DNA of 64,000 nt from Thermoplasmatota archaeon (GTDB lineage: Archaea > Thermoplasmatota > E2 > UBA202 > JdFR-43). Both the position numbers and the translations under genes were made by a program. The stretch covers positions 1,346-65,345 of the forward strand of contig JAWAYL010000002.1 in the NCBI GenBank assembly GCA_038818725.1. The letters are read 5' to 3'. A model generated the notes under the pieces. That model worked only from the letters and a program-made list of their open reading frames with translations, was not told the origin of the DNA and did not search any database. This document shows positions 1 through 64,000 of the stretch, in pieces. How positions within the stretch are numbered: position 1 is the first letter of the stretch; every line of letters begins with the position of its first letter.

Positions 1-979
1 TAAAAAATGGAAGGAAAATTAAAATTGAAATTAGGGCATTTCTTAAATTGTTTAATTTCTTTAAAGGCAATGAAGGTGGATTAAAAGTTGCTGGACGATT
101 TGCAAGAATTTTTCTTATATAAAAAAATAGAAAGAGAGGAAGAAGAATATTGTAAAATATAATTATATGGAATATTGAGAATTTAAGTCCAATTACACTA
201 ACAGCGGGCAACATCGCTACAGTCGCAAGTGGCAGCATAAAACCAAGAGAATATATTATTAGAGTTGGTTGATGAAGCTTATTTGAGAAATCAATCATTA
301 AATCTCTTGTTCCTTCAAGAACAATATCCAGCGATCTATCAAGTGTTGAAATCCTATTTTCTTCTTTTTCCTTTACAGAATTTCTTATTAAATGAATTGC
401 TCTCTTAAAATATTCACTCCATTCCCCCCACAAATTTGAAAAATATGTTATTGCATCATCTATGCTTTTATGTATTCTTATCTCTAAATCCCATATAATT
501 TTTCTTAAATCTTTTGCAAGCGAAGTATTTGATTCTTTTGCTGCAAAATAAAAAGCTCTTTCAAGATTTGGAACAAGCTTAAGATACATTACTAAATAGG
601 ATATTACTTCTGGAATGTCCCCGAGGGAGCGAGCTTTCATATATTTTGCCTTTATCTTAGGATATTCACTTATATAATGCAATGAAAGAAGAGGAAAAAT
701 AAATAAAAGAATAATTATTAGAAAAATTGTTAAGAAACCCATATTTTTAATTGAAAAATCATAAATTGCAAAAATTGATATTGAAATAAAAATTGCAATT
801 AAAAAAGAAATTAGAGCGCAAATGTAAGAAAAATATATTATTTCATATGGTTCAAGCTCCGTTCCAATAAAATGCAAGCTATCAATAAATTCTTTTGAAA
901 CTTTTTTATTTATTTTTTCCTTATCCTCTTCCCTTATTTTTAATTTTCCAACAATTTTTTTACAAAAAATTTCAAACAT
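1..979 (-). CDS. Type IV pilus/archaellum assembly membrane protein (FlaJ/TadC, T2SS-F family), partial (runs off window start)
   Basis: Not in the ORF track because it is open to position 1. My manual translation of the minus strand from the ATG at 979-977 gives MFEIFCKKIVGKLKIREEDKEK...SLGFMLPLATVAMLPAVSVIGLKFSIFHIIIF..., with multiple predicted TM helices. The start overlaps the stop of the upstream ATPase by 8 nt (ATGTTTGA), the classic ATPase plus platform-protein pairing. Confidence 0.55.
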   Translation of the reverse strand, partial: MFEIFCKKIVGKLKIREEDKEKINKKVSKEFIDSLHFIGTELEPYEIIYFSYICALISFLIAIFISISIFAIYDFSIKNMGFLTIFLIIILLFIFPLLSLHYISEYPKIKAKYMKARSLGDIPEVISYLVMYLKLVPNLERAFYFAAKESNTSLAKDLRKIIWDLEIRIHKSIDDAITYFSNLWGEWSEYFKRAIHLIRNSVKEKEENRISTLDRSLDIVLEGTRDLMIDFSNKLHQPTLIIYSLGFMLPLATVAMLPAVSVIGLKFSIFHIIIFYNILLPLFLFFYIRKILANRPATFNPPSLPLKKLNNLRNALISILIFLPFF

Positions 980-3062
980 ATTTATTCAACCATTCATTCC
1001 ATTTTTCCTCAATTTCACGAAAATCTTTAGTTTCCTCAAGAATCGACCAATAGAAATTGTTTGCATCCCTCACAAATTTTGCATCTGTTCTTCCAATTTC
1101 AACAATTTTTTCTTTCATTCTCGCCCTCATCTTTATATTTTCTATTGCTTCTTCCATGCTTATTCCCCATTTCCTAGCTATTTTCCCTATTATCTCTGAT
1201 TGCCCCATATAAAATAAATCTGTTGCTTCAAGAATATCTTTTGAATAATCATATCTCATTATATCTGAAAAAATTTTATCAACATCTTCTTTTTCCCAAA
1301 TCTTACTTACTTCAGATATTTGAATAACCCTTCTTATTCTTTCAATTCCTCCTCTCGCTCTTATAGGTGATGCAATAACAACTATATCTGTTGCTTTAAA
1401 AGAAACCGGTGCGACGCCTATATCATAAACAATTCTATCAAAAACATCCCTCGATGTTGAGCCATGAATTGTTCCCATAACTAAGTTGCCAGCTGCCCCT
1501 ATTCTCATTGCTTCAAATAAAATTTTTGCCTCCTCACCACGAACTTCTCCCAAAATAATAACTGATTCTCCAAGCCTTAAAGCAGTTTTTATCGCTGTTT
1601 TTTCATCTATTCCTTCACTGCTTATAGCTGATTTCGTAACCAGTGATTGAATTTTATAACCTAATCTCTGGAGTTCATCTACTGGTAGCTCAGGAGTATC
1701 TTCTATAGTAAGAATTCTATATCTCTGGGGTATTTCAAGCATTAGTGAAGAAAGCAAGGATGTTTTACCAGCTCCTCTTGAGCCAGCAATTAAAATTGTT
1801 GCCTGCCCATCAACAAAAAAACTCAGCAAGCCAGCAGCAAGCGGAGATAGCATTTTACATGAAATAAATTTTGGAAGTGTCCATAATTCGGATGCATGCC
1901 TTCTTATTGCAAATGCTATTCCTTTTGGTGTTAGTGGCGGGGAAATTGCCGTAATGCGCGAGCCATATTGGGGGAGACCAACATCCATCACTGGAATTGC
2001 CTCTGAAAAACCTCTCCCACTTAAGCTTCTCAGACGAGATGATAATGCTTCAATGTCATTTTCTGAAAAATATATGTTTGTTACATATTCTTCTCCATCA
2101 AGAATTATATGAAGAGGGTTATAGGTTACAGGAGCATTTATATAAATATCCTGTATTTTTTTATCAGCAAGTAAATCTTCTAATATTCCAAATCCTGAAG
2201 TATATTTTGCAAAAACATCAGCCAAAAAGTCTATTCTCTCGCTACTAATTTTATATTTAATATTTTCTGCTATTTCCATTATTTTTTCCTTTCCAAATCT
2301 ATAAAAATATTCTCTTGCTCTTTCCGTATCGATAAATGAAATATCAGTTGGCCTGTGTTTTGCAAGTTTTTCCTTTGCTTTAATAAGTATTTTAAGCTCT
2401 TCAAGGCTTAAATTATATTCAGGAGGTATTATAAAATACAATTTTTCAGCTCTTCTCTTCAGTTCATATAAAGAAACTTTTATACTGCTTCTTTCCTTTT
2501 TTATTTCATAACTTTTAATAAAAACTGCATCATTTGGAGGATTGTATTCAATTGAAGTATCGAAAAATATTGGCCTAACATAAATTCTTATATCTTCATA
2601 AGAGATGTGTTTTATCTTTTCAAAATTTTTTATTATATCTGATATTCTTTTTAAATTTTCGTTTCTGCAATAGTTACATTCTTCTTTTCTTAAAACAAAA
2701 GGCTTTTTAAATTTAAATGCTATATCTAAAAATTTATAAAAAGATTTTATCTGGTCTTTTTTACTTAAATCTATTGCGGATTTTATTTCTTTATTCAATA
2801 TGCAATCTTCGCAATTTAATTTAATAGATGATATTTCCTCCATAAATTTTGAAATTTCAATAAGATTTTCTAAAGCTTCTCCTTCTATTATCTTTACAAA
2901 ATAATGGCTCAATCTTATTCTATCGATTTTTCCTTCTTTTTCAATTATTTCAAGAATCTCTTTTCTGCAATTTTCATCTATAAGTGAAGAAGAATATTTA
3001 CATGAATAGCAATCTATTTCAATTACACTCGCTCCCCCTTCTTTAACAATCCTATAACTCAT
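972..3062 (-). CDS. FlaI/GspE/VirB11-family secretion/pilus ATPase with ~340-aa Cys-containing N-terminal extension
   Basis: 696 aa. Walker A LIAGSRGAGKTSLLSSLMLEI, a Walker B/Asp box region and a His box are typical of GspE/FlaI ATPases. The N-terminal 340 aa carry CxxC pairs (CYSC, CEDC, CNYC). Confidence 0.8.
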   Translation of the reverse strand: MSYRIVKEGGASVIEIDCYSCKYSSSLIDENCRKEILEIIEKEGKIDRIRLSHYFVKIIEGEALENLIEISKFMEEISSIKLNCEDCILNKEIKSAIDLSKKDQIKSFYKFLDIAFKFKKPFVLRKEECNYCRNENLKRISDIIKNFEKIKHISYEDIRIYVRPIFFDTSIEYNPPNDAVFIKSYEIKKERSSIKVSLYELKRRAEKLYFIIPPEYNLSLEELKILIKAKEKLAKHRPTDISFIDTERAREYFYRFGKEKIMEIAENIKYKISSERIDFLADVFAKYTSGFGILEDLLADKKIQDIYINAPVTYNPLHIILDGEEYVTNIYFSENDIEALSSRLRSLSGRGFSEAIPVMDVGLPQYGSRITAISPPLTPKGIAFAIRRHASELWTLPKFISCKMLSPLAAGLLSFFVDGQATILIAGSRGAGKTSLLSSLMLEIPQRYRILTIEDTPELPVDELQRLGYKIQSLVTKSAISSEGIDEKTAIKTALRLGESVIILGEVRGEEAKILFEAMRIGAAGNLVMGTIHGSTSRDVFDRIVYDIGVAPVSFKATDIVVIASPIRARGGIERIRRVIQISEVSKIWEKEDVDKIFSDIMRYDYSKDILEATDLFYMGQSEIIGKIARKWGISMEEAIENIKMRARMKEKIVEIGRTDAKFVRDANNFYWSILEETKDFREIEEKWNEWLNKYV

Positions 3063-3097
3063 TCAAAAATTTAATTTATTATTCAAATATATATTTT

Positions 3098-4321
3098 ATG
3101 GATAAAAAATACATACTTGGAAGAAAAGATTCCGATGAAAAATCTGTTCTGAATATAGGAAAATATTATGCATTGGATGGCTCGCTTGGAGCTCCAGTAT
3201 TTTTAGACATTTCAAAGCCCCATATAGTTTTTATTTGTGGAAAGAGAGGATATGGAAAATCCTATACCATTGGAGTTTTTCTTGAAGAATTTTACTCACT
3301 TGAAGAAGAAATAAGAAAAAACATTTCTTTTATTGTTGCCGATACTCTTGGAATTTTCTGGACAAGCATTTTTCCAAATAAAAGAGAGATTGAAAGCTTA
3401 AAAAGATGGGGAATTGATGCAAGTGGTATAGAAATTGAGATTTTTTCATCTCCTGAATTAGTTAGCTATTATAGAAAATTTGGAATAAAAGCAAATGAAA
3501 TTTCAATAGCAACTTCTTATCTTAAAACATTTCACTGGTGCAGACTTTTTGGTATCTCTCCTAACTCTATGGAAGGAATTGCAATATCAAGAGCAATATG
3601 GGAAATGGAAGGAAAATATGATATAGATGACATAATAGAGAAAATAAGAGATGATGAAGAAATAAGCAATGAAACAAAGCTTGCCTGCATAAATTTTTTT
3701 GTTATGGCAAAAAATTTGAAAATATTTGCAAAAGAGGGAATAAATTTATCAGATATAGCAAAAAGAGGGAAAATATCGGTAATTGATTTAAGTTCTTATG
3801 ATGAAAGTATAAAAGAAGTAATTTTAAGCATTTTAGGAGAAATTATTTTTTATGAAAGAATTATTGAAAGAAAAAAAGATGAAGAAAGGGAAATAGGATT
3901 TTCAAAAGCAGAGCAAAATTTGCCTTTCATATGGCTTGTAATAGATGAAGCACATATTTTTCTCTCAAAAGAGGATAGAATAACAAAAGATGTTTTTATA
4001 AAGAAATGGCTCCGCCAGGGGCGCCAGCCTGGCCTAAGCCTAATTTTAGCGACTCAAAGAGCAAGCTCAATGGACAGTGAAGTAGTGGCTCATGCAGATA
4101 TAATTATCTGCCACCGCCTCACTTCGCAAGAGGATATAGATGCAATGAATAATGTTAGACCAACTTACATGAGAGAAAGCATAGGGGAGGCAATTAAAAA
4201 AATGGGGAGTGAGAAAGGGGTTGCTTTAATAATAGATGATGTGACCGAAGTTAGTCATTTAGTGAAGATTAGGCCGAGGAAAAGCTGGCATGGAGGAGGA
4301 GAGCCAAGCATAGCTATTTAG
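3098..4321 (+). CDS. HerA/FtsK-superfamily P-loop ATPase (DUF87-like)
   Basis: P-loop FICGKRGYGKSYT, Walker B LVIDEAHIF, and the FtsK/HerA-type ILATQRASSMD motif with conserved Q. Confidence 0.5.
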   Translation: MDKKYILGRKDSDEKSVLNIGKYYALDGSLGAPVFLDISKPHIVFICGKRGYGKSYTIGVFLEEFYSLEEEIRKNISFIVADTLGIFWTSIFPNKREIESLKRWGIDASGIEIEIFSSPELVSYYRKFGIKANEISIATSYLKTFHWCRLFGISPNSMEGIAISRAIWEMEGKYDIDDIIEKIRDDEEISNETKLACINFFVMAKNLKIFAKEGINLSDIAKRGKISVIDLSSYDESIKEVILSILGEIIFYERIIERKKDEEREIGFSKAEQNLPFIWLVIDEAHIFLSKEDRITKDVFIKKWLRQGRQPGLSLILATQRASSMDSEVVAHADIIICHRLTSQEDIDAMNNVRPTYMRESIGEAIKKMGSEKGVALIIDDVTEVSHLVKIRPRKSWHGGGEPSIAI

Positions 4322-4372
4322 CAAAAATTTTTTCATTAAAAAATAAAATATATTTGGAAGATATTACTCTCA

Positions 4373-5146
4373 ATGAACCCACTTATGCCAGTAAAGGGGA
4401 AAATAATTGAAAAAAGAAAAATAAATGATAAAAAATTTTTGAGAATCGAGGCAGAAAACTTTAATTTTATTCCAGGACAATTTGTAGAGATATCTCTTGC
4501 TGGAATTGGAGAATTTCCAATATCGATATGCTCCCCACCCTATGAAAAAAATTTTTTTGAAATTTGCATAAGAAAAGTTGGAAGAGCAACTTCTTTCTTC
4601 TATAATATAGATGAAATTGATTATGTTTTTTATAGAGGGCCGTATGGAAATGGCTTTCCAATGGAAAAACTGAAAGGGAAAAATATTGTCGCAATCATAG
4701 GAGGGCTTGGTATACTGCCATTAAGAAGTTTTATAAAAGAAGCTATTCATTCAAAAATTTATAATCAGATAAAAATTCTTTATGGAGCGAGGAGCAAGGA
4801 CGAAATTATATTTCCAGAAGAAATTGAAGAATGGAAAAAGCATGCTGAGGTATATGAAATTTTTGAAAAAGAAGGAGAAAAAAGAGGTTTTGTAACTGAA
4901 TTATTAAATGATATAGTTTTTGATGGGGACGAATATCTTCTTATATGTGGTCCGCCTGCAATGTTTAAGCCAGTTATAGAAAAAGCTATAAAAAGAGGAG
5001 CAAATGAAGAAAATATATATTTGTCTGTTGAAAGAAGAATGAAATGTGGCATTGGAAAATGTGGGCATTGTATTGTTGGAAGCTATTATGCATGCATTGA
5101 TGGTCCTGTTTTTGAGTATGTTAAATATAAGCATGCTATTTTATAG
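4373..5146 (+). CDS. PyrK/NfnA/HydG-family FAD/NAD(P)-binding oxidoreductase subunit with C-terminal [2Fe-2S] motif
   Basis: 257 aa. A ferredoxin-reductase-like fold (RGPYGNGF, GGLGILP) and a C-terminal CGIGKCGHC...C cluster motif, as in sulfide dehydrogenase beta / NfnA / hydrogenase gamma. First gene of a 6-gene translationally coupled operon. Confidence 0.7.
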   Translation: MNPLMPVKGKIIEKRKINDKKFLRIEAENFNFIPGQFVEISLAGIGEFPISICSPPYEKNFFEICIRKVGRATSFFYNIDEIDYVFYRGPYGNGFPMEKLKGKNIVAIIGGLGILPLRSFIKEAIHSKIYNQIKILYGARSKDEIIFPEEIEEWKKHAEVYEIFEKEGEKRGFVTELLNDIVFDGDEYLLICGPPAMFKPVIEKAIKRGANEENIYLSVERRMKCGIGKCGHCIVGSYYACIDGPVFEYVKYKHAIL

Positions 5147-5167
5147 CAAGTAAATGATAAATAAGAG

Positions 5168-5638
5168 ATGATAATTATTTCAGCAATGCTTGTATATAAA
5201 CAATTTCCAGTTTCGATAAATCAAGAAAAATGCTCAAAATGCAGAATATGTGTCTCAATATGTGATTGTTTTTCTTATGATAAAGAAAGGAGCATTATTT
5301 TATTAAATAATATTTCCTGCAAGGGCTGCGGGGTTTGCACCGCTTCCTGCCCTTCTTCTGCTATATCGCATATCCAAGATGATTCGTTTTTTTATTTCTC
5401 TGAAAAAAAGGAGGTAAATGAGCTTGAATGTGAAAAATGTCTTTATGAATTTGTTGAAAGAGAAGATTCAGTAATTTTTTGTGATAGAAGATTTGATATT
5501 GGAATTGCTATTAAAAAATTTTGCGAAGGAAAGAGAATAGAAGTAAAGAAGTGCATTTTTTCAGACAAGCTAGTAGAAAATGAAAAATTCAGAAAATTTT
5601 CAAAAATTGTTCATCTGTTTGGTGTAGAAAATGATTGA
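5168..5638 (+). CDS. 2x[4Fe-4S] ferredoxin-like protein
   Basis: Motifs CSKCRICVSICDC and CKGCGVCTASCP. Its stop overlaps the next gene start (5631/5638). Confidence 0.6.
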   Translation: MIIISAMLVYKQFPVSINQEKCSKCRICVSICDCFSYDKERSIILLNNISCKGCGVCTASCPSSAISHIQDDSFFYFSEKKEVNELECEKCLYEFVEREDSVIFCDRRFDIGIAIKKFCEGKRIEVKKCIFSDKLVENEKFRKFSKIVHLFGVEND

Positions 5639-6689
5639 AGATATAATAACGAGAAGCAAAGCATATTATTGCGTTGAATGCAGGAAATGTAGTTCTGCAT
5701 GTCCAGTTACAAGAGTTTATGGAAAATTTTCTCCAGCAAGTATGGTAGAACACTCTCTGATTGGCATAGAAGATGAAATAATTTATTCATATGATATATG
5801 GAAATGCCTCACTTGTGGAATTTGTGAGAAGATATGCCCCTCTGGTGTGGATTTTTTAAGCTTTATAAAAGAAATAAGAGAAATTGCAAGAGAAAATAAA
5901 AATTTTGGAATCTCAGCACATGAAAATATTTTTGAAGAAGTAGCTTGCTTATTTGGAAAAAATGATATATTTTTAGAAATGAATGATGTAGAGATAGATG
6001 ACAAATCAAAAATTCTCTATTTTGCGGGCTGTTTGCCAATATATGATGTATTTTTTGATAGCATCGGATTCAATGGCATTGCTATTGCAAAAAATACAAT
6101 TAAGATTTTGAATTATTTTGATATAGTTCCATCTGTAATATTTTCATGCTGTGGGCACGATGCTTTATGGAGTGGAAATAAAGGAATTTTTGAAAAAATG
6201 AAAAGAAAAAATATGGAAAAAATTAAAAATTTTGAAAAAATAATATTTTCCTGCCCTGAATGCTACAGAACTTTTAAATTTGATTATAAAGCAAATGTTG
6301 AAATGATGCATATTTCAGAATTCCTTGCAAAAAAAGATTTTGAAGAGAATTTAAATAAAATTTGTACAATTCATGATTCGTGCAGGCTCGGCCGCCATTT
6401 GGGAATTTATGATGAGCCAAGAGAAGCTCTTAAAAAAATTGGATGTGAAATAAAGGAAATGGAGCATTCTCGCGAAGCCTCGATCTGCTGCTCTACTTCT
6501 GCATGGATGGCATGCGACTGGATGGCGGAACAGTTAAGAAAAGAAAGGCTTGCTGAAGCGGAAGAGCAGGCAAATTTGCTCATCACTACTTGCCATAAAT
6601 GCAAAATTCATTTCTTATGCACAATGAGTCATGAAAAATATAATATCGAAGTAAAGGATTTGGTTGAAGTTATTGGAGAGGCCATATGA
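5631..6689 (+). CDS. hdrD: HdrD-like heterodisulfide reductase subunit (HdrC ferredoxin domain fused to HdrB CCG domains)
   Basis: N-terminal CVECRKCSSACP and CLTCGICEKICP (HdrC-like). The C-terminal half has two CCG-type Cys-rich motifs (FSCCGHDALW...CPEC and DSCRLGRH...ICCSTSA...CHKC), as in HdrB/HdrD. No HdrE-like membrane subunit is present. Confidence 0.75.
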   Translation: MIEDIITRSKAYYCVECRKCSSACPVTRVYGKFSPASMVEHSLIGIEDEIIYSYDIWKCLTCGICEKICPSGVDFLSFIKEIREIARENKNFGISAHENIFEEVACLFGKNDIFLEMNDVEIDDKSKILYFAGCLPIYDVFFDSIGFNGIAIAKNTIKILNYFDIVPSVIFSCCGHDALWSGNKGIFEKMKRKNMEKIKNFEKIIFSCPECYRTFKFDYKANVEMMHISEFLAKKDFEENLNKICTIHDSCRLGRHLGIYDEPREALKKIGCEIKEMEHSREASICCSTSAWMACDWMAEQLRKERLAEAEEQANLLITTCHKCKIHFLCTMSHEKYNIEVKDLVEVIGEAI

Positions 6690-7960
6690 AGAATGTGCTT
6701 ATAATAGGAGGAGGCGTTGCTGGAATACAGGCGGCGCTTGACCTTGCGGATCAAGGCATACATGTTTATTTAGTTGAAAAAGAGCCAAGCATCGGCGGAA
6801 GAATGGCTTTGCTTGATAAAACAATGTCAACAAATGATTGCAGTATATGCATTCTTGCCCCTAAAATGAATGAATGCGCATCTCATCCAAATATAGAAAT
6901 TCTTGAATATTCTGAAGTTATTGGGCTTGAGGGAAATGCTGGAAATTTTAAGGTTAAAGTTAAAAGAAAGGCAAAATATGTTGATTCAAGCAAATGCACT
7001 GGATGTGGTGATTGCATGGAAAAATGTCCTACTGAAGTTCCAAATGAATACAATAGCTATATCGATAAAAGGAAGGCAATTTTTCTTCCATTTCCTCAAT
7101 CGGTTCCAAGAAAGGCAACAATTGATAAAAGATATTGCTTGAAATTGAATAAAAATAGATGCGGTCTTTGCCAGAAAATATGCAAGGCAAAGGCGATAGA
7201 TTATAGCCAAGAAGATAAGATAATTGAGCTTGATGCCGCCTCAATAATAGTTGCAACAGGTTTAGAAGTATATAATCCATATGATATTAAAGAATATGGT
7301 TATGGAAAATTTGCAAATGTGCATAGTTGGATTGAATATGAAAGGCTTATAAATGCATCTGGTCCAACTCATGGACATTTAAAATGTGCTCCAGATGGAA
7401 GAAGACCCAAGAGAATTGCATTTATTCAATGCGTTGGCTCTAGAGATGTTAAAAGATGCGAATGGTGCTCTTCTGTCTGCTGTATGGTTTCAATAAAAAG
7501 TGCAATGCTTGCAAACGAGCATTACAATGATATCGAATCCTTCATATTTTATTCAGATTTAAGAGTTTTCAGTAAAAGATTTTATGAATATAGCAAAAGA
7601 GGAGAAAAAGATTACAAAATTACTTACATACATGCTCGTCCAGGAGAAATAAAAGAAGATAGGCATACAAAAAATCTGATAATATATTATGAAGATGAAA
7701 AGGAAGGAAAAGTAAAAGAGCTTGAAGTAGAGATGGTTATTCTTGCAACTCCAATAATGCCTTCAAAAAGCAATCTCGAAATTTCAAAAATTCTTGAAAT
7801 AGAGCTTGATAAATATGGATTTATAAAAACAAATGAAGTTGAAACAACAAGAAAAGGCATATATGCTGCTGGTTGCTGTTGCTCGCCGAAAGACATAACT
7901 GAAAGCGTTTATCAGGCAAGCGCTGCCGCATGCAGGGCAGCGGAGTGGTGCCATGCCTAG
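6686..7960 (+). CDS. hdrA: HdrA-like flavoprotein paralog (FAD/TrxR-like domain plus inserted ferredoxin domain; lacks HdrA N- and C-terminal domains)
   Basis: GxGxxG motif MKNVLIIGGGVAGIQAALDLA, inserted 2x[4Fe-4S] motifs CTGCGDCMEKCP and CGLCQKICKA, and a CSSVCCMVS motif. 424 aa, much shorter than the canonical ~650 aa. Confidence 0.75.
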   Translation: MKNVLIIGGGVAGIQAALDLADQGIHVYLVEKEPSIGGRMALLDKTMSTNDCSICILAPKMNECASHPNIEILEYSEVIGLEGNAGNFKVKVKRKAKYVDSSKCTGCGDCMEKCPTEVPNEYNSYIDKRKAIFLPFPQSVPRKATIDKRYCLKLNKNRCGLCQKICKAKAIDYSQEDKIIELDAASIIVATGLEVYNPYDIKEYGYGKFANVHSWIEYERLINASGPTHGHLKCAPDGRRPKRIAFIQCVGSRDVKRCEWCSSVCCMVSIKSAMLANEHYNDIESFIFYSDLRVFSKRFYEYSKRGEKDYKITYIHARPGEIKEDRHTKNLIIYYEDEKEGKVKELEVEMVILATPIMPSKSNLEISKILEIELDKYGFIKTNEVETTRKGIYAAGCCCSPKDITESVYQASAAACRAAEWCHA

Positions 7961-9626
7961 AATAGGAGTTTTTATCTGCGACTGTGGAACAAATATAGCT
8001 GGCTTTTTAGATGTGCCTGCGGTATGTGAATATGCAAAAAGTTTGCCTGATGTAGTTTATGTAAAGGAAAATATGTATACTTGTTCAAATGCAGGCTTGC
8101 AAGAGATAATGAATGCAATTAAAGAGTATAATCTTGATAGAGTTGTTGTTGCATCATGCACGCCACGAACTCATGAACCACTTTTCAGAAAAGCATGTGA
8201 AATGGCTGGACTAAATAAATTTTTATTTGAATTTGTGAATATACGCGACCAATGCTCATGGGTCCATCAAAAAGAAAGAGAAAAAGCTACAGAAAAAGCA
8301 AAAGATTTGGTAAGAATGGGAGTTGCAAAAGCTCGCCTTCTTGAGCCTCTTGAGGAGATAAAAATAAGTGTGGAAAGAGCATGCCTTATTATAGGAGGTG
8401 GAATTTCTGGTTTAACCTCAGCTATTGCACTCGCAAAAAAAGGCATAGAGGTACATTTAGTGGAAAAAGATGAAAAGCTTGGAGGGATTTTAAACAATAT
8501 TTACAGAGTTTATCCAGATGATGAGGAGGCAATTGAAATTTTAGAGGATATTATTGAAGAAGTTAAAAAATATAAAAATATAAATATATATCTATCAAGC
8601 GAGGTGGAGAAAGTAGATGGATATATAGGGAATTTTAATGTAAAAATAAAAGGAAAAATAAATAAGGAGATAAAAGTAGGAACAATAATTGTTGCAATAG
8701 GAGCAAAACCATATCAACCAGCATACATGTATAACTATCAGGAATATGAAAATATAATAACTCAGATTGAGCTTGAAGAAATGCTTAAAGAAAATAAAAT
8801 AAAAGGAAAGAATTTTGTCTTTATTCAATGTGTTGGAGGAAGGGGAGAAAGGGTGAGATATTGCTCAAGAATATGTTGCATGAATTCAATAAAAAATGCA
8901 AGAATAATAAAGAAATTAATTCCTGATTCAAATGTTTATATAATTCATAAGGGCTTGCAGACATATGGAGTTAAATATGAAGAATATGTAAGGAAGGCAA
9001 GAGAGGAAGGTGTTAGATTTATAAGAGTAAGAGATGAAATTCCAACAGTTTCATCAATTGAAAGAAAAGATGGAAGAATTGTTGTTGGGTTCTATCATCC
9101 TGGACTAAGAAGAAAGATTGAATTGCCCGCAGATTTAGTAATTCTTTCAACACCTCTCGTAGAAAGTGAAGATGCAAAAAGAATATCTCAAATGCTAAAA
9201 GTTCCTCTTGGGCTGGATGGCTTTTTCTTTGAGGCGCATGTAAAGTTGCGCCCCGTAGATTTTGCAACAGATGGTATTTATATGTGTGGTTCATGCAGGG
9301 CGCCCGCAAGCATTGAGGAAGCAAAAATTCAAGCTTTAGCTGCTGCTGGAAGAGCATTAATTCCTATGGCAAATGGTTTTGTTAAAGTTGAGCCATATAC
9401 ACCATATATTGATGAGGAAAAATGCAGGGCTTGTGGGATGTGTGTTGAAGTATGTCCTTATGGAGCAATGAGGATTGTTGAAAAAAATGGTAAAAAAGTG
9501 GCGGAAAACATACAAGCAGCTTGTAAAGGATGTGGAGCTTGCTCTTCTTCCTGCATTCACAAGGCAATTGATATGAGGCATTTCAGTGATAAACAAATAA
9601 TTGCTGAAATAGAGGTGATAGATTGA
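7953..9626 (+). CDS. hdrA: HdrA heterodisulfide reductase subunit A (N-terminal 4-Cys domain + FAD domain + C-terminal 2x[4Fe-4S] ferredoxin; no inserted ferredoxin)
   Basis: N-terminus PRIGVFICDCGTNIAG...VASCTPRTHE; FAD motif CLIIGGGISGLTSAIALA; YCSRICCMNS; C-terminus CRACGMCVEVCP and CKGCGACSSSCIH. Overlaps the neighbouring genes by 8 nt (start) and 4 nt (stop). Confidence 0.8.
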   Translation: MPRIGVFICDCGTNIAGFLDVPAVCEYAKSLPDVVYVKENMYTCSNAGLQEIMNAIKEYNLDRVVVASCTPRTHEPLFRKACEMAGLNKFLFEFVNIRDQCSWVHQKEREKATEKAKDLVRMGVAKARLLEPLEEIKISVERACLIIGGGISGLTSAIALAKKGIEVHLVEKDEKLGGILNNIYRVYPDDEEAIEILEDIIEEVKKYKNINIYLSSEVEKVDGYIGNFNVKIKGKINKEIKVGTIIVAIGAKPYQPAYMYNYQEYENIITQIELEEMLKENKIKGKNFVFIQCVGGRGERVRYCSRICCMNSIKNARIIKKLIPDSNVYIIHKGLQTYGVKYEEYVRKAREEGVRFIRVRDEIPTVSSIERKDGRIVVGFYHPGLRRKIELPADLVILSTPLVESEDAKRISQMLKVPLGLDGFFFEAHVKLRPVDFATDGIYMCGSCRAPASIEEAKIQALAAAGRALIPMANGFVKVEPYTPYIDEEKCRACGMCVEVCPYGAMRIVEKNGKKVAENIQAACKGCGACSSSCIHKAIDMRHFSDKQIIAEIEVID

Positions 9627-12625
9627 AAATACTTGGCTTGCTTTGCAACTGGTGCAGTTATGCAGGAGCGGATTTAGCTGGCGTTAGTAGATTTCAATAT
9701 CCTCCAAGCATAAGAGTTGTTCGTGTGATGTGTTCAACAAGAGTTGAGCCATCTTTTATTATTAAAGCATTTTTAAAAGGAGTTGATGGTGTTCTTGTGG
9801 GCGGATGCCATCTTGGAGATTGCCACTATGTTACTGGAAATTACTATACCATAGGCAAGATTTATGTTGCAAAAAAATTGCTTAAATTTGCTGGAATTAA
9901 TCCCTCTCGTTTAAGACTGGAGTGGATTTCTGCAAGTGAAGGAGAAAAATTTGCAAGAGTTGTTGAAGAATTTACAAGAGAAATTGAAGAGCTAGGCCCT
10001 TTAAAAGATGAGCTAAAAGATGATAATATGCTTAAAGTTGCATATAATGTCGCTAATAAGCCAAGAGCAAGAATAATTGCTTCAAAGCATAGAATGCTTA
10101 CATTTTTTGGAAATAAATATAACGAAATATATACCAATTATGAATTTGATAGGATAAGTGATGAAATTTTAAAAGATGAAATGATTACAGAAGCAATAAA
10201 ATTTTTATTAAAGGATGAAAAAAATTTTGAGGAAATTGCTGAAAGAATTGGAGTTAATGGAAAAACCTTATATTTTTACCTTCTTGATTTGATAAAAAAG
10301 GGAGAAATATCATTTAGAGAAGAAAATGGGAAATATCTGTTTTTTGTAGCAGATAAAAAGGAGGAAAAAATTGAGACATTTATACCAAATTCAATCATAA
10401 GCAAGGAGGCGCATCTAATATTTGGAGCAGGCGCAAAAGGAATAAACAGAGCAATTGAAATAGCAAGAAAAGGGGAAAATGTTGTTATTGTTGAAAGATT
10501 TCCTTCAATAAATAAATATATTATAAGAAAGCATGCCTCCTCTTTTGAAAATGAATGTAAATATGAGGAATTTTTAAATTTAGTAAAAGAAGGAAAAATA
10601 ACTGTTTTAAATAATTCAATTGTAAAAAGCATAAGAGATGGAATTGTAAGAATAATAAAATATCCATCTCGTATAAATGAAAATTGCAATAACTGCAATA
10701 TATGCTATGAAGTTTGCCCTCTTAAAACAGTTGATAGAGAGCAAACTCTTTTTTCAAGAAAGGCAGTTTATGGAAGAAACGGCATTCCATGCACCTTCTT
10801 TTTGGAGAGAGAAAGCCCGTTTTGCCAGACAAATTGTCCAGCACATGTAGATGTTCGTGGGTATGTAGCGAGAATTGCTGAAGGAGATTTTGAAGGAGCA
10901 ATAAATGTTATAAGGCAAAGATTGCCATTACCTGGTGTGCTTGGAAGAGTATGTCCCCATCCTTGCGAAGAGTTTTGCAGAAGAAACGGGATTGATGAGG
11001 CAATTTCAATAAGACTACTAAAGAGATTTGTCGCTGACTGGGAATGGCAAAACAAGGGAATAATTTATCTTGGAAAAATGCCAGTAAATGAGAATAATAA
11101 GCGTAGGGTTGCTATAATTGGCTCTGGTCCTGCTGGCTTAACTGTTGCATATGAACTCGCCAGAATTGGCTACAAAGTTAAAATTTTTGAAGCATTACCT
11201 GTTGCCGGCGGGATGCTTGCTGTTGGCATACCTCCTTATAGGCTTCCAAAAGATGTGCTTGCTAGAGAAATAAATGCGATTCTTGAAATGGGGGTTGAAT
11301 TGCAGTTGAATTGCAAGGTAGGAAAGGATATATCTTTTGATGAGGTGAGAAAAAATTTTGATGCGGTATTTATTGGAATTGGTGCACATAAAAGCAGGAA
11401 AATGGGAATTGAAGGAGAAAATTTGCGGGGTGTTATATCAGGTATTGATTTTTTAAGAGAAGTAAATATATATCCCGAAAATGTAAGAGCAATTATTTCT
11501 GGAAAGAAAGTAGTTGTTGTTGGCGGTGGAGATGTTGCAATAGATGCAGCAAGATGCGCAATAAGATTTGGATGCGATGTAACAATTTTATATAGACGAA
11601 GCAGGGATGAAATGCCAGCTCGTGAAGAGGAAATAAGATATGCAGAGGAGGAAGGGGTTAATTTTCGCTTTCTGGCAGCTCCATTAAAAATTATTGGGAA
11701 AGGAAGCGTTGAAAAAATCGAATGTATAGAAATGGAGCCTGGTGAGCCAGATGAAAGTGGGCGCAGGAGGCCTGTGCCGAAAAAAGGAAGCGAATTCTTC
11801 ATTGAAGCAGATGTTGTTATCTCTGCAATTGGCCAGCAACCTGATTTATCATTTTTACCAGATGAAATAAAAAAAGATGGATTAATTGTTGTTGATGAAA
11901 ATACTGGGGCAACTTCTTTGCCAGGAGTTTTTGCAGGAGGAGATGTAGTAAGTGGCCCTTCAATAGTAATAGAAGCGGTTGCATGGGGAAGAAGGGTTGC
12001 TAGAGCAATAGATGCATATTTAAATGGCAAAAAAATAGAATTTGATCCTATTGAAAGAGATATAAATAGGGCAATTGCAAGTTATGAAGATGTTGAACTA
12101 ATGAAAAGAAATGTTGTTTTATCAATTTTTAAAAAAGAAAATAGGAAAAATATTGAAGAAATAAGCATCGATGAAAGATTAACAACATTTAAGGAAGTTG
12201 AAAAGGGTTTTGATAAAAAAACAGCAATAAGTGAGGCTTCTCGCTGCCTTGCCTGTAGGGCTTGCCTTGGCTGTGGGATATGTGGAAATGAATGCATTAG
12301 AAATGCTATTGATTATGAAGAAAAGGAGGAGGAGATTGAAATATTTGCAAAATCAATAGAAATTGATCCAGAAATAAAATTTAATTATGAATTTTTCACT
12401 CCTTTTGAAATTGAAGATATGCTCCAGCTAGGAATAATTATGAATTTTAAAGGAGAAAAAATAAAGAAGATATGCTTTTTAAATTTTGAGGAAAACAAAT
12501 ACTTCAATGAATTAAAGAAAAAAATTTTAGAAAATGGAATAGAAATTGGCGAATCAGATTTTAAAGTAGATTTCCGCTTTTATGAAACAGATTATTATAA
12601 AAAAATTAAAAAAATGGCTAGCTAA
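9623..12625 (+). CDS. Fusion protein: MvhD (N-terminus) - linker/possible wHTH - GltD/NfnB-like NADPH:FAD oxidoreductase with 4Fe-4S domains - ~120-aa C-terminal tail
   Basis: Residues 1-130 (MKILGLLCNWCSYAGADLAGVS...GGCHLGDCHYVTGNYY) match MvhD. Residues ~330-900 match the GltD/NfnB family: CPAHVDVRGY...RVCPHPCEEFCRR, RVAIIGSGPAGLTVAYELA, VVVVGGGDVAIDAARCAIRFG. A 4Fe-4S motif CLACRACLGCGICGNEC lies near the C-terminus. 1000 aa. Confidence 0.75.
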   Translation: MKILGLLCNWCSYAGADLAGVSRFQYPPSIRVVRVMCSTRVEPSFIIKAFLKGVDGVLVGGCHLGDCHYVTGNYYTIGKIYVAKKLLKFAGINPSRLRLEWISASEGEKFARVVEEFTREIEELGPLKDELKDDNMLKVAYNVANKPRARIIASKHRMLTFFGNKYNEIYTNYEFDRISDEILKDEMITEAIKFLLKDEKNFEEIAERIGVNGKTLYFYLLDLIKKGEISFREENGKYLFFVADKKEEKIETFIPNSIISKEAHLIFGAGAKGINRAIEIARKGENVVIVERFPSINKYIIRKHASSFENECKYEEFLNLVKEGKITVLNNSIVKSIRDGIVRIIKYPSRINENCNNCNICYEVCPLKTVDREQTLFSRKAVYGRNGIPCTFFLERESPFCQTNCPAHVDVRGYVARIAEGDFEGAINVIRQRLPLPGVLGRVCPHPCEEFCRRNGIDEAISIRLLKRFVADWEWQNKGIIYLGKMPVNENNKRRVAIIGSGPAGLTVAYELARIGYKVKIFEALPVAGGMLAVGIPPYRLPKDVLAREINAILEMGVELQLNCKVGKDISFDEVRKNFDAVFIGIGAHKSRKMGIEGENLRGVISGIDFLREVNIYPENVRAIISGKKVVVVGGGDVAIDAARCAIRFGCDVTILYRRSRDEMPAREEEIRYAEEEGVNFRFLAAPLKIIGKGSVEKIECIEMEPGEPDESGRRRPVPKKGSEFFIEADVVISAIGQQPDLSFLPDEIKKDGLIVVDENTGATSLPGVFAGGDVVSGPSIVIEAVAWGRRVARAIDAYLNGKKIEFDPIERDINRAIASYEDVELMKRNVVLSIFKKENRKNIEEISIDERLTTFKEVEKGFDKKTAISEASRCLACRACLGCGICGNECIRNAIDYEEKEEEIEIFAKSIEIDPEIKFNYEFFTPFEIEDMLQLGIIMNFKGEKIKKICFLNFEENKYFNELKKKILENGIEIGESDFKVDFRFYETDYYKKIKKMAS

Positions 12626-13565
12626 TTTCTCCCGCCCAATATGGCTTCCTCACATATTCATATATCTTTTGAGATGCTATTGCTCCATGCGCTGCGCCAA
12701 CAATAAGCAGGCGGAAAGCGCCTCGCACTATATCTCCAACCGCAAAAATTCCCTCAACATTTGTGCGCTGCATTGCATCAGTTATTATATAACCTTTTTC
12801 ATCTGTTTTTATTCCAAGCTCAGCAAACATTTCTGTATTTGGTTTTAATCCAACTGCAAGAACTACTTTATCTACCTTGAGTGTTTTTCTTTCTCCTGTT
12901 TTGTTGTTGAAAATAACTGCTTCCTCAACTTTATCTTTTCCTCTTATTTCTTCAAGCTCTGTATTCAACAATATATTTATCTTACTTTCCTCCATTTTCT
13001 TTACATTTTCATCTAAAGCCCTGAATCTATCTCTCCTATGGATTATTGTTATTTCTTTAGCAAGATCAACTAAATCAAGGGCTGCATCAACAGCGGTATC
13101 TCCTCCTCCAACAATGAGAACCTTGCTATCTATAAAATCTTCTCTATGAGTAACATAGTAATAAACACCCTTATCTCCTTTATTGAATTTACTTTCTCCT
13201 TCTATACCAAGTTCCTGAGGGCGTGTTCCAGTTGCTATAACAATTGTCTTACCATGATATTCATTCTCTTCTGTTTTCACAACTCCTCCTTTTTCTATTT
13301 TAATGACTCTTTCTCTTACCATTTTAATATATGGACTTTCTCTTGCTTGCTTTATCCATTTTCTTACAAGTTCAATTCCAGTTATTCCTTCTGGAAAGCC
13401 AGGATAATTTGGTATTACCTTGCTTGGATATAGTGTTGCTGGCAAACCACCCCATTTTCCTCCTTCAAGTATAAGTGTTTTAAGCATTCTACTTGCACAC
13501 ATGATAGCAGTTGTCAATCCAGCTGGTCCGCCTCCAACAACTATAACATCATACATTTCTTCCAT
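12618..13565 (-). CDS. Thioredoxin reductase-like flavoprotein (TrxB/FNR family) lacking the redox-active CxxC
   Basis: MYDVIVVGGGPAGLTTAI and a second nucleotide-binding motif KVLIVGGGDTAVDAALDL. No CxxC motif anywhere, so possibly a YumC-type ferredoxin:NADP reductase. Convergent with the hdr/mvhD operon, overlapping it by 8 nt. Confidence 0.65.
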   Translation of the reverse strand: MEEMYDVIVVGGGPAGLTTAIMCASRMLKTLILEGGKWGGLPATLYPSKVIPNYPGFPEGITGIELVRKWIKQARESPYIKMVRERVIKIEKGGVVKTEENEYHGKTIVIATGTRPQELGIEGESKFNKGDKGVYYYVTHREDFIDSKVLIVGGGDTAVDAALDLVDLAKEITIIHRRDRFRALDENVKKMEESKINILLNTELEEIRGKDKVEEAVIFNNKTGERKTLKVDKVVLAVGLKPNTEMFAELGIKTDEKGYIITDAMQRTNVEGIFAVGDIVRGAFRLLIVGAAHGAIASQKIYEYVRKPYWAGEIS

Positions 13566-13627
13566 GTTTATCCCAAAATATATACAAATTTAATTTATTA
13601 TTTTTGTGGAAAAAGCAGAATAGCAGC

Positions 13628-13695
13628 GTAGCGATTAACTTAATTTCTATTTTCTTTGTTGTAGCATCCCTTCCTGAAAGAGAATCAGGAGGGTC
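13628..13695 (+). repeat. Copy A of a conserved upstream element containing palindrome TCCTGA-N7-TCAGGA
   Basis: GTAGCGATTAACTTAATTTCTAT...GTTGTAGCATCCCTTCCTGAAAGAGAATCAGGAGGG. A near-identical reverse-complement copy lies at 33938-34047. Ends 63 nt before tRNA-Lys. Confidence 0.7.
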
Positions 13696-13757
13696 TTATT
13701 TCTTTACACTGCCAATTTCCACGTGAAAAAATATATATATCAAAGCATTTTTTCATA

Positions 13758-13849
13758 GGGCCTGTAGCTCAGCTAGGTAGAGCACCTGGCTTTTAACCAG
13801 GTGGCCGAGGGTTCGAAATGGCGCTGCCACGAAAATCCCCCCAGGCCCG
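13758..13849 (+). tRNA. tRNA-Lys(TTT) with a probable ~17-nt non-canonical intron in the T-loop
   Basis: Acceptor GGGCCTG/CAGGCCC, D-arm GCTC-AGCTAGGTA-GAGC, anticodon arm CCTGG-CTTTTAA-CCAGG. The T-arm GAGGG-TTCGA[ATGGCGCTGCCACGAAA]AT-CCCCC only closes if the bracketed segment is removed. The insert contains a TGGC-GCT-GCCA hairpin. Confidence 0.6.
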
Positions 13850-14417
13850 CTAGTCTATATATTAGGGAGTGAAAGAAAAAGATTAAATTTCTTTCCTTAT
13901 AGTTGGATGGGATGAAATGGGTTGGAAAGAACGAGTAGAAGATTTGAAGATGAATAAAGGAGCACACTATTGCTCTTTTTGAAGCAACATATGATTGAGG
14001 TAATAAATTTGCAAATCAGCTAAAATTCTAGCTTTTTAAAGGATGAGATAGCTTTATTTTATATCCTTTCTTTTCTAGCCATTATTGGCTAATATAATTG
14101 CTATTTCAATGCTTGAAAATTCTTTAAAAAAATTCAATTAATGCTCTTTTCTCGTTCTAATTTTACCTTCTTTTATTATTTCAGTCGTTACTTTTACACC
14201 CATTTGATATGCTTGGGCTTTATCATGCTATCAACCCTATCGAAAACAAATTGAAAACGGGACAAAAATATTAAACTGTCTTTTCTTAACAAATCATCAT
14301 ATTTTAGGTATGAAGAGTTGCTCTTTCCTCTCTCACTAAGGGAACATTGCAGTAAGGACAAAATCCTTAAATACCAAAAAAGTATTACATTTTGATAAAA
14401 AAGTAATATGTGATAAG

Positions 14418-14684
14418 ATGTGGCTTATAACAACGCTTATATTTGCAACTATTGCAACCTTGCTTCATTTATTAATTAAAAAGCATAAGTTAGATTATCT
14501 TGCCCTCATGCTTTGGGGAGCATTTCTTATGATATTAGTTGATCATGTGCTTGGCTATGAAGGAGGAAATTTTTTGGAATATGAAACCGAAGGATTAATA
14601 AACAATGGAATTATTCTAGGAATTGTTATGGTAATTCCAGTTGTTGCAATATGGCTTGTGCTTTTAGCAATTGAAAAAAAATAA
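14418..14684 (+). CDS. Small 2-TM membrane protein (paralog 1 of tandem pair)
   Basis: 88 aa, two hydrophobic helices. Shares an ...LxAMLWGxxxMxxVxH... core with the next ORF. Confidence 0.4.
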   Translation: MWLITTLIFATIATLLHLLIKKHKLDYLALMLWGAFLMILVDHVLGYEGGNFLEYETEGLINNGIILGIVMVIPVVAIWLVLLAIEKK

Positions 14685-14697
14685 GAGGTGATGAAAA

Positions 14698-15009
14698 ATG
14701 GCATGCTTCCTTGTGCCGGCAGCAGCAGGCGCAGCAACGCTTGCAATAAGAAAAAAGATACATAAAAAATATAGAATGGGTCTGTTGAATGCTATGCTTT
14801 GGGGTGGGGTTGCAATGCTTGCGGTTGAGCATATAGCCCACAGAGAGATAGTTCCTTATCCACCATTCCTTACCGCTGGTTTGAATGAAGTGCTTCCAGA
14901 AATGCTGAGAATTGGTGTACCGATGACATTGCTAATATTCTTTGTGTGGGCAATAATTGTTGCAATGGCGGAATTAATACCAAAGAAGAAGGAATTAAAA
15001 AGTGAATAG
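14698..15009 (+). CDS. Small 2-TM membrane protein (paralog 2 of tandem pair)
   Basis: 103 aa. LLNAMLWGGVAMLAVEHIAH aligns with LALMLWGAFLMILVDHVLGY of the upstream ORF. Confidence 0.4.
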   Translation: MACFLVPAAAGAATLAIRKKIHKKYRMGLLNAMLWGGVAMLAVEHIAHREIVPYPPFLTAGLNEVLPEMLRIGVPMTLLIFFVWAIIVAMAELIPKKKELKSE

Positions 15010-15381
15010 GCTAAAATCAAGAATTTCATAAAAATCTTTGATTTTGCTGGAGTAAAATAGATGACTCTTGCATTTGCAATCACTTGAGCCAAATTTAGGA
15101 ATGGCTTGAAAGGAGAGAAATTTTTTTGCTATTTTGCACTCTTCCTTAAATTTGCTTTCTTTATAAAAAATTTTTTTTATTTTTCCTTCTTCGAGTAAAT
15201 AATCAATATGCCATCTTTTTCTTTTTTCTTTTCTTAAATGCCTTTCAATTCTTTTTTCAATGCTGTTCATTGCTGAGCCAATATATGCATAGTATCCTTT
15301 TTTAAAATAAATCTCTCTTTTTCCAATTTTTATTTTTTTATCATTTTCAATTTCGATTATAAGAATATAGCTTCCTTTCAT
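14995..15381 (-). CDS. GIY-YIG (Uri superfamily, COG1833/DUF123-like) endonuclease-domain protein
   Basis: SYILIIE...GKREIYFKKGYYAYIGSAMNSIEKRIERHL is the GIY...YIG...R...H pattern. Confidence 0.55.
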   Translation of the reverse strand: MKGSYILIIEIENDKKIKIGKREIYFKKGYYAYIGSAMNSIEKRIERHLRKEKRKRWHIDYLLEEGKIKKIFYKESKFKEECKIAKKFLSFQAIPKFGSSDCKCKSHLFYSSKIKDFYEILDFSLFTF

Positions 15382-15883
15382 TTTCTTTATTTATTTCTTC
15401 GAATCTGTAATTTTTCTACAATCTCTTCACTAATTCCTCTTGCAATTCTTTCCATCTTATTTTCCCATTTTTCCCTTAAAACAATTAACGTTTTTATAAC
15501 ATTGAATAGCTTAAAAATTTTATATATTGCATCATTTTTTTTCCATGAGAATATAATTATTCAATTTAATAAACTTTAGGAAAACAAGATTTTCCTCGAA
15601 ATGATTGGCCAAGCTTTAGAGATATATCTCCTTTAGGCTAAGAAGGCATTGGCTGAGTCAAAAGATTTGAAAGAATGCATTGTTTTATATCTTTCTTCTT
15701 CTCTTTAGAGAGATAATCTCTGCATATAAGTGAAGAACTTTCCAAAATTAAAGGCAGCAGACTATTCCACCATATGCAAAAGATTGCAAAAGATGGTGCA
15801 AATATGGACAAAGATGGTTTGCAGAGACATTCTTATCAGGAGTTAAAAGAATATTTGGAGAAACAACTAAAACCTTTCACTAA

Positions 15884-16885
15884 TTGTTCAACAAAGCAGA
15901 AAATGAAAACATGTTTATAATATCACGAAATGTGTGGAAAATCGGAGAACAAAATATTTTGAAGCCAAATGTTATTGGTTTGAAGCCAAATTTATATACT
16001 TCCGTGCTATTTATTAGCATGTTCTATTATATTTTGCCGCTTCTTGCTGGATTAATTGCTCAATATATAGATGGAATGCTTGGCATGGGATATGGCGTTT
16101 CTTCTTCCTCACTTCTAGTTGCCGCCGGCTTTATGCCTGCTCTTGTATCCGCATCGGTTCACATGGCTGAAATATTTGTTTCATTCACGTCTGGAATAAG
16201 TCATCTAAAATTTGGAAATGTTGATAAAGATATTTTATTGCCTTTAATAATTCCAGGCGTGGTTGGAGGAATGCTGGGCGCCTATATTCTTTCAGATATA
16301 ATTCCTGAAAAAGAGGTTAAGATAATTGTTAGCTTTATCCTCCTTTGTTTGGGAATTGTAATATTTTTAAGATTTTACTTTGGGAAAATAAAGAAAAGAG
16401 AAGGAAATTTCTCAAAAAGATTCATAATTGCTGTTGGTTTTGCTGGTGGACTGCTGGATGCGATAGGCGGAGGAGGATGGGGACCAGTATGCACATCTTC
16501 GCTTGTCGCATCAAATAAAAGGAGGCCAAGGAAAATAATTGGTTCTGTAAATTTTGCTGAATTTTTTGTAACAATATCAATAACAATAACATTCGCGATA
16601 ACTATTGGAATAGAAAATTTCCTTTGGCATATAACCCTGCCACTAATAGCAGGAGGAGTTATAGCAGCTCCTTTAGCCGCATATACTTGCAAGCGAATTC
16701 CATCTGTTTTACTTGGTAGCCTTGTAGGAATATTACTTACGCTATTAAATGCAAGAACAATAATCTTATCCTTTATATCAATAAATTTTGTAGTAATTCT
16801 GACTATACTTATTTCAATTTTTGCATTCCTCCTTATTATTAAATATGTAAAGCCGGAGAGCAGAATTTTGGAGGAAGAAGAATGA
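15884..16885 (+). CDS. TauE/SafE (TSUP, DUF81) family membrane transporter
   Basis: Multi-TM, with a G-rich helix MLGMGYGVSSSSLLVAAGF and GLLDAIGGGGWGP typical of TSUP. The true start is probably downstream of the annotated ORF start. Confidence 0.6.
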   Translation: MFNKAENENMFIISRNVWKIGEQNILKPNVIGLKPNLYTSVLFISMFYYILPLLAGLIAQYIDGMLGMGYGVSSSSLLVAAGFMPALVSASVHMAEIFVSFTSGISHLKFGNVDKDILLPLIIPGVVGGMLGAYILSDIIPEKEVKIIVSFILLCLGIVIFLRFYFGKIKKREGNFSKRFIIAVGFAGGLLDAIGGGGWGPVCTSSLVASNKRRPRKIIGSVNFAEFFVTISITITFAITIGIENFLWHITLPLIAGGVIAAPLAAYTCKRIPSVLLGSLVGILLTLLNARTIILSFISINFVVILTILISIFAFLLIIKYVKPESRILEEEE

Positions 16886-17061
16886 AAATAGATATGAAAG
16901 ATGTTGAATATATAACTGAGACAAGTGTAACAATAAGAGGAAGTAGAAGAAGAACAACTCTGCCAAAACATATAGTTGAAAAAATTGGAATAAAAGATGG
17001 AGATAAAATAAGATGGATACTATTTAAAGACGGAACAATTTATGTCATGAAAGTAGAGTAA
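16882..17061 (+). CDS. AbrB/SpoVT-family swapped-hairpin DNA-binding mini-protein (59 aa)
   Basis: Not in the ORF track (under 60 aa). My manual translation gives MKIDMKDVEYITETSVTIRGSRRRTTLPKHIVEKIGIKDGDKIRWILFKDGTIYVMKVE. The start overlaps the stop of the TauE-like gene. Confidence 0.5.
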   Translation: MKIDMKDVEYITETSVTIRGSRRRTTLPKHIVEKIGIKDGDKIRWILFKDGTIYVMKVE

Positions 17062-17145
17062 ATCATCTTCTATTTTTAGCAAGCCATTCCTTTTCAGTAT
17101 TTCTGAAGTGAAAATTTAGAAAAATAAGATAAAGAGGGAGGAGGT

Positions 17146-17418
17146 TTATCTGGCGAGGTAAATTTCTATACAAGAAACATTTACTTTTCCGCCCTGCTCA
17201 TTCGTTAGTTCTTCTGTGAATATCTTTACATCCTCTATTTTTGCATCTGGCACAAATCTTCTTCTGACAATCTCTGCCACATCGACTGCTCTGGAGATTG
17301 CTCTTCCCCTCGCCTTTATTGCTACCTTGTTCGCTCCAGAGTTCAGCTGTGTTATTGCTGCCAACACATAATTCATAGGTGGTTTATTTCCCACAAAGAC
17401 CACATTTTCCTGTTGCAT
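17146..17418 (-). CDS. albA: Alba chromatin/RNA-binding protein
   Basis: [47 protein letters not shown] is a textbook Alba core. Confidence 0.9.
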
Positions 17419-17630
17419 TTTGATCCCTCAGCACACAATATAAAATCAAAATATAAAAGTATCGGTCTCGCTACAAAGCTGTTAACTTAGCGAATTTTTT
17501 CGAAAAAATAAAGCATTCCATCCCTTGTTTTAAAGGATGAAAACATGACAGATGGAATGCAATTATTAAAACTAGAAGTGCTATAGGCATGCTCTCTTAA
17601 ACCTATAAATATATCAAATTTATTATAGAT

Positions 17631-19028
17631 GTGGAGAAGTGGAGATCAAGGGCAGCATTTTTGCTTGCGTCAATTGGCTCAGCGGTAGGGCTGGGCAATG
17701 TATGGCGCTTTCCATATGTGTGCTACAAAAGTGGTGGAGGAGCTTTTTTAATTCCTTACATAATTGCCATTTTTGTTGTTGGGATTCCGCTTTTAATTGC
17801 AGAATTTGCGATAGGAAGCATTTATAGAAAATCTTCACCAATGGCATTAAAAAGAATTTCAAAAAAAAGTGAATTTGCTGGATGGTTAAGCGTGATTGTT
17901 GCATTTTTTATCTCAATATATTATTGTGTAATAGTTGGATGGAGTCTCTGCTATATTTTTCATTCAATTTTTATGGCATGGGGGCAAGATGCCTCTTCTT
18001 TCTTTTATTATAAATTTTTAAGCAATGTAGGGCAGATTCTTTTTTCAATTCTTTTTGTCTGGGTTGCAATATATCTTATCCTTTATAAAGGAGTTGAATC
18101 TATTGGTAAATTTTCTTTAATAGCGATTCCTTTTCCAATTATATTATTGCTAATATTAACATTTGTCGGATTTTCTTTGCCAAATTCTATTAAAGGGTTA
18201 GAGTTCTATCTTTCTCCCGACTTCTCAAAACTTTTATTGCCCTCAACCTGGCTATCTGCTTTTGCACAGGTTTTCTTCTCACTTTCTCTTGCTCAAGGAA
18301 TAATGATTGCTTACGGAAGTTATTTAGAAAAAAAATCAGATATATCAAACAATTCATTTATCACCGCATTTGCAGATAGTGGAATCGCATTTCTTGGTGG
18401 ATTTGCTGTTTTTTCAACTCTTGGCTATCTTTCCTTTGCCACTGGAATGCAATTTGAAGAAATTGCAAAGGGTGGATTTGCTCTTGCATTCATTACTTAT
18501 CCAACAGTTATATCAAAAATTCCATTTCTTCAAGCAGTTTTTGGAATAATCTTCTTTTCAATTTTATTCTTATTTGGACTAACTTCCGCATATTCAATGA
18601 TTGAAGCAATTTCTAAAAGTATAAGTGAAAAATTTAAAATATCAAGAGGAAAATCAAATTTTTTAATTTGTTCAATTGGATTTATTTCTGGTTTGATATT
18701 TATAAAAAATATATTTCTAATAGAGACAGCAGATTATTTCATTTCAGATTTTGCACTTGTAGCTTGTGGATTGCTTGAATGTATAATATTTGCTCATCTG
18801 ATGGGTGAGGAAAAATTGAGGAAGTACATAAATAAAGTATCAGAAATAAAAGTTGGCAATTGGTTTGGCATATCATTAAAATTTTTAGCACCAGCAGTGC
18901 TTTTATTGATGCTTCTTGCTTCTTCAACTAATCTTTTTAACTATCCTATAGCTGGCTTTTTCATAATTTCACTGATTTTTTTAATATCCCTGATTTTATG
19001 GAGGATAAAATGTCAGCGGGCGCAATAA
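17631..19028 (+). CDS. Neurotransmitter:sodium symporter (NSS/SNF) family transporter
   Basis: AAFLLASIGSAVGLGNVWRFPYVCYKSGGGAFLIPY signature; 465 aa, about 12 TM helices. Confidence 0.85.
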   Translation: MEKWRSRAAFLLASIGSAVGLGNVWRFPYVCYKSGGGAFLIPYIIAIFVVGIPLLIAEFAIGSIYRKSSPMALKRISKKSEFAGWLSVIVAFFISIYYCVIVGWSLCYIFHSIFMAWGQDASSFFYYKFLSNVGQILFSILFVWVAIYLILYKGVESIGKFSLIAIPFPIILLLILTFVGFSLPNSIKGLEFYLSPDFSKLLLPSTWLSAFAQVFFSLSLAQGIMIAYGSYLEKKSDISNNSFITAFADSGIAFLGGFAVFSTLGYLSFATGMQFEEIAKGGFALAFITYPTVISKIPFLQAVFGIIFFSILFLFGLTSAYSMIEAISKSISEKFKISRGKSNFLICSIGFISGLIFIKNIFLIETADYFISDFALVACGLLECIIFAHLMGEEKLRKYINKVSEIKVGNWFGISLKFLAPAVLLLMLLASSTNLFNYPIAGFFIISLIFLISLILWRIKCQRAQ

Positions 19029-19105
19029 TAATGGCAATAATTGGATGCGCTGTTTTTTATGGTGGCCTATTTTATTGTTTATACAGAGCTTTGAGAAAAA
19101 AATAA

Positions 19106-19840
19106 TCATTCAAGAAAAGTTAGCGCATACATAACAGTTATCCCAGCAATTATAGATAAAAGCTGAAGAAGAGATTTTTTTATGTTTAATTCTTTATGCA
19201 ATTCAGGCACTAAATCGGAGCCAGCAATATATATAAATCCTCCCATTGCAATAGGAATGAGGATATTTGTAAGGATGTCGCTTTTGAATATCAAAACAAT
19301 TAATGCACCAATAATTGCAGTAAGAGCAGAGAGAAAATTGAATAGTAAAGCTTTTGACTTACTAAATCCTCCATATAGAAGAGAACCAAAATCACCTATT
19401 TCCTGAGGTATCTCATGAAATATAACAGCTATAGTTGTTGCAATTCCAAGATTTAAGTTTGCCATATAGCTTGCTCCTATAACAAGTCCATCCATAAGAT
19501 TATGAAGTGTGTCTCCAAAAAGAATCATGAAAGAGAGTGAGTGAGGATGCTTATCAGAAGGAAGCACATGACAATGTCTCCAGCAGATAATTTTTTCAAG
19601 CAAGAAATAAGCAACAATTCCGAGAAGAATATAAAGCCCATAGTAAATCTTAAATTCCCTCTCTATCATCTCTGGCAAAAGATGCAGAAATGCTCCGCCC
19701 AGAAGCCCGCCAGCAGAGAAGGCGACCAGATAAATTAAAAATTTCCTGAGTTTTTCATCATTTATCCATATAACTGTTATGCCTATAAGAGATATTAAAC
19801 TTACGAATATAACACTTAAAATCGTATATAGCCAAATCAT
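19106..19840 (-). CDS. ZIP-family divalent metal transporter (ZupT-like)
   Basis: HEIPQEIGDFGSLLYGG and His-rich loop motifs; 244 aa polytopic. Confidence 0.85.
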   Translation of the reverse strand: MIWLYTILSVIFVSLISLIGITVIWINDEKLRKFLIYLVAFSAGGLLGGAFLHLLPEMIEREFKIYYGLYILLGIVAYFLLEKIICWRHCHVLPSDKHPHSLSFMILFGDTLHNLMDGLVIGASYMANLNLGIATTIAVIFHEIPQEIGDFGSLLYGGFSKSKALLFNFLSALTAIIGALIVLIFKSDILTNILIPIAMGGFIYIAGSDLVPELHKELNIKKSLLQLLSIIAGITVMYALTFLE

Positions 19841-20202
19841 ATTACCTCTAAAGTTATTTCTCTTCCCATATTATCATAAGCTTTCCAGGTTTCTTCATTA
19901 TAAGGATATGCCACAATTATATGAATTCTTCCACTTTTTCCAAAGGTTTGCAAATCTTCAATGGACGGAAGATAGCTACCTGAAGGATGCGAGTGGGCGG
20001 TGCCAACTATTGATTTATCCACAGGAAGCATTGCAAGATTAAATGATGCTGATCTTTTTCCATATATCATTTGTGGCACTATAACAAATTCCTCTATTAT
20101 ATCCTTTTTCTTCCCAACAGAAAGAAATGCTAAAAATTCCTTTGGATGCATTTCCTTTGCTGATTCAATTATTGTGTTCAAACATTCTTTTTTTATTTTC
20201 AT
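19837..20202 (-). CDS. JAMM/MPN+ metalloprotease-domain protein
   Basis: E...HSHPSGSYLPSIEDL is the JAMM motif (ExnHxHx7Sx2D). 121 aa. Confidence 0.75.
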   Translation of the reverse strand: MKIKKECLNTIIESAKEMHPKEFLAFLSVGKKKDIIEEFVIVPQMIYGKRSASFNLAMLPVDKSIVGTAHSHPSGSYLPSIEDLQTFGKSGRIHIIVAYPYNEETWKAYDNMGREITLEVI

Positions 20203-20990
20203 CTTTCCAATTTTTTATAAATTTTCTCAAAAAATTTATTGTTTATTTTTATAAATTTTGCTCTCTCCTCTGATATCATTGCCTCAATAAAATCATCTTT
20301 TGCTATTTTTTCATTATAAAGACCATCTATTGCAATTTCTGCGTCCTTTTCAACTTCTATTTTTATTTTTCTTTCAGAAGATAAAACAAAGGGATAAAAA
20401 GCTTTTCTGAAAGGAGCAATAGCAACAATTAAAAATGCGTTCATTTTTGGCTCAATAATTGGTCCCCCTAAAGAAAGAGCGTAGCTTGTTGAGCCGACTG
20501 GCGTTGATATAATTAAGCCGTCTCCACTCCATTCCTTTATTAATTGATTATCTGCATAAACCCTAAACGGCAATATTTTTCCGAGATTTGCAGTATGAAT
20601 CACTATCTCATTTACGGCGTCAGGCAATCTTTTCTTATTCAAAAAAATTTTTATTTTCATATATTCTTCAATAAAATAATTTCCTTTCAAAACTTCATCA
20701 ATTGCTTTTTCTGCATCCTCCGCATCTACTTCTGTAAGAAATCCGATTCTTCCCGCATTTATTGAAAAAATTGGTTTTTTTGTATGCCTTAAAGTCAATA
20801 AAATTGTTCCATCTCCTCCAATAACAATTATTGCATCACATCTTTTATCAATTTCCTCAATTTTATAGCCCTTTTTCCCTATGTAATTTGCAATCTTATT
20901 TTCAAGAATTGCGTCTCCAACAATTCTATATATCTTTTCTCCTATTTCATATGCCTCTTTTGATGGCTTACAAATAATACCCCATTTCAT
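20199..20990 (-). CDS. nadK: NAD kinase
   Basis: GGDGTIL motif and NE/DxxxH region; 263 aa. Adjacent to an IMPase, as is typical in archaea. Confidence 0.85.
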   Translation of the reverse strand: MKWGIICKPSKEAYEIGEKIYRIVGDAILENKIANYIGKKGYKIEEIDKRCDAIIVIGGDGTILLTLRHTKKPIFSINAGRIGFLTEVDAEDAEKAIDEVLKGNYFIEEYMKIKIFLNKKRLPDAVNEIVIHTANLGKILPFRVYADNQLIKEWSGDGLIISTPVGSTSYALSLGGPIIEPKMNAFLIVAIAPFRKAFYPFVLSSERKIKIEVEKDAEIAIDGLYNEKIAKDDFIEAMISEERAKFIKINNKFFEKIYKKLER

Positions 20991-21736
20991 ATTAATTCCT
21001 CCAAAATTTCTTCATCACAAACAGCAATAATTCCACTCCTAACATTTAAATCAAGTGGCAAATCTAAATCATCACCATTTTCATCTCTTATAATTCCACC
21101 AGCTTCTTCTACAATCAAGCCTGCAGCCGCAAAATCTGTAACACGCAAACTCCTTTTCCCCATAAAATATGCCTGCGCCGCCCCGCAGGCAACAAGGCAA
21201 ATCTCAAGAGCTGCCGCCCCCATTGCCCTTACATGATGCCTGTTTGCTATTCTCCATGTTTTTTCATTTCCAGATTCGCCAAGCACTAAGCAAATAAATG
21301 GTTTATTCCTTTTCTTCACCCTTATCTTTTTTTTATTCATAAAAGCTCCTTTTCCAGAAAATGCTTCAAAAATGTCACCTGTTGGAATATTTTTTACTAT
21401 TCCATATGAAACATCTTTTAAATTTTCTTTTCCTATTGCTATAGAAATTCCATAAAAAGGAATTCCTGCAATTGCATTTCTTGTTCCATCAATTGGGTCA
21501 ATAACAAAAGTATATTCACAACCATTATCTATAAAACCGCATTCTTCAGATAAAATATTTGCTTCTTTTCCTATTATTTTTATTGCAACTTCTTCAGCAA
21601 TCTTATCAATATAATTTGTTGGCGTGCCATCCGCTCCTATGCATATAAATTCACCAAATTTATTTCTATCTTCATTCTTTATTTTTTTATCAATTTCATC
21701 AACTGCTTTTCTCGCAAGTTGAATAAGTTTTTCCAT
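20987..21736 (-). CDS. suhB: Inositol monophosphatase / fructose-1,6-bisphosphatase family (SuhB-like)
   Basis: DPIDGT and WIxDPIDG-like metal-binding motifs; 249 aa. Confidence 0.8.
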   Translation of the reverse strand: MEKLIQLARKAVDEIDKKIKNEDRNKFGEFICIGADGTPTNYIDKIAEEVAIKIIGKEANILSEECGFIDNGCEYTFVIDPIDGTRNAIAGIPFYGISIAIGKENLKDVSYGIVKNIPTGDIFEAFSGKGAFMNKKKIRVKKRNKPFICLVLGESGNEKTWRIANRHHVRAMGAAALEICLVACGAAQAYFMGKRSLRVTDFAAAGLIVEEAGGIIRDENGDDLDLPLDLNVRSGIIAVCDEEILEELI

Positions 21737-22043
21737 TGATTTTTAAATATTTATTGATATTAAAATAATTCGAAAAATTCATTTTTTATTTGAAATAAGA
21801 AAATGAAGGAAACGGTGGCTCTTTACTATTTCTTTTCTCGCCTCTAACTCTTCCTTCTTGGAATTATTGGGTATCAGCTATTCTTTTCATCATTTTTATT
21901 ATTTTATCTCCATCACTCATCAAACTTAAAATCGGGGGAGAAGTTGAGATAGAATTTTTTCCTTCCAAGTGAGATGCCATTTGCTCCAGTTTCCCTTATG
22001 CTAGAGATGGAAAAAATCTATAAATAATTTTTTTATTTCCCTC

Positions 22044-23573
22044 ATGAAAAATGCTATTGGAAGAGAATTGCCAGAAGAAATAAATGGAAGAAAATTAATT
22101 CCATATAATGGGGCTTTTTCATTTAAGCCAGATAAAAGGCAATATGCAAAGCCATTAAAATGTGTTTTTCCTGATGAAAAAAAATTGTTGCCTTCAATAA
22201 AAGAAGCAATAAAAAAAGTAGGGTTGGAAGATGGAATGACAATTTCTTTTCATCATCATTTAAGGAATGGTGATGCTATTGTAAATTTAGTTGTTGATGA
22301 AATTGCAAAAATGGGTATAAAAGATATAAAGCTTGCTCCAACTGCTCTTTTTCCAGTTCATGAGAAATTAATTGAGCATATAAAAAATGGAGTTATTACT
22401 TCGATAGAAGGGAGCTTAAATGGTCCTCTTGGAGAATATGTTTCAAGAAATGGCTTGGATGAGCCAGTTATTTTGCGTAGCCATGGAGGAAGAGCAAGAG
22501 CAATAAAAAGTGGTGAGCTGCATATAGATGTAGCTTTTCTCGCAGCTTCAACTGCTGATGAATATGGAAACTGCAATGGAATGCTTGGCAAATCTGCATT
22601 TGGAGCAATGGGCTTTGCATATGCGGATGCAATGTTTGCAGACAATGTTGTTGTAATTACAGATAATTTACAGCCATATCCTGTCACACCAATTTCAATA
22701 CCTCAGATATATGTTGATTATGTTGTTCAAATCGATAGTATCGGCGACCCTTCTGGCATACAAACAGGAACAATGCAAATAACAAGAAGCCCAGCCCGTC
22801 TCACCATCGCAAAAAATGTAGTAAAATTTCTGGCAAAGGCTGGCATATTAAAAAATGGCTTCTCATTTCAGGCTGGAGCGGGCGGCATAAGCTTGGCTGT
22901 CACAAAATTTTTACATGAATATATGAAGGAGAAGGGAATAGTTGGAGACTTTGTTATGGGAGGAATAACTGGGTTTGTTGTTGATATGCTCATGGATGGA
23001 ACAATAAGAAAAATTCTTGATGCTCAGAGTTTTGATTTAAAAGCAGTTGAGTCAATATCTAAAAATCCTGCTCATGTTGAAGTTAGCCATATAATGTTTG
23101 GCGACCCACATACATGCGGATGTGTTGTTAATAGGCAAAATGCTTGCTTTTTAGGTGCAACTGAGATTGATTTAAATTTTAATGTAAATGTAAATACTCA
23201 TTCAGATGGATTGCTTTTGCATGGAATAGGAGGACATCAAGATGCTGCTGCTGGAAGTGATGTTACTATAATAACAGTTCCTTTACTCAGAGGAAGATTG
23301 CCAGTAATAAGGAAGGAAGTTACAACTGTTTCTACTCCTTGCCATACAGTTGATGTTGTTGTTACAGATCGAGGAATAGCAATAAATCCTGAAAGAGAAG
23401 ATTTAATTGAAGCAATTAAAGGAAAAGTTGAAATTGTTGATATAGAAGAGCTTTATAAAAAGGCAAAAAGTTTGGTTGGTGAGCCAAAGGAGCCAAAATT
23501 TAGTGATGAGATTGTAGCAATAGTTGAGTATAGAGATGGAACAACACTTGATGTTATAAGGAAGGTGAAATAA
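22044..23573 (+). CDS. citF: Citrate lyase alpha subunit (citrate CoA-transferase, CitF)
   Basis: Collinear with bacterial CitF by memory: DGMTISFHHHLRNGD, HGGRARAIKSGELHIDVAFLAASTADEYGNCNG, and C-terminal IVAIVEYRDGTTLDVIRKV. 509 aa. No citD or citE is adjacent. Confidence 0.8.
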   Translation: MKNAIGRELPEEINGRKLIPYNGAFSFKPDKRQYAKPLKCVFPDEKKLLPSIKEAIKKVGLEDGMTISFHHHLRNGDAIVNLVVDEIAKMGIKDIKLAPTALFPVHEKLIEHIKNGVITSIEGSLNGPLGEYVSRNGLDEPVILRSHGGRARAIKSGELHIDVAFLAASTADEYGNCNGMLGKSAFGAMGFAYADAMFADNVVVITDNLQPYPVTPISIPQIYVDYVVQIDSIGDPSGIQTGTMQITRSPARLTIAKNVVKFLAKAGILKNGFSFQAGAGGISLAVTKFLHEYMKEKGIVGDFVMGGITGFVVDMLMDGTIRKILDAQSFDLKAVESISKNPAHVEVSHIMFGDPHTCGCVVNRQNACFLGATEIDLNFNVNVNTHSDGLLLHGIGGHQDAAAGSDVTIITVPLLRGRLPVIRKEVTTVSTPCHTVDVVVTDRGIAINPEREDLIEAIKGKVEIVDIEELYKKAKSLVGEPKEPKFSDEIVAIVEYRDGTTLDVIRKVK

Positions 23574-24751
23574 TGACACTATCTGAAAGAATATTATCTG
23601 AAAAATGCGGAGAAAAAGTTGAGGCTGGAGAAATAATTGAGGCAAGAGTTGATAAGGCAATGAGTCATGATAATGCAGCACTTGTAATAAAAAGTTTTAA
23701 AGAAATTGCAACGCAACTATGGGATGTAGATAAAATAGTGATTATACTTGATCATCGTGTGCCAGCAAATACAATAAAAACTGCTGAGAATCACAAGCAA
23801 ATAAGAGAATTCGTTAAAAAGCATGGAATAAAAAATTTCTATGATATAAATTATGGAATATGCCATCAGGTAATGATTGAAGAAGGACATGTAAAGAAAG
23901 GAATGCTTATAGTCGGGACAGATAGTCATACAACAAGTTATGGGGCTTTGGGAGCTTTTTCAACTGGAATAGGAGCAACAGAGATGGCTGCGGTATGGGC
24001 AACAGGAAAAATATGGCTTAAAGTTCCTCAGACAATAAAATTTGATATAGTTGGAAAGCTACAAAAAGGAGTTTATTCAAAAGATATAATTTTGTATATA
24101 ATAGGTAAAGTTGGTTGCGAGGGAGCAAATTATAAGGCATGCGAATTTTATGGAATAGTTGAAGATATGCCTCTTGCAGATAAAATAACAATTGCTAACA
24201 TGGCGATGGAAATGGGAGCAAAAGCCGCTCTTTTTGGAGGAGATAAAAACGATGTATTTGAAAAAGAAATAGAGATAGATGTTAGCAATTTAACTCCACA
24301 GGTTGCATGTCCTCATAGTGTTGATAATGTAAAAAGTGTTGAAGAATTGGAAGGAAAAGAAATAAATCAAGCATTGCTGGGCTCATGCACAAATGGAAGA
24401 ATAGAGGATTTAAGAATAGCTGCAAAAATATTAAAAGGGAGGAAAATAGCAAAAAATGTGAGATTGCTTGTTTTTCCGGCATCGATGAAAATATATAATC
24501 AAGCAATAAAAGAGGGAATAATATCCTTGCTTGTAGAAGCAGGAGCGGTGATCATGAATCCTGGATGCGGCCCATGCCTGGGGGCGCATGAAGGGGTGCT
24601 CGCAAGCGGAGAAGTTGCAATAACAACAACAAATAGAAATTTTCAAGGAAGAATGGGAGCAAAGGATTCAGAAATATATCTTGCATCTCCAGCAACAGTT
24701 GCTGCGAGCTCAATTGAAGGAAAAATAGCGGATCCAAGAAAATTTATTTGA
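23573..24751 (+). CDS. Aconitase-family large subunit (3-isopropylmalate/homoaconitate dehydratase LeuC/HacA-like)
   Basis: GICHQV, VGTDSHTTSYGALGAFSTGIG, NPGCGPCLGAH. 392 aa. No small subunit is adjacent. Confidence 0.8.
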   Translation: MTLSERILSEKCGEKVEAGEIIEARVDKAMSHDNAALVIKSFKEIATQLWDVDKIVIILDHRVPANTIKTAENHKQIREFVKKHGIKNFYDINYGICHQVMIEEGHVKKGMLIVGTDSHTTSYGALGAFSTGIGATEMAAVWATGKIWLKVPQTIKFDIVGKLQKGVYSKDIILYIIGKVGCEGANYKACEFYGIVEDMPLADKITIANMAMEMGAKAALFGGDKNDVFEKEIEIDVSNLTPQVACPHSVDNVKSVEELEGKEINQALLGSCTNGRIEDLRIAAKILKGRKIAKNVRLLVFPASMKIYNQAIKEGIISLLVEAGAVIMNPGCGPCLGAHEGVLASGEVAITTTNRNFQGRMGAKDSEIYLASPATVAASSIEGKIADPRKFI

Positions 24752-26471
24752 TTTTTCTATAAATGAAGGCCAGAAGAATTATTAGAAAAAGAAGGGGTAA
24801 AATGATTGCAAAAATTTCAAATCCTTTTAATTTTTTATATTCCACTCCATATATTTTCTTATCAACTTTTTCAAATATATTTTTTACAATTTCAATTCCT
24901 TTCTTATAATTTCCTTCTTTAATATAGCTTTCTGCCTTTTTATAATCGTCATAAAATTTGCTACCATTTACAATTCTTTCAATCTCTATTCTTGTTCTGC
25001 ACATACTTAAAATAATTTCTCCAATATCTGAGTAATTTTTTAGGAACTCTAAATCTTTCTCAATTTCACATATTGTTGTATAATAATCTTTTTTCCATAA
25101 ATCTTTTAAAATTTTTATTTCATCATAGGTTGCATTTAAAAATATTTTTTGGATTAAAATCGCCTGTTTCTGCATTTCAACATCTACTGTTGTTAAAATT
25201 TTGCTTGCTTTTTCAATATTCTTTATTGCTATCTCTTCTGCTCTTTCATTTTCATAAAAAAGCATTTCTTCAAAATTTCCAAAACTAATATTTCCGTGTC
25301 CATACTTTCTTAATAAAGAAAGAGAAATTTCAGCCGCCTTCCCGTTTTCATAATCATCATATATTTCATAATCACATATATGCACTGGTATAAAAATTGA
25401 GGAACATTGATCTGGGGCAAACCATCCAGATGCAAGCAAGTTAGAATTGCTTAGAGGAATTTTAAAAATCATGCAAGCTTTCATTTCATTTTCACATAGC
25501 CCTCTCAGTCCATCTACTTCCCATGAATGAATGCGAGATATATTCATTAAATCGAGTATGCTTATATTCCCATATTTCTCATTTAAAATTCTGCAGATCT
25601 TATTTTCCCATTCATAATATTCATAGCAAATCCTTAAATTTGCTTTTTTTCCATTTGCTTCTTTGAATTCAACATAAAAATTTCCCACCTTATTTCCTTT
25701 TCCTTTTTCAATTTTTACATCGCTCCCAAAAGGAAATTGCTTTACAACAACATAATCATCTTTAACTTCCACCAATCTTACTCCATAAAATCCTCCTATT
25801 CTCAAAACTTCTTTTTCAAAAGCATATCCATCAAAAACTTTATCAAAAGAAGAAGCAATTCCAATTCTCCTAAGCAATCTGCTTTTCCATAAATATTCAG
25901 GATAATTTGACATTACATCTATACTATTTGCCTTTCTTGAATAAAAATGAAATGCATCTGCCTCAATAACATATGCTTCTTTTCCAACAACAAATAAATT
26001 TTCTCCTACACCAGGAGCATGCATATCAACAACTTCTTCAAGCAAAGAAACCGCTTCTTTTTCGCTGCTTGCTTGTTGTGCCGCATAGCGGAGCCAGTCA
26101 AAATCATCCCATGCTCTTTTTGTCGGATTTATATAATATGTGGGCACATCCGCATCGCCATATGCAATTCCCGCATTTGTCATCATCATTCCTGCCTTTA
26201 TTATGTTTGGAGGGGTATCGCCATAAGTTGCTACTCCTATAATCTTATATTTTGTTTTAAATGCCATATTATAATTTCTCCAAGGGTGATGGTATGCATA
26301 TTCATATCCTTCATTTGCAATAAATAAGACTTGCAAACCAGGGCGAGAAGGGTCACGAACTTTCATAAAAAGGTTATAATTTCCAGAAGTTGCATCATCC
26401 ATTACAATTATATCCTTACAGGCTGATGAAACAGGAAGGAAGAATATTACAAGCAAAGCAATTTTCTTCAC
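24744..26471 (-). CDS. Secreted Ntn-hydrolase-like (peptidase C69 / choloylglycine-hydrolase-like) protein with helical stalk and C-terminal TM anchor
   Basis: A signal peptide (MKKIALLVIFFLPVSSA) is followed immediately by Cys (CKDIIVMDD), the layout of a Cys-nucleophile Ntn hydrolase. The last ~25 aa are hydrophobic then RKIK. Confidence 0.35.
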   Translation of the reverse strand: MKKIALLVIFFLPVSSACKDIIVMDDATSGNYNLFMKVRDPSRPGLQVLFIANEGYEYAYHHPWRNYNMAFKTKYKIIGVATYGDTPPNIIKAGMMMTNAGIAYGDADVPTYYINPTKRAWDDFDWLRYAAQQASSEKEAVSLLEEVVDMHAPGVGENLFVVGKEAYVIEADAFHFYSRKANSIDVMSNYPEYLWKSRLLRRIGIASSFDKVFDGYAFEKEVLRIGGFYGVRLVEVKDDYVVVKQFPFGSDVKIEKGKGNKVGNFYVEFKEANGKKANLRICYEYYEWENKICRILNEKYGNISILDLMNISRIHSWEVDGLRGLCENEMKACMIFKIPLSNSNLLASGWFAPDQCSSIFIPVHICDYEIYDDYENGKAAEISLSLLRKYGHGNISFGNFEEMLFYENERAEEIAIKNIEKASKILTTVDVEMQKQAILIQKIFLNATYDEIKILKDLWKKDYYTTICEIEKDLEFLKNYSDIGEIILSMCRTRIEIERIVNGSKFYDDYKKAESYIKEGNYKKGIEIVKNIFEKVDKKIYGVEYKKLKGFEIFAIILPLLFLIILLAFIYRKIK

Positions 26472-26607
26472 AAAAATAATAAATAAGCAATAAATTTATT
26501 TTTCTATATAACCTTCTCTCATTGCAATAAGATTTGCAATAAAAGGAAAAAGATTCTTCCTCATGTATCTAATTGCAAAATATTTTTATTATTAAGAAAT
26601 ATTAATC

Positions 26608-26940
26608 ATGGGAAAATTTAGAGAAATGATTGAAAGCTATAAAGAAGCAAAAAAAGAATTAATAAAAAATGAGTCAGAAACAATGAAAAACTATCAGAAA
26701 TTCGTTGAATCAGTTCTTAAAGATAATCATTTAGATAAAAAAACAAAAGAGTTAATTGCTCTTGGGATAGCAATTGTAAAGAGGTGTGACTACTGCATTG
26801 GCATACATGTTGAAAAAGCATTGCAAGCTGGAGCGACAAAAGAAGAAATAATTGATGCAGCCCTTGTCGCAGTGCTTATGGAGGGAGGACCAGCAATGAC
26901 ATATTTTACTGAAGTAAAAAAAGCATTAGATGAGTTTTAA
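26608..26940 (+). CDS. Carboxymuconolactone decarboxylase (AhpD-like) family protein
   Basis: CDYCIGIH motif in a 110-aa helical protein. Confidence 0.75.
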   Translation: MGKFREMIESYKEAKKELIKNESETMKNYQKFVESVLKDNHLDKKTKELIALGIAIVKRCDYCIGIHVEKALQAGATKEEIIDAALVAVLMEGGPAMTYFTEVKKALDEF

Positions 26941-27854
26941 TGCAGCTCTACATATATTTTCTCGGAACAGGAGGAAGCTGGCCAACAATTCAGAGAAATG
27001 TATCTTCAATAGCAATAAAAAGAGGAGGAGAAATAATTCTTTTTGACTGCGGAGAGGGAACACAAAGACAGCTTCAAAAATCAGAAATAAGTTATATGCA
27101 GATAAAGAGGATTTTTATAACACATTTCCATGGAGACCATATTCTTGGTTTGCCTGGCTTAATACAAACATTTCAGCTGAATGACAGAAAAGATGATTTA
27201 TATATTTATGGACCAAAAGGAATAAATGAGCTTGTTGATGAAATTGTTCATCTTGGCTATTTTAAACCTTCGTATAATATATACTCAAAAGAATTGAGGG
27301 AAAATGATTGTATTGAATTGGAGGGATATAAAATAAAATGTATTTTTGTTGAGCATAATGTTCCAACTCTTGCATATTGTATTGAAGAAGATAAAAGACC
27401 AGGAAAATTCAATAAAGAAAAGGCTCTGTTGCTAGGTGTGCCAGAAGGACCTCTCTTCAGAAAGCTTCAGGAGGGTAAAAATGTAGAAATAAATGGAAGA
27501 ATAGTAACTCCTGATATGGTGCTTGGCGCCCCTCGCCCTGGAAGAAAAATAGTTATATCTGGAGATACAATGCCATGCATCAAACTTATAGATTTTGCAA
27601 AAAAAAGCGATGTACTGATTCATGATGCCACATTTTCATCAGATATGGAGGAAAAAGCAAAGGAATATTTCCATTCCACCGCATCCCAGGCGGCGCAAAT
27701 AGCAAAAGAGGCGGAAGTTGAGAAATTAGTTTTAACTCATATAAGTCCGAGATATAAAAATGCAAAAATTCTTGAGGAGGAGGCGAGGAAAATATTTCCC
27801 AATTCATATCTGGCAAATGATTTCATGAAGATAGAAGTTAAATTAAAGAAGTGA
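26940..27854 (+). CDS. rnz: Ribonuclease Z (tRNA 3' endonuclease)
   Basis: LGTGGSWPT, ILFDCGEGTQRQL, HFHGDH metallo-beta-lactamase motifs. 304 aa. Confidence 0.9.
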   Translation: MQLYIYFLGTGGSWPTIQRNVSSIAIKRGGEIILFDCGEGTQRQLQKSEISYMQIKRIFITHFHGDHILGLPGLIQTFQLNDRKDDLYIYGPKGINELVDEIVHLGYFKPSYNIYSKELRENDCIELEGYKIKCIFVEHNVPTLAYCIEEDKRPGKFNKEKALLLGVPEGPLFRKLQEGKNVEINGRIVTPDMVLGAPRPGRKIVISGDTMPCIKLIDFAKKSDVLIHDATFSSDMEEKAKEYFHSTASQAAQIAKEAEVEKLVLTHISPRYKNAKILEEEARKIFPNSYLANDFMKIEVKLKK

Positions 27855-27904
27855 GGAGTGAGGTAGAGGAGGTGAAAAGAAAATAAAAGAAGACCTCACT
27901 CCTC
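27853..27904 (+). terminator. 12-bp-stem hairpin immediately after the rnz stop, followed by a T-rich tract
   Basis: GAGGAGTGAGGT...(28 nt loop)...ACCTCACTCCTC, then TTTATAAATTTTTGG. Confidence 0.35.
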
Positions 27905-27973
27905 GTATGTATAGCTTCCAAATTTATAAATTTTTGGTAAAAATTTTAAAGAATGATTTTTTTACATTGTTCA

Positions 27974-28045
27974 GCCCCGTGGTGTAGTGGTCAAGCATGT
28001 GAGGCTCTGGACCTCACGACCCAGGTTCGAATCCTGGCGGGGCTA
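27974..28045 (+). tRNA. tRNA-Gln(CTG)
   Basis: GCCCCGT acceptor, GGTTCGAAT T-loop, anticodon stem GAGGC/GACCT (with a C:A mismatch) and loop TCTGGAC with CTG at 34-36. Confidence 0.8.
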
Positions 28046-29299
28046 TTTGTATTTCCATTTTCTGCCTGCATATATTGGTTTATCAATTTCCTCTTCTATT
28101 CTTATTAGTTGATTATATTTTTCTGTTCTTTCCGCCCTGCAAGGAGCGCCCGCTTTTATCTGCCCACAATTTATTGCAACAGCGAGATCAGATATAAAAG
28201 CATCGCATGTATCGCCGGAGCGATGCGACACCATTATTGAATAATTATTTTCGTTGCATATTTCTACAACTTTCATTGTTTCAGTTAGCGTTCCGCACTG
28301 ATTTGGTTTTAGAAGCAATGCATTGCATGCTTTCTTTTTTATTCCTTCTTTTAATCTTTTTGGATTAGTTACAAAAATATCGTCTCCTAAAATCTGTATT
28401 TTATTTCCAATTTTTTTTGTTAATTTTGAAAATCCTTCCCAGTCATTTTCGCTAAAAGCATCTTCAATTGAAATTATAGGATAATCTTCTACAAGCTCAT
28501 TATAAAAATCAATCATTTCATCTTGGCTTTTTTCTCCTTCTATATAATACAAATTATCTTTATAAAATGAGGAGGCTGCACAATCTATAGCAAGTTTAAC
28601 TTCATTTTCATAATTATTTTCTTCTATAGCTTGCATAATCAATTCGAGAGCTTCTCTTGTTTCTTTAAGAGGAGGAGCAAAACCACCTTCATCACCAACA
28701 TTTATTGCATTTTTTCCATATTTTTTAAGAATTATTTCTTTCAACGAATAATATACTTCACATGCCATTCTTACAGCTTCTGAAAAGCTTTTAGCCATAA
28801 TTGGAGCAATCATAAATTCTTGTATAGCCAGCTCGTTTCCTGCATGCTTTCCTCCATTTATTATATTCATAAAGGGGATGGGAAGCAAATTTGCTCCTCT
28901 ATTCAAATAAAGATAAACAGGCATTTTTTTTGAATTTGCAGCACATTTACAGCAGGCAATAGATGTAGCTATTGATGCGTTTCCTCCAATTATTCTTTTA
29001 TCTGGAGTACCATCTATCTTAATAATTTTTTCATCAATTTCTTCTTGTTCAGTTACGAGCATTCCAACTATTGCTGGGGCGAGAATTGTATTAACATTAT
29101 CTATTGCTTTCTTTACACTTTTTCCATGAAATTCTTTTCCTCCATCTCTTAGCTCAACTGCTTCTTTGCTCCCGCGGCTTGCGCCAGATGGAGCGCTTGC
29201 CCTACCAACCGCATTTTTTGTTTTTACTTCTACTTCTATTGTTGGATTTCCTCTTGAGTCGAGAATTTGCCTTGCTTTTATGCTCTCTATTTTATTCAT
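28043..29299 (-). CDS. eno: Enolase
   Basis: MNKIESIKARQILDSRGNPTIEVEV and the full-length enolase signature. The ORF-track start at 29389 is an upstream extension. I place the start at the ATG at 29299. Confidence 0.93.
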   Translation of the reverse strand: MNKIESIKARQILDSRGNPTIEVEVKTKNAVGRASAPSGASRGSKEAVELRDGGKEFHGKSVKKAIDNVNTILAPAIVGMLVTEQEEIDEKIIKIDGTPDKRIIGGNASIATSIACCKCAANSKKMPVYLYLNRGANLLPIPFMNIINGGKHAGNELAIQEFMIAPIMAKSFSEAVRMACEVYYSLKEIILKKYGKNAINVGDEGGFAPPLKETREALELIMQAIEENNYENEVKLAIDCAASSFYKDNLYYIEGEKSQDEMIDFYNELVEDYPIISIEDAFSENDWEGFSKLTKKIGNKIQILGDDIFVTNPKRLKEGIKKKACNALLLKPNQCGTLTETMKVVEICNENNYSIMVSHRSGDTCDAFISDLAVAINCGQIKAGAPCRAERTEKYNQLIRIEEEIDKPIYAGRKWKYK

Positions 29300-29321
29300 G
29301 AAGATAAATAGAGGGATTAAT

Positions 29322-29615
29322 TTAATCTTTTTCCACTTCTTTTTCAAGCAATTTTTTTCTTTCTTTAGCAGTTCTTCCTGTTGCTTCAAATAAAAAATTG
29401 TTCCATTTTTTCAATATTTCTGGATTTGGCTCTATTTTTTCTGGCGGCTTTATCTCTACTAATATTTCATTTCCTTCTTTTTTTATAAATATTTTTCCTA
29501 TTCCATTTTCCTCAAATTCAAATCCTTCATTTAAATTTCCTTCAACATTAAAATATTTTTTTATCAATTCTTCAAGATTTGCTTTATGCCCCTTTTTTAT
29601 TGAATATCTTCTCAT
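29322..29615 (-). CDS. Hypothetical protein (97 aa), unknown function
   Basis: Open frame with charged, K/E-rich composition. No motif recognised. Confidence 0.35.
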   Translation of the reverse strand: MRRYSIKKGHKANLEELIKKYFNVEGNLNEGFEFEENGIGKIFIKKEGNEILVEIKPPEKIEPNPEILKKWNNFLFEATGRTAKERKKLLEKEVEKD

Positions 29616-29657
29616 AATGGTATAGAAAACATTTTATAAAATATTTTCAATACAAGC

Positions 29658-30311
29658 ATGAAAGTAGTAGTTTCTTTAGGTGGCTCATTGCTTTCTTTGA
29701 ATAATCCCGAATTCATAGAAGAAATAGGATTGCTTCTAAAAAAAATATCAGAAGAAATTTCTCTTTTTATTGTTGTTGGAGGAGGAAAAACTGCAAGAGA
29801 TTATATTGCTACTGGAAGAAAATTTTGTAAAGATGAAAGATATTTAGATGAAATCGGGGTACAGGCAACAAGGTTAAATGCTTACCTAATAAATTCATTT
29901 TTCAGAAAAAAAATTCCTTTAACAATAGAAGAAGCTTTGCAAATCGGCCCTCCAGCCGTTATGGGTGGAACAGCGCCAGGCCATTCTACAGATGCGGTTG
30001 CAGCAATGCTTGCAAATGCATCGAGGGCAAATCATCTTGTAATAGCAACTGATGTTGATGGAATATATAATAAGGATCCAAAAATTTATAAAGATGCAAT
30101 TAAATTCGATAGGATAGGCATAGATAAGCTAATTGAATTGGTTGGAGATGAATGGAAAATTGCTGGATATAAAGTTGTTGTTGATCCAATTGCCTGTAAA
30201 ATAATAAAAGAAGGCAAGATAAAAACATTTGTTGTAAATGGGAAAAATCTGAAAGAATTAGAAAATGCTATATATGGAAAAAATTTTAATGGAACAATTA
30301 TAGAGGTATAA
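29658..30311 (+). CDS. pyrH: UMP kinase (archaeal type)
   Basis: MKVVVSLGGSLL, FIVVGGG, amino-acid-kinase fold; 217 aa. Confidence 0.85.
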   Translation: MKVVVSLGGSLLSLNNPEFIEEIGLLLKKISEEISLFIVVGGGKTARDYIATGRKFCKDERYLDEIGVQATRLNAYLINSFFRKKIPLTIEEALQIGPPAVMGGTAPGHSTDAVAAMLANASRANHLVIATDVDGIYNKDPKIYKDAIKFDRIGIDKLIELVGDEWKIAGYKVVVDPIACKIIKEGKIKTFVVNGKNLKELENAIYGKNFNGTIIEV

Positions 30312-30312
30312 A

Positions 30313-30516
30313 ATGATTCCTCAGCATGGGCATTGCCATATATGTGGAAAAGCAATAAAATATGGAGAGAATTTTTGTAGTGAAAAATGCAAAAGTGAGT
30401 ATGAAGGTTATATAAAAAAGAGGAGGAGATTGCAGATAATATTTTATATTCTAATTTTCCTTGTTATTATAGCATATATAGTAATATATATAGTAATATT
30501 AACCCAGAGAAGCTAA
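30313..30516 (+). CDS. Zn-ribbon mini-protein with C-terminal TM helix
   Basis: CHICGKAIKYGENFCSEKC, then the hydrophobic IIFYILIFLVIIAYIVIYIVIL. Confidence 0.45.
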   Translation: MIPQHGHCHICGKAIKYGENFCSEKCKSEYEGYIKKRRRLQIIFYILIFLVIIAYIVIYIVILTQRS

Positions 30517-31538
30517 ATTAATTTTTCCCCTTTTATTTCTACTTCAATAACCTTATTTTTTTCTATTTTTGTATCAATATTAATGAATTTTTTAAGCAAA
30601 AATATCTCTGTTGAAGCATGCATACTAAAGCTCAAGCATTTAAATTTTATTTTATTTCCGCTTATTGCGAAAAAAGGCAGCAACTGATCAACTGCTTTTT
30701 CATCTAAATCAACACCTGCTTCTATTTCCTCTATTAATTTTTTTGCTGTAAATCTGCCTATTTCCTCAGCCGGCCTGCCTTTTTCTCCCAAACAATCGGC
30801 GCCCAATATTTTCGGCTTGCTCCAAAGCACAAGCCCAACACCTGGGGAAATTGTATCATATTTCTCAATTTTTATATTTGCTTGAAATCTATTTTTAAGA
30901 GTTTCTTCCGCTGATTTTTTTATTCTTTCAGAAATTTGCATTGGTAGGTTTGAAATATGAACAATTCCTTCTATTTCTTCAATTTTTTCATCAAAATAAA
31001 TTGGCTTTATTTCCTTGCTTGGCTTTATCAAAACCTCTATCTTTCCTCCACCAGCTGGATAATATCCTCTCTTATGCAATTTTCCTTCAATTTCTAATCC
31101 CATTTTTTTAAGGTTTTCAATAAAAACATTTTTGAAATAATCCCATGGGGGAGACCATCTTACATCTGTTCCTCCTTTCAAAATTAATTTTGTTTCTTTT
31201 ATAGCAAAAATTGATGGAATTATGCATGCCTGCAATACAAGCGTTACACTTCCTGCTGTTCCAACATCAAATTCGTATTCTCCTCCCTCAATTTCTCCTG
31301 GATAAAATTCTATTTCGCTTGACCCGACTTTTAACCCTTTAACTTCTGCATTGCACATTTTTGCAACTGTTTCAATCGCAGTTATATGCTGATTTCTCAA
31401 CCCGGGATTCGGTCTATTTGCCCTTATATTAAAAATTTTTACTGGCTTTTTTGTTATAGAGGAAAATGCTATGCTCATCCTTAAAATTTGTCCGCCACCC
31501 TCGCCATAGCCCCCATCTATCTCTATCATTTTCACCAC
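30513..31538 (-). CDS. rtcA: RNA 3'-terminal phosphate cyclase
   Basis: IEIDGGYGEGGGQILRMSIAFSSITKKPVKIFNIRANRPNPGL...HITAIE, with the catalytic His region. Confidence 0.9.
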   Translation of the reverse strand: MVKMIEIDGGYGEGGGQILRMSIAFSSITKKPVKIFNIRANRPNPGLRNQHITAIETVAKMCNAEVKGLKVGSSEIEFYPGEIEGGEYEFDVGTAGSVTLVLQACIIPSIFAIKETKLILKGGTDVRWSPPWDYFKNVFIENLKKMGLEIEGKLHKRGYYPAGGGKIEVLIKPSKEIKPIYFDEKIEEIEGIVHISNLPMQISERIKKSAEETLKNRFQANIKIEKYDTISPGVGLVLWSKPKILGADCLGEKGRPAEEIGRFTAKKLIEEIEAGVDLDEKAVDQLLPFFAISGNKIKFKCLSFSMHASTEIFLLKKFINIDTKIEKNKVIEVEIKGEKLI

Positions 31539-31572
31539 AAAGCTTAAATTGTTATATATTTATAATCATATA

Positions 31573-31645
31573 GCGGGGTGGGGTAGTCAGGAAAACCCGT
31601 CGGGCTCATAACCCGAAGATCCGTGGTTCAAATCCACGCCCCGCT
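31573..31645 (+). tRNA. tRNA-Met/Ile2 (anticodon CAT), elongator-type
   Basis: Acceptor GCGGGGT/GCCCCGC, anticodon arm TCGGG-CTCATAA-CCCGA, T-arm CGTGG-TTCAAAT-CCACG. G1-C72 argues against an initiator. Confidence 0.85.
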
Positions 31646-31646
31646 A

Positions 31647-33869
<2,223 letters not shown>

Positions 33870-33937
33870 ATTAATTTCTTTTGCTGTTCACAGTGGGGTA
33901 GTGTCAAGAATTTGAAAATTTAAAAAATAAGAACTAC

Positions 33938-34047
33938 CCCCTCCTGATTCTTTTTCAGGAGGGATGCTACAACAATTATTAGAAATTAATTCCAAAAAAT
34001 ATTTTTCGTTGGGATAAAAAGAAGATAGAAATTAAGTTAATCGCTAC
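33938..34047 (-). repeat. Copy B (inverted) of the conserved upstream element, with a ~50-nt insertion relative to copy A
   Basis: Its reverse complement reads GTAGCGATTAACTTAATTTCTAT...(50 nt)...GTTGTAGCATCCCTCCTGAAAAAGAATCAGGAGGG. Ends ~69 nt before the cdc48 start on the minus strand. Confidence 0.7.
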
Positions 34048-34501
34048 CCTCTAAGCAGGAATTTCTTTGCGGAAAGTAAATCTTAGAGATTTTGAGGAAT
34101 TTAGCCACGAATCTTTGAACAATGGTATCATAAACTAAGCCAAAAATACAGGCGTTGTATTGCAATAGATGAATAAAGATTGGAGAGGATAGATGTAGAT
34201 ACATAGATATTTGGGAATAATGGTAACAAAATGGAGAACTTCGATTGATGTAATAAAATTTGTGAGGAAAATTCTCGTATATTGTGAAAATAAACCAATC
34301 AAAATAGCTACACCTCCATGTAGAGAGGCATTGCAAAGAATGGGCTTAAGATATGAAAATGAAACATTTGGAGAAGGAAAGCGTCGAAAGATGACACTGC
34401 CTTCGTTCATACCAGCTGTTCCTCGATTAATATTTTTTCTTAATGCTTTCAAAAATAACTGTCACAATACATTTTTATATTCCTTCTTTATTGCTTTTTC
34501 A

Positions 34502-34936
34502 ATGACTACAGCATATGATGTACCTGCAGAGCCATTGATAAAAAGGCTTGCCGAGAAGCTGAAAAATGAATTTAAAATAGAAGCACCTGAATGGGCTAAA
34601 TGGGTAAAGACAGGAATACACAAGGAAAGACCACCTGAAAATCCAGATTGGTGGTATATAAGGGTTGCCGCAATATTGAGAAAAATTTATATGCGCGGCC
34701 CTATTGGAACATCTCGCTTAAGGGGCTTCTATGGGGGAAAAAGAGATAGAAGAAATGCTCCTTATAGGCATGTAAAGGGGAGTGGTTCAATAATAAGGAA
34801 AGCACTTCAACAACTTGAGAAAATTGGGCTTGTGGAGCAAATAAAAGGAAAAGGAAGGAAAATAACTCCGAGAGGGCAATCACTTGTTGATAATACCGCT
34901 CATGAACTTGCAAGTGAAATAGGAAAACTTATATAG
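34502..34936 (+). CDS. rps19e: Ribosomal protein S19e
   Basis: MTTAYDVPAEPLIKRLAEKLK...PDWWYIRVAAILRKIY...GGKRDRR. The ORF-track start at 34211 is an extension. I place the start at the ATG at 34502. Confidence 0.85.
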   Translation: MTTAYDVPAEPLIKRLAEKLKNEFKIEAPEWAKWVKTGIHKERPPENPDWWYIRVAAILRKIYMRGPIGTSRLRGFYGGKRDRRNAPYRHVKGSGSIIRKALQQLEKIGLVEQIKGKGRKITPRGQSLVDNTAHELASEIGKLI

Positions 34937-34956
34937 TAAATAAAGAGTGATTTATA

Positions 34957-35280
34957 ATGGATGACGTGGAAGAAATAAAGAGAAGAATGATAGAACAAAT
35001 GCAAAGGGAAGCTGAAGAAGAGCAGAGAAGGCAGGTTGAAAAAGAAATATGGGAAGCACAGAAAAGGAATATATTGAAGTTTTTGCTAGATGCAGATGCA
35101 AGAGCAAGATTGGAAAGAATAAGGATGGCAAAGCCCGAGGAAGCAGAATATATAGAAAATCAGATTATAAGATTATATCAGATGGGTAAAATAAAAAATA
35201 AAATAAATGATGAAGTTTTAAAAATTTTAATTTCGCATCTCATGCCAAAAAAGAGAGATATAACTATAAGGAGGTTATAA
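34957..35280 (+). CDS. PDCD5/TFAR19-like dsDNA-binding protein
   Basis: [47 protein letters not shown]. Conserved position between S19e and L39e. Confidence 0.7.
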
Positions 35281-35281
35281 A

Positions 35282-35437
35282 ATGGCAAAAAACAAGCCAG
35301 CAGCAAGAAAAAGGAGATTGATGAAGGAGACAAAAAGCAACAGGCGCGTGCCCGCCTGGATAATAATAAGGACAAGTAGAAGATTTTTACAGCATCCAAA
35401 GAGGAGACACTGGAGAAGAAATAATTTAAAGAGGTGA
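35282..35437 (+). CDS. rpl39e: Ribosomal protein L39e
   Basis: Not in the ORF track (51 aa). My manual translation gives [51 protein letters not shown]. Confidence 0.8.
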
Positions 35438-35441
35438 TTTT

Positions 35442-35795
35442 ATGGAAGAAAAAATTTATACTGTGCCAATCATTAAAGCGAAAGAATTTTCAAGAAGAAA
35501 AAGAGCAAAAATTGCAGTTAGAGAAATAAAAGAATTTTTGAAAAAGCATACAAAAAATAATAATATTAAAATTGACAATAGTGTAAATGAACTTATATGG
35601 GAAAGAGGAATAAAAAATCCTCCTGGTAAAATAAGGTTAAAGGTTATAAAAGTTGATGATGTTATATGGGCTTATACACCTGAAGCAGAAATTAAGATTG
35701 AAGAAATTAAAAAGGAAAAGAAGGAGGAAATAAAGGAAAAAACAGAGACGGAGGAAAAGAAAGAGGAAACGCATAGCCATGCTGAAAAAGATTGA
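35442..35795 (+). CDS. rpl31e: Ribosomal protein L31e
   Basis: IYTVPIIKAKEFSRRKRAKIAVREIKEFLKKH...IWERGIKNPPGKIRLKV. Confidence 0.8.
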   Translation: MEEKIYTVPIIKAKEFSRRKRAKIAVREIKEFLKKHTKNNNIKIDNSVNELIWERGIKNPPGKIRLKVIKVDDVIWAYTPEAEIKIEEIKKEKKEEIKEKTETEEKKEETHSHAEKD

Positions 35796-36447
35796 TTTTA
35801 ATGGAAATTCATATTTAGGGATTTACTGCAGGGTTAACAATTCAATAGCTTTTGTTCAACCATTACTTCCTGAAAAAACAAAAAAAGAAATTGAAGATAT
35901 TCTTAAAGTAAAGGCTTTTGAATTAACAATTGGGAGTAGCACAATTATTGGCTCACTGCTCGCTATAAATTCAAACGCAATTGTTGTAACAGATTTTGTT
36001 GAAAAAGAAGAAATTGAAATAATTGAAGATAAATTTGATGGAGAAATATTTATTTTGGAAGATAAATTTAATGCTGCTGGAAATAATATACTTGTAAATG
36101 ATTATGGGGCAATTGTTCATCCATTAATGAAAGAAGAAACTATAAAAAAATTGGGAAAGGTTATGGAGATAGAAGTAAAAAAGGGAACAATAGCTGGGCT
36201 GAATACTGTTGGAATGCTAGGAATAGCAACAAATAAGGGTGTTTTATGCCATCCAAAAATAAAAGAGGAGGAAAAAAAATTAATTGAAAATGTGCTGGAT
36301 GTAGAAGTAAATATAGGGACAGTAAATCATGGTATGCCATTTGTAGGAGCAGGGGCGGTAGCTAATGAGCATGGTGCAATTGTGGGAAAAGAGACAACTG
36401 GAATTGAAATGGGGCGAGTTGAAGAAGCTCTTCGACTTGGAAAATAA
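35779..36447 (+). CDS. eif6: Translation initiation factor 6 (aIF6)
   Basis: NGNSYLGIYCRVNNSIAFV...TTIIGSLLAINSNAIVV...GNNILVNDYGAIVHP repeats of the pentein fold. Confidence 0.85.
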   Translation: MLKKIDFNGNSYLGIYCRVNNSIAFVQPLLPEKTKKEIEDILKVKAFELTIGSSTIIGSLLAINSNAIVVTDFVEKEEIEIIEDKFDGEIFILEDKFNAAGNNILVNDYGAIVHPLMKEETIKKLGKVMEIEVKKGTIAGLNTVGMLGIATNKGVLCHPKIKEEEKKLIENVLDVEVNIGTVNHGMPFVGAGAVANEHGAIVGKETTGIEMGRVEEALRLGK

Positions 36448-36473
36448 AATATATTGGAAATTGATATAGAAGA

Positions 36474-36887
36474 ATGAATGATGAAGAACTAAGGAAAAAT
36501 ATATATTTATTGCAGAGGCATCAGGAAGAGATAGAAAATACATATGCACAGATTGAAGTAATTGAAAGAATGATAAATGAATATAGACGGGCTATAGAAA
36601 CCTTGCAGGAAATTGCATCAATGGAAGAGGGTAAGGAAATTTTAATGCCAATTGGCGGAGATGTTTTTGCTTATACAAATTTAAAGAATACAAAGAGGGT
36701 TATATTAAGTATAGGAAATAAAGTATTTATAGAGAAAACAACAAATGGAGCAATTGATTTTCTGAATAAAAAAATAGAGGAATTGATGAGAAGCGAGCAA
36801 AAGCTGATAAATCTTGCAGAGGAGTTAAGCCAGAGAATGGATGAAATTTCAAAGAAGATAAAAAAGGAAGATGTTCCAGTTTCTTAA
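36474..36887 (+). CDS. pfdA: Prefoldin alpha subunit
   Basis: Coiled-coil, beta-hairpin region (ILMPIGGDVFAY...VILSIGNKVFIEKT), coiled-coil. Conserved synteny before ftsY. Confidence 0.65.
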   Translation: MNDEELRKNIYLLQRHQEEIENTYAQIEVIERMINEYRRAIETLQEIASMEEGKEILMPIGGDVFAYTNLKNTKRVILSIGNKVFIEKTTNGAIDFLNKKIEELMRSEQKLINLAEELSQRMDEISKKIKKEDVPVS

Positions 36888-37776
36888 AAAAAAGCTAAAG
36901 AAAGCAGAAGAAACTATTGAAGAGGAAAAAAAGAAGAGCTTATTTGGAATAAGTGAAAAAAAATTAGATGAATTGCTCTGGCAGATGGAAATTGAGCTAA
37001 TTGAAGCAGACGTTGCTTTTGAAGTTATAGAAGAAATTAAAAAAGAGGTGAAAGGGAATTTGGTGGGTGTATCAAGAAAGGAGGCAAAAGAGGAGGTCAG
37101 TAAAATAATTAAGGATACGATATATAGGATATTGAAAAATAGCGAAGGAAATTTTTTTGAAGAAATTAAAAAATTTGAAAAACCGATAATAATTTTATTT
37201 GTTGGAGTAAATGGCTCTGGAAAAACAACTGCAATAGCAAAACTTGCATGGCAATTAAAAAATATGGGTTATAGTTGCGTTATTGCTGCATGCGATACTT
37301 TCAGGGCGGGCGCCATCGAGCAGATTGAAAAGCATGCCTTACAGGTGGGGGCAAAACTGATAAAGCATGATTTCGGAGCCGATCCTGCTGCTGTTGCATA
37401 TGATGCAATAGAGCATGCAAAAGCAAGACACAAGGATTTTGTTTTAATTGATACTGCAGGGAGAATGCAGACAAATATAAATCTTATGGAAGAAATGAAG
37501 AAAATAAAGAGAGTTGCAAAGCCACATATGACAATTTTTGTTGGTGATGCTCTTATTGGAAACGATGCAATAGAGCAAGCGAAAAAATTTAATGAAGCAA
37601 TTGGTATAGATGGAGTAATATTGGCAAAAGTAGATGCAGATGCAAAAGGAGGGGCGTCAATTTCCATAGCATATTCAATAAAAAAACCTCTCTATTTTAT
37701 AGGTATTGGACAGAGCTATGATGAGCAAGTTCCCTTTAGTGCAGAATGGATGGTTAAAAGGATATTTGAAGAATAA
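36871..37776 (+). CDS. ftsY: Signal recognition particle receptor FtsY
   Basis: Acidic N-terminus, GVNGSGKTTAIAKLA, DTAGR, and AKVDADAKGG NG-domain motifs. Confidence 0.9.
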   Translation: MFQFLKKKLKKAEETIEEEKKKSLFGISEKKLDELLWQMEIELIEADVAFEVIEEIKKEVKGNLVGVSRKEAKEEVSKIIKDTIYRILKNSEGNFFEEIKKFEKPIIILFVGVNGSGKTTAIAKLAWQLKNMGYSCVIAACDTFRAGAIEQIEKHALQVGAKLIKHDFGADPAAVAYDAIEHAKARHKDFVLIDTAGRMQTNINLMEEMKKIKRVAKPHMTIFVGDALIGNDAIEQAKKFNEAIGIDGVILAKVDADAKGGASISIAYSIKKPLYFIGIGQSYDEQVPFSAEWMVKRIFEE

Positions 37777-40039
37777 ATGCTGATAAATTATCTTCTCTAC
37801 TTCTTCCATTTAAATAAGATATTGCCTTTATTTCATAATTTCCAAAACAATTTTTAATGAGAAGCCATTCATAAGGAGGCGCATTATCAGAAAATTCAAG
37901 CTTGCCATTTAAATAAAAATCAACTTTTTCTCCATTTGTAATTACATTTACTCTAATTTTCCCTATTATTATTGCCTTTTCAGAATTTACCCTTGCAATT
38001 TCCCTATCAGCTATATATATTTTACCCTTTGATGGTTTTAAAATTTCAATAAAAGGCTCTTCATCTATTGAATATAAAATGCTGCAATAACTTGATTCTA
38101 TCTCAATTATTGTTTCATTTTCTTTTTCAAAAAAATTTATATCTTTAACTTCTTCCATAAAATTTAAAATTTTTGCATCTTTTATTTTACCCCTAATTTT
38201 TAACTCCGCTCTATCTCCAAAATTTAATATTCTAATTCCTTCTTTTCCATCTTTTTCATATCTAAAAGCGATTGCATTTCCTAATATTTCAAATGGCTGG
38301 TAAATATTTGCTTTTTCAATTAATTCTAAAAATTTATTTCTCCATTTCTCGGCTTCCTGGCTTCCATTTTCTTCCCCTGGACTTGCCTCCCATATATAAT
38401 ATCTCCCAACAGGCAAAGGATAGAAAATTGATTTTCCTTTTCCATATTCATTTAAGTAAATTTTTTCTTCAATATGTGAGAAATTAACTCCAAATAAATC
38501 TTGCAGTAGAAAATTATTTCTCCTCTTTCCAAATTCATTATAAAGAGATGTTTCATATGTGGATATCAAAATTCCTCCTTCTTTAACATAATCTCTTAAA
38601 ATTTCCCCCTGCTCCTCGGACATGCATGAAAAATCTGGTAAAACAACCGCTTTATATCTCTTAATTTCCTTAATATCCTTTTCATCTATTACTTTAAATT
38701 GTATATTTGATTGAATTAGCATCATAATTGAGCCAATTAATTCATCATGATATGCATAACCTTCCCAACCCCCTTTATCAGCATAATCAAGTGTATTTCT
38801 TGAAAAAACTAAGGCAATTTCTGCTGGGTTTTCCCATCCATAAAAATATTCTCCATTTCTTCCTATCCATTCAAAAAATTCTTTTATAAAATTTTCATCA
38901 ATTGCCCCACTCATTGATTCATCCCCAGATGTATAGTAGTTATCATAGTTTGATGATAAAATAATCCATGTGTGCATATTTAAAAGATCAATATCATTTT
39001 CATAAACATAAGAGAGAAGCCAACTATGCTTAAAATCGATATCATTCCAAAATTTCAAATTTGCAAGCATATATATCCATCCATAATATTGGATTTTTTT
39101 GAAAGGACCACTGTATTCATGAGCAATGGCATCGCATACTTCATTAAGCAATTTCAAATCAACACCATATTGTGTAGATGAAACAGTTGAAGAAGATGTT
39201 TCAACAATTAGCTTACAATCTCTATTTATCTCTTTTAATGCATTGTTAAAATCTCTTATATAATCATTTATCTGCTTGTATCTCCACTTAATAAATGAAA
39301 GCCAAGAAATATTGTTCCAATCAGGCTGAATCGGTAAGGAAAGATTAAATCCAGTATCACTATAAAAATCATTTAAGCTAGCTTCGTCAAAACTGCACCA
39401 CTGTTCTTTCCAAGCATATCCAAACTCAAAACACAGATGAGGTACATCAAGCCAAACGCCATCAACAAATTTCGCCATCTCTCTTGCTATGTTCATTATA
39501 ATATTTTTATATTCCTTATTACTCGGGCTAAGCCATACGTCCTCGCTTGTTTCATCAACCCAGAATGGCATTCCCGACATTGAACCATAAAAAACAGCTT
39601 TACTTCCGTCTTTTCCAACCTGAAGCCAATCTGGATGGTCAGTATATGTGCTATTTTTCCCATCATCATCCTTTCCGTCTCTATTCATATCGCTATCAAT
39701 TGTTTGCATTTCAAGAGGAGCTATATAAACAACATATTTTATTCCAGGATAATTTGAATGAATAAAATTTGCTTTCTCTTCTAATTCTCTTATAGATTCA
39801 TTTATGGATAGTATTCTTCCTTGATAGGTATCACTTCCTCCAAACCAATCAAGAATTACATTTGCATTTTTCTCCACCGCTTTCCTAACCCCTTCTTCCC
39901 ATGAAAGACTATAAAAATAGGGAGTTAAAATTCTTGCATTATAAAGCCAGTCATCTTCACTTTCGCTATTTATGTTATAGCTTATAATTTTAAAGGGAAA
40001 AAATGTTAAAATTATAAATATTGCAACTAATTTTTTCAT
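37754..40039 (-). CDS. Large secreted protein with putative glycoside-hydrolase-like (GHL-type TIM-barrel) domain
   Basis: N-terminal signal/TM (MKKLVAIFIILTFFPF), 761 aa, with an aromatic/Asp-rich carbohydrate-enzyme-like composition (DGVWLDVPHLCFEFGYAWKEQW). The family assignment is tentative. Confidence 0.35.
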   Translation of the reverse strand: MKKLVAIFIILTFFPFKIISYNINSESEDDWLYNARILTPYFYSLSWEEGVRKAVEKNANVILDWFGGSDTYQGRILSINESIRELEEKANFIHSNYPGIKYVVYIAPLEMQTIDSDMNRDGKDDDGKNSTYTDHPDWLQVGKDGSKAVFYGSMSGMPFWVDETSEDVWLSPSNKEYKNIIMNIAREMAKFVDGVWLDVPHLCFEFGYAWKEQWCSFDEASLNDFYSDTGFNLSLPIQPDWNNISWLSFIKWRYKQINDYIRDFNNALKEINRDCKLIVETSSSTVSSTQYGVDLKLLNEVCDAIAHEYSGPFKKIQYYGWIYMLANLKFWNDIDFKHSWLLSYVYENDIDLLNMHTWIILSSNYDNYYTSGDESMSGAIDENFIKEFFEWIGRNGEYFYGWENPAEIALVFSRNTLDYADKGGWEGYAYHDELIGSIMMLIQSNIQFKVIDEKDIKEIKRYKAVVLPDFSCMSEEQGEILRDYVKEGGILISTYETSLYNEFGKRRNNFLLQDLFGVNFSHIEEKIYLNEYGKGKSIFYPLPVGRYYIWEASPGEENGSQEAEKWRNKFLELIEKANIYQPFEILGNAIAFRYEKDGKEGIRILNFGDRAELKIRGKIKDAKILNFMEEVKDINFFEKENETIIEIESSYCSILYSIDEEPFIEILKPSKGKIYIADREIARVNSEKAIIIGKIRVNVITNGEKVDFYLNGKLEFSDNAPPYEWLLIKNCFGNYEIKAISYLNGRSREDNLSAFILQISF

Positions 40040-40057
40040 AATAAAAAAAGAAAAAGG

Positions 40058-41728
40058 TTAGCTCACGCCCAGCACAAATGGGCCGAGCAGAAAAGCGGTT
40101 GCGGTTGCTGAAGCATCTCCTGCCTTTGCCTTTATGTTTACTTTTCCAATTCCTAGAACTAAGCCAGTGCTTACTGTTACACTTACTCCTGGTTGAATTT
40201 CTGAAATTATTCCTTCCTTATGCTTTCCTATTAATACAAGCTTCCCTTCTAAATCAATGCTCCATTTAACATTTTTAGCTGGTGCATTTCCAATGTTTGC
40301 TATTTTTACTTTTGCTCCAAAACCGCCGGAAATAGCTAATTGAAGCACTGCAGCTCTTCCAACTATATCAAAGAATATATCATTGTTTCCATTAAATGTG
40401 TCAGTCCATACTCCATAGCTACCTTCTACATCAAGACAACCATATCCTTCATAAACTGTAGATGGATTATCATTTACCTGTTCTATCTCCCATGTCTTTC
40501 CACCATCATTTGTTTTTGCTGAATAAACATTTCCATCTTTTGTATAAAGCACAGTTGATTCATTAGCATTTATGGCTGTTACTGCTGGATATCTTTCATT
40601 TTCTCCCGGCGTTTCTGTAACATAGTATCCTTTCCAGGAAGCTGCATTGCTTGGAGTGGAGCTTGTCCAGCAAACTATATCTGTGCTTCCATCATCATTT
40701 AAAAATTCAGTTGCAATATAAAATCTTCCATCTTTTGCATCTACATATGGATGCATGCAATTTTTAAATTTAGCTCCATTCCATCCTCCACGCCACCAAT
40801 CTTCGGAAGAAGTTATCTTTTTAGCTAACAAATAGCTTCCAAATACGGAAGGATCTTTTTCATCTATGAAATCAGCCACCATAACACACCATCCCGTTGA
40901 TTGATCAATATCTACAGAAACATTAAAAACATCTACTGACATATTATAGAAGAATATTATAGTGACATATCCTTCTTCGGTAGCATATTGGAACATAAAC
41001 GCATTATCCTCTTCATAGCCGGAATATTGATTATCGCCAGTAAATGCAACTATACCCCAGAAATCGGGCGTTGGCGGCGTTGCCATTGCATAACATGCGA
41101 CATCAGAGCTTGTAAATGGGGCTCCTATTCCATAGCTTTCACCCCATCCAACTCTATAATAAACCCATCCATACTCACCTGCTTCTGGATCAGTTATATC
41201 TGGAAACTCTGCATAATATGCATAACCAAAAGCTTCTATTGGATCAGCTGTCCAAGTTCCATATGCTGTCTTACCTTCATAAAAATCTAATCTAGGCTGT
41301 TCTGGGTTTCCATCTACTTCAAAATAGTAACCTTCTGGCCAATTAGCCCCTCCATCATATGAGACACCTATACCTATATCAAACTGATTTATATCTGTTT
41401 CTATTTCATATAAGCACAATATGTTAGCGCTTCCATCTGTTGTAATAGCTGGATTTTGATCAGCTCCTTCATTTAGAGTAATCTGGATATCAGTTGGTAT
41501 ATAAAATCTTTTGAAACTTTCCCTAGTTGGCTTGATTTGCAATTGCAAATCAGCGGGTGTAGCAGAAACAGGTATTGGAGTGGGGGGTTTATTAATATGT
41601 GTTTCTTTTACTAATGTTTTTTTAGAAATATTGTTTGCGTTGCTCAATAGCATTGCAGCTACTAAAACCGCACATATTGCCAGCATTTTTTTCCCTTTCA
41701 TTTTTATCAGCCTCCTAAAAGAAATCAA
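40058..41728 (-). CDS. Secreted BNR/Asp-box repeat beta-propeller protein (sialidase-like fold)
   Basis: Signal peptide MKGKKMLAICAVLVAAMLLSNA; Asp-box motifs SYDGGANW and TNDGGKTW; hydrophobic C-terminus. Confidence 0.55.
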   Translation of the reverse strand: MISFRRLIKMKGKKMLAICAVLVAAMLLSNANNISKKTLVKETHINKPPTPIPVSATPADLQLQIKPTRESFKRFYIPTDIQITLNEGADQNPAITTDGSANILCLYEIETDINQFDIGIGVSYDGGANWPEGYYFEVDGNPEQPRLDFYEGKTAYGTWTADPIEAFGYAYYAEFPDITDPEAGEYGWVYYRVGWGESYGIGAPFTSSDVACYAMATPPTPDFWGIVAFTGDNQYSGYEEDNAFMFQYATEEGYVTIIFFYNMSVDVFNVSVDIDQSTGWCVMVADFIDEKDPSVFGSYLLAKKITSSEDWWRGGWNGAKFKNCMHPYVDAKDGRFYIATEFLNDDGSTDIVCWTSSTPSNAASWKGYYVTETPGENERYPAVTAINANESTVLYTKDGNVYSAKTNDGGKTWEIEQVNDNPSTVYEGYGCLDVEGSYGVWTDTFNGNNDIFFDIVGRAAVLQLAISGGFGAKVKIANIGNAPAKNVKWSIDLEGKLVLIGKHKEGIISEIQPGVSVTVSTGLVLGIGKVNIKAKAGDASATATAFLLGPFVLGVS

Positions 41729-41772
41729 TAAAATATAAATAAATTTTTTGATTGTCCCGAATATTGAGGAAA

Positions 41773-42477
41773 CTAAAATAATTTTTTCATTTTTCTAAAG
41801 ATTATAGAAATAATTAAGGAAAAAAATAAAATTGCTGTTGGCAAGGGTGTTTTTTTAATGTTATAATTTGTTTCTAAAAGAATAATTTCAATGCTTTCAT
41901 TTAATCCAACCATTTTTATCCAGTTCCCTGTTTTTTCGCTATAATAAAAAACATAAGAAAGATTTTCATTTCCATATCTTCTTTTTTCAACGATTTTATA
42001 ACATTCATATTTTTCTGAATTTATTTTTATTTCTTCTTTTCCAATGCATTGAGATTGTATGCTAATATACACTGTTCCCCCATTGCTTACTTTAAAAAAC
42101 TGACTTATCATTTCCCCAACATCAATATTATATAAAAAGAAATGGGCGGGAGGGGAATAAATTCTCTCCAACTCTTTTCCTTCATAAAAATCTATATCTT
42201 TTAATGTTGCAAGGTCACCAACCCTTATATATGAAATTCTTTTGCTTCCTTTTTCAGATATTTGAGAGATATTAAATACTTCATAACTATTATTTTCATA
42301 TTCTATAATTTCTTTTTTTTCGATTTTAACAGTTAATACATCCTTTTTTGTTTTATTCAATGAAATTTCATATTTCCAATAGTTTCCTTCTCGCCAGGCG
42401 GGCTTTTCAAGCCTTGCTTCCGATAGAGGAAAAAAAATAAGAAAAGATATTGCTATGGTTATTATTTTTTTAATCAT
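41773..42477 (-). CDS. Small secreted protein with C-terminal TM anchor plus basic tail (possible archaeosortase-type sorting signal)
   Basis: Signal MIKKIITIAISFLIFFPLSEA. The C-terminus is ...KKTPLPTAILFFSLIISIIFRKMKKLF. Confidence 0.4.
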   Translation of the reverse strand: MIKKIITIAISFLIFFPLSEARLEKPAWREGNYWKYEISLNKTKKDVLTVKIEKKEIIEYENNSYEVFNISQISEKGSKRISYIRVGDLATLKDIDFYEGKELERIYSPPAHFFLYNIDVGEMISQFFKVSNGGTVYISIQSQCIGKEEIKINSEKYECYKIVEKRRYGNENLSYVFYYSEKTGNWIKMVGLNESIEIILLETNYNIKKTPLPTAILFFSLIISIIFRKMKKLF

Positions 42478-42494
42478 CTGATAATATAGAAAAC

Positions 42495-43415
42495 TTAAAT
42501 AAATTCTTTTTGGAAAATAAATATTCCACCAATGAAGGCTGGCAAAAGTATCGTTATTATATATCCACTTAAAGAAAGAGCTATTACAGATGCGTTATCA
42601 ATTCCATAAAAAGAGAAGAAATATATAAGTACGCTTTCTCTTGTTCCAAATCCTGCAATAGTTACAGGGATTATTCCTATTAAAGAAGCGACTGAATATA
42701 TGATTAAAAAATCAAGAAATGGAATTGAGATATTGAGAGAAAATGAAACTATATATATCTGAAAAAACATTATTAAATAACTTAAAATTTCTATAAAAAT
42801 CGTCAAAAGGAAAAATCTGATAGATGGAAGATTATAAAGGGAGTCTGGAGGAATCAACGAGGAAAAATTTTTAGGTATTACAAATTTGAAAAAAGATAAT
42901 ATTTTTTTGCTTTTTTCCCTAAATATAAAATAAAAAAGCATGATTATTAAAGAAAATAATAAAAATATAGGGAAGAGATAAGGAAATTTTCTGTAAATAA
43001 AGATGCTTCCCAAAAGGACAAGAAAAATAAGAGATGTTAGCTCAATAATTTGATCTATAAAAACATTTATGATGCAGGCATGAATAGGTTTTTTGCTCTC
43101 CTCCATTAAATAAGGAACTCTTATGTAATCTCCTATCCAGAGGGGTGTTATGCTTCCATAAAAAAGACCTATAAGATTTATTTTTATTAAATAAAGATAT
43201 CTTGCTTCTATTCCTTGTTTTCTGCATATCAGCATCCATTTATAAGTACTTATAAAAAAGCGAGGGATAAAAAGAATGGAGGATATTAAAACTGCTAAAG
43301 GAGAGATTTTTTTAAAAATTTCAAAAATTTCATTTATTCCAGTTTTGTAAATAATATAAAAAAATAGAATTAAGCCAAAAAAAGGCAATATTTTTTTAAC
43401 GCTTTTCCATTTCAT
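42495..43415 (-). CDS. Flippase-like / lysyl-PG-synthase-TM-domain (UPF0104) membrane protein
   Basis: 306 aa polytopic. GLFYGSITPLWIGDYIRVPYL resembles PF03706. Confidence 0.5.
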   Translation of the reverse strand: MKWKSVKKILPFFGLILFFYIIYKTGINEIFEIFKKISPLAVLISSILFIPRFFISTYKWMLICRKQGIEARYLYLIKINLIGLFYGSITPLWIGDYIRVPYLMEESKKPIHACIINVFIDQIIELTSLIFLVLLGSIFIYRKFPYLFPIFLLFSLIIMLFYFIFREKSKKILSFFKFVIPKNFSSLIPPDSLYNLPSIRFFLLTIFIEILSYLIMFFQIYIVSFSLNISIPFLDFLIIYSVASLIGIIPVTIAGFGTRESVLIYFFSFYGIDNASVIALSLSGYIITILLPAFIGGIFIFQKEFI

Positions 43416-43460
43416 GCTAAAAAATGAGTAAGTTTTTTAATATTTTTCTGATATATTTCT

Positions 43461-45628
43461 GTGAAATTTAGACACAAGCTAACAATTCTCATGCTTGCAA
43501 TCTCAATCCCTTTAATATTAGTTCCATTTATATTGTCTGAAAGAATAGCGCAAGAGTTGAGAGTACAGGCGGAAGAAAACATAAAAAATATAGTTGAGGC
43601 AAAAACAGAATTTTATGAGCATATTTTTGCGGATTTAAGAAAAGAGCTTGAAGTAATGGTCAAATTGATAGAAGAAAACTGGGGAAAAGGAAGTTTTTAC
43701 AACTTATCTTATATATATATAGCATAAATGGAAGTTATGATATTGAGGAAGTTAAAAATTTTGAATTTATAAGCCAAGCATTTGGAATCTCAGCAAAAGA
43801 TGAATATATAAGTCTTGTATATTTTGGCACAGAAAGTGGCTTGTGCTTTTTAAGTGATAGCGAGTTTGCAAAAAGGTTATATGAGATAAGAGACGAACAT
43901 GGAAATAGAATAGATTATAGGAATAGGCCATGGTATAAGTTGGCAAAAGAAAAAAACTCAACAGTATGGTGTCCTCTTTATATTGATTTAAATACAGGAA
44001 AATTAACAACAACAATTTCAAGCCCAGTATTTATAAATGGCGAATTTGCGGGGGTGGCGGCCGCGGACTTGCTTCTTGAAACCCTAAGGGAAAATATAAT
44101 TGATATAAATTTTGCTGGACATGGATATGCAATATTAGTTGAGGAAGATGGAGATATTTTAGTTAGTCCAGAATATACTGAAGGAGGAAGAAAATGGAAT
44201 GAGACTTTTGAAGAATATAATATTTTCAATATAAGTGGGCTCAATGAAATGGGAGATTATGTAAGAAATTCTTCTGAAGGAATGAAAATTATAAAAATGA
44301 ATAATGAAAAATGGTATGCTTTTTCTAATCCAATTAAGGAAATAAATGGTTCCTTGATTTTTATAATCCAGGAAAAAGTGATTACAAAAATTGTTTCTGA
44401 AAGAGAAAAAGAGTATCTTGGCTTCTTTATTTTTATTTTTATAGCAGCTATGATTGCATCTGTTGTATTTTCAAAAAGTTTAACAAAGCCAATAGAAGAG
44501 TTAAGAGAAGTTACAAGAGAGGCAAGCAAGGGAAACCTTGATATAAGGGCTAAAACAGAAGGAAAAGATGAAATTTCAGAGCTTTCAAAAGATTTTAATA
44601 GAATGATGGAAGAATTAAGCATATCAAATAAATCTTTAAAGGAATCTGAAGAAAAATATAGAGGAATTTTTGATGAATCAATGGATGCAATTTATATATC
44701 TACATCCGAAGGAAAATTTGTTGATATAAATAATGCTGGGCTAAAGCTACTTGGCTATAGTAAAGATGAAATTTTTAATATAAATATTGAAGAAATTTAT
44801 GAGAAAAGAGAAGATAGAGAAAAATTTAAAAAAGAAATTGCCAAAAAAGGTTTTTTAAAAAATTATGAAGTCAGATTAAAAAGAAAAGATGGAAAAATAA
44901 TTGATTGCCTTATTTCTGCAATAAAGATTGAAAAAGATAATAAAATATATTATCAGGGAATAATAAGAGATATAACTGAATTAAAAGAGGCAAGAAAAAT
45001 GCTTGAGATGTATAACTCTCTTATAAGACATGATATAGGAAATAGAAATCAAATAGCATTAGGTTGTTTAGAATTGCTTCAAGAAAGTGATTTAAAAGAG
45101 GAGCAGAAAAATTTGCTTGATAAAGCATATGAAAATATTATGCAATCTCAAAAACTTCTATATAAGTTAAGCATAATAGGGAGAATTGGAGAAAGAGAGC
45201 TTAAAAAAATTAGCCTTGATGATGCTATAGAAAAAAGCATAGAATTTTATAAAAATATTGCTGAAGAAAAAGGAATAAAAATTTCTTTTCAAAAAAGGCG
45301 AGCTTTTGTTATTGCCGATGAGCTAATTGAAAACATATTTTCAAATTTTATAGAAAATTCAATAAATCATTCAAACTGCAAAAATATTGAAATATCAATT
45401 GAAGAGGAGGATGATTATTATATTGTAAGAATAAAAGATGATGGAAAGGGAATAAGCGATGATGTTGCAAAAAGAATATTTGAGTTAGGAGTAAAAGGAA
45501 GGAATAGCAAAGGTAGTGGCTTGGGCTTGCATCTTTCAAAAATTATTGTTGAAGGATATGGAGGGAAAATATTTCTTAAAGATGCAAAAAATGCGGAGTT
45601 TGAAATATACTTAAAGAAAGCGGACTAA
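43461..45628 (+). pseudogene. Sensor histidine kinase (TM - Cache - TM - HAMP - PAS - HisKA - HATPase), interrupted by a frameshift around 43682-43727
   Basis: ORF 43461-43727 encodes TM1 plus the start of a periplasmic domain. The ORF in the other frame (open from 43652; track start 43841) continues ...INGSYDIEEVKNF...RPWYKLA (Cache), a TM helix, HAMP, PAS (KDGKIIDCLISAIKIEKDNKIYYQGIIRDITELK), HisKA (LIRHDIGNRNQ) and HATPase (GSGLGLHLSK). The frames are offset by one nucleotide near the T5 and (AT)5 runs. Confidence 0.6.
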
Positions 45629-47299
45629 TTATTTATGGGAAAAAATTCCAATTATTCCATTTTTTCTTTCAATTTTTACAAATCCAAATCTCTCAAATTG
45701 AATAATTTCCCCATCATTTAGCAACTCTATATTTTTTTCTGCATATCCATGAATTATTTTTAAACTATTTTCATCAAATTCATCGTTTTTGAATGGTAAG
45801 AGAGGAACAATTATTTTTAAATCTATTTTTTCTTCACTTACCCATTGTATTTTTTCTACACCTCCAATTAATTTTTCTCCAGCAAATTTTCCATAAATGC
45901 AAGAATTTTTCTTTTCTATTTTTACATTATACAAATCTTTTAATCTTATAATGTCTCCTTCTTTTATTTTTAATGCATCTTCTTCTGGTATATAGAATAC
46001 TTTACCAACTGAAATTTTTCTTTTACCCATCTCAATTGATGGGTGATTTTTCAACTCAACTTCTTTTTCAATTCCATCTTCAACAATAAGCTTAACTGGA
46101 TGAGGAACAAAAAAGTATCTTTTTGCTTTCGCATCTAAATTTTTCCTATTTATAGCCTCTATATTTTCAAAAACAACCATTGCCTCAGATTTTGATACAC
46201 CCTGAGAAAGAACAAACTCTTTTATTGTCTCCGCCAGTATGCCACGCCTTTTTAAACCAATAAGAGTTGGAAGGCGTGGATCATCCCATCCCATAACAAC
46301 TTTATTTTCTATAAGTGGCTTTATTTTTCTCTTTGAAACGGGCATTCCTTTTATTTCAAGGCGCGAAAATTCCATTAAATATGGCTTTCTTAGTCCTAGA
46401 CAATCAAGAATATAAAAATATACTTCATCTCTTAGTTCATATTCTTTGCTTCTGAAGGGATGTGTCACACCTGATAAAGAATCTTCAACCGCACCATAAA
46501 AATCATATGTTGGCCATATCCTAAACCTTTTTCCATGAAATGGATGAGGGTGTTCTATTATGCGGAATAAAACAGGGTCTCGCATTGCTGTATTAAAAGA
46601 TTTCATATCTCCTTTTAATCTTATTGTTGCCTCTCCTTCCTTCATTGATTTAAAATCTTCCCAGGAGAAATTTTTGCTAGATCTGCATTCACATTCTTTA
46701 CAATTCGCTCTATTTTCCCTTACTTTTTCTTCAGTGCATGTACATATATATGCATTTCCTTCATCAAGCATTTTTTTAATTAATTCATAATGCTTTGGCA
46801 AATTATCAGATGTTCTATATTCCATATCCCACTCTATTCCAAGCCATTTCAAATCCTCTTTTTGTGCTTCATAAAATTCTTTCTTTTCATTCAATGGATT
46901 TGTGTCATCAAATCGAAGAATAAACTTTCCATCATACATTCTTGCATATTCATAATCAATAAATGCAGCTTTTGCATGCCCTATATGCAGGTAGCCATTC
47001 GGCTCAGGAGGAAAGCGAGTGATAACTTCTCCTTTTTTTGCAAAAGGCAAGGGTGGCAATTTTTTTTCTTCCTTTACTTTTTTTATTTCCTTTATACCTA
47101 TTTTTTCAAACTCCTCTTTTAGCTCTTCGATGCTAAGATTATTTATTTCTTCAACAACTTTTCTTACAATAGGTATTATCTCTTTTGCATCAGCCCTTGC
47201 TTCAGCAATAACTTTTCCAATAACTGCTTTTAAATCCGCTTTTCCAAATTTTATTGCATTCATCAGAGCGTGTTTTCTTGCAATTTCCTCTACGTTCAT
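45629..47299 (-). CDS. gltX: Glutamyl-tRNA synthetase (archaeal type)
   Basis: FPPEPNGYLHIGHAKAA (HIGH) and a KMSKS-like region. 556 aa. Confidence 0.9.
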   Translation of the reverse strand: MNVEEIARKHALMNAIKFGKADLKAVIGKVIAEARADAKEIIPIVRKVVEEINNLSIEELKEEFEKIGIKEIKKVKEEKKLPPLPFAKKGEVITRFPPEPNGYLHIGHAKAAFIDYEYARMYDGKFILRFDDTNPLNEKKEFYEAQKEDLKWLGIEWDMEYRTSDNLPKHYELIKKMLDEGNAYICTCTEEKVRENRANCKECECRSSKNFSWEDFKSMKEGEATIRLKGDMKSFNTAMRDPVLFRIIEHPHPFHGKRFRIWPTYDFYGAVEDSLSGVTHPFRSKEYELRDEVYFYILDCLGLRKPYLMEFSRLEIKGMPVSKRKIKPLIENKVVMGWDDPRLPTLIGLKRRGILAETIKEFVLSQGVSKSEAMVVFENIEAINRKNLDAKAKRYFFVPHPVKLIVEDGIEKEVELKNHPSIEMGKRKISVGKVFYIPEEDALKIKEGDIIRLKDLYNVKIEKKNSCIYGKFAGEKLIGGVEKIQWVSEEKIDLKIIVPLLPFKNDEFDENSLKIIHGYAEKNIELLNDGEIIQFERFGFVKIERKNGIIGIFSHK

Positions 47300-48237
47300 T
47301 TTTCTCTTTTAACAGCAAATTCAGCAATTTCAATTAACTTTTTCTTTTCTTCACTATTCCTTATTCTCTCTATCGCCTTTTTTGCTTTTTCTGCGTAGAT
47401 AAAAGCCATATTTTTTGCATAATCTATTGCCCCTATTTCCTCAAAAAATGAAATTGCTTGTTTAATTTCCTCATCCTTTCCATAAATTTTGAGCAATCTT
47501 TCCTTATCTTTTTTATATCCATATATATAAAGAATTGTTTTCTTTCCTCTCCTTATATCACTTCCAATTGGCTTTCCTATATCTTTTCCAATTACATCAA
47601 GGCAATCATCCCATATCTGAAATGCCATTCCAAGATTTAGTCCATAATTTCTTAAAGCTTCTATTTGCTTTTCTTTAGCCCTTCCAATAATTGCTCCTCC
47701 CATGGCGGCGTGCTCAAACATTCTTGCTGTTTTCTTTTCAATCATCTCAAGAAACTTTTTCTCATCAACATATTCAATCTTTTCAAAACTCATGTCCATA
47801 TCCTGTCCCTCACAGATTTCCTTTGCCATAATTGCAAGATTTCTCAAAATTCTTTTTGCTATTCTATCATTTTCTATATAACTTGCTATTTCAAAAGATT
47901 TCGCAAAAAGAGCGTCACCCGCAAGAATTGCTGTATTCTCTCCATAAATTTTATGAACAGTTGGTTTACCACGCCTCTCCTCATCTCTATCCATTATATC
48001 ATCATGTATAAGGGTAAAGGTGTGAATTAGTTCAAGAGCAACGCCAAAAGGAATTGTATCCATTCCATTTCCTCCAACAGCCTCACATGAAACATAGGCA
48101 ATTATAGGGCGAAGTCTTTTACCTCCCGCAAATGGCAAATGCTTCACTGCATTATATAAATTTTTTGGCTCAATTTCATATAAATAATTTTCTATTCCTT
48201 TTTCAATAGCACTTTTTATTTCTTCTAAATACTCCAT
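47296..48237 (-). CDS. idsA: Polyprenyl (geranylgeranyl) diphosphate synthase
   Basis: LIHDDIMD (first DDxxD) and FQIWDDCLD (second); 313 aa. Confidence 0.85.
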   Translation of the reverse strand: MEYLEEIKSAIEKGIENYLYEIEPKNLYNAVKHLPFAGGKRLRPIIAYVSCEAVGGNGMDTIPFGVALELIHTFTLIHDDIMDRDEERRGKPTVHKIYGENTAILAGDALFAKSFEIASYIENDRIAKRILRNLAIMAKEICEGQDMDMSFEKIEYVDEKKFLEMIEKKTARMFEHAAMGGAIIGRAKEKQIEALRNYGLNLGMAFQIWDDCLDVIGKDIGKPIGSDIRRGKKTILYIYGYKKDKERLLKIYGKDEEIKQAISFFEEIGAIDYAKNMAFIYAEKAKKAIERIRNSEEKKKLIEIAEFAVKREK

Positions 48238-49235
48238 ATTTCCACCTCTCTCAGCTCTTCAATATTTTTGCATCCGGTGAGAAAAAGAGAAAAGAGCAAC
48301 GATTTCCTAAAAATCTCCATTTTTTCTTCCATTGATTTGCTTTTTAAAATGGCGCTTGCGACGCCCGCGCAATCCGCACCAAGAGCTATTGATTTTGCAA
48401 CATCAAGCCCATGCCTTATTCCTCCTGTTGCAACTATTTCAATTCCAGCATTTCTGCATATCTCTGCTATTTCAATTAAGCAATAAGGAGTTGGAATACC
48501 CCAATCCCAGAAAATTTTTCCTATTTCTTCCTGTATTCTATCTTTAATTTTTTTTGCCCTATAGCTTTCAACTGCTGAAAAAGAAGTTCCCCCAGCTCCC
48601 CCAACATCTACTCCAACTATATCTGTATCTAATAATTTTTCAACAACTTTTCTACTTATTCCCGCTCCTGTTTCTTTAACAATAACTGGCTTCTCAAGGG
48701 ATGATGCTACTTCCTTAATCATGTTTATACATCCTTTTGCATTTCTATCTCCTTCTGGCTGAACTACTTCTTGCAGAAAATTTAAATGAATTGCAAGCAC
48801 ATCTGCATCTATCATCTCTATTGCCTCATTCGCTTTATCTATAGCATTTTTCCATTCAAGCAACTGGGGGGCGCCTATATTTGCAATGCGCAATGGTATG
48901 CTATAATTTTTAACCACACTATAACTTTCAACAACCTCACTGTTTTCAAGTCCCGCCCGCTGCGAGCCGACCCCCATTCCAACGCGGAATTTTTCCGCAA
49001 CTTTTGCTATTTTTTCATTTATTTGCTTTGCTTCTTCAAACCCACCTGTCATCCCTGCAATTATTATAGGCATTGAAAGCTTTTTTCCAAAAATTTCCGT
49101 TGAAAGATCAATTTCATTGATATTTATCTCTGGCAGTGCGTCATGAAGCAACATGAAGTCGTCCCAGTAGTTGTATGAATGCATAACATCCTCTTCCATC
49201 ACTATTTCCAGATGTTCCTTCTTTCTATTTTTCAT
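48225..49235 (-). CDS. fni: Isopentenyl-diphosphate delta-isomerase type 2 (FMN-dependent)
   Basis: KKEHLEI..., MPIIIAGMTGG, TIM-barrel FMN motifs VKETGAGIS. Confidence 0.9.
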   Translation of the reverse strand: MKNRKKEHLEIVMEEDVMHSYNYWDDFMLLHDALPEININEIDLSTEIFGKKLSMPIIIAGMTGGFEEAKQINEKIAKVAEKFRVGMGVGSQRAGLENSEVVESYSVVKNYSIPLRIANIGAPQLLEWKNAIDKANEAIEMIDADVLAIHLNFLQEVVQPEGDRNAKGCINMIKEVASSLEKPVIVKETGAGISRKVVEKLLDTDIVGVDVGGAGGTSFSAVESYRAKKIKDRIQEEIGKIFWDWGIPTPYCLIEIAEICRNAGIEIVATGGIRHGLDVAKSIALGADCAGVASAILKSKSMEEKMEIFRKSLLFSLFLTGCKNIEELREVEIWSI

Positions 49236-49256
49236 CTTCCAATTAATGATTTAAAA

Positions 49257-50582
49257 TTATTTATAATTATTTCTACTCCTTGCAAGTGATGTAAATATTC
49301 CAAAAGTGCATAAAATTGCTGAAATTATAAATGCTTTCTCCATTGCATCAACAAAAGAATAATTTTTTGTAAGCAAGATTGCGATTGCCATACTTCCAGA
49401 TTGCCCTATTGTACGCATTGTAGCAATTGTCGCAGATGCAATTCCATATTCCTTACTTTCAACACTTGCCATTATTGCATTTGTATTTGGAGAAGAAAAA
49501 AAAGCAAAACCAAATCCAATTAATGCTAAAATTGCAATTATTATCATTAAATTAAAATTATGTCTAATATAGAAGGCAATTAAAAAAATACCAAGGGCGG
49601 TAAGTGCTATCCCAAATGATGCAATTATTTTTGGATCTATTTTATCAGATAATTTTCCACCAAATGGAGAGAAAATTGCTTGAACAACTGGTTGGGAAAT
49701 AAGAATTAGTCCAGCAGTGCTTGCTGGATAATTTTTTATATTTTGAAGATAGATGCTCAAGAAAAATGATAGAGAAAAAGTGGCAATGTAATGAATTAAT
49801 GCGGTTAAATTTGAAAAAATAAATACAAAATTTCTTCTAAAAATGGAGGGTTTTATTAAAGGATTTTCTATTCTGTTTTCCCATAAAATAAGAGATATAA
49901 AAAGTAAAAGGGAGAGAATTGCAAATATAAATCCCTTTAATGAATTAATTATTGAAAGAGAATATATAAGGAAAATTATTGATACCCCCCATAAAATTGA
50001 GCCAAAATAATCAAATTTCTCATAATTACCAGAAAATTCATATTTAAAATTGCTTAGAAGAAGAATTATTAAAATACATATAAAAATCATAAAGAGGAAA
50101 ATGCTTCTCCATCCAAAATAACTTGTTAAAAATCCTCCTATAAATGGACCGGTTGATAATCCTAAATAGGTAAATGAAACATTTATTCCAATTGCTTTTC
50201 CTCTATCTTCTTTAAAAAATGAGGATAGAATTGCTGTCGCATTTGAAAAAATCATTGCACTTCCAATTCCATGAATTATTCTGAAAATTAAAAAAAGAAA
50301 AGATACATTAGAAATCATTGAAAGAAAAGATGCGATTGCAAAAATTATTATTCCATATAAAAAAATTTTTATTCTTCCATAAATATCACCGATTTTTCCA
50401 AAAGGCAATAGTAAAACAGCAATTGCAATTATATATGATGTTGTAAGCCATCCTAAAAAGAATGAGTCTATACCAAAATCTTTTCCTATGGAAGGAAGGG
50501 CTATATTAATTGATGAACTTGTAAAGGAAACAAGAAATGATGAAAAACTTGTTATAATCAAAATTATATTTTTATCCTTCAT
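49257..50582 (-). CDS. MFS transporter (DHA-like)
   Basis: 12-14 TM helices, GKIGDIYGRIKIF motif A-like loop. Confidence 0.8.
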   Translation of the reverse strand: MKDKNIILIITSFSSFLVSFTSSSINIALPSIGKDFGIDSFFLGWLTTSYIIAIAVLLLPFGKIGDIYGRIKIFLYGIIIFAIASFLSMISNVSFLFLIFRIIHGIGSAMIFSNATAILSSFFKEDRGKAIGINVSFTYLGLSTGPFIGGFLTSYFGWRSIFLFMIFICILIILLLSNFKYEFSGNYEKFDYFGSILWGVSIIFLIYSLSIINSLKGFIFAILSLLLFISLILWENRIENPLIKPSIFRRNFVFIFSNLTALIHYIATFSLSFFLSIYLQNIKNYPASTAGLILISQPVVQAIFSPFGGKLSDKIDPKIIASFGIALTALGIFLIAFYIRHNFNLMIIIAILALIGFGFAFFSSPNTNAIMASVESKEYGIASATIATMRTIGQSGSMAIAILLTKNYSFVDAMEKAFIISAILCTFGIFTSLARSRNNYK

Positions 50583-51591
50583 TTAAAAACTCCTTAAGTT
50601 CATCTATTGTTTCCCTTAACGACTTCACTTCAAAAAATCTTTTCCCTATTATTTCATTGCAGAAAGATTGATAAATTGATGAAATGCATTCCTTTAGCTT
50701 CACTGGCATAGAAGGAGGAGGCCTGACCATTTGCCTCCATTTAATGGCATCAATTTTTTTTGCCTCCTCTACTCCCTTATACCATTCTGTTTTTCTATAA
50801 TATATTCTTGCAATTTCCTTGCTAGCTGGTATACCATTTATTGTAAACCTGCATTCATCTGGTGTACCAACTACATCAACAACAATTAAATTTCTTTCTT
50901 CATCAAATCCAAATTCAATTTTTCCATCTTCATTTATTGCTCCTATTTTTTCCGCTTCCTTGCTTATTATTTTATTTATTTTTTCTGAAATTTCTATAAT
51001 TTCATCTATTTCTTCATTGCTTATATTTGCGATTCTTTTAACTTCTTCCTTGCTTATATATCTATCGATTTCTTCAAGCTTTGTAGAAAATTCATATATT
51101 GGCTCATCTAATTTTTGATTTTCCTCTATTTTTTTAATACCATATTCCTCCATCTTTATTTTTCCTTCTTTTAATCTCTTAAGAAAACTTGAATTGGTTG
51201 TTATAAAATTTCTGTAGATCACTTCAACAGGTATAAGAAAATTTGATTTTTCTTTTGAATAAATTGAATAATCATATTTTCCATTAACTATGCTTGGCTC
51301 AAGAACTCTTAAAAATTTTATTCTCATCCTATTTACTGGTTTCTTAATTTCATTTATATTTTTTATTTCGTTATTTTCAACAATTCCAACATAATGATTT
51401 TTTATTCCTTTTTTATTCATTTTTTCAAAAAAATATGCCCCAATCATGCAAAGTGCCTTACCCTTATTTTCTATTAAATCAGGCATTTCACCCCAGTCAA
51501 AAACTGAGTAGCGATCTGAAAACACAAACTCAGCAATTCCAGGCTTTTCTTTTGCTTCTTCAATAATTTTTAAGTCCTTTACACTTCCCAT
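50572..51591 (-). CDS. purC: SAICAR synthetase (PurC) family protein, long form
   Basis: FSDRYSVFDW, LIPVEVIYRN, GTPDECRF motifs. 339 aa with an internal insertion relative to the usual ~240 aa. Confidence 0.6.
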   Translation of the reverse strand: MGSVKDLKIIEEAKEKPGIAEFVFSDRYSVFDWGEMPDLIENKGKALCMIGAYFFEKMNKKGIKNHYVGIVENNEIKNINEIKKPVNRMRIKFLRVLEPSIVNGKYDYSIYSKEKSNFLIPVEVIYRNFITTNSSFLKRLKEGKIKMEEYGIKKIEENQKLDEPIYEFSTKLEEIDRYISKEEVKRIANISNEEIDEIIEISEKINKIISKEAEKIGAINEDGKIEFGFDEERNLIVVDVVGTPDECRFTINGIPASKEIARIYYRKTEWYKGVEEAKKIDAIKWRQMVRPPPSMPVKLKECISSIYQSFCNEIIGKRFFEVKSLRETIDELKEFLNEG

Positions 51592-51604
51592 AAAGTTATA
51601 TTCT

Positions 51605-52360
51605 TTATCTTTTAAATTTTACTGTTCCTACCCTTATACCTTTAATTGCTTTTGTTAAATTTCCCTTTATTTTTCCATTTATAAAATAGACATCGCAATC
51701 AATTTTCATTGCTTCTTCAACCTTATTTTTTATTCCTCCAGTGACATCAAAAAATCCTTCGCTTGCCTTTATTTTAATTTTTTCATCTATTATATCAATT
51801 AATTTTGCGTCTTTTTCTTTTGGATTTTTATCATAAATTCCATCAACATCCATTAAAAATATAACTTTTTCAGCAGAAAAATTATTTGCAATATAGCTCA
51901 CTATTTGATCTCCAGATAAAATATCAATTCCTTTATCAACCGAAATTGAGACATCTCCATAAAGAAATGGTATAAAATTTTTATTAATCAAATTTTTTAT
52001 AACTTCAATATAGCCATCTATAATTTTTCCTTCTTTAAGAGTAAAAATTGAAGAAGGACAAATAGGAAAAGATGGCAAACCTTTTTCAATAAAAATATCA
52101 ACTATTTTATTATTCAATTCAATCATTGCCCTATGGGTTTTGTAAAATCCTATCGCTTTTTCATTGCTCCATCCCTCCCTTATTTTATATTTTTTTGCCA
52201 CAGGATGACCATAGCTCCCCCCTCCATGAACAATTAAAAATTTTTTTTCTGGATAAAAATATTTAATTTCTTCAGCAATTTGCTCAACAATTTTTTCATT
52301 AAAAGAAAATGGTTTTTCTTTATTACTTATAACGCTTCCCCCGATTTTTATAATTATCAT
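51605..52360 (-). CDS. ipk: Isopentenyl phosphate kinase
   Basis: MIIIKIGGSVIS...LIVHGGGSYGH amino-acid-kinase family. Sits with the PMDh genes. Confidence 0.85.
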   Translation of the reverse strand: MIIIKIGGSVISNKEKPFSFNEKIVEQIAEEIKYFYPEKKFLIVHGGGSYGHPVAKKYKIREGWSNEKAIGFYKTHRAMIELNNKIVDIFIEKGLPSFPICPSSIFTLKEGKIIDGYIEVIKNLINKNFIPFLYGDVSISVDKGIDILSGDQIVSYIANNFSAEKVIFLMDVDGIYDKNPKEKDAKLIDIIDEKIKIKASEGFFDVTGGIKNKVEEAMKIDCDVYFINGKIKGNLTKAIKGIRVGTVKFKR

Positions 52361-52749
52361 TTTTCCACTATTACATCAGCTTCTTTTTCCTTTGCATCTA
52401 TTATAACAATATCACCATCTTTTATAACATCTATATTAATTCCATCAACACACACAATAGCGGAGATTATTGCTCCTGTCGCAACTATTGTTTCAGTTTC
52501 CCTATTTATTATTGCCTTTGGAGCATTTCCATTTTTTTTCAAAGCATAAATTACGTAGGAGCCGACTGTTGAGCCTTTTCCACACGGAAATACAAAAATC
52601 TTATCCTTTATGCTTTTTCCATAAATTGGGCTATTTTTATCAATGATTATGCCTGTTTTTGTATCAACGCTTCCATAAAAGCTAAAAGCTTCTTTGCTCA
52701 CTATTGCTTCACCTCTTACTTTTCCAGGATATATTGTTCTTCCTTTCAT
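52357..52749 (-). CDS. Phosphomevalonate dehydratase small subunit (AcnX swivel-domain, DUF126)
   Basis: GRTIYPGKVRGEAIV...VFPCGKGSTVGSYVIYAL. I place the start at the ATG at 52749 (ATGA overlap with the large subunit). The ORF-track start at 52791 is an extension. Confidence 0.75.
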   Translation of the reverse strand: MKGRTIYPGKVRGEAIVSKEAFSFYGSVDTKTGIIIDKNSPIYGKSIKDKIFVFPCGKGSTVGSYVIYALKKNGNAPKAIINRETETIVATGAIISAIVCVDGINIDVIKDGDIVIIDAKEKEADVIVEK

Positions 52750-53912
52750 ATTATTTCCTCCATTTTTGCAAAAAGAACCTTTTGATTGCAAAAACTTGGC
52801 AAATAATGAGCTGCTTTTGCAGAATTTACACCAGTTCTTTCAAAAATTTTTTCAAGAGGAGAAACTACCATGCATGTATCCGCTACTATTTTTCCTCCCG
52901 CCTTCTCAATTTTCTCGTTTATTCCCATTCTTTCAGCAATTTCTTTAATAGCACGAGATGTACATATCCAAAAATTTCTTTTAGCTTTTCTTTTTTCAAG
53001 AAAATTTGCAATTTCTATTATTTCATTTAGGCTTGCATGAGGACAACCAAAAATTACAATATCAACATCGTCACTATTGCTCAATTTTGAATAAACTTCT
53101 TCAATCTCTTCCTTTCCAACCTCAATTTTTTCCTTTCCCTTAATTTCATATCTCTCCGCTTCTGGCGTTATTTCTTCTACATGATACATCGCAACCGCTC
53201 CGCTCGCCGCCATCGCCGCCCCAAGTTGCTTTAAATCATCAATGCTTGCATCCTTTATTCCTTTAAAATATGGTATTCTATTTTTTATTTCCTTTCCTAC
53301 ATAATAGCCAAGAGATGCAAAATCTGTTGGTGATAAGAGTTTTGCTTTCACATTTATAACAATATCCGGCTCTCTATTTTCATCTAGATGAAGTCCATAA
53401 TAAGGAGTTAAGCCTGTTATTGCTGATGCGAGAGCAGAAGGACCGCCTTCTCGATTTGTTCTTGCTCCTATAACTGAATTTGCAAATGCAACCGCTGATG
53501 ATTCGCTCCATGCTATGTGTTGCCTAAAGCGAGGTAAATTTCCTGCAAGATATGGTGTGCAGGTCGCTGAAATAACAACTCCCATTTTTTTAAAAGCATT
53601 TATTATAGCCATTTGCTTTTCAGCAAATTCATTGCTTATTCCCATTTCCTGCCAGTTTTCTAAATCCATGCCAGCTGGATTTAAATAAGTTAAAATTTTA
53701 ACTTTTGCTTCTTTTGCTATATCTTCAAGAAATTCGAGACCAGCATCCTCTATTGATTTATATGAGACGCCTGCAATTTGAGCTGAAGCAACACGGATCA
53801 TTTTTTCTGCTTTATAAACATCTCCAAGCCTTACAAGCAAGCGGAGCATCCTTGCAACAATTTCTCCTTCTTCACCGTCAAGCATTTTTTCCTGTTCTTT
53901 AGTAAGATACAT
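52746..53912 (-). CDS. Phosphomevalonate dehydratase large subunit (AcnX, DUF521)
   Basis: 388 aa. Conserved Ser/Cys-rich regions (RVASAQIAGVSY...SATCTPYL), the AcnX type IIb large-subunit pattern. Confidence 0.8.
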   Translation of the reverse strand: MYLTKEQEKMLDGEEGEIVARMLRLLVRLGDVYKAEKMIRVASAQIAGVSYKSIEDAGLEFLEDIAKEAKVKILTYLNPAGMDLENWQEMGISNEFAEKQMAIINAFKKMGVVISATCTPYLAGNLPRFRQHIAWSESSAVAFANSVIGARTNREGGPSALASAITGLTPYYGLHLDENREPDIVINVKAKLLSPTDFASLGYYVGKEIKNRIPYFKGIKDASIDDLKQLGAAMAASGAVAMYHVEEITPEAERYEIKGKEKIEVGKEEIEEVYSKLSNSDDVDIVIFGCPHASLNEIIEIANFLEKRKAKRNFWICTSRAIKEIAERMGINEKIEKAGGKIVADTCMVVSPLEKIFERTGVNSAKAAHYLPSFCNQKVLFAKMEEII

Positions 53913-53935
53913 AATTGAATAACTTCAACATCTAT

Positions 53936-54460
53936 TTAAATCATTTTTCTTCTTCTATTTTCTTCTTCAAGAAATCTATAAACTGTTGAATGATTTGCTC
54001 CGTTAAGCAACATTTCCACCGCTTTTTTTGCAATCTGCAAATTCTCAATTTTTCCTATTATTGCAATAGTATGTCCATAAATGCTTATATATGCCCCGCT
54101 TAATTCTTCTATTATTTCTCTCGCCCTTCCATTTTTTCCAATTACTCTGCCAGCAAGTCTTTTTATATGATTTTCCTTTTTTCCAACCCAGTCCCTTATA
54201 TCAACTATTTCAAGATAATAGTCCTCATTAAATAGAAGAATTGCTTTTTCGGGAGAAAATCCTCTTCCAATTGCAACAACAACATTTTCCGCTTCCATCT
54301 CTTTTATTTTATCTTCACTTTCTATTTTAACTTCCCCTATGCTTGAATTAATTTCAAGTTTCACTCCATGGCTTTCTATCCTATTCTTTGTTTCCCCATT
54401 CTTACCAATTAAAACACCTACCCTATCCTGAGGAATTTTAACATATTTCATTTTCATCAC
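53936..54460 (-). CDS. KH-domain RNA-binding protein (Dim2/Pno1-like)
   Basis: Two KH GxxG loops (IGKNGETK, IGKNGRAR). Conserved partner of Rio1 and aIF1A. Confidence 0.8.
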   Translation of the reverse strand: MMKMKYVKIPQDRVGVLIGKNGETKNRIESHGVKLEINSSIGEVKIESEDKIKEMEAENVVVAIGRGFSPEKAILLFNEDYYLEIVDIRDWVGKKENHIKRLAGRVIGKNGRAREIIEELSGAYISIYGHTIAIIGKIENLQIAKKAVEMLLNGANHSTVYRFLEEENRRRKMI

Positions 54461-55154
54461 TCATTATATAATAGATTACATTTTCTTCATCTACATTAAT
54501 GAATTTTTTAAAAAATTTTACTATGTTATATACATCTCTTCTTAAAAATTCAATTGCCATAGGATTTTCTCTTTTAACTGTCTGTCCAACATCTATTATA
54601 ACTGGGTTGTTTCTATAAATTAAGACATTGTATTCAGAAAAATCCGCATGAACAAGCTTTGCTTTTTGATACATTAGCTTTAGATATTTTCTTATTTTCT
54701 CAAAAATTTTCTCAGCATTTTTTATATTTGCATCTTTAAGCAAGGGGGCTGGCTTTGCCTTGCTTCCTATATATTCCATTACAATTACATTTCCTTCAAT
54801 TGCTATTGGCTTGGGCACCCTTACACCTACTTGATGCAATTTTTTAAGATTGCCAAATTCTTTTTTAGCCCATGCAAAAATTATGTTTCTTCTATCAAAT
54901 TTTATTTTTTCTGGTGGGTCATACATAAGATATTTTGATATACTTCTGAAGGTGGCGGTATTTATCCTATAAATCTTTATTGCTATTAAATTTTCTCCAC
55001 ATACTCCTCTAAAAACATTTCCTTCCTTTCCAGTTGAAATTGGAAAATCAATATAATCAATGAAACCATCATTCATCAACTTTGCCAAAGCATCAAGAGT
55101 TGTTTTCTCAAAAACCTCTCCTTCAGTTTTTAATAGTTCCTCAATTTTTTTCAT
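54438..55154 (-). CDS. rio1: RIO-type serine/threonine protein kinase
   Basis: STGKEGNVF, LVHADFSEYNVL, IIDVGQ motifs. Confidence 0.85.
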   Translation of the reverse strand: MKKIEELLKTEGEVFEKTTLDALAKLMNDGFIDYIDFPISTGKEGNVFRGVCGENLIAIKIYRINTATFRSISKYLMYDPPEKIKFDRRNIIFAWAKKEFGNLKKLHQVGVRVPKPIAIEGNVIVMEYIGSKAKPAPLLKDANIKNAEKIFEKIRKYLKLMYQKAKLVHADFSEYNVLIYRNNPVIIDVGQTVKRENPMAIEFLRRDVYNIVKFFKKFINVDEENVIYYIMSDENEIC

Positions 55155-55459
55155 AAAAATCCTTTAAGTGCATCTGGAATAAGATTTTTTTTATCTAAAT
55201 TTATTACCTGAGTTGGAGTATACTGATATATAACATCTGCTTTTTCATCTTGGAAATCCCATGTTTTAATAATGAGTAAATCTCCTGTTTTTATCCATTT
55301 CCTCTTCTTTATTTTTCCAGGTATTCTTGCCATTCTTGTTTTTCCATCCTCACAAATAATTTTTAGTCTGCCTCCTCCCATATGCTGTTCAACAATTGCA
55401 AACATTTCATTTTCTCCTTTTTTTGGCAGAGGTATTCGCTGTTCAACTTCTTCATCCAT
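55151..55459 (-). CDS. eif1a: Translation initiation factor 1A (aIF1A)
   Basis: MFAIVEQHMGGGRLKIICEDGKTRMARIPGKIKKRKWIKTGDLLII OB-fold core. The start is probably the ATG at 55459. Confidence 0.85.
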   Translation of the reverse strand: MDEEVEQRIPLPKKGENEMFAIVEQHMGGGRLKIICEDGKTRMARIPGKIKKRKWIKTGDLLIIKTWDFQDEKADVIYQYTPTQVINLDKKNLIPDALKGFL

Positions 55460-55542
55460 TATAAAAGTTAATTTGTAAATATATATGAAGATATCGTTTT
55501 TCAAAAATAAAAATTTAAATTTATGGATTTGCTATTCTTTTT

Positions 55543-58500
55543 GTGGAAAAATATTTTAGGAGCATAGAAAACAAGGTAAAGGAATGCTACCAGATAGCTA
55601 GCTTAGCAAGAAAAAAAGGTTATGATCCCAAAAAAGAAGTGGAAGTAGCTTTTGCGAAAGATCTTGCTGATAGAGTTGAAGAACTTGTTGGTCCAAAAGG
55701 AATAGCTCATAAAATAAGAAAATATTTAAAAGAAAAGGGAAGAGAAGAAACCGCTATTCAAATAGCTATTGAAATTTCTGAAAATATGAATGGAAGCCAT
55801 GCAGAAATAATTGAGCAAGCAGTGAGGACAGGACTTGCAATATTAACTGAAGGTGTTTTAGTAGCCCCAATAGAAGGAATATCATCTATTGAAATTGGAA
55901 AAAATTTCGATGGAAGCAAATATGTAGATTTATATTTTTCTGGCCCCATCCGCTCTGCTGGGGGAACAGGAGAAGCAATGAGTGTTTTAATTGCAGATGT
56001 TGTGAGAAGAAAGCTTGGATTGGATAGATATAAAGCAACTGACGATGAAGTTGAAAGATATAAGGAAGAAATTCCCCTTTATGATAGAATAACACATTTG
56101 CAATATTTACCATCTCCAGAAGAGATAGAACTAATCATAAGAAATTGCCCAATCTGCATAAATGGCGAGCCAACTGAAAAAGAGGAAGTGATGGGAAAAA
56201 GAGATTTGCCAAGAATAAAAACAAATAGAGTAAGAGGGGGAGCATGTCTTGTAATAGCTGAAGGACTATGCCTTAAAGCGCCAAAACTTATGAAACATGT
56301 CACAAGATTAAAGCTTGAAGGATGGGATTTCCTTAAGAATTTTTCCAAAGAAATAAATGAAGAAAAGGAAATAGAGCCATCTGAAAGATATATAGAAGAT
56401 TTAATAGGAGGGCGCCCTGTGATAAGCCATCCTTCCCGCAAGGGCGGCTTCAGGCTTCGATATGGGCGGGCTAGGACTTGTGGGCTCGGAGCAACTGCGA
56501 TGCATCCAGCAACCATGTATTTGCTCGATGGATTTATTGCGGTTGGAACACAACTTAAAACTGAAAGACCTGGAAAAGGAACGATTGCAACCCCTTGCGA
56601 TAGTATTGAAGGGCCAATGGTTTTACTTGATAATGGAGATTTTCTTCAGATAAATTCTATTGAAGAAGCAATTAAAATTGCTAAAAATGTTAAGGAAATA
56701 GTTGATTTGGGAGAAATTTTAATACCTTTTGGAGAATTTTTTGAGAACAATTCAATTTTGCCCCCCGCAAGTTTTTGCTATGAATGGTGGATTAAAGAGC
56801 TGGAAGAAAAAGCAAATATTGAAGAAGTAAAAATAAAGCATGGAATAGAAAATTTTGAAAATATATCCTTTGAGAAAGCAATTGAGCTATCGAAAGAATA
56901 TGAAATTCCTCTCCATCCTTCCTATAATCTATTTTGGCATGATATAAGTAAGGATGATTTTCAGATTTTGAGAGATTTTATAAAAAAAGCAACATATGAT
57001 GGTAAATTATATCTTGAAAAGGATAAAAAATTGAAGGAGATTTTACTTAATTTAGGAGTTACTCATCTTGAAAGAGATAGATATGTTATAGATAAATATG
57101 CTGAAGTGCTAATTAAATGCTGTGGATTTGAAATAATTGATGGAAAAATTTTTGAAGTTAAAAATAGCTCAAAAGAAGCAATTGAAGCAGTTCAAGAAAT
57201 TCTTGGAATAAAAATAATTCCTAAATCAATTCATAGAATAGGAGCAAGAATGGGCAGACCTGAGAAATCTGCTGAAAGGAAAATGTCCCCAGCGCCGCAT
57301 GTTCTTTTCCCTGTAGGAATTGAAAAAGGAGGAAAGGAAAGAATTTTAAATACAACTGGAAAAATAATTGTTGAGTTAGGGGAAAGAAAATGCGAAAACT
57401 GCGGAAAAATAAGCTATAAAACAAAATGTGAATGCGGCGGCCATACATATTTTACAGGAAATATAAGAAATTTTGAAATAAATGTTCAGGAAGAACTGAA
57501 TAAAGCGGAAAAGAAAATAAATACTCAAGTAAAGAAAGTAAAGGGAGTTATTGGTTTATCCTCTTTAAGTAAAACTCCAGAGTGCATAGAAAAGGGAATT
57601 ATAAGAGCAAAATATGATATTTATGTTTTTAAAGATGGAACGATAAGATATGATATGACAAATATGCCATTAACACATTTTAAACCATATGAAATAGGTG
57701 TTTCTGTAGAAAAATTAAGGGAATTGGGATATGAATATGATTATAAAGGAAATAAGCTTGAGAGAAGTGATCAAATTGTTGAATTGATGCCACAAGATGT
57801 TATACCTTCAAAAAAATGTGGAGAATATTTTTTGAGAGTAGCTAAGTATATAGATGAATTGCTTTCAAAAATTTATGGAATGAATGCATATTACAATGCA
57901 AATAGTTTAGAAGATTTAATTGGTCATTTAGTTGTTGGTTTATCCCCCCATACATCAGCCGGAATTGTTGGGAGAATAATTGGATTTACAGATTTGAATG
58001 TTTGCTGTGCTCATCCTTTTTTCCATGCAGCAAAAAGGAGAAATTGCGATGGTGATGAAGATTCTTTAATGTTGCTTACTGATGTGTTAATAAATTTCTC
58101 AAAAGAATATATACCTGAAAAAAGAGGTGGAAAAATGGACTTGCCTCTTGTTATTGCAACAAGGATTTCTCCAAATGAAATAGATAAGGAAGCATTGAGT
58201 TTAGATGTTTTAAATTCCTATCCTTTAATATTTTATAGAAAAACTTTTAGTTATGCTCATCCAAAAGAAATTGAAAAAGAAATGGATTTAGTTGCTAATA
58301 GGCTGGGAAGCGAAAGGGAATATAAATTTTTTGGATTCACTCATGATACAAGCAGCATAGAGAATGCCCCAAAAACATCTTCATATAAGCTATATGAAAA
58401 TATGGAAGATAAAGTAATGGCACAGATAAATTTAGCAATAAAAATAAGAGCGGTTGATGAAGTAGATGTTGTTACAAAAATAATTGAGAAGCATTTTCTT

Positions 58501-58791
58501 CCTGACTTAGTAGGAAATTTAAAAGCTTTTACAAAACAGCAGTTCAGATGCACAAATTGCAATACAAAGTATAGACGCATCCCTTTAACTGGAAAATGTG
58601 AAAAATGCAAAAGCCAACTATTGCTGACAGTTCATGAAAGTTCTATAAAGAAATATTTAGCAACAATAAAAAAACTAGCTGAAGAATTTAACATACCAAA
58701 CTATACAAAACAGAGAATATTCCTTTCAGAAAAATTTGTTGATTCTTTATTTAAAAATGAAAAAGATAAAAAACTAATAGATTTCTTCTAA
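55543..58791 (+). CDS. polD2: DNA polymerase II (PolD) large subunit DP2
   Basis: NCDGDEDSLMLLTDVLINFS catalytic region and a Zn-finger CENCGKISYKTKCECGGH. 1082 aa with no intein. Confidence 0.9.
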   Translation: MEKYFRSIENKVKECYQIASLARKKGYDPKKEVEVAFAKDLADRVEELVGPKGIAHKIRKYLKEKGREETAIQIAIEISENMNGSHAEIIEQAVRTGLAILTEGVLVAPIEGISSIEIGKNFDGSKYVDLYFSGPIRSAGGTGEAMSVLIADVVRRKLGLDRYKATDDEVERYKEEIPLYDRITHLQYLPSPEEIELIIRNCPICINGEPTEKEEVMGKRDLPRIKTNRVRGGACLVIAEGLCLKAPKLMKHVTRLKLEGWDFLKNFSKEINEEKEIEPSERYIEDLIGGRPVISHPSRKGGFRLRYGRARTCGLGATAMHPATMYLLDGFIAVGTQLKTERPGKGTIATPCDSIEGPMVLLDNGDFLQINSIEEAIKIAKNVKEIVDLGEILIPFGEFFENNSILPPASFCYEWWIKELEEKANIEEVKIKHGIENFENISFEKAIELSKEYEIPLHPSYNLFWHDISKDDFQILRDFIKKATYDGKLYLEKDKKLKEILLNLGVTHLERDRYVIDKYAEVLIKCCGFEIIDGKIFEVKNSSKEAIEAVQEILGIKIIPKSIHRIGARMGRPEKSAERKMSPAPHVLFPVGIEKGGKERILNTTGKIIVELGERKCENCGKISYKTKCECGGHTYFTGNIRNFEINVQEELNKAEKKINTQVKKVKGVIGLSSLSKTPECIEKGIIRAKYDIYVFKDGTIRYDMTNMPLTHFKPYEIGVSVEKLRELGYEYDYKGNKLERSDQIVELMPQDVIPSKKCGEYFLRVAKYIDELLSKIYGMNAYYNANSLEDLIGHLVVGLSPHTSAGIVGRIIGFTDLNVCCAHPFFHAAKRRNCDGDEDSLMLLTDVLINFSKEYIPEKRGGKMDLPLVIATRISPNEIDKEALSLDVLNSYPLIFYRKTFSYAHPKEIEKEMDLVANRLGSEREYKFFGFTHDTSSIENAPKTSSYKLYENMEDKVMAQINLAIKIRAVDEVDVVTKIIEKHFLPDLVGNLKAFTKQQFRCTNCNTKYRRIPLTGKCEKCKSQLLLTVHESSIKKYLATIKKLAEEFNIPNYTKQRIFLSEKFVDSLFKNEKDKKLIDFF

Positions 58792-58825
58792 CAAAAAATT
58801 TAAAAAAATATTATATATATTATTG

Positions 58826-58934
58826 CCCGGCGTAACTCAGACTGGTAGAGTGGCGGACTGTAGTTGCATCTCTTGGGCTATAACCCACCGCCGCGGAAAT
58901 CCGCAAGTCGCTGGTTCAAATCCGGCCGCCGGGA
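58826..58934 (+). tRNA. tRNA-Tyr(GTA) with ~35-nt intron at the canonical 37/38 position
   Basis: Acceptor CCCGGCG/CGCCGGG, D-arm ACTC-AGACTGGTA-GAGT, anticodon stem GCGGA with CTGTAG, then the intron (TTGCATCTCTTGGGCTATAACCCACCGCCGCGGAAA), then TCCGC. T-arm GCTGG-TTCAAAT-CCGGC. Confidence 0.8.
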
Positions 58935-58989
58935 CTAATTTTTATGGGTAAAAATTTATATAGGAAGAATTTCATGAAATTTAGAAAGA

Positions 58990-59718
58990 ATGAGATTGCT
59001 CATAAAGCTTAAAGATGAGAAAAAGCAGGCTATAGATAATTCATATCACAAGTTACAGGGGTTTGTTTATAAATTGATGAAAAATGATTATTCATCGCTT
59101 CATGATAAAAAAGGATACAAGTTTTTCTGCTTTTCAAATATATTTCCTTTTGAAGAAAATAGGATAAGAAATTTTATAATTTCGTCACCAAGCAATGAAA
59201 TTATAAATTCAATTTCAAAAAATATTGAAATAGGAAAATTGGTAAATATAGGAGAAATGCAATTTAGAATTAAAGAATTCTCAATTTTTAATGTTAAAAT
59301 TCCAAAAAGAAATGTTCATATCTGCTGTTCTACGCCTATTATAATAAGAATTCCTGAGGCAAAATATGATAAATATAAAATTCCTGAAGAAGAAAGGAAG
59401 GCAAGATATGTTTATTGGCGTCCGAAATATAGCTTTGAAGCATTTTTAAAGCAACTAACAGAAAATTTAATAAAAAAATTCAATGATTTTTATGGAACAG
59501 AAATTTCAACATATGATTTATTTGAGCAATTTGTTTTTAAAAAAGTTGTTGCAAATGAATTAATCATCAATGGAAAAGCATATCCAGTAATAGGAAGCAT
59601 ATGGGAATTTATATGGCATAATATGGATTCGATGCAAAGAAAAATTATTGAATTTGGATTAGATACTGGCTTCGGAGAAAGAAATAGCTTTGGATTTGGT
59701 TTTGTAAATGTGGTCTAG
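58990..59718 (+). CDS. cas6: Cas6 CRISPR pre-crRNA endoribonuclease
   Basis: RRM-like N-terminus and the C-terminal Gly-rich loop GFGERNSFGFGFVNVV. Confidence 0.85.
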   Translation: MRLLIKLKDEKKQAIDNSYHKLQGFVYKLMKNDYSSLHDKKGYKFFCFSNIFPFEENRIRNFIISSPSNEIINSISKNIEIGKLVNIGEMQFRIKEFSIFNVKIPKRNVHICCSTPIIIRIPEAKYDKYKIPEEERKARYVYWRPKYSFEAFLKQLTENLIKKFNDFYGTEISTYDLFEQFVFKKVVANELIINGKAYPVIGSIWEFIWHNMDSMQRKIIEFGLDTGFGERNSFGFGFVNVV

Positions 59719-59727
59719 ATGATAGAA

Positions 59728-61095
59728 TTACGAAACCAAGGATTTCAAAGAGTTCAGACAAGATTTTAAATCTTCTATAATATCTCCTTCGTACTTCTCT
59801 TTAATGGTATCTTCTGATACTCCGCAGAATCCGTGCCCTAAAATGCTTTTATTTCTTATTTCGTTTAAAGTATCCAATTTGTCTCCTAAACTTTTGACTA
59901 TTTTCATTATTTCCTTCAATTTTGTATCTCTTTCTTTACTTATAAGATATCCAATAACCTTTCTCAAAACAAGGGTATTTGGCTCGCTATAATTTATTTT
60001 ATCCTTTTGGAGAGATTCTAATAATTCCTCATTTTGTTCTATATAATTTTTAAACTCTTCAAAACCTTTAGCCCCTTTTTCTGTGGATATTTTAGTGGTG
60101 TATTCAAAAATAAACTTTAATGATGCTTCATTAAACCTAACTATTCTACCTAGAAAATCGATATAATTTCCTTCCTCAAATTTTATTAATATGTTATTAA
60201 ATAGTTCATCAAGTAAAGCTATCAGCAATAGGAAATAATCTTTAGAAAACTGGTCTACAGAAGAATGCTTCTCCAACTTTTCTAAGTTATTAATAATATT
60301 CTCTATCTCGGATTTTTCTATACCTGAATAGCTTTCTTTGATTTTTTTATAATGGGTAATTGCTTTTTTAAAATCGAATAAATATCGATAGTACTCGCCT
60401 CGAAGTCTTTCTAATTCTTTATTATCAAGCAAGCCATATTTTTCTGCCAACTCGATAGCGCCTTTATATTGATGTTTCTCTTTTAAACTTTTATAAGTTT
60501 CTGTAAGAAAGGCTTTGTATATTTTATCACCTACTCTTAGTAATTTACACTGGTTGCTACCTGCTGGTAAATAAATCGCTTGAACTAAATTTCTGAATTT
60601 TGAAACACAATTAAAGAGTAAAGCTTCATTCTCTGCCGGTGTGCCACCAGTTAGAGAAACAAAATATATATCTGCGGAGAATGATTTATTGAAAAATTTT
60701 TCATAAAATTCATACATTTTATCTCTATCTGCAGGATTATCATTTATCTGAATTACACTAGTATTTTCACCCAACAATTTTTTTAGTATTTGAGCTATAT
60801 ACCAAGTATCTTGAGGATGGAAGGGTACCTGCTCTGTAGCAAATAAATAAATATGTTGGAGTTTGTAATCCTGGGTAGTATCGATATAATTAACTACAGG
60901 CCCTAGAAGTAAAGGCTCTAATTTTAAATTAACCCATTTATTCTGATTAAATATTTCTTTGCTTTTTTCATATACATTTTCATCTTTTTTAAAATAAGGT
61001 TTGCCATTTATCCCCAGATCACTTATACCAACATTTGCATATAGTATAGCATTTTTCAACCTTTCTTTCATATTCACCCCCTTATTTTTACCCAT
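59728..61095 (-). CDS. csx1: Csx1/Csm6-family CARF-HEPN accessory ribonuclease
   Basis: 455 aa. N-terminal Rossmann-like CARF region, and C-terminal HEPN Rx4-6H motif (LNEIRNKSILGHG). An alternative start is the ATG at 61071, just 2 nt downstream of the csm5 stop (no overlap). Confidence 0.7.
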   Translation of the reverse strand: MGKNKGVNMKERLKNAILYANVGISDLGINGKPYFKKDENVYEKSKEIFNQNKWVNLKLEPLLLGPVVNYIDTTQDYKLQHIYLFATEQVPFHPQDTWYIAQILKKLLGENTSVIQINDNPADRDKMYEFYEKFFNKSFSADIYFVSLTGGTPAENEALLFNCVSKFRNLVQAIYLPAGSNQCKLLRVGDKIYKAFLTETYKSLKEKHQYKGAIELAEKYGLLDNKELERLRGEYYRYLFDFKKAITHYKKIKESYSGIEKSEIENIINNLEKLEKHSSVDQFSKDYFLLLIALLDELFNNILIKFEEGNYIDFLGRIVRFNEASLKFIFEYTTKISTEKGAKGFEEFKNYIEQNEELLESLQKDKINYSEPNTLVLRKVIGYLISKERDTKLKEIMKIVKSLGDKLDTLNEIRNKSILGHGFCGVSEDTIKEKYEGDIIEDLKSCLNSLKSLVS

Positions 61096-62153
61096 CCTAA
61101 TGGGTATTCATTATTATAACTCACTCTTCTTGTCTTAGGAAATTTCAAAACAAATTTTCCTGTTTTTGGATTTCTCCCGAGACCGAGTTTTTTTCTTAAG
61201 TTCCTACCTTTTTCCCATTCTTCAAATTTCTCCGCTTTCAAGCCTATGGTTTTTGCATGCCATCCTCCACCCCATCCAAGATTTAATATCATCTCATTTT
61301 CCTTGCAATTTTCTATTTCATCCTTCAATTTATAAAATACATTTTTTGTTACATTAGAAAATTTATAATTTAATTGTTTTAGAATTATCTCTTTAGAAAA
61401 TTCACTGCATATTTTGAAAATTTCTTCTTTTTTCATATACTCTTTTACTAGATTCTCTTTAAAGATGTGTTTATTTAACAGTTCATTGTCTATCCTAAAA
61501 TAAAAGCTCGTCTTTTCCCCTCGCTTTATACTTTCTATGTATGTGGGAATTGTTCGAGGATTCCCAACAATTTTTATTTCATTTATCTCTAAAGAGGATA
61601 AAGAAAAAGGAAGAGTATCTGAGATTCTTAATGCTCTTAAAATATCGTAATGTGGTTCTTTACCGAATATTTCTTTTTCTAATCTTATACAAGCTTCATT
61701 TGGTTTTATATATTTCTTTTCTAATAATTCTTTACAGTAATCAAACACTTTTTCTTCACTTACTATTTTCCATAAAAGTGCTGTTCTTATTGCACCTTTT
61801 ATTGAACTTCCGGGAATATAAGGAAATCCCTCAATATTTTTAATAAATTCTCTAATCTGAGGCTTTGTGTTTCGTATTCTATCAAAATCTATCTTCATAG
61901 GAATTGAATACTGCGAGAAATCGGTAGGGTTTAAGTTGTTTTTCTTTAAAAAATCCTCCATTTTAAAATCTTCTTTTTCTTTATTAATTTCTTCTACGAG
62001 CGAGATATTATTTTCTATACAATACCCGGCAAATTTATCAAAATCCATTTTTATAAAATTTTTGTTTTCAATAACAAAATCTATCGATGTAAAAACATTC
62101 CCATTACCTACATGTAAGGGTGTAAGAACCTCTAATTCTAATCTATTCTTCAT
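61074..62153 (-). CDS. csm5: Csm5 (Cas7-family RAMP of type III-A effector)
   Basis: LEVLTPLHVGNG N-terminus, PYIPGSSIKGAIRT RAMP motif, G-rich loop LNLGWGGGWHAKT. 359 aa. Confidence 0.75.
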   Translation of the reverse strand: MKNRLELEVLTPLHVGNGNVFTSIDFVIENKNFIKMDFDKFAGYCIENNISLVEEINKEKEDFKMEDFLKKNNLNPTDFSQYSIPMKIDFDRIRNTKPQIREFIKNIEGFPYIPGSSIKGAIRTALLWKIVSEEKVFDYCKELLEKKYIKPNEACIRLEKEIFGKEPHYDILRALRISDTLPFSLSSLEINEIKIVGNPRTIPTYIESIKRGEKTSFYFRIDNELLNKHIFKENLVKEYMKKEEIFKICSEFSKEIILKQLNYKFSNVTKNVFYKLKDEIENCKENEMILNLGWGGGWHAKTIGLKAEKFEEWEKGRNLRKKLGLGRNPKTGKFVLKFPKTRRVSYNNEYPLGWVKIRG

Positions 62154-63038
62154 TTACTCACCTTTAATTTGGATAGCATAGGCTTTTCCATATATAGAGT
62201 ATCCTTCGTAATGAATTAATTTTCCCTCAGGCAACTTTTCAAATACACTCCCTTCTTTTATCATTTTTATTCTCGGTTTTCTTTCCTTTCCTATCCATCC
62301 TCCTTTTAAAACAAAATCCCAAGATGAGGCGCCAGAAAATAAACCTTTTTCGTTTTCATCTGGATAGAATAACGAGAGAAGCATATACTTGTTTCCATTT
62401 AGAGGGGTACGGAGGGTTATATTTTCTTCTTTAAAGCTAAATAGTCCATAACCCCATGTTCTTTTTCCGCCAAACCCTTCCTCCTGTAGTAACCTCAAAG
62501 AAGAGATTATTTCTCTATAAATATTTTCTTCGCACTCAATAGTAAACCAGAGACCACATTTTTCATTAAATTTTATCAAACCTACAAAAAAGAAATCAGA
62601 CTTTTTGGTTTCGCGGTCGAGATAAACTTTTGGTATTTGTTGCTCTTCATATAGATATTTTTTATTTAGAATGTTTTCTATATCTGATTCATTTAATTTT
62701 TCATAATTTATTATCTTCTCAAAATAATCTTTTGATATAAACTCCACTTTTTTCCAATCTTTTGGTAATTCTCCGTCAAAATTTATTTTTACTCTTGGTT
62801 TTGGGAAATATATATTGTTTTCATCGAATGGGTAAGCAGAAGAAATTCTTACTTTTTCAAATTTTTTAACAAACTCATCTGTCTCTTCTTCAGTATGGAG
62901 TAAGGAATATGCATTTATAATTCCATTAAATATAGTATCAGAATGAATTATTGGGGAAGATTCTTCCAGTCCAATCCCTATTTCTCCTATATGGAGAGGA
63001 GACGTAAAGTTTAATTTAATTATCTTCATATTTTTCAT
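62154..63038 (-). CDS. csm4: Csm4 (Cas5-family RAMP)
   Basis: LNFTSPLHIGE N-terminus, SSAYPF motif, C-terminal G-rich loop GFGGKRTWGYGLF. 294 aa. Confidence 0.8.
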   Translation of the reverse strand: MKNMKIIKLNFTSPLHIGEIGIGLEESSPIIHSDTIFNGIINAYSLLHTEEETDEFVKKFEKVRISSAYPFDENNIYFPKPRVKINFDGELPKDWKKVEFISKDYFEKIINYEKLNESDIENILNKKYLYEEQQIPKVYLDRETKKSDFFFVGLIKFNEKCGLWFTIECEENIYREIISSLRLLQEEGFGGKRTWGYGLFSFKEENITLRTPLNGNKYMLLSLFYPDENEKGLFSGASSWDFVLKGGWIGKERKPRIKMIKEGSVFEKLPEGKLIHYEGYSIYGKAYAIQIKGE

Positions 63039-63041
63039 TTT

Positions 63042-63785
63042 TTATGATTTTATAAAATCTATTGCTTTTTCTATGGTTTCAAACTCTTTTGAAGCGTTTT
63101 TATTATCTTGAAGATAATATTCTATCTTTTTTACAATGATTTTCTGCTGTTTTCTGATTTCGATTTTTCCATACCCACGAGAGCCGTGCCCTCCAAGATA
63201 ATCATCCTCCAACATTTTTAAGCATCTTTCAAGATTTTTTAAGTCTTCTTTTGCTTGCTCTTTATCCTCTATATTGTAAATAATTTCAAAATTGAAAACG
63301 CTTCCTGCTGGAATTCTTTCTATTTGTCTGGGTGTAGCTTGAGTGGTTATTCTATCAATCACGTTTTCAAACTTCCATTCTGTATATTTCAGCCCAGTAT
63401 CTATATTTTCTAATTTTTTTCTACTTTCTTCTGTTAAGTGCAAATCTCTAACGATAATTCTTGATGGAGACTCACCTGTCGCTGAGCCAAAAATTCTACA
63501 AACAGGACATTTTTTGGCCTCGTTTCTTGTCTGGCATTCGTGCCTTTTAATGGTATTATCTATATAAATATTAAAAAAATTTTCATCCTTGGCATTCGCT
63601 ATTTCCCACAGACTTCTTAATTTTCCTTTCAAAGAACTTCCTGGTATGTAAGGATAATCTGTTATTGGATCTCTTACAACAGGACTATCTATACCACCAA
63701 TTTTCATTGTTTCTCTGCTTGCACCCACATGCAAACCAGTTTTTAATTCCATCTCTCCTTTTATAATTATTTTCCCTAATAGCAT
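63042..63785 (-). CDS. csm3: Csm3 (Cas7-family backbone subunit)
   Basis: GKIIIKGEMELKTGLHVG, PYIPGSSLKGKLRS, CPVCRIFG. The true start is probably the ATG at 63785 (MLLGK...). The track ORF uses a TTG at 63821. Confidence 0.85.
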   Translation of the reverse strand: MLLGKIIIKGEMELKTGLHVGASRETMKIGGIDSPVVRDPITDYPYIPGSSLKGKLRSLWEIANAKDENFFNIYIDNTIKRHECQTRNEAKKCPVCRIFGSATGESPSRIIVRDLHLTEESRKKLENIDTGLKYTEWKFENVIDRITTQATPRQIERIPAGSVFNFEIIYNIEDKEQAKEDLKNLERCLKMLEDDYLGGHGSRGYGKIEIRKQQKIIVKKIEYYLQDNKNASKEFETIEKAIDFIKS

Positions 63786-63786
63786 T

Positions 63787-64000
63787 TTAATCACCACCTC
63801 CTGCCAACTTATGGTATGCAACCACCCCTCTCAAAAAATCACAAATCTTTTTGAAATCTTCAAAGGTATTAACCTCATTGATCGCATTATCTATTATCCT
63901 TACCAACTCGGCTGTTGATTTATTTTTTGCAGAAGTATATGCTAAAAGGGGCTTTAATTTTAATAGTTTATTTCTATCAAACTTTTCTTTTCCTTCATCT
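63787..64000 (-). CDS. csm2: Probable Csm2 small subunit, C-terminal part (gene continues beyond window end)
   Basis: My manual minus-strand translation ends ...ELVRIIDNAINEVNTFEDFKKICDFLRGVVAYHKLAGGGD*, helical. It sits immediately upstream of csm3, as in the III-A gene order. Confidence 0.4.
   Translation of the reverse strand, partial: DEGKEKFDRNKLLKLKPLLAYTSAKNKSTAELVRIIDNAINEVNTFEDFKKICDFLRGVVAYHKLAGGGD

Follow-up and report, generated by a model that had tools for sequence, protein, structure and literature searches.

Relics of an IS6-family insertion sequence upstream of tRNA-Lys and cdc48 in a Thermoplasmatota archaeon

Two matching spacers

The DNA considered here, called the window throughout, is a 64-kb stretch from an A/T-rich archaeon (G+C ~32%). 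Two of its intergenic spacers share sequence. The first lies between a thioredoxin-reductase-like gene (TrxR; 12618-13565, minus strand) and tRNA-Lys (13758-13851, plus strand), the second between cdc48 (31647-33869, minus strand) and the gene for ribosomal protein S19e (plus strand); the matching stretches are referred to here as copy A and copy B, respectively. Two 'Candidatus Thermoplasmatota' MAGs (GCA_038839295.1 and GCA_038863095.1) encode a protein identical to the one neighbouring the element. A preliminary description of this DNA had noticed two blocks common to the spacers, and both withstand closer inspection. An exact-match search finds the 23-mer GTAGCGATTAACTTAATTTCTAT twice in the window, at 13628-13650 (+) and, identical, at 34025-34047 (-), a match that arose by chance in 0 of 100 shuffles. 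The second block (13658-13693, +, against 33938-33970, -) is near-identical, the differences being one extra T and one G/A, and it contains the inverted repeat TCCTGA-N7-TCAGGA, which a pattern search confines to these two places in the window. The repeat lies where it was said to lie, but its stem is longer than stated (9 bp, CCC(T)TCCTGA / TCAGGAGGG), and the homology extends further than the coordinates first given, from 33897 to at least 34411 in copy B and over ~13612-13713 in copy A. What had been read as an insertion of ~50 nt in copy B is really a 43-nt deletion in copy A, because every full-length relative carries that stretch.

The tRNA-Lys(UUU) gene is real, as had been proposed, but atypical, escaping ARAGORN and scoring 31.4 bits in Rfam over 13758-13815 (the 5' part) only. 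Its acceptor, D and anticodon arms are canonical, and the ~17 extra nt in the T-arm region (GGGTTCGAAATGGCGCTGCCACGAAAATCCCC) are probably a non-canonical intron. A second long tRNA match lies at 58826-58934.

What, then, are the two stretches? Are they a control site common to tRNA-Lys and cdc48, a small RNA, or the end of a mobile element? The last alternative is the one borne out: the shared sequence is the 5' (left) end of an IS6-family element, and both copies are very probably non-functional relics of one insertion sequence (IS) of this family, lodged in the TrxR/tRNA-Lys and cdc48/S19e spacers. An IS profile search and tblastn found no further copies in the window besides A and B. Small structured RNAs (C/D box, H/ACA, split-tRNA half, CRISPR repeat or leader) were considered and rejected, there being no box motifs and weak folds; read towards tRNA-Lys and cdc48, which was the orientation of the preliminary description, the two copies have unremarkable fold z-scores (-1.55 and -1.71). 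Apart from the tRNA, Rfam returned no match at gathering score or at E<=1.

The intact element in other genomes

A genome collection (one genome per species) was scanned with a single hairpin pattern, ATCCC-N0-1-TCCTGA-N7-TCAGGAGGG, which copies with mutated stems would escape; it yielded 7 loci in Thermoplasmata-type MAGs, several of them at contig ends, with the source genome not among the matches. All 7 align with copy B for ~180 nt and then run into a conserved gene on the opposite strand. A metagenome scan added 14 more copies, next to unrelated genes and often at contig ends, from sources that include hot springs and hydrothermal sites. Viral contigs gave no matches to the element, and a viral origin was rejected on that ground. 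Across genomes, therefore, the sequence occurs in many copies unrelated to particular genes, the very distribution that the preliminary description had set against a regulatory site. For replicative transposition through cointegrates, as in the IS6 family, the only signs are indirect, namely multi-copy occurrence and contig breaks at the element.

The conserved gene is intact as a 212-aa ORF in two loci, L017 (4429-5142) and L006, and frameshifted in L008, L010 and L014. The L017 protein scores 137.5 bits against the NCBIfam model NF033587, 'IS6 family transposase' (cut-off 125), and matches Pfam DDE_Tnp_IS240 (PF13610) with an E of 9e-12. Its database homologues bear the NCBI name IS6 family transposase and mostly sit on ~1-kb contigs, as collapsed repeats do. 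Element lengths range from 703 to 718 bp (714 bp in L017, 716 bp in L010, 713 bp in L006 and 703 bp in L025), and both termini of the intact copies are inverted repeats 17-19 nt long, (A)GGnnnTGTCAAGAATTT, in which GG forms the tip and TGTCAAG the core. Direct repeats flank the copies in L010 (GAAAACTG) and L017 (CAAAAGAA); they measure 8 bp when one extra complementary base pair is counted in the inverted repeat (AGG tips), and 10 bp when GG is read as the tip. The L014 copy has no target duplication.

These properties are those of the IS6 family, for which PMC7986276 gives 700-890 bp, inverted repeats of 15-20 bp with GG tips and 8-bp repeats, and which it describes as abundant in archaea, with MITE derivatives. 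Like archaeal IS6 (IS6/IS26) members, the element has a single DDE transposase with an N-terminal helix-turn-helix, above the NCBIfam IS6 cut-off, and its 703-718 bp and its 17-19-nt inverted repeats with GG tips agree with the family, as would a target duplication of ~8 bp; the duplication is also readable as 10 bp if the tips are GG, not AGG. Unlike intact IS6 elements, the window holds dead fragments only. They are ordinary genomic debris.

Anatomy of the left end

The IS runs in the reverse of the orientation first assumed. Read in its own direction, the left end consists of the inverted-repeat tip, an A/T-rich stretch GAAAATTTAAAAAATAAG, the hairpin CCCCTCCTGA-N7-TCAGGAGGGG, a spacer of 6-7 nt and the start of the transposase gene, ATGCT..., of which the shared sequence takes in the first ~30 codons. 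The hairpin has a stem of 9-11 bp, and its 3' arm, TCAGGAGGGG, includes the Shine-Dalgarno (SD) sequence GGAGG of the transposase gene, which in 17 copies outside the window stands 8 nt ahead of a conserved ATGCT start. The encoded N-terminus reads M-L-(H/Y)-Q-L-I-E-L-V-R-K-K-N-I-F-R-W-D-K-K-K-I-E-(I/V)-K-L-I-A-T.... Translations of the intact copies and of the window identify the 23-mer as the codons for IEIKLIAT, in the N-terminal helix-turn-helix region, and the 35-nt block of the preliminary description is the start codon, the SD in the 3' arm and its complement. The stem is identical in 16 of the 17 copies outside the window, the non-coding 5' arm being as invariant as the SD arm, and the loop varies. 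Archaeal promoters follow a BRE/TATA consensus, and on this basis the A/T-rich GAAAATTTAAAAAATAAG, kept in all intact copies, is a putative BRE/TATA promoter of the transposase gene. Archaeal transcription usually starts ~23 nt (about 21-27 nt) downstream of the TATA-like box.

Among otherwise near-identical IS copies the 7-nt loop is found in both orientations: TTCTGCA in L008 and L010 against TGCAGAA in L011, L014 and L028, and TTTTGCA in L017, L022, L033 and L034 against TGCAAAA in L023. Loci L010 and L014 come from the same MAG and have opposite loop orientations. Such flips amount to small inversions, recurring between the 10-11-bp arms, of the kind that hairpin or template-switch events would produce. 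In the window the loops lie at 13675-13681 (copy A) and 33948-33954 (copy B).

Copy B, a decayed transposase pseudogene

Copy B is a decayed IS6-family IS on the plus strand, spanning at least 33897-34411 by nhmmer, tblastn and alignment. With a profile built from 5 full-length IS copies, nhmmer matches 33897-34395 (+) to model positions 2-579 of 716 (E 7e-92), and tblastn with the intact transposase gives an E of 7.7e-33 with stops present. Most of the transposase gene survives in broken form, interrupted by some in-frame stop codons and shortened by about 10 internal deletions. The 3' continuation to ~34411 matches IS positions ~645-680, and none of 500 shuffles attained the score of this piece against the L010 copy. 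The left terminal inverted repeat, GGGGTAGTGTCAAGAATTT (33895-33913, +), has the GG tip and the TGTCAAG core and agrees with the inverted repeats at both ends of the intact L017, L010 and L014 copies. It is followed by the conserved A/T-rich GAAAATTTAAAAAATAAG (33914-33931, +), between inverted repeat and hairpin, and by the hairpin itself, CCCCTCCTGA-TTCTTTT-TCAGGAGGG (33938-33963, +), with GGAGG in its 3' arm; the predicted fold of the IS 5' end has an MFE of -25.2 kcal/mol and a z of -4.19. From a comparison of 19 copies the transposase start codon (ATGCTAC...) is placed at 33964-33966 (+), where the ATG abuts the SD because the 7-nt spacer of all other copies is missing. The 23-mer, encoding IEIKLIAT, follows at 34025-34047 (+).

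No right inverted repeat is recognisable in copy B. A candidate tip at 34390-34401 (GGCAGTGTCA) was rejected, as it equals the transposase codons for SVERWLTAF and the pattern occurs at chance frequency. The possible target duplication is a doubtful pair, CTGTTCACAGT / CTGTCACAAT, bracketing unique DNA, and no clean target duplications were found around the window copies.

The relic has left its mark on annotation. The longest ORF of S19e (34211-34936, +; 241 aa) starts inside copy B, while the true start is at 34502. The public protein (P0001) has 238 residues and its orthologues 144; its N-terminal ~94 residues are read-through of the transposase pseudogene and its start is mis-annotated, the extension arising because the reading frame of the relic runs into the gene.

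Copy A, a stub at the other spacer

Copy A is a stub of ~100 nt on the minus strand (about 13612-13713), detected by nhmmer --max and tblastn. The former aligns 13714-13664 (-) with model positions 18-78 (E 0.0016), and the latter finds 13 codons, KKIEIKLIATLLF, at 13656-13618. What it retains is the left tip, the hairpin, the start codon and codons ~22-34; three stretches are deleted internally, among them the 43 nt kept in copy B, and the stub breaks off after the 23-mer. The remnant of the left inverted-repeat tip, GGCAGTGT joined to AAAG (13702-13713, -), is as in the L010 copy, with ~19 nt behind the tip gone. The hairpin lies at 13668-13693 (-) and reads CCCTCCTGA-TTCTCTT-TCAGGAAGGG in IS orientation, with one bulged base; the 23-mer at 13628-13650 (-) covers the same transposase codons. 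The stub is identical in four conspecific assemblies except for one 2-nt indel and is therefore no assembly artefact.

How are the two relics related? The 7 nt between SD and ATG are absent from both (13664-13670 and 33961-33967) and present in 17 of 17 other copies, so that in both relics GGAGGG runs directly into ATGCTAC, against GGAGGGGATGGAAATGCTAC elsewhere. This common loss argues that A and B derive from one already crippled copy, or that they were homogenised by gene conversion.

Could the two stretches be a MITE or another non-autonomous element that is still mobile? MITEs of the IS6 family do exist, according to PMC7986276, and a relative bears a two-ended derivative of ~290 nt in the same cdc48/S19e spacer. 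However, copy A has one damaged terminus and copy B no recognisable right inverted repeat, and there are two copies in 64 kb, neither with a clean target duplication. This reading is very unlikely, and a MITE is excluded for A and B because neither has two usable ends. The derivative just mentioned (locus L036, 5678-5967, in GCA_014361195.1, a 92% relative) belongs to the same IS family; its left and right ends are recognisable, it has no hairpin and no transposase gene, and it is MITE-like or strongly decayed.

An empty site in relatives and the question of a shared control site

Two relatives (L037 and L038; S19e 90% identical) likewise have cdc48 and S19e as divergent neighbours, with a spacer of 104 nt. 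Their homology to the window halts at 33887 and restarts at 34468, leaving 24 nt against 580 nt, so the DNA missing from them is 33888-34467 of the window. The promoter-proximal sequence of their cdc48 (GCAAAAGAAATTAATAT...) is that of the window. With the same promoter and an empty site in these relatives, the element is an insertion beside a pre-existing cdc48 promoter.

This bears directly on the operator that the preliminary description had proposed, in which a dimeric factor binding TCCTGA-N7-TCAGGA upstream of tRNA-Lys and cdc48 would co-regulate both. In its favour, the palindrome is perfect, and each copy adjoins an A/T-rich promoter region, ~45-70 nt ahead of a gene start. Yet the palindrome belongs to a transposable element with unrelated neighbours at 20 other loci, relatives without the element have conserved the cdc48 promoter and gene, and the 23-mer conserved along with the palindrome codes for transposase; the surroundings of copy A are different in each close relative, and two copies are all that 64 kb contain. 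We consider such an operator hardly credible. Nor does the similar distance to the downstream gene amount to a conserved spacing: between IS tip and gene start there are 45 nt for the tRNA and 28-49 nt for cdc48, and these distances are alike because both tips adjoin the native BRE/TATA region on its upstream side.

A breakpoint upstream of TrxR

At the TrxR loci of four relatives the upstream DNA is different and tRNA-Lys is not there; no copy of this tRNA was found at the orthologous TrxR loci. The homology of the TrxR upstream region to these four stops at 13606-13611, where copy A ends. In each lineage the conserved TrxR promoter block, CCACAAAAATAATAAATTAAATTTGTATATATTTTGGGGATAAAC-ATG, is adjoined by different DNA: MazE/TauE in L046 and L043, PGI in L041, another ORF in L045, and the relic with tRNA-Lys in the window. 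Across 5 close genomes sharing a TrxR of 91-96% identity, the spacer ahead of the TrxR promoter has 4 different neighbours, which makes it a hot spot of rearrangement.

Beyond the tRNA, blastn of L046 and L043 shows a 2.7-kb segment of the window (14361-17061; two small ORFs, DUF123, TauE and a MazE-like gene) to be inverted relative to both. In these relatives the segment directly abuts TrxR; its other side is an SNF transporter in L043 and lies beyond the contig end in L046. The window has extra DNA at both junctions, 754 nt at 13607-14360, with relic A and tRNA-Lys, and 535 nt at 17062-17596, with an Alba gene (17146-17418, -). Copy A thus lies exactly on a synteny breakpoint, at one edge of the inverted segment. 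A second IS relic was sought at 17062-17596 and nothing significant was found there, the Alba gene alone occupying the interval. Between 15383 and 15434 the HTH_24 regulator gene of the relatives is mostly absent from the window.

Did the IS bring about this inversion? Two inverted IS6-family copies 20 kb apart, one of them at the edge of an inverted 2.7 kb, are reminiscent of IS26-type intramolecular replicative transposition, and inversion is one outcome of intramolecular transposition in the IS6 family as set out in PMC7986276. Unlike an IS26-type inversion, the 20-kb interval between A and B is itself not inverted as a whole, and the other junction of the 2.7-kb segment is without IS trace. 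Since both junctions carry extra genes (tRNA-Lys and Alba), a single IS-mediated inversion is not enough. A 20-kb mobile element with A and B as terminal repeats, or an IS-flanked 20-kb inversion, was rejected because the relatives share the cdc48/S19e adjacency and are collinear with the window over the 6 kb left of it.

What the hairpin would do in an intact element

As both window copies are dead, the hairpin has no visible present function there. What might it do in an intact IS? Most likely it would keep transposase translation off in read-in transcripts, as analogy with bacterial elements suggests. Read-in transcripts arriving from neighbouring genes would hold both arms, so that the SD would be clamped and not translated, and transcription from the IS's own promoter, starting ~23 nt downstream of the TATA-like box, would begin in or after the loop and give an mRNA with a free SD. 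Predicted folds are consistent with this: in an RNA beginning at the IS tip the SD lies in an 11-bp stem (-27.6 kcal/mol, z -2.6), the SD-containing stem being the predicted MFE stem, and in an RNA beginning in the loop the SD is left open.

Precedents come from bacteria. A 5'-UTR stem-loop of IS200 sequesters the SD and blocks 30S binding, as has been shown experimentally (PMC4513863). The element described here is like IS10, IS50 and IS200 in that its left-end inverted repeat would pair with the SD in the transposase 5' leader; unlike them, it has an archaeal host, a putative promoter of BRE/TATA type and a transposase of another family. In IS10 and IS50, as the 1998 review by Mahillon and Chandler reportedly states, only read-in transcripts contain both arms. 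An SD-covering 5'-UTR hairpin is not among the IS6 family features that a term search of PMC7986276 brought up.

Comparison with a sister IS (L047-L052, bases ~355-415; transposase 58% identical) adds a second case. Its inner SD hairpin is CTCCCT-GTATA-AGGGAG, and through an outer 14-nt inverted repeat, AATAGGTCGAG(C/T)AT / ATGCTCGACCTATT, the start codon and the first four codons pair with sequence lying upstream; the leader has a z of -4.19, and in one copy a change to a G-U wobble is seen. When the main subfamily and the sister IS are aligned by eye on the SD, they appear to keep the structure while the sequence changes. There is no covariation within the main subfamily, in which the stem never varies, and the sister subfamily provides the only compensatory sign. 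A 50%-identical relative (L053) has neither hairpin nor SD, and the device is therefore not universal in the family. The simple picture of a start in the loop may fail in some members, because the start predicted for L047 would remove the outer stem and not the inner SD hairpin.

Does the palindrome act in the IS as DNA rather than as an RNA clamp, as a cruciform or a site for transposase or a host protein? The arms are invariant and not covarying in the main subfamily, and the loop is found in both orientations, which argues that strand-switch events readily occur at the DNA palindrome and that selection acts against neither orientation. On the other hand, the 3' arm falls exactly on the SD, and the distance to a conserved ATG is right, and the sister IS, with an SD hairpin of other sequence and a start-codon stem, fits an RNA-level constraint better than a sequence-specific protein site. 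IS6 transposases, moreover, are described as acting on terminal repeats (PMC7986276). We regard a DNA-level role as quite unlikely, and the SD clamp in read-in transcripts as the preferred reading.

A different RNA can be imagined on the opposite strand. In archaeal transcriptomes, antisense RNAs to the 5' ends of insertion sequences are common, and a BRE/TATA-like string lies within the codons for KKNIFRW (GCGAAAAATATTTTT). It could drive an RNA of ~70 nt, in the orientation of the preliminary description, that would cross the start codon and the SD hairpin, end at a T-run and repress the transposase in the manner of IS10 RNA-OUT or IS200 art200; copy B could still produce an orphan version. 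On that strand the hairpin is indeed followed by TTCTTATTTTTT, the promoter-like string is perfectly conserved in the main and 76% subfamilies and present in copy B, and RNAs against the IS200 5' end are established (PMC4513863). But the conserved residues K-K-N-I-F in an A/T-rich genome fully explain the 'promoter', which has changed in the 58% subfamily, is missing from the 50% relative and was lost from copy A, and the T-run is a mere complement of the A-rich promoter region of the sense strand. The lack of an Rfam family match and the unremarkable fold z-scores on this strand, given above, also speak against such an RNA, which we consider unlikely. Equally improbable in our estimation is a two-layer module that would combine a sense anti-SD clamp, with the element's own promoter firing into the loop, and a short antisense RNA that starts from the A/T-rich string in codons 10-16 and is terminated by the same hairpin together with the T-run. 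If it were real, the 5-7-nt loop flips would mark frequent hairpin extrusion or template switching, and next to cdc48 an orphan antisense RNA might still be produced from relic B.

Significance

The identification of the relics removes a false lead, as there is no tRNA-Lys/cdc48 regulon. It also explains the 94-residue N-terminal extension of the public S19e protein and flags the spacer upstream of TrxR as a rearrangement hot spot in this lineage. For students of mobile elements, it brings to light an IS6 member from archaea whose leader hairpin clearly covers the SD, together with a sister element that achieves the same with a different sequence. The pair would offer a convenient system for asking whether the 'protection from read-in expression' of bacterial elements works with archaeal promoters.

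Follow-up and report, generated by a model that had tools for sequence, protein, structure and literature searches.

A probable 18-nt intron with a bulge-helix-bulge motif in the T-loop of a Thermoplasmatota tRNA-Lys(UUU) gene

Positions 13758-13849 (+) of the window, the whole 64-kb stretch of DNA that was analysed, can be read with high confidence as a real, functional tRNA-Lys(UUU) gene whose T-loop is interrupted by an 18-nt intron of the archaeal, protein-spliced type. The kind of element is already known; what differs is its Thermoplasmatota host and its conservation at one site in one isoacceptor across uncultured members of that group. A literature search on non-canonical introns of Thermoplasmatota found no paper describing a conserved 59/60 intron in tRNA-Lys(UUU). 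MAGs of this kind will seem to be without tRNA-Lys(UUU), here the decoder of the most used Lys codon in a 32% G+C genome, unless an intron-aware archaeal search is used. A clean, strict bulge-helix-bulge that occupies a non-canonical site in Thermoplasmatota is also relevant to the association, familiar from textbooks, of intron position with endonuclease type, and the pre-tRNA from the window offers a simple substrate for asking whether strict endonucleases cut a perfect motif in the T-arm.

The tRNA-Lys(UUU) gene and its detection

All of the gene but its T-loop corresponds to a standard archaeal class I tRNA with the anticodon UUU. Its parts are listed below; stems, arms and loops come from a hand parse, and the basis of the two exons is given with each.

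13758-13817 (+): 5' exon, tRNA positions 1-59 (hand parse, Rfam match, and ARAGORN after in-silico splicing), spanning the acceptor 5' strand, D-arm, anticodon arm, variable loop, T-stem 5' strand and T-loop nucleotides U54-A59
13836-13849 (+): 3' exon, tRNA positions 60-73 (sequence, and ARAGORN after in-silico splicing), made up of U60, the T-stem 3' strand CCCCC, the acceptor 3' strand CAGGCCC and the discriminator G
Acceptor stem (+): GGGCCUG / CAGGCCC, 7 bp
Linker and D-arm (+): UA, then GCUC-AGCUAGGUA-GAGC, then A
Anticodon arm (+): CCUGG-CUUUUAA-CCAGG with a 7-nt loop; anticodon UUU at 13792-13794
Variable loop (+): UGGCC
T-stem (+): GAGGG at 13807-13811 / CCCCC at 13837-13841

The discriminator is G13849, and CCA is not encoded (CUA comes next). 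The two T-stem strands are 25 nt apart instead of the usual 7, which leaves an insert of 18 nt. Deleting 13818-13835 in silico yields a 74-nt tRNA-Lys(UUU) with the 7-nt T-loop UUCGAAU, and ARAGORN calls this spliced form as tRNA-Lys(ttt). The product has all invariant and semi-invariant nucleotides: U8, A14, G18G19, A21, U33, G53, U54U55C56, R57, A58, and C61. A preliminary description, made from the letters of the window, had read the locus as tRNA-Lys(UUU) with a non-canonical T-loop intron. That core reading holds, but its intron size of ~17 nt needed correction, since excising those 17 nt leaves a T-loop of 8 nt.

The gene had also been described as an annotation trap, and it behaves as one. 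ARAGORN makes no call on the intact gene, and its only calls in the window are tRNA-Gln and tRNA-Met. The Rfam tRNA model RF00005 covers only the 5' part, 13758-13815, and skips the T-arm; its 31.4 bits are barely above the gathering score of 29. Loci from related archaea fare no better: at the gathering threshold, the same model reports the Lys gene in nine of 17, weakly or partially (29-40 bits), while eight have no tRNA match at all, and every gene tested that carries a second intron was missed.

The contig occurs in four independent assemblies, namely GCA_038839295.1 and GCA_038863095.1 (NCBI MAG) and two Logan assemblies, which agree at 100% over the tRNA region; an assembly artefact is therefore not the source of the intron-bearing gene. 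Many Thermoplasmatota MAGs have a tRNA-Lys(UUU) with exactly the same positions 1-48. The T-stem contains an A50.C64 mismatch (window 13808 and 13840), where most Thermoplasmatota relatives have G50-C64; these relatives also have A49-U65 where the window has G49-C65. Because a metagenome locus (L038) has the same mismatch, it is probably a genuine lineage trait and not an error. A 64-aa ORF that overlaps the tRNA on the other strand, 13773-13967 (-), was rejected as spurious.

A candidate promoter precedes the gene.

13725-13740 (+): putative archaeal promoter, in which the TATA-like AAATATATATAT follows GAAAA, a purine-rich BRE-like element (sequence reading)

Its distance from the mature 5' end, 18-33 nt with the TATA-like element at ~13729-13740, means that the 5' leader would be very short. 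Upstream of the tRNA in L038, the block GTGAAAAAATATATATAT..AAGCATTTTTTCATA is retained although the flanking genes there are unrelated. A promoter function can be proposed for 13725-13740. The spacers that flank the tRNA contain inverted repeats, one upstream (CCCUUCCUGA...UCAGGAGGG, 13669-13694) and one downstream (GAAAGAAA...UUUCUUUC, 13872-13896), the latter followed by a pyrimidine-rich run. The downstream repeat could be a tRNA terminator. Neither of the two repeats is conserved in L038. Behind the gene, a non-coding spacer of 570 nt (13850-14417) contains no ORF of note and has no Rfam match.

The bulge-helix-bulge motif

The archaeal bulge-helix-bulge consists of two 3-nt bulges on opposite strands with a 4-bp helix between them, and it is cut after the second nucleotide of each bulge (PMC5829648, PMC4090602). 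The preliminary description expected such a motif around the intron. On folding with RNAfold, a strict hBHBh' motif forms, and it is the minimum-energy structure both for the whole pre-tRNA and for the T-arm alone. The elements below are from the RNAfold minimum-energy structure, except for the intron.

13818-13835 (+): intron AUGGCGCUGCCACGAAAA, 18 nt, between tRNA positions 59 and 60 (in-silico splicing; same site in relatives)
13807-13841 (+): complete hBHBh' motif
13807-13811 with 13837-13841 (+): outer helix h, which is the T-stem, with the A50.C64 mismatch inside it
13812-13815 with 13830-13833 (+): central helix H, 4 bp, UUCG (U54-G57) paired with CGAA
13816-13818 (+): 5' bulge AAA (A58 A59 / A), predicted cut after 13817
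13834-13836 (+): 3' bulge AAU (A A / U60), predicted cut after 13835
13819-13822 with 13826-13829 (+): inner hairpin h', 4 bp, UGGC paired with GCCA, loop GCU at 13823-13825

The two 3-nt bulges are opposite and exactly 4 bp apart, and h and h' each have at least 2 bp. Four of the five positions of helix h are paired, and 3 bp are kept in the minimum-energy fold. Cutting in the bulges and joining the ends restores a canonical tRNA in silico. An A-run at the junctions means that moving both cuts 1-2 bases 5' gives an identical mature sequence; 59/60 was chosen among these equivalent cuts because the bulge-helix-bulge geometry fits there. The splice junction is predicted to read ...GGUUCGAA joined to UCCCCCC. 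In relaxed motifs (HBh', hBH, BHL), a bulge is missing, disrupted or replaced by a loop; here, both bulges are intact.

Energy contributes little, as folding of the single sequences gives modest z-scores (-1.9 and -1.0); support for the motif comes instead from its register and from comparison. Among random 18-mers with the composition of the window, the chance of a 4-bp central helix together with a 4-bp inner helix in register is about 5 in 10,000.

Group I and group II introns of tRNA genes are built around a catalytic RNA core that runs to hundreds of nucleotides, and they interrupt the anticodon loop. A self-splicing intron of either group was considered and rejected for the insert, which is only 18 nt long and lies in the T-loop; a search of the window found no Rfam intron match (E<=1).

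The hairpin of the intron is flanked by a direct repeat, CGAAA, at 13814-13818 and 13830-13834. Such a repeat might be taken for a target-site duplication, and the locus for a tRNA pseudogene with an 18-bp insertion or duplication in its T-loop, a view with which the rejection of the gene by standard tRNA finders would agree. The repeat is, however, explained by the motif itself, because TTCGAA is self-complementary and the strand that pairs with UUCG must read CGAA. Moreover, the exons are intact and lack none of the invariant nucleotides, and L038 retains the promoter block. More than 20 species-level genomes have inserts at this very site, in which the splicing geometry is preserved and the hairpins covary. 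The need for the tRNA is a further objection. AAA is the dominant Lys codon of the window (1464 AAA against 404 AAG among the 19416 codons of 55 ORFs, AAA making up 7.5%), so the organism cannot do without a working tRNA-Lys(UUU), a strong argument against a pseudogene, with the proviso that the tRNA genes seen are those of 64 kb of the genome and an intron-less second copy of tRNA-Lys(UUU) is possible elsewhere. On this evidence, a pseudogene is highly improbable, and the preferred reading is that of an intact gene with an intron. The repeat also hints at how the intron might have arisen. An insertion that duplicated C56-A59 would automatically make the central helix; this may explain why introns recur at 59/60, with the palindromic T-loop possibly acting as a landing pad.

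Introns at the same site in related archaea

One genome per species, from 185,579 species, was scanned with a pattern that combined a Lys anticodon arm and a GGGCC acceptor with a gap of 13-43 nt separating the two strands of the T-stem. The scan returned 28 loci, 22 of which have an intron at the same site as the window. Nearly all of these are labelled Thermoplasmatota, Thermoplasmata or Thermoplasmatales, and the 5' exons of the 22 are identical or nearly identical to that of the window. A metagenome scan contributed 10 further loci, all with the same-site intron, and the two scans together provide 23 distinct intron-bearing T-arms. The window's own species is absent from the genome-scan output, which holds no 70-nt match to it; either the species representative lacks the contig of the window or the species is not represented in the scan set.

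The same-site introns are 14-35 nt long. Their central helix is UUCG/CGAA, with CGAA replaced occasionally by CGAG or CGGA (G.U) or by AGAA (one mismatch). The 5' bulge reads AAN and the 3' bulge AAU, AUU or AGU. The inner segments show no sequence kinship, yet they fold into hairpins. A few relatives depart from the strict form: AGAA as the intron strand of H creates a G57.A mismatch in L005, L007, L016, and L019, and the 14-nt introns of L009 and L025 have almost no h'. Unlike the window, these loci fit the relaxed-motif class. L038, on a metagenome contig of 33% G+C, has the same 18-nt intron as the window, and the hairpin loop alone differs (GCU to GUC); its neighbouring genes are unrelated to those of the window. 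Gene context is not conserved in the other related loci either, as tblastn of the 55 window ORFs against them found almost no shared neighbours.

Covariation was assessed in a fixed-register alignment of 17 distinct sequences, comprising the T-stem, H, both bulges and the outermost 4 nt on each side of the inner segment. With the h' columns set by position from the intron ends and not by homology, standard pairs fill 92.8% of the cells against 77.2% after shuffling, and none of 500 shuffles reaches 92.8%. The covariation score is 0.421, compared with 0.121 for shuffled alignments and at most 0.097 when the partners are slid by 1-3 columns. Changes on both sides are found in all four inner-helix pairs and in two T-stem pairs. 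H can vary on its intron side only, because its exon side is the invariant T-loop, and that variation is confined to G.U changes or one recurrent mismatch. Among the homologues, it is thus the structure of the intron and not its sequence that is conserved.

These comparisons also bear on the idea that the insert is retained, so that the mature RNA would keep an enlarged T-arm and act as an unusual tRNA or a tRNA-like RNA with another role. The length of the insert varies from 14 to 35 nt among the relatives and the splice-site geometry alone is conserved, which is the signature of an intron. In addition, every elongator tRNA needs the elbow between T-loop and D-loop, and a T-loop of 25 nt would abolish it. 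Retention of the insert is accordingly barely credible, and removal of the insert as an intron remains the favoured reading.

Several related loci have features of their own. Besides the 59/60 intron, the tRNA-Lys of L008, L012, L013, L015, L021, L023, L027, L029, L035, L036, and L040 has a second intron, of ~30 nt, in its D-loop. In L013, for example, the second intron is found upstream of 6822 and reads gggcctgtagctcagccaggt/a ggaaaggg...ctttccctggat/aGAGC, with H formed by CCAG/CUGG. The 3' bulge of the D-loop intron merges into an internal loop, giving a relaxed, HBh'-like motif. Several of the double-intron loci are from MAGs of soda-lake or salt-lake sediment, and the lineages with the same-site intron come from hot springs, vents, the subsurface, and soda-lake sediments. 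Four Bathyarchaeia MAG loci (L018, L024, L026, L031) have a tRNA-Lys(UUU) with a T-loop insert of 30-33 nt in another register (UUCAAA/CUUGRAAGG...). This insert forms a long hairpin without the same 4-bp UUCG/CGAA central helix and most likely represents a relaxed motif, located at either 58/59 or 59/60. Finally, a tRNA-Lys(CUU) in a Thermoproteota MAG (L010, 6798-6871) and one in Candidatus Jordarchaeum (L030, 6532-6610) have an insert of 22-27 nt directly after the T-stem 5' strand (53/54), which ends in a copy of the start of the T-loop, UUCG.

Relation to known tRNA introns

Position 59/60 is a catalogued site of non-canonical tRNA introns (PMC4090602). The closest known case is tRNA-Cys of ARMAN-2, whose 59/60 intron has a relaxed hBH motif and has served as a substrate for assaying broad endonuclease specificity (PMC5829648). 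The two share the site, a short protein-spliced intron, a structure of the bulge-helix-bulge type built partly from T-loop nucleotides and the same annotation problem; unlike the ARMAN-2 intron, that of the window is strict hBHBh'. The known 59/60 introns have Crenarchaeota or DPANN hosts, whereas the window comes from a Thermoplasmatota MAG and the site is conserved in one isoacceptor across many genomes.

Canonical 37/38 introns, exemplified in the window by that of tRNA-Tyr(GUA) (58864-58898), likewise have a 4-bp helix and two 3-nt bulges and presumably use the same endonuclease and ligase pathway. They differ from the T-loop intron in lying in the anticodon loop, in using the anticodon stem as their outer helix and in being handled by the Rfam model. 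The multi-intron and split tRNA genes of Crenarchaeota, Nanoarchaeota, and Methanopyrus (PMC4033280, PMC5829648) follow the same principle of gene disruption, and the relatives with a second, D-loop intron resemble them in this respect. Unlike those genes, the one in the window has a single intron and is contiguous, neither split nor permuted. Ectopic T-arm introns are also found in nucleomorph tRNA genes and in nuclear tRNA genes of Cyanidioschyzon merolae (PMC4090602, PMC3728597). These, however, are eukaryotic, often 3-24 nt long without a full bulge-helix-bulge, depend on different machinery and have no homology to the intron of the window.

The intron had been put forward as a lineage marker, and the sequences make this plausible, in the sense of an intron common to many uncultured Thermoplasmatota. 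That it is old and vertically inherited in many of them, and that, together with the relaxed D-loop intron of some of these lineages, it represents an unrecognised expansion of tRNA gene disruption in Thermoplasmatota, probably with a modified EndA, can be offered only as a tentative proposal. The significance would be greater if the intron were an ancient Thermoplasmatota character handled by a strict endonuclease.

Proposed splicing pathway and endonuclease

By analogy with the known archaeal pathway, the steps of expression and splicing, their order and the use of the promoter can be proposed as follows. Transcription would start from the TATA-type promoter just upstream. In the precursor, U54-G57 would pair with the last CGAA of the intron, leaving the T-loop unable to form; the T-stem, the 4-bp helix and the intron hairpin would stack as one rod with two 3-nt bulges, and the elbow between T-loop and D-loop would be blocked. 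EndA would then cut once in each bulge, after A59 (13817) and before U60 (after 13835), to leave a 2',3'-cyclic phosphate and a 5'-OH, and a ligase of the RtcB type would join A59 to U60 to give the T-loop UUCGAAU. RNase Z and RNase P would trim the ends, and CCA would be added. Modification of the T-loop and tertiary folding, including the elbow, would be possible only after splicing. With its helix extending outwards from the tip of the T-arm, the motif is expected to be sterically accessible, in contrast to the D-loop intron in tRNA-Thr of A. pernix, where cleavage is slowed by the tRNA core (PMC3241643).

According to the preliminary description, the intron would need both a bulge-helix-bulge motif and an endonuclease of relaxed specificity. 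The motif is there, but the second requirement does not follow, since a strict hBHBh' RNA makes no such demand by itself. Recognition of the bulge-helix-bulge by archaeal EndAs does not depend on the mature tRNA domain, as in mini-helix substrates and rRNA precursors. This general knowledge counts against the view, possible though rather doubtful, that the intron is real but that its removal depends on a relaxed- or broad-specificity EndA (heterotetrameric or loop-bearing), being outside the anticodon loop. Reviews do tie introns at non-canonical positions to (alpha-beta)2, epsilon2 or loop-bearing EndAs (PMC4090602, PMC3241643, PMC5829648, PMC4033280), and some state that the euryarchaeal alpha4 and alpha'2 endonucleases cut at the standard position only (PMC3241643, PMC4090602). 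Euryarchaeota, including Thermoplasmatales with the alpha'2 type, are described as having introns at the canonical position only (PMC4090602, PMC3241643, PMC5829648, PMC4033280). Relatives with relaxed motifs (AGAA in the central helix, the HBh'-like D-loop intron) also suggest a tolerant enzyme in their lineages. However, relaxed specificity has been linked to the disrupted motifs HBh', hBH and BHL (PMC5829648), and the motif of the window is strict, with both bulges and the 4-bp helix intact. The endonuclease of cultured Thermoplasmatales is, moreover, of the alpha'2 type (PMC5829648).

A tblastn search with M. jannaschii EndA, in a sequence agreeing with PDB 1a79, found no match in the window or the related loci. 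Neither an EndA nor an RtcB gene is present in the 64-kb window, and no endonuclease or ligase gene was found in the related loci. A profile of five EndA domains from the PDB gave 5339 matches in a set of 5.8 billion proteins; the 120 matches listed are from Methanococcales, Methanopyrus and the like, with none attributable to the MAG of the window.

Host and genomic neighbourhood

NCBI names the proteins of the window 'MAG: ... [Candidatus Thermoplasmatota archaeon]'. The window has ~32% G+C and encodes the PolD large subunit, CDC48, Alba, ribosomal protein S19e, GluRS, RNase Z, and RtcA. The host, a PolD-encoding Thermoplasmatota MAG, is therefore not a crenarchaeote of the classic intron-rich orders. 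Features related to tRNA and RNA processing are as follows.

26940-27854 (+): RNase Z (tRNA 3'-end maturation)
30513-31538 (-): RNA 3'-terminal phosphate cyclase RtcA, immediately adjoining tRNA-Met (31571-31647)
58826-58934 (+): tRNA-Tyr(GUA) with an intron of ~35 nt at the canonical 37/38 position (about 58864-58898); Rfam match of 52.7 bits over the full length

In tRNA-Tyr, a 4-bp helix (C32-U35 with GCGG, including two G.U pairs) and 3-nt bulges can be drawn. ARAGORN, run without its intron option, missed this gene. The canonical intron of tRNA-Tyr implies that the organism splices tRNAs. An Rfam search of the window at E<=1 found no further disrupted tRNAs.

Two gene clusters of the window were recorded in passing. 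No CRISPR array was detected anywhere in the 64 kb, but the end of the window (58990-63821) holds Cas6 (58990-59718, +) followed by four minus-strand genes, three of which encode RAMP proteins, one with a Csm4 C-terminal domain; this arrangement indicates a type III CRISPR-Cas module running off towards the window end. A redox gene cluster extends over 4373-13565. It includes a 1000-aa fusion (9623-12625) of an MvhD/FlpD-like domain and an NAD(P) oxidoreductase resembling the glutamate synthase small subunit, with HdrA-like and Fe-S proteins encoded upstream, and a thioredoxin-reductase-like gene (12618-13565, -) that is divergent from the tRNA.

Follow-up and report, generated by a model that had tools for sequence, protein, structure and literature searches.

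A species-specific juxtaposition of genes for membrane and exported proteins, among them a glycosidase-like protein and a beta-propeller, in a Thermoplasmatota archaeon

The window, i.e. the whole stretch of 64,000 nucleotides that was analysed, derives from a Thermoplasmatota species that is known only from MAGs, and holds four contiguous ORFs on the minus strand, in the very positions given by the original prediction, which had been made from the sequence alone (Table 1). Read in the direction of the genes, the products are a flippase-like membrane protein, a 234-aa membrane protein, a beta-propeller protein and a glycosidase-like protein. The intergenic gaps measure 17, 44-71 and 18 nt, a spacing that would be compatible with co-transcription. 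The same layout is present in four further assemblies of the species (L009-L012; 99.8-99.99% DNA identity) and is therefore not a misassembly; between the window and L011 there is one mismatch over 12.2 kb. A scan for promoters and terminators of the bacterial type performed no better in this archaeal host than on shuffled sequences (31 promoter-like sites versus 34.9 expected), and the 21 TTTATATA boxes (12 expected; 21 was reached in 3 out of 100 shuffles) are not usable to map promoters. PADLOC returned no defence-system match for any of the four proteins.

Table 1. Features of the locus, with positions counted from the first nucleotide of the window
Feature	Start	End	Strand	Remarks
Flippase-like gene	42495	43415	-	306 aa; PF03706 / TIGR00374
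234-aa gene	41773	42477	-	orphan type-I membrane protein
Propeller gene	40058	41701	-	547 aa, ATG start; ORF 40058-41728 gives 556 aa from an upstream TTG
CARDB-type module of propeller protein	40058	40351	-	~97 aa, C-terminal
Glycosidase-like gene	37754	40039	-	761 aa, secreted
Cache kinase, divergent neighbour	43461	45628	+	split: 43461-43727 (88 aa) and 43841-45628 (595 aa)
(TA)6 dinucleotide run	43710	43721	+	shifts the kinase reading frame

The assignment of the first product as a flippase-like/UPF0104 polytopic membrane protein was confirmed by its full-length match to PF03706 (LPG_synthase_TM; 122.5 bits, E=3.1e-35, cut-off 33.4), by its match to TIGR00374 (92.9 bits, cut-off 43.2) and by the multiple hydrophobic 19-mers that hydropathy analysis located over residues 5-295. 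In its full-length match above the cut-off and its polytopic topology the protein resembles both the flippase domain of MprF and the stand-alone PF03706 'UPF0104' proteins. Unlike MprF, it has no aminoacyl-PG synthase domain and no adjoining lipid-modifying or glycosyltransferase gene, and a bifunctional MprF is ruled out by the length of the protein and by its score against the corresponding model (NF033480, 24.7 bits, cut-off 600). A literature search on PF03706 yielded nothing relevant. The orthologue in the sister species (L001) is 85% identical and occupies the same position.

The last gene of the four encodes a protein that had been described as secreted and hydrolase-like. This description holds, and the hydrolase is glycoside-hydrolase-like and not a protease: the protein matches Pfam Glyco_hydro_42M (34.6 bits, cut-off 25.8), its structure model (pLDDT 91.6) gives full-length fold matches to GH42, GH151 and GH164, and according to the hydropathy profile the N-terminal signal segment is the sole hydrophobic segment. 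The signal peptide is followed by a (beta/alpha)8 barrel (residues ~30-400), a GH42M-type alpha/beta domain (~405-580) and two beta-sandwiches (583-758), the last of which is Big_7/Fn3-like. In the Pfam and PDB profile searches only the GH42M part was matched and not the GH42 catalytic-domain model, the barrel had no sequence match in the PDB, and an exact database look-up of the protein gave no record; GHL6 scored 18.5 bits, below its cut-off of 35, with a weak alignment that stops at D198. Among 5.8 billion clusters, 128 match the family, and these stem from Thermoplasmatota and from several bacterial phyla. The bacterial homologues include fusions to dockerin, GH5 cellulase and beta-helix domains, which, in combination with the signal segment as the sole hydrophobic segment, points to extracellular glycan degradation.

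The 761-aa protein is a member of an uncharacterised glycosidase family with a GH42/GH151 architecture. Asp198 and Glu308 are invariant in 52 sequences of archaeal and bacterial homologues, and among the predicted strands of the model beta4 has D198 at its end and beta6 has H307-E308. Judged by this predicted secondary structure and conservation, the protein would be an active retaining glycosidase with Asp198 as the putative nucleophile and Glu308 as the putative acid/base. The positional layout of the two residues and the GH42M middle domain would parallel those of GH151 (ALfuk2, PDB 6TVK; Mfuc3), where the residues are D154 (beta4) and E235 (beta6) (PMC10154630) and where the functional fucosidase Mfuc3 consists of GHL6 and a GH42 middle domain (PMC4723247). 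In distinction from GH151, to which it is 12-13% identical, the protein carries an extra helical insertion of ~50 residues behind beta4 as well as an additional Ig-like domain at the C-terminus, and is secreted. The GH42 enzymes belong to clan GH-A and have a Glu on beta4 and on beta7. With the GH42 beta-galactosidases and alpha-L-arabinopyranosidases (5XB7, 4OIF), beside which the GH164 / GlmA-type enzymes should be named as close, the protein shares the succession of a TIM barrel, a trimerisation-type alpha/beta domain and a beta domain, whereas, in the strand numbering of the model, beta4 ends with Asp198 as its invariant residue instead of a Glu and there is no invariant acid at the end of beta7 (SWLLSYVY).

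The 234-aa protein indeed is, as foreseen, a secreted protein with a C-terminal anchor: it has an N-terminal hydrophobic signal segment and a single C-terminal TM (residues 209-230) that is followed by RKMKK. The ectodomain of ~185 aa contains two invariant Cys and leads into K-[TS]-P-[LF]-P, the TM helix and the basic tail. This C-terminal architecture is kept across the three homologues, the only ones present among 5.8 billion clusters; no match was found in Pfam, NCBIfam, PDB sequences or PADLOC. At two loci elsewhere the homologues adjoin a PIN-KH-ATPase gene. The protein encoded upstream of the homologue in L014 was considered as a possible glycosidase neighbour and rejected, as the two share only a generic Big_7 Ig domain (29% identity, E 6e-4). 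Compared with a tripartite archaeosortase signal, the TM and the basic RKMKK are seen and a conserved P-x-P precedes the TM; there is no PGF/PEF motif, and even at E<=10 no NCBIfam model matched, those for sorting signals included. The related MAG L006 encodes ArtA (TIGR04125, 170 bits, cut-off 75), and a tblastn search with the ArtA and PS decarboxylase of L006 found no match within the 64-kb window. An archaeosortase signal on the 234-aa protein is a weak possibility.

For the propeller protein the most likely start codon is the ATG at 41701, which has GGAGG 8 nt upstream and yields the 547 aa that NCBI annotates, in place of the 556 aa assumed earlier. The protein comprises a signal peptide, a seven-bladed beta-propeller (residues ~82-446) and a C-terminal CARDB-type beta-sandwich. 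Its earlier designation as a sialidase-like BNR/Asp-box protein can be maintained solely with respect to the Asp-box motif: it has two Asp-boxes (SYDGGANW at 114 and TNDGGKTW at 397) and shares these S/T-x-D-x-G-x-x-W motifs, as well as the propeller fold, with the Asp-box (BNR) propellers, including GH33. It can not be maintained with respect to the sialidase: GH33 sialidases / BNR_2 have six blades and an Arg triad, Tyr/Glu and Asp as catalytic residues, whereas the propeller studied here has seven blades and lacks these residues. The family invariants are P84, P372, W404, N410, W432 and D434, with neither an Arg triad nor a Tyr/Glu pair among them. The fold matches are generic, the top seven-bladed ones including lectins, GH145, PL25 and PL42, and a PDB sequence search gave no match. 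The propeller is probably a non-catalytic surface protein with a binding or structural role.

The propeller protein does have a hydrophobic C-terminus, but this is the last strand of the CARDB-type module, which ends in ...TAFLLGPFVLGVS-stop; the chain is predicted to be beta strand up to the last residues, with no TM helix, so that a membrane anchor is ruled out. In contrast to the archaeal PGF-CTERM/ArtA signals the module has neither a TM helix nor a basic tail and it is therefore not an archaeosortase-type tripartite signal. Consequently, the suggestion that both the 234-aa and the propeller protein end in such a signal is to be dropped for the latter, and reduces for the former to a TM and basic tail without the PGF motif. 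In terms of sequence the propeller copy is divergent (CARDB, PF07705: 19.6 bits, cut-off 22.7); 18 of the 22 related modules reach E<=0.01 against CARDB, with 4.6e-6 as the best value. A profile search with the module recovered 2,895 clusters when the limit was E<=1e-3 and 1,454 when it was E<=1e-10; at least 1,454 protein clusters carry the module at their very C-terminus. The top 150 contained 145 newly found proteins, and 143 of these have a module that ends at most 7 residues from the C-terminus. The passengers are unrelated to each other and reside on signal-peptide proteins (C25 and S8 peptidases, beta-helix, cadherin-like and PKD domains). In a paralogue encoded in the same MAG the module is 92% identical and the propeller only 28%; the paralogues have swapped the module.

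None of the NCBIfam sorting-domain models matched the module, a literature search turned up no description of archaeal CARDB domains that serve in C-terminal sorting, and no secretion or attachment machinery was identified. The C-terminal domains of the bacterial T9SS are beta-sandwiches; the module is likewise a (predicted) beta-sandwich that is strictly C-terminal on many exported proteins. We tentatively propose, as a possibility that still has the odds against it, that the module (...SGFxLGPFVLGVS-COOH) is a previously undescribed archaeal C-terminal domain for sorting to or retention at the cell surface, homogenised by recombination among the paralogues within a genome. Its position, the diversity of its passengers and its exchange between paralogues are what suggests such retention.

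The divergent neighbour of the cluster is a sensor histidine kinase with the Pfam domains dCache_1-HAMP-PAS-HisKA-HATPase, which in the window are distributed over two ORFs. It is intact, with 721 aa, in L001, L009, L010 and L012. The window and L011 carry the (TA)6 allele, a 2-nt expansion that splits the kinase ORF, and L009, L010 and L012 carry (TA)5; over 12.2 kb, L012 differs from the window by three mismatches and the gap in the TA run alone. Signal-dependent control of the cluster by this kinase, as had been put forward, is not borne out, since no response regulator is adjacent and the kinase gene is frameshifted in the window.

In the sister species L001 the order of kinase, flippase-like gene, glycosidase and FtsY is kept, both middle genes are absent, and 9 nt separate the flippase-like gene from the glycosidase. 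GC3 ranges from 0.19 to 0.27 for every gene of the region, and because GC and GC3 give no signal of a foreign origin for the two middle genes, composition does not polarise the difference as insertion or deletion. No recurrent neighbour was found among the loci of glycosidase homologues (n=79), and none of these loci has a flippase-like neighbour or one from the 234-aa or propeller families; neighbours in L003, L004 and L005 that were tested as relatives of the 234-aa or propeller protein proved unrelated. The propeller homologues (L006, L008, L093, L094 and L095) are solitary and have housekeeping genes around them. Directly upstream of a glycosidase homogue in L078 there is a gene for another secreted protein, which has the same C-terminal module and does not share the propeller. 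No glycosyltransferase, transporter or sugar-metabolism gene adjoins the locus. Co-conservation had been set beforehand as the test of the original prediction that the genes form a co-functioning module for envelope glycans or exopolymers, and this reading fails because the genes are not co-conserved (i.e. in L001, at the 79 loci and in the scattered homologues). The four-gene cluster is a species-specific juxtaposition, and nothing points to a conserved machinery for envelope processing.

An envelope-glycan or exopolymer operon, in which the flippase would move a lipid-linked glycan that is trimmed outside by the glycosidase and the propeller, with the 234-aa protein as anchor and the kinase in control, would fit with the co-orientation and short gaps of the genes, with four products that are all membrane or exported proteins, with the order of kinase, flippase-like gene and glycosidase being kept in L001 and L009, and with the resemblance of the glycosidase barrel to two enzymes that cleave surface polymers, PgaB (GH153) and Cwp19. 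We nevertheless consider it unlikely, given that the sister species lacks both middle genes, that 77 further glycosidase-homologue loci have no flippase-like neighbour, that propeller and 234-aa homologues are found elsewhere, that the locus is devoid of a glycosyltransferase and a response regulator, and that the kinase is frameshifted in the window and L011 while the remaining genes are intact. Similarly doubtful is a polysaccharide-utilisation-like locus newly assembled in this species, in which at least two of the proteins would cooperate, the propeller as a lectin-like, surface-held protein that captures environmental glycan and the glycosidase that cuts it. The dockerin, GH5 and beta-helix fusions, the lectins and glycan-active GH145, PL25 and PL42 among the top fold matches, and the pairing of a module-bearing secreted protein with a glycosidase homologue in L078 all argue in its favour; however, the propeller-glycosidase pairing is not conserved, transporter and sugar-metabolism genes do not adjoin, and the neighbour in L078 has the C-terminal module and no propeller. 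It is highly improbable that the two middle genes or the kinase frameshift arose as errors of assembly: the assemblies are metagenomic throughout, and the window and L011 may represent the same population, but two MAGs from NCBI and two Logan assemblies share the four-gene layout, each TA allele is present in more than one assembly, and GC3 is uniform over the region.

The explanation that we favour, as a joint reading and with somewhat better than even confidence, is a lineage-specific juxtaposition and not a conserved module, which brings together an active retaining glycosidase, a non-catalytic propeller and a CARDB-type retention module. The older unit would be the pair formed by the stand-alone PF03706 flippase-like membrane protein and the Sec-exported glycosidase, between which, in this species alone, there are two unrelated genes, namely those for the orphan single-pass membrane protein and the secreted Asp-box propeller. 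The glycosidase would cleave an extracellular glycan, where acquisition of substrate is more probable than remodelling of the cell's own envelope; the propeller would act as a binding or structural surface protein, and its CARDB-type module as a shared module for cell-surface retention or sorting. What counts against this explanation is that the gaps of 17-71 nt, and of 9 nt in L001, fit co-transcription and that the order of kinase, flippase-like gene and glycosidase is conserved in two species; some functional coupling of the flippase-like/glycosidase pair is conceivable.

That genes for exported proteins are tightly packed in one direction within a compact archaeal genome is no evidence of a functional module. 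The conserved Asp/Glu pair and the GH42/GH151 architecture make the family of the 761-aa protein worth considering in the search for new CAZymes of thermophiles. As a gene cluster, the locus is ordinary and of little consequence, and two side observations are of interest. A polymorphism in TA-repeat length by which a sensor kinase is turned on or off would be an uncommon candidate case of archaeal phase variation. If the tentative proposal for the CARDB-type module is true, then the module, and not the four-gene cluster, is the object of interest in the window, and in function it would correspond to the bacterial T9SS C-terminal domains or to SLH modules, carried by thousands of secreted proteins (propellers and adhesin-like proteins besides C25 and S8 proteases and beta-helix proteins), which could explain how extracellular enzymes are retained at the cell surface in these archaea.

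The ORF listing of the window contains four consecutive ORFs on the minus strand with exactly the coordinates of the original prediction, separated by gaps of 17, 44 and 18 nt (the propeller gene being counted as a 556-aa ORF). As GGAGG is found 8 nt 5' of an ATG at 41701, and as the NCBI annotation has a protein of 547 aa, the propeller gene most likely starts at that ATG and yields 547 rather than 556 aa. The window is AT-rich (27-39% GC), and the cluster is surrounded by housekeeping genes of archaeal type (CDC48, S19e, L31e, eIF6, prefoldin, FtsY, GltX and a polyprenyl synthase). The same layout recurs, at 99.8-99.99% DNA identity, in two NCBI MAGs (GCA_038863095.1 and GCA_038839295.1, both labeled Candidatus Thermoplasmatota archaeon) and two Logan assemblies; it is therefore real, and misassembly is ruled out as its source. 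The convergent 3' ends of the glycosidase gene (minus strand) and the FtsY gene (plus strand) overlap by 23 nt (37754-37776), as they also do in a sister species (L001) and in another assembly of the window's species (L009).

Features of the gene cluster and the adjacent kinase gene, in window coordinates
Feature	Coordinates	Strand	Source or remark
Flippase-like protein, 306 aa	42495-43415	-	ORF listing
Orphan protein, 234 aa	41773-42477	-	ORF listing
Propeller protein, 556-aa ORF	40058-41728	-	ORF listing
CARDB-type module	40058-40351	-	model and profile
Glycosidase-like protein, 761 aa	37754-40039	-	ORF listing
Kinase gene	43461-45628	+	split into 88-aa and 595-aa ORFs
TA run	43710-43721	+	(TA)6, inside kinase gene

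The four genes had been read as a co-functioning module for the processing of envelope glycans or exopolymers. The closest other genome, that of the sister species (GCA_014361245.1), encodes a glycosidase and a flippase-like protein that are 75% and 85% identical to those of the window and retains the whole neighborhood (genes for GltX, a 721-aa kinase, the flippase-like protein, the glycosidase, FtsY and prefoldin), yet only 9 nt separate the flippase-like gene from the glycosidase gene, and both the 234-aa gene and the propeller gene are missing. Because GC3 is uniform across the region (0.19-0.27), it does not distinguish an insertion of these middle genes in the window's species from their loss in the sister species. 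More distant Thermoplasmatota have the glycosidase in other gene contexts. A scan for its homologs in one genome per GTDB species yielded 77 further loci, from Thermoplasmatota, Bipolaricaulota, Aminicenantes, Anaerolineae, Acidobacteriota and other phyla; tblastn with the three other proteins recovered flippase-like, 234-family or propeller neighbors in 0 of these 77, and all-against-all clustering of the ORFs within 5 kb found no neighbor family in more than 6 of 79 glycosidase-homolog loci. Propeller homologs in five loci are isolated among housekeeping genes, and the 234-aa orphan has only two non-identical homologs (79% and 45% identity), each encoded immediately upstream of a conserved PIN-KH-T2SSE-type ATPase gene (L013 236-2746 and L014 538-2409; the two ATPases are 77% identical). 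The gene content of the sister species, the 77 loci and the scattered propeller and 234-aa homologs together refute co-conservation, and the co-functioning module is not borne out. The flippase-like gene, the glycosidase gene and the divergent kinase gene form at most a two-species syntenic unit, and the locus as a whole is most aptly seen as a species-specific juxtaposition of exported-protein genes, whose components belong, in some cases as divergent members, to known kinds: PF03706, GH42/GH151-like glycosidases, Asp-box propellers and CARDB. Of the original prediction as a whole, the observation of the genes is thus confirmed and the interpretation as a module only partly supported.

The 306-aa protein matches PF03706 over its full length (122.5 bits, cut-off 33.4) as well as TIGR00374 'flippase-like' (92.9 bits, cut-off 43.2) and has many hydrophobic segments by hydropathy, as expected of the flippase-like polytopic membrane protein that had been proposed; Pfam and NCBIfam HMM searches detected no synthase half of MprF. 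The 234-aa protein is without matches in Pfam, NCBIfam, PADLOC and PDB and has just 3 relatives among 5.8 billion clusters. According to hydropathy and the three-way alignment it starts with a signal peptide and an ectodomain in which two Cys are invariant; a conserved K-[TS]-P-[LF]-P then leads into a TM helix, after which comes a basic tail. This agrees with its description as a secreted protein with a C-terminal anchor. The propeller protein (547 aa) is modeled with a pLDDT of 88.5 as all-beta, with some 27 strands in seven blades followed by a C-terminal beta-sandwich. From its description as a sialidase-like BNR/Asp-box propeller, the fold and the two Asp-box motifs are retained, but the residues that are invariant in the family (P84, P372, W404, N410, W432 and D434) include neither the Arg triad nor the Tyr/Glu pair; BNR, BNR_2 and CARDB all score under the Pfam cut-offs.

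The hydrophobic C-termini of these two proteins had been considered possible archaeosortase signals. The 234-aa tail does combine a real TM with a basic cluster, but a PGF-like motif is lacking and none of the NCBIfam models, those for sorting signals included, matches it, while the tail of the propeller protein (...AFLLGPFVLGVS) is, in the model, the last beta strand of a ~97-aa beta-sandwich, the CARDB-type module. Within the 64-kb window no archaeosortase gene was found. In a related Thermoplasmatota MAG (GCA_029259055.1, locus L006), an ArtA gene (TIGR04125, 170 bits) overlaps a phosphatidylserine-decarboxylase gene (4047-5530); the next gene, which is convergent and adjoins artA, encodes a 119-aa protein with the CARDB-type module, and a propeller homolog is located 3 kb away.

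In the model of the 761-aa protein (pLDDT 91.6) a signal peptide precedes a TIM barrel, which is followed by a GH42M-type alpha/beta domain and a pair of beta-sandwiches. Pfam reports GH42M (34.6 bits, cut-off 25.8), GLMA_2nd at threshold and a weak GHL6 (18.5 bits against a cut-off of 35) whose alignment stops at D198, and a profile of 52 sequences matches PDB sequences through the middle domain only. The signal peptide, the GH42M match and the modeled TIM barrel uphold the secreted hydrolase-like protein that had been predicted. Throughout the 52 archaeal and bacterial homologs E110, E166, D167, D193, D198, E280, H307 and E308 are the invariant acidic/polar residues. D198 ends model strand 194-198 (VWLDV) and H307-E308 end strand 304-309 (AIAHEY); the 52-sequence alignment has no invariant acid in strand 339-344 (SWLLSYVY). 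By our own numbering on the model these strands are beta4, beta6 and beta7. The placing of D198 and E308 parallels, by position, that in GH151, where the nucleophile Asp154 is at the end of beta4 and the acid/base Glu235 at the end of beta6 (PMC10154630). The functional fucosidase Mfuc3 combines GHL6 with a GH42 middle domain (PMC4723247). From the strand positions, the GH151 layout, the Mfuc3 architecture and the end of the GHL6 alignment at D198 we infer that the protein is a retaining glycosidase in which a GH42-like scaffold holds a GH151-like catalytic pair.

With respect to its role, this enzyme might process the cell's own envelope, and the barrel indeed resembles those of PgaB and Cwp19; in its bacterial homologs, however, the fusion partners are dockerin, GH5 cellulase and right-handed beta-helix domains, all typical of extracellular polysaccharide breakdown, and in the archaeal proteins hydropathy shows a signal peptide but no membrane anchor. 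These fusions and the anchorless export lead us to favor extracellular glycan degradation, with self-envelope processing as a live alternative.

By sequence the CARDB-type module is a divergent CARDB (18 of 22 copies reach E<=0.01; for the window copy the score is 19.6 bits, cut-off 22.7), and neither Pfam nor NCBIfam has a model specific to it. Searched against 1.84 billion representative proteins (clusters at 50% identity), its profile retrieved 2,895 clusters at E<=1e-3 and at least 1,454 at E<=1e-10. A re-scan of 145 newly found proteins within the best 150 matches put the module end at most 7 residues from the C-terminus in 143 (at most 1 residue in 103), the two exceptions being giant proteins with 11-12 partial repeats. 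Of the re-scanned proteins 129 start with Met, and 88 of these have a signal-like N-terminus; among the passengers are C25 and S8 peptidases, beta-helix/NosD, SBBP propellers with cadherin-like domains, PKD and Ig domains. In the loci compared, 1.13 Mb in total, the module is confined to those of Thermoplasmatota. Further copies occur at L078 2260-2541, at L006 5514-5873 and in the propeller-homolog loci L008, L093, L094 and L095; at L078 an unrelated 552-aa secreted protein with the module is encoded directly upstream of a glycosidase homolog. The propeller relatives P0134, P0138 and P0153 have a PKD domain and a different ~25-residue aromatic/hydrophobic tail in its place, so that the C-termini of the propeller family are modular.

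Judged from pairwise identities, the history of the module conflicts with that of the propeller. The window protein is 66-69% identical to its orthologs P0122-P0124 over the propeller and 54-62% over the module, whereas the values are 28% and 92% for a paralog in the same MAG (P0130, QXW78_05760) and 29-30% and 75-79% for the paralog group P0132 and P0135. The latter two sit on long contigs from other samples, and this recurrence leads us to reject a chimeric contig as the cause; the pattern rather indicates module exchange between paralogs or concerted evolution within the genome. The C-terminal position, the diversity of passengers and the exchange between paralogs suggest a shared role in surface retention or sorting.

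The divergent neighbor was correctly recognized as an extracellular-Cache histidine kinase, given its domain content (dCache_1, HAMP, PAS, a weak HisKA and HATPase_c in Pfam). Its ORF is split in the window because the TA run is (TA)6, an allele shared with L011; in the three other assemblies of the species (L009, L010 and L012) the run is (TA)5 and the 721-aa gene is intact, and across 12.2 kb L012 differs from the window solely by three mismatches and the TA indel. The kinase is thus probably off in the window's genotype, and with this frameshift and no response regulator next to the cluster, the proposed signal-dependent control is unsupported. The difference between (TA)6 and (TA)5 may represent slipped-strand phase variation or a strain-level pseudogene. 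This candidate TA-repeat switch and the CARDB-type module are the two parts of the locus that merit follow-up.

Follow-up and report, generated by a model that had tools for sequence, protein, structure and literature searches.

A probably complete and functional type III-A (Csm) CRISPR-Cas locus at the tRNA-Tyr/aspS slot of an uncultured Thermoplasmatota archaeon

Does a run of csm genes that begins behind a tRNA gene and leaves the assembled stretch at its right edge belong to a complete CRISPR-Cas system, and how did it come to lie there? The question was raised by the last part (positions 58,826 to 64,000) of a 64,000-nucleotide stretch from a Thermoplasmatota archaeon (GCA_038818725.1, JAWAYL010000002.1:1346-65345), which is referred to as the window. 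The initial annotation, made from the window alone, had described a minus-strand type III-A module with cas6 convergent to it, presumed that cas10 and the array lie past the right edge, and regarded the tRNA as an integration hotspot. Our analyses suggest, with a probability of roughly 90%, that the end of the window covers the tRNA-side half of a complete, apparently functional type III-A locus of this uncultured archaeon. All sequences used are metagenome assemblies.

Gene content and layout of the locus

The module in the window has the order csm2(partial)-csm3-csm4-csm5-CARF-HEPN gene on the minus strand, with every element where it had been annotated (Table 1). Every equivalog score exceeds its curated cutoff by far, and the identification of the elements is therefore not a matter of chance. 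A mechanical call of the csm3 reading frame starts at a TTG at 63821. Csm2, the small subunit and the subtype signature (versus Cmr5), passed both PF03750 and TIGR01870 (43-56 bits), the latter being a hypothetical-equivalog domain model. Subtypes III-B and III-D were rejected, as Cmr and Csx7 models scored far below their cutoffs and Csm models passed.

Table 1 Features at the right end of the window (window positions).
Feature	Position	Strand	Product	Supporting evidence
tRNA-Tyr(GTA)	58826-58935	+		Rfam RF00005 52.7 bits; ARAGORN -i tRNA-Tyr(gta), intron 35 nt
cas6	58990-59718	+	242 aa	TIGR01877 100.1 bits (cutoff 58.65); PF01881; PADLOC Cas6b 3e-49
CARF-HEPN gene	59728-61095	-	455 aa from first ATG	PADLOC Csx1 3.3e-70, CARF_HEPN 1e-65
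csm5	61074-62153	-	359 aa, Cas7-like RAMP subunit	TIGR01899 251.1 bits (cutoff 38.3); PADLOC Csm5 6e-75
csm4	62154-63038	-	294 aa, Cas5-like RAMP, Cas10 partner	TIGR01903 239.7 bits (cutoff 55); PF17953 Csm4_C
csm3	63042-63785	-	247 aa from ATG	TIGR02582 255.5 bits (cutoff 90)
csm2, C-terminal 70 codons	63787-64000	-		PF03750 49.6 bits; TIGR01870 43 bits, above cutoffs

The right edge was extended by two public contigs, L001 and L008, which match the window at 99.99-100% identity. The extension yielded the full csm2 (L001 4385-4957, 190 aa), cas10, cas4-cas1-cas2, and an array of 30 repeats beyond cas10, in line with what had been presumed of the sequence past the edge. A lack of cas10, which the initial annotation had named as evidence against itself, was thus not observed. 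In window orientation, the order is PolD, tRNA-Tyr, cas6 (+), the csm6-family CARF-HEPN gene, csm5, csm4, csm3, csm2, and cas10 (all -), then cas4, cas1, and cas2 (+, divergent from cas10), a leader of ~100 nt, the array, and aspS (-). The locus between tRNA-Tyr and aspS measures ~12 kb, and all 11 genes from tRNA-Tyr to aspS are cas genes. The same gene order occurs in two independent Logan assemblies. The Logan contigs break off within the leader, 44 nt short of the first repeat, and a break inside a repeat was therefore rejected. Within the window itself, TRF and direct-repeat scans detected no CRISPR array, and neither cas1 nor cas2 is present, as had been noted.

The reading frames are intact and the catalytic motifs conserved. 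Cas10 (csm1; L001/L008), directly beyond the window, is a protein of 791 aa (TIGR02578 639.9 bits, cutoff 170) with an HD motif at residues 15-16, GGDD at 597-600, and CxxC pairs at 385 and 408; the HD domain and GGDD motif, which the initial annotation had singled out for checking, are thus both intact. Csm3, the Cas7 backbone and target-RNA endonuclease, keeps its catalytic Asp as D33 in GGIDSP.

The gene for the pre-crRNA endoribonuclease, cas6, begins 55 nt past the intron-containing tRNA-Tyr, which agrees with the annotated start of the locus. Its orientation, convergent to the csm operon, is as described, but it is part of a backbone that also occurs in a type I-A version of this locus (see below) and is not specifically III-A. 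Curated models of Cas4, Cas1b, and Cas2 passed, and the adaptation genes and cas6 fit type I-B-style models, not III-A-specific ones. The array (L008 11437-13393) consists of 30 repeats of 30 nt (GTTAAAATCGGACTAAGGTAGGATTGAAAT) with spacers of 36-39 nt. Repeats are degenerate at its aspS end, and the leader at its cas2 end is identical to that of the I-A strain. Apart from one 16-nt chance match, the spacers have no match in the window or the fetched loci, and the two leader-proximal spacers searched against IMG/VR gave no exact core match and no protospacer.

The CARF-HEPN protein, related systems, and a proposed mechanism

The gene next to csm5 had been named csx1 in the initial annotation, and its product is labelled hypothetical by NCBI. 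The PADLOC Csx1 and CARF_HEPN profiles span residues 15-451, and an alternative start at ATG 61071 (447 aa) is favoured by NCBI and by the alignment of homologues. The protein carries the CARF motif SLTGGTPA (residues 147-154) and the HEPN motif R414-x6-H421 (R414-NKSILG-H421), and SLTGGTPA and RNKSILxH are invariant in 5 homologues at 41-48% identity. The Pfam Csm6 HEPN family PF09670 covers residues 292-433 at 23.9 bits, under its cutoff of 27, and the protein matched nothing in NCBIfam, nor in the PDB by phmmer. Three homologues (P0243-P0245) carry PF09659 and PF09670, both Pfam Csm6 HEPN families. The protein is no orphan: a word-indexed search returned only 7 matches, but an exhaustive one recovered 508 cluster representatives at E<=1e-3.

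An AF2 model of the protein (pLDDT 83.5), with a predicted alpha/beta N-domain, has Thermus thermophilus Csm6 as its top Foldseek match (8jh1/5fsh, E 3e-10, probability 1.0), and the N-domain superposes on TtCsm6, EiCsm6, and the CARF ring nucleases Sis0811 and SSO1393. This top structural neighbour (TTHB152; PDB 5FSH, and 8JH1 with cA4) aligns over its full length (~475-486 columns) and shares an N-terminal CARF domain, a helical linker, and a C-terminal HEPN domain with the model, although identity is only 13-15% and TM ~0.44. According to the PADLOC profiles, the motifs, and this predicted fold, the protein is predicted to be Csm6-type. The earlier name holds insofar as the protein is a CARF-HEPN protein that PADLOC assigns to Csx1; by Foldseek and the Csm6 HEPN families of its homologues, however, it lies nearer to Csm6 than to solved Csx1. 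We correct its annotation from hypothetical protein to predicted Csm6-family CARF-HEPN RNase. No dedicated ring nuclease gene is encoded in the locus.

Among solved systems, the type III-A Csm complex of Thermococcus onnurineus (PDB 4UW2, 6IQW, 6MUR/6MUU, 6O7x) is the best match for both Cas10/Csm1 and Csm3, and it is likewise archaeal and of thermophile type. Cas10 aligns with T. onnurineus Csm1 over the full length (residues 9-784 to 10-778, E 1e-109), with LLHDIGK in the HD domain and GGDD conserved. Csm3 matches 6iqw_C best in the PDB (E 6.5e-57), with GGID(S/N)PV aligned at the active-site loop; the alignment falls into two stretches, which indicates that part of an insertion of ToCsm3 is absent here. 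The two systems differ in host (Thermococci versus Thermoplasmatota), in the Cas4-Cas1b-Cas2 module that the present locus has of its own, and in the CARF-HEPN protein, which here matches no solved protein at the sequence level. The III-A loci of Staphylococcus epidermidis and Streptococcus thermophilus (cas10-csm2-csm3-csm4-csm5-csm6) match the same families and share the effector order, with the CARF-HEPN gene directly after csm5. In contrast to these bacterial loci, cas6 sits at the far end in convergent orientation, an adaptation module with Cas4 diverges from cas10, and the repeat is of the archaeal AUUGAAA-tag family, which is widespread among archaea of vents and hot springs. The locus is an ordinary, apparently intact type III-A locus and another case of a known system; it adds one more complete locus, from a poorly studied thermophilic Thermoplasmatota lineage.

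The proposed mechanism draws on established type III-A biology, from which we infer expression, the cyclic oligoadenylate species, and RNase activation. The array would be transcribed from the cas2-proximal leader, and Cas6 would cleave each repeat 8 nt before its 3' end, so that every crRNA would carry AUUGAAAU as its 5' tag. Cas10, Csm2, Csm3, Csm4, and Csm5 would then assemble on the crRNA. To judge from the motifs, pairing with a complementary transcript may trigger three activities of the Csm complex: Csm3 (D33) would cleave the RNA in 6-nt steps, the HD domain of Cas10 would cut ssDNA, and the GGDD palm domains of Cas10 would make cyclic oligoadenylate. The Csm6-like protein would bind this product through its CARF domain, and its HEPN RNase would thereby be switched on.

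Gain of the locus at the tRNA-Tyr/aspS slot

The CRISPR-Cas indel is bounded on the left by the tRNA-Tyr gene, which encodes no CCA and has its intron in the anticodon loop (about 58862-58896); default ARAGORN missed the gene, which Rfam and ARAGORN -i detected. The same tRNA follows PolD in the relatives L003, L006, and L007, whose PolD sequences are 91, 88, and 86% identical to that of the window. In these three and in L010, which is outside the PolD comparison, tRNA-Tyr lies next to aspS with no cas locus between them. Given these four empty slots, the ~12-kb locus is a lineage-specific indel and was most likely gained in this lineage. A scan of GTDB genomes with Cas10 as the single protein found no relative, so the GTDB set holds no close Cas10 relative detectable by a single-protein pattern scan.

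An ancestral locus that was deleted independently in the relatives is an unlikely alternative to such a gain. Loss of CRISPR-Cas loci is common, L003 retains ~690 nt of non-coding sequence between its tRNA-Tyr and aspS genes (13394-14083) that could be a deletion scar, and another contig, L011, stops 18 nt past aspS, perhaps because the assembly broke at an array. Nevertheless, all four informative relatives are empty, the gap between tRNA and aspS is only ~45 nt in L006 and L007, no repeat or cas remnant was noted on visual inspection of the L003 stretch, and repeated clean deletions would be a less parsimonious history than one gain.

If gained, the locus might have arrived as a mobile genomic island, inserted site-specifically by an integrase into the 3' end of tRNA-Tyr. 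Besides the absence from four relatives, two observations fit such an island: homology to the nearest CRISPR-less relative (L003) stops at window position 58945, 11 nt past the tRNA 3' end, and the GC content of the cas genes (0.27-0.30) is slightly under the window mean of 0.323. We nonetheless consider it improbable, as every gene from the tRNA to aspS is a cas gene, with no integrase, transposase, or casposase among them, no exact direct or inverted repeat of at least 8 nt links window 58826-58990 with the aspS-array junction, and the tRNA gene is intact and does not differ between filled and empty genomes. The integration hotspot of the initial annotation is accordingly only half supported, since there is a presence/absence indel at tRNA-Tyr but neither an integrase nor a direct repeat of at least 8 nt at the junction.

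A type I-A cassette in a sister strain

In a sister strain, a type I-A cassette (Cas3-Cas8a-Cas11a-Cas7-Cas5a) takes the place of cas10-csm2-5-csm6 between flanks that are 99.7-99.8% identical (III-A loci, L008/L094; I-A loci, L009/L095/L096). In this strain, cas6, cas4-cas1-cas2, the leader, and the repeat are those of the III-A locus. Its cas6 is 99.76% identical at the DNA level and homology ends at the cas6 stop codon, which forms one breakpoint of the exchange, the other lying about 30 nt upstream of the cas4 ATG. The III-A strain has 30 repeats and the I-A strain 24, and their spacers are almost all different, which points to ongoing turnover, with one old spacer common to both.

Exchange in situ of this III-A/I-A kind has already been described: the adaptation module with the array and/or cas6 stays fixed and effector genes are exchanged, sometimes between types (Koonin & Makarova 2019, PMC6452270). 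The present loci show the same pattern of fixed cas6, adaptation module, and array with swapped effectors, and add a new example with near-identical flanks and defined breakpoints. Together with the common Cas6, adaptation module, and repeat, and the one shared old spacer, these flanks make the locus a clean natural case of effector modules exchanged in situ. The wider value of the locus lies in the three-state polymorphism (empty, III-A, or I-A) of one chromosomal slot. Tentatively, cas6 and the cas4-cas1-cas2-leader-array unit could form a fixed docking platform at tRNA-Tyr/aspS, at which whole III-A or I-A cassettes are swapped by recombination at the edges of the platform within one hot-spring population. 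If so, the population would offer a natural system for studying how two effector types are fed from a single crRNA supply and whether cassette exchange is driven by anti-CRISPR pressure.

The least probable alternative is a III-A cassette that is no longer active, or is decaying, and is being replaced by the I-A cassette: I-A does stand at the same place in a nearly identical strain and the two spacers searched in IMG/VR lack a protospacer match, but 7 of 7 III-A genes are full length in tightly packed or overlapping reading frames, the HD, GGDD, Csm3 D33, and HEPN R-x6-H motifs are intact, and the longer array with its turned-over spacers belongs to the III-A strain. Among 93 loci, the exact 30-nt repeat is confined to L008 and L009. 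Its degenerate pattern is widespread in other archaea, and the repeat therefore does not point to a donor.

Type III-A locus and its continuation

ORF lists and profile searches recovered, gene for gene, the content and order of the cas genes that the initial annotation had proposed for the right end of the window (see the table). The intron-containing tRNA-Tyr placed beside them is likewise real: it was invisible to default ARAGORN, was called with a 35-nt intron in the anticodon loop once the intron option was on, and was recognized by Rfam; 55 nt separate its end from the start of cas6. As had also been stated, repeat scans found no CRISPR array in the whole 64 kb.

Features of the cas locus in the window and of the I-A cassette in the sister strain
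Feature	Position	Strand	Evidence or remark
tRNA-Tyr(GTA), 109 nt	58826-58934		Rfam 52.7 bits
cas6	58990-59718	+	TIGR01877 100.1 bits (cutoff 58.65); PF01881 match
CARF-HEPN gene, 455 aa	59728-61095	-	PADLOC Csx1 3e-70, CARF_HEPN 1e-65
csm5	61074-62153	-	TIGR01899 251 bits
csm4	62154-63038	-	TIGR01903 240 bits
csm3	63042-63785	-	TIGR02582 256 bits
csm2, last 70 codons	63787-64000	-	PF03750 49.6 bits, TIGR01870 43 bits; continues past window edge
I-A cassette, L009	14963-20469		equivalent to window 59719 onward
I-A cassette, L095	8730-14260		equivalent to window 59719 onward
I-A cassette, L096	8737-10233		equivalent to window 59719 onward

An exact-protein look-up with Csm4 retrieved one Logan contig from each of two runs (L001 and L002). 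L001 differs from window 52154-64000 by 1 mismatch in 11,847 nt, and a 186-kb MAG contig (L008; GCA_038843325.1, JAWBSB010000001.1) matches both L001 and window 60891-64000 at 100% identity. Rightward of the window edge, L001 and L008 carry the remainder of csm2, cas10/csm1, a divergent cas4-cas1-cas2 operon, a leader, an array and aspS, so both cas10 and the array lie where they had been presumed to lie. The 791-aa Cas10/Csm1 (TIGR02578 640 bits, cutoff 170) aligns end to end with Csm1 of T. onnurineus (E 1e-109); its motifs include LLHDIGK (HD, residue 15) and GGDD (residues 597-600), along with two CxxC pairs. Csm3, aligned with its T. onnurineus counterpart, retains the active-site loop GGIDSP (D33). 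Cas1 matches the I-B model at 433 bits. The complete Csm2 on the extension contigs has 190 aa (L001 4385-4957), of which about 100 form an N-terminal extension rich in Lys and Glu; the family model covers only residues 105-187. Judged by its gene content, intact reading frames and motifs, the locus is assigned to type III-A, as one more example of an established type.

Between cas2 and the array lies an AT-rich leader, about 100 nt long; in L008 (11437-13393) the array comprises 30 repeats of 30 nt with spacers of 36-39 nt. Read from cas2 into the array, the repeat is GTTAAAATCGGACTAAGGTAGGATTGAAAT and ends with an ATTGAAA(T/G) tag, typical for archaeal Cas6 substrates. This orientation is consistent with a leader that is conserved on the cas2 side and repeats that degenerate on the aspS side, where two degenerate remnants lie between the final full repeat and aspS in L008. 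Two pairs of adjacent spacers in this array are identical (18 and 19, 28 and 29). A GTDB genome scan (L014-L093) placed the repeat family GTTNAAATCNGACTAANNTAGNATTGAAA in vent and hot-spring MAGs of Archaeoglobaceae, Aenigmatarchaeota, Nanoarchaeia, other Thermoplasmata and Mnemosynella, and also on many short contigs binned as Anaerolineae bacterium; the latter occurrences may be a binning artefact.

Effector exchange at the slot between tRNA-Tyr and aspS

The same slot was found in a second MAG (GCA_038863095.1; L009 and L095) whose flanks are 99.72% (aspS side) and 99.83% (PolD side) identical to those of the III-A strain. The two strains encode the same Cas6 protein (99.76% DNA identity), their cas4-cas1-cas2 genes are 98.99% identical, and leader and repeat are the same in both. 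The strains part, however, at the cas6 stop codon: from there to a point some 30 nt before the cas4 ATG, the second strain has cas3-cas8a-cas11a-cas7-cas5a (5.4 kb, GC 0.362) in place of cas10-csm2-5-csm6 (7.0 kb, GC 0.299), and this I-A arrangement is backed by an independent Logan assembly (L096, SRR21619491). One old trailer-near spacer is common to both arrays (L008 spacer 26 and the terminal spacer of L009), whereas the others differ. These comparisons indicate that the effector module has been exchanged in situ on a fixed platform of adaptation genes, array and cas6, and that cas6 is part of the backbone shared by the III-A and I-A variants. Exchange of effector modules in situ, also between types, has been described (PMC6452270); the swap is a clean new example of a known principle.

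In four relatives of this host, a Thermoplasmatota archaeon like the organisms in which its nearest PolD homologues are annotated, the slot is empty. Three loci (L006, L003 and L007, with PolD 91, 88 and 86% identical) have PolD followed by the same intron-bearing tRNA-Tyr and then, in convergent orientation, aspS, and no cas genes intervene; in a fourth (L010) PolD and aspS are convergent across a gap of only about 300 nt that lacks cas genes. Colinearity between the window and L003 spans 45705-58945, ending 11 nt beyond the tRNA. The empty slot and this break together identify the roughly 12-kb CRISPR-Cas locus as an indel precisely bounded by tRNA-Tyr and aspS, most parsimoniously read as one gain in this lineage. 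The cas genes have a GC content of 0.27-0.30, mildly under the window mean of 0.323, and horizontal acquisition of the locus is plausible. The suggestion of an integration hotspot holds up in that the indel directly follows tRNA-Tyr, but only cas genes lie between tRNA-Tyr and aspS, with no integrase among them, and no direct or inverted repeats of at least 8 nt common to the two junctions were found; integrase-mediated insertion is therefore not demonstrated. The three states of this single slot (empty, III-A and I-A) add slightly to the interest of the locus.

The interval between tRNA-Tyr and aspS is about 45 nt in L006 and L007. In L003 (13394-14083) it reaches about 690 nt and is apparently non-coding; it might be the scar of a deletion or an insert that has decayed.

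The CARF-HEPN protein and the predicted interference pathway

The ancillary protein, hypothetical in the NCBI annotation, had been named Csx1. PADLOC Csx1 and CARF_HEPN profiles span nearly its entire length, in keeping with the CARF-HEPN architecture; the specific name fits less well. Csx1 and Csm6 are names inside one superfamily. The protein scored 23.9 bits against the Pfam Csm6 HEPN model (cutoff 27), and it had no NCBIfam match and no sequence match among solved (PDB) proteins. The closest full-length fold to its AlphaFold2 model (pLDDT 83.5) was Csm6 of T. thermophilus, including the cA4 complex (E 3e-10), followed by Enterococcus italicus Csm6 and S. thermophilus Csm6', with a solved Csx1 (the Marinitoga Csx1-Crn2 fusion, 8y7g) lower among the matches (E 7e-5). 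Two motifs, SLTGGTPA in the CARF domain and R414-x6-H421 in the HEPN domain, are invariant in five homologues of 41-48% identity; homologues fall in Pfam Csm6 HEPN families, with the gene directly after a RAMP gene. Given these motifs, the predicted fold and the families of the homologues, we call it a putative Csm6-family CARF-HEPN RNase, more Csm6-like than Csx1-like. An exhaustive search returned 508 cluster representatives (E<=1e-3), which places it in an established family.

Following established type III-A biology, Cas6 would generate crRNAs carrying the 8-nt AUUGAAAU tag, and the Csm complex would bind complementary transcripts; Csm3 would then cleave the RNA and the Cas10 HD domain ssDNA. 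Cyclic oligoadenylate made by the Cas10 palm domains would bind the CARF domain and switch on the Csm6-like HEPN RNase. Activity, the cyclic oligoadenylate species and any ring-nuclease activity of the CARF domain are predicted by analogy. The locus itself contains no separate ring-nuclease gene.

Variable neighbourhood and a second tRNA

In L010, one of the relatives with an empty CRISPR slot, a defence-like insertion (5007-9812) between DUF1614 and aspS encodes a Dnd-associated protein, an SMC-like ATPase and an SNF2/DEAD helicase, and this part of the chromosome appears to be variable and devoted to defence. In L006 (3186-5460), the AcnX-swivel gene is separated from the amino-acid kinase gene by an inserted Eco57I-like N6-methyltransferase gene and 240-aa ORF, both of which the window lacks. 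Along the 11.3-kb aspS-side flank of L008 and L009, 20 of the 32 mismatches fall within about 430 nt (9299-9726) in the DUF1614 gene, which suggests a small recombination patch.

Elsewhere in the window (13758-13849, plus strand) lies a tRNA-like gene with the anticodon loop CTTTTAA (Lys, UUU), uncalled by ARAGORN even with the intron option; its Rfam score is just 31.4 bits, from a match that skips the T-arm. The sequence resembles that of a tRNA-Lys whose T-arm contains roughly 17 inserted nt, possibly a non-canonical intron.
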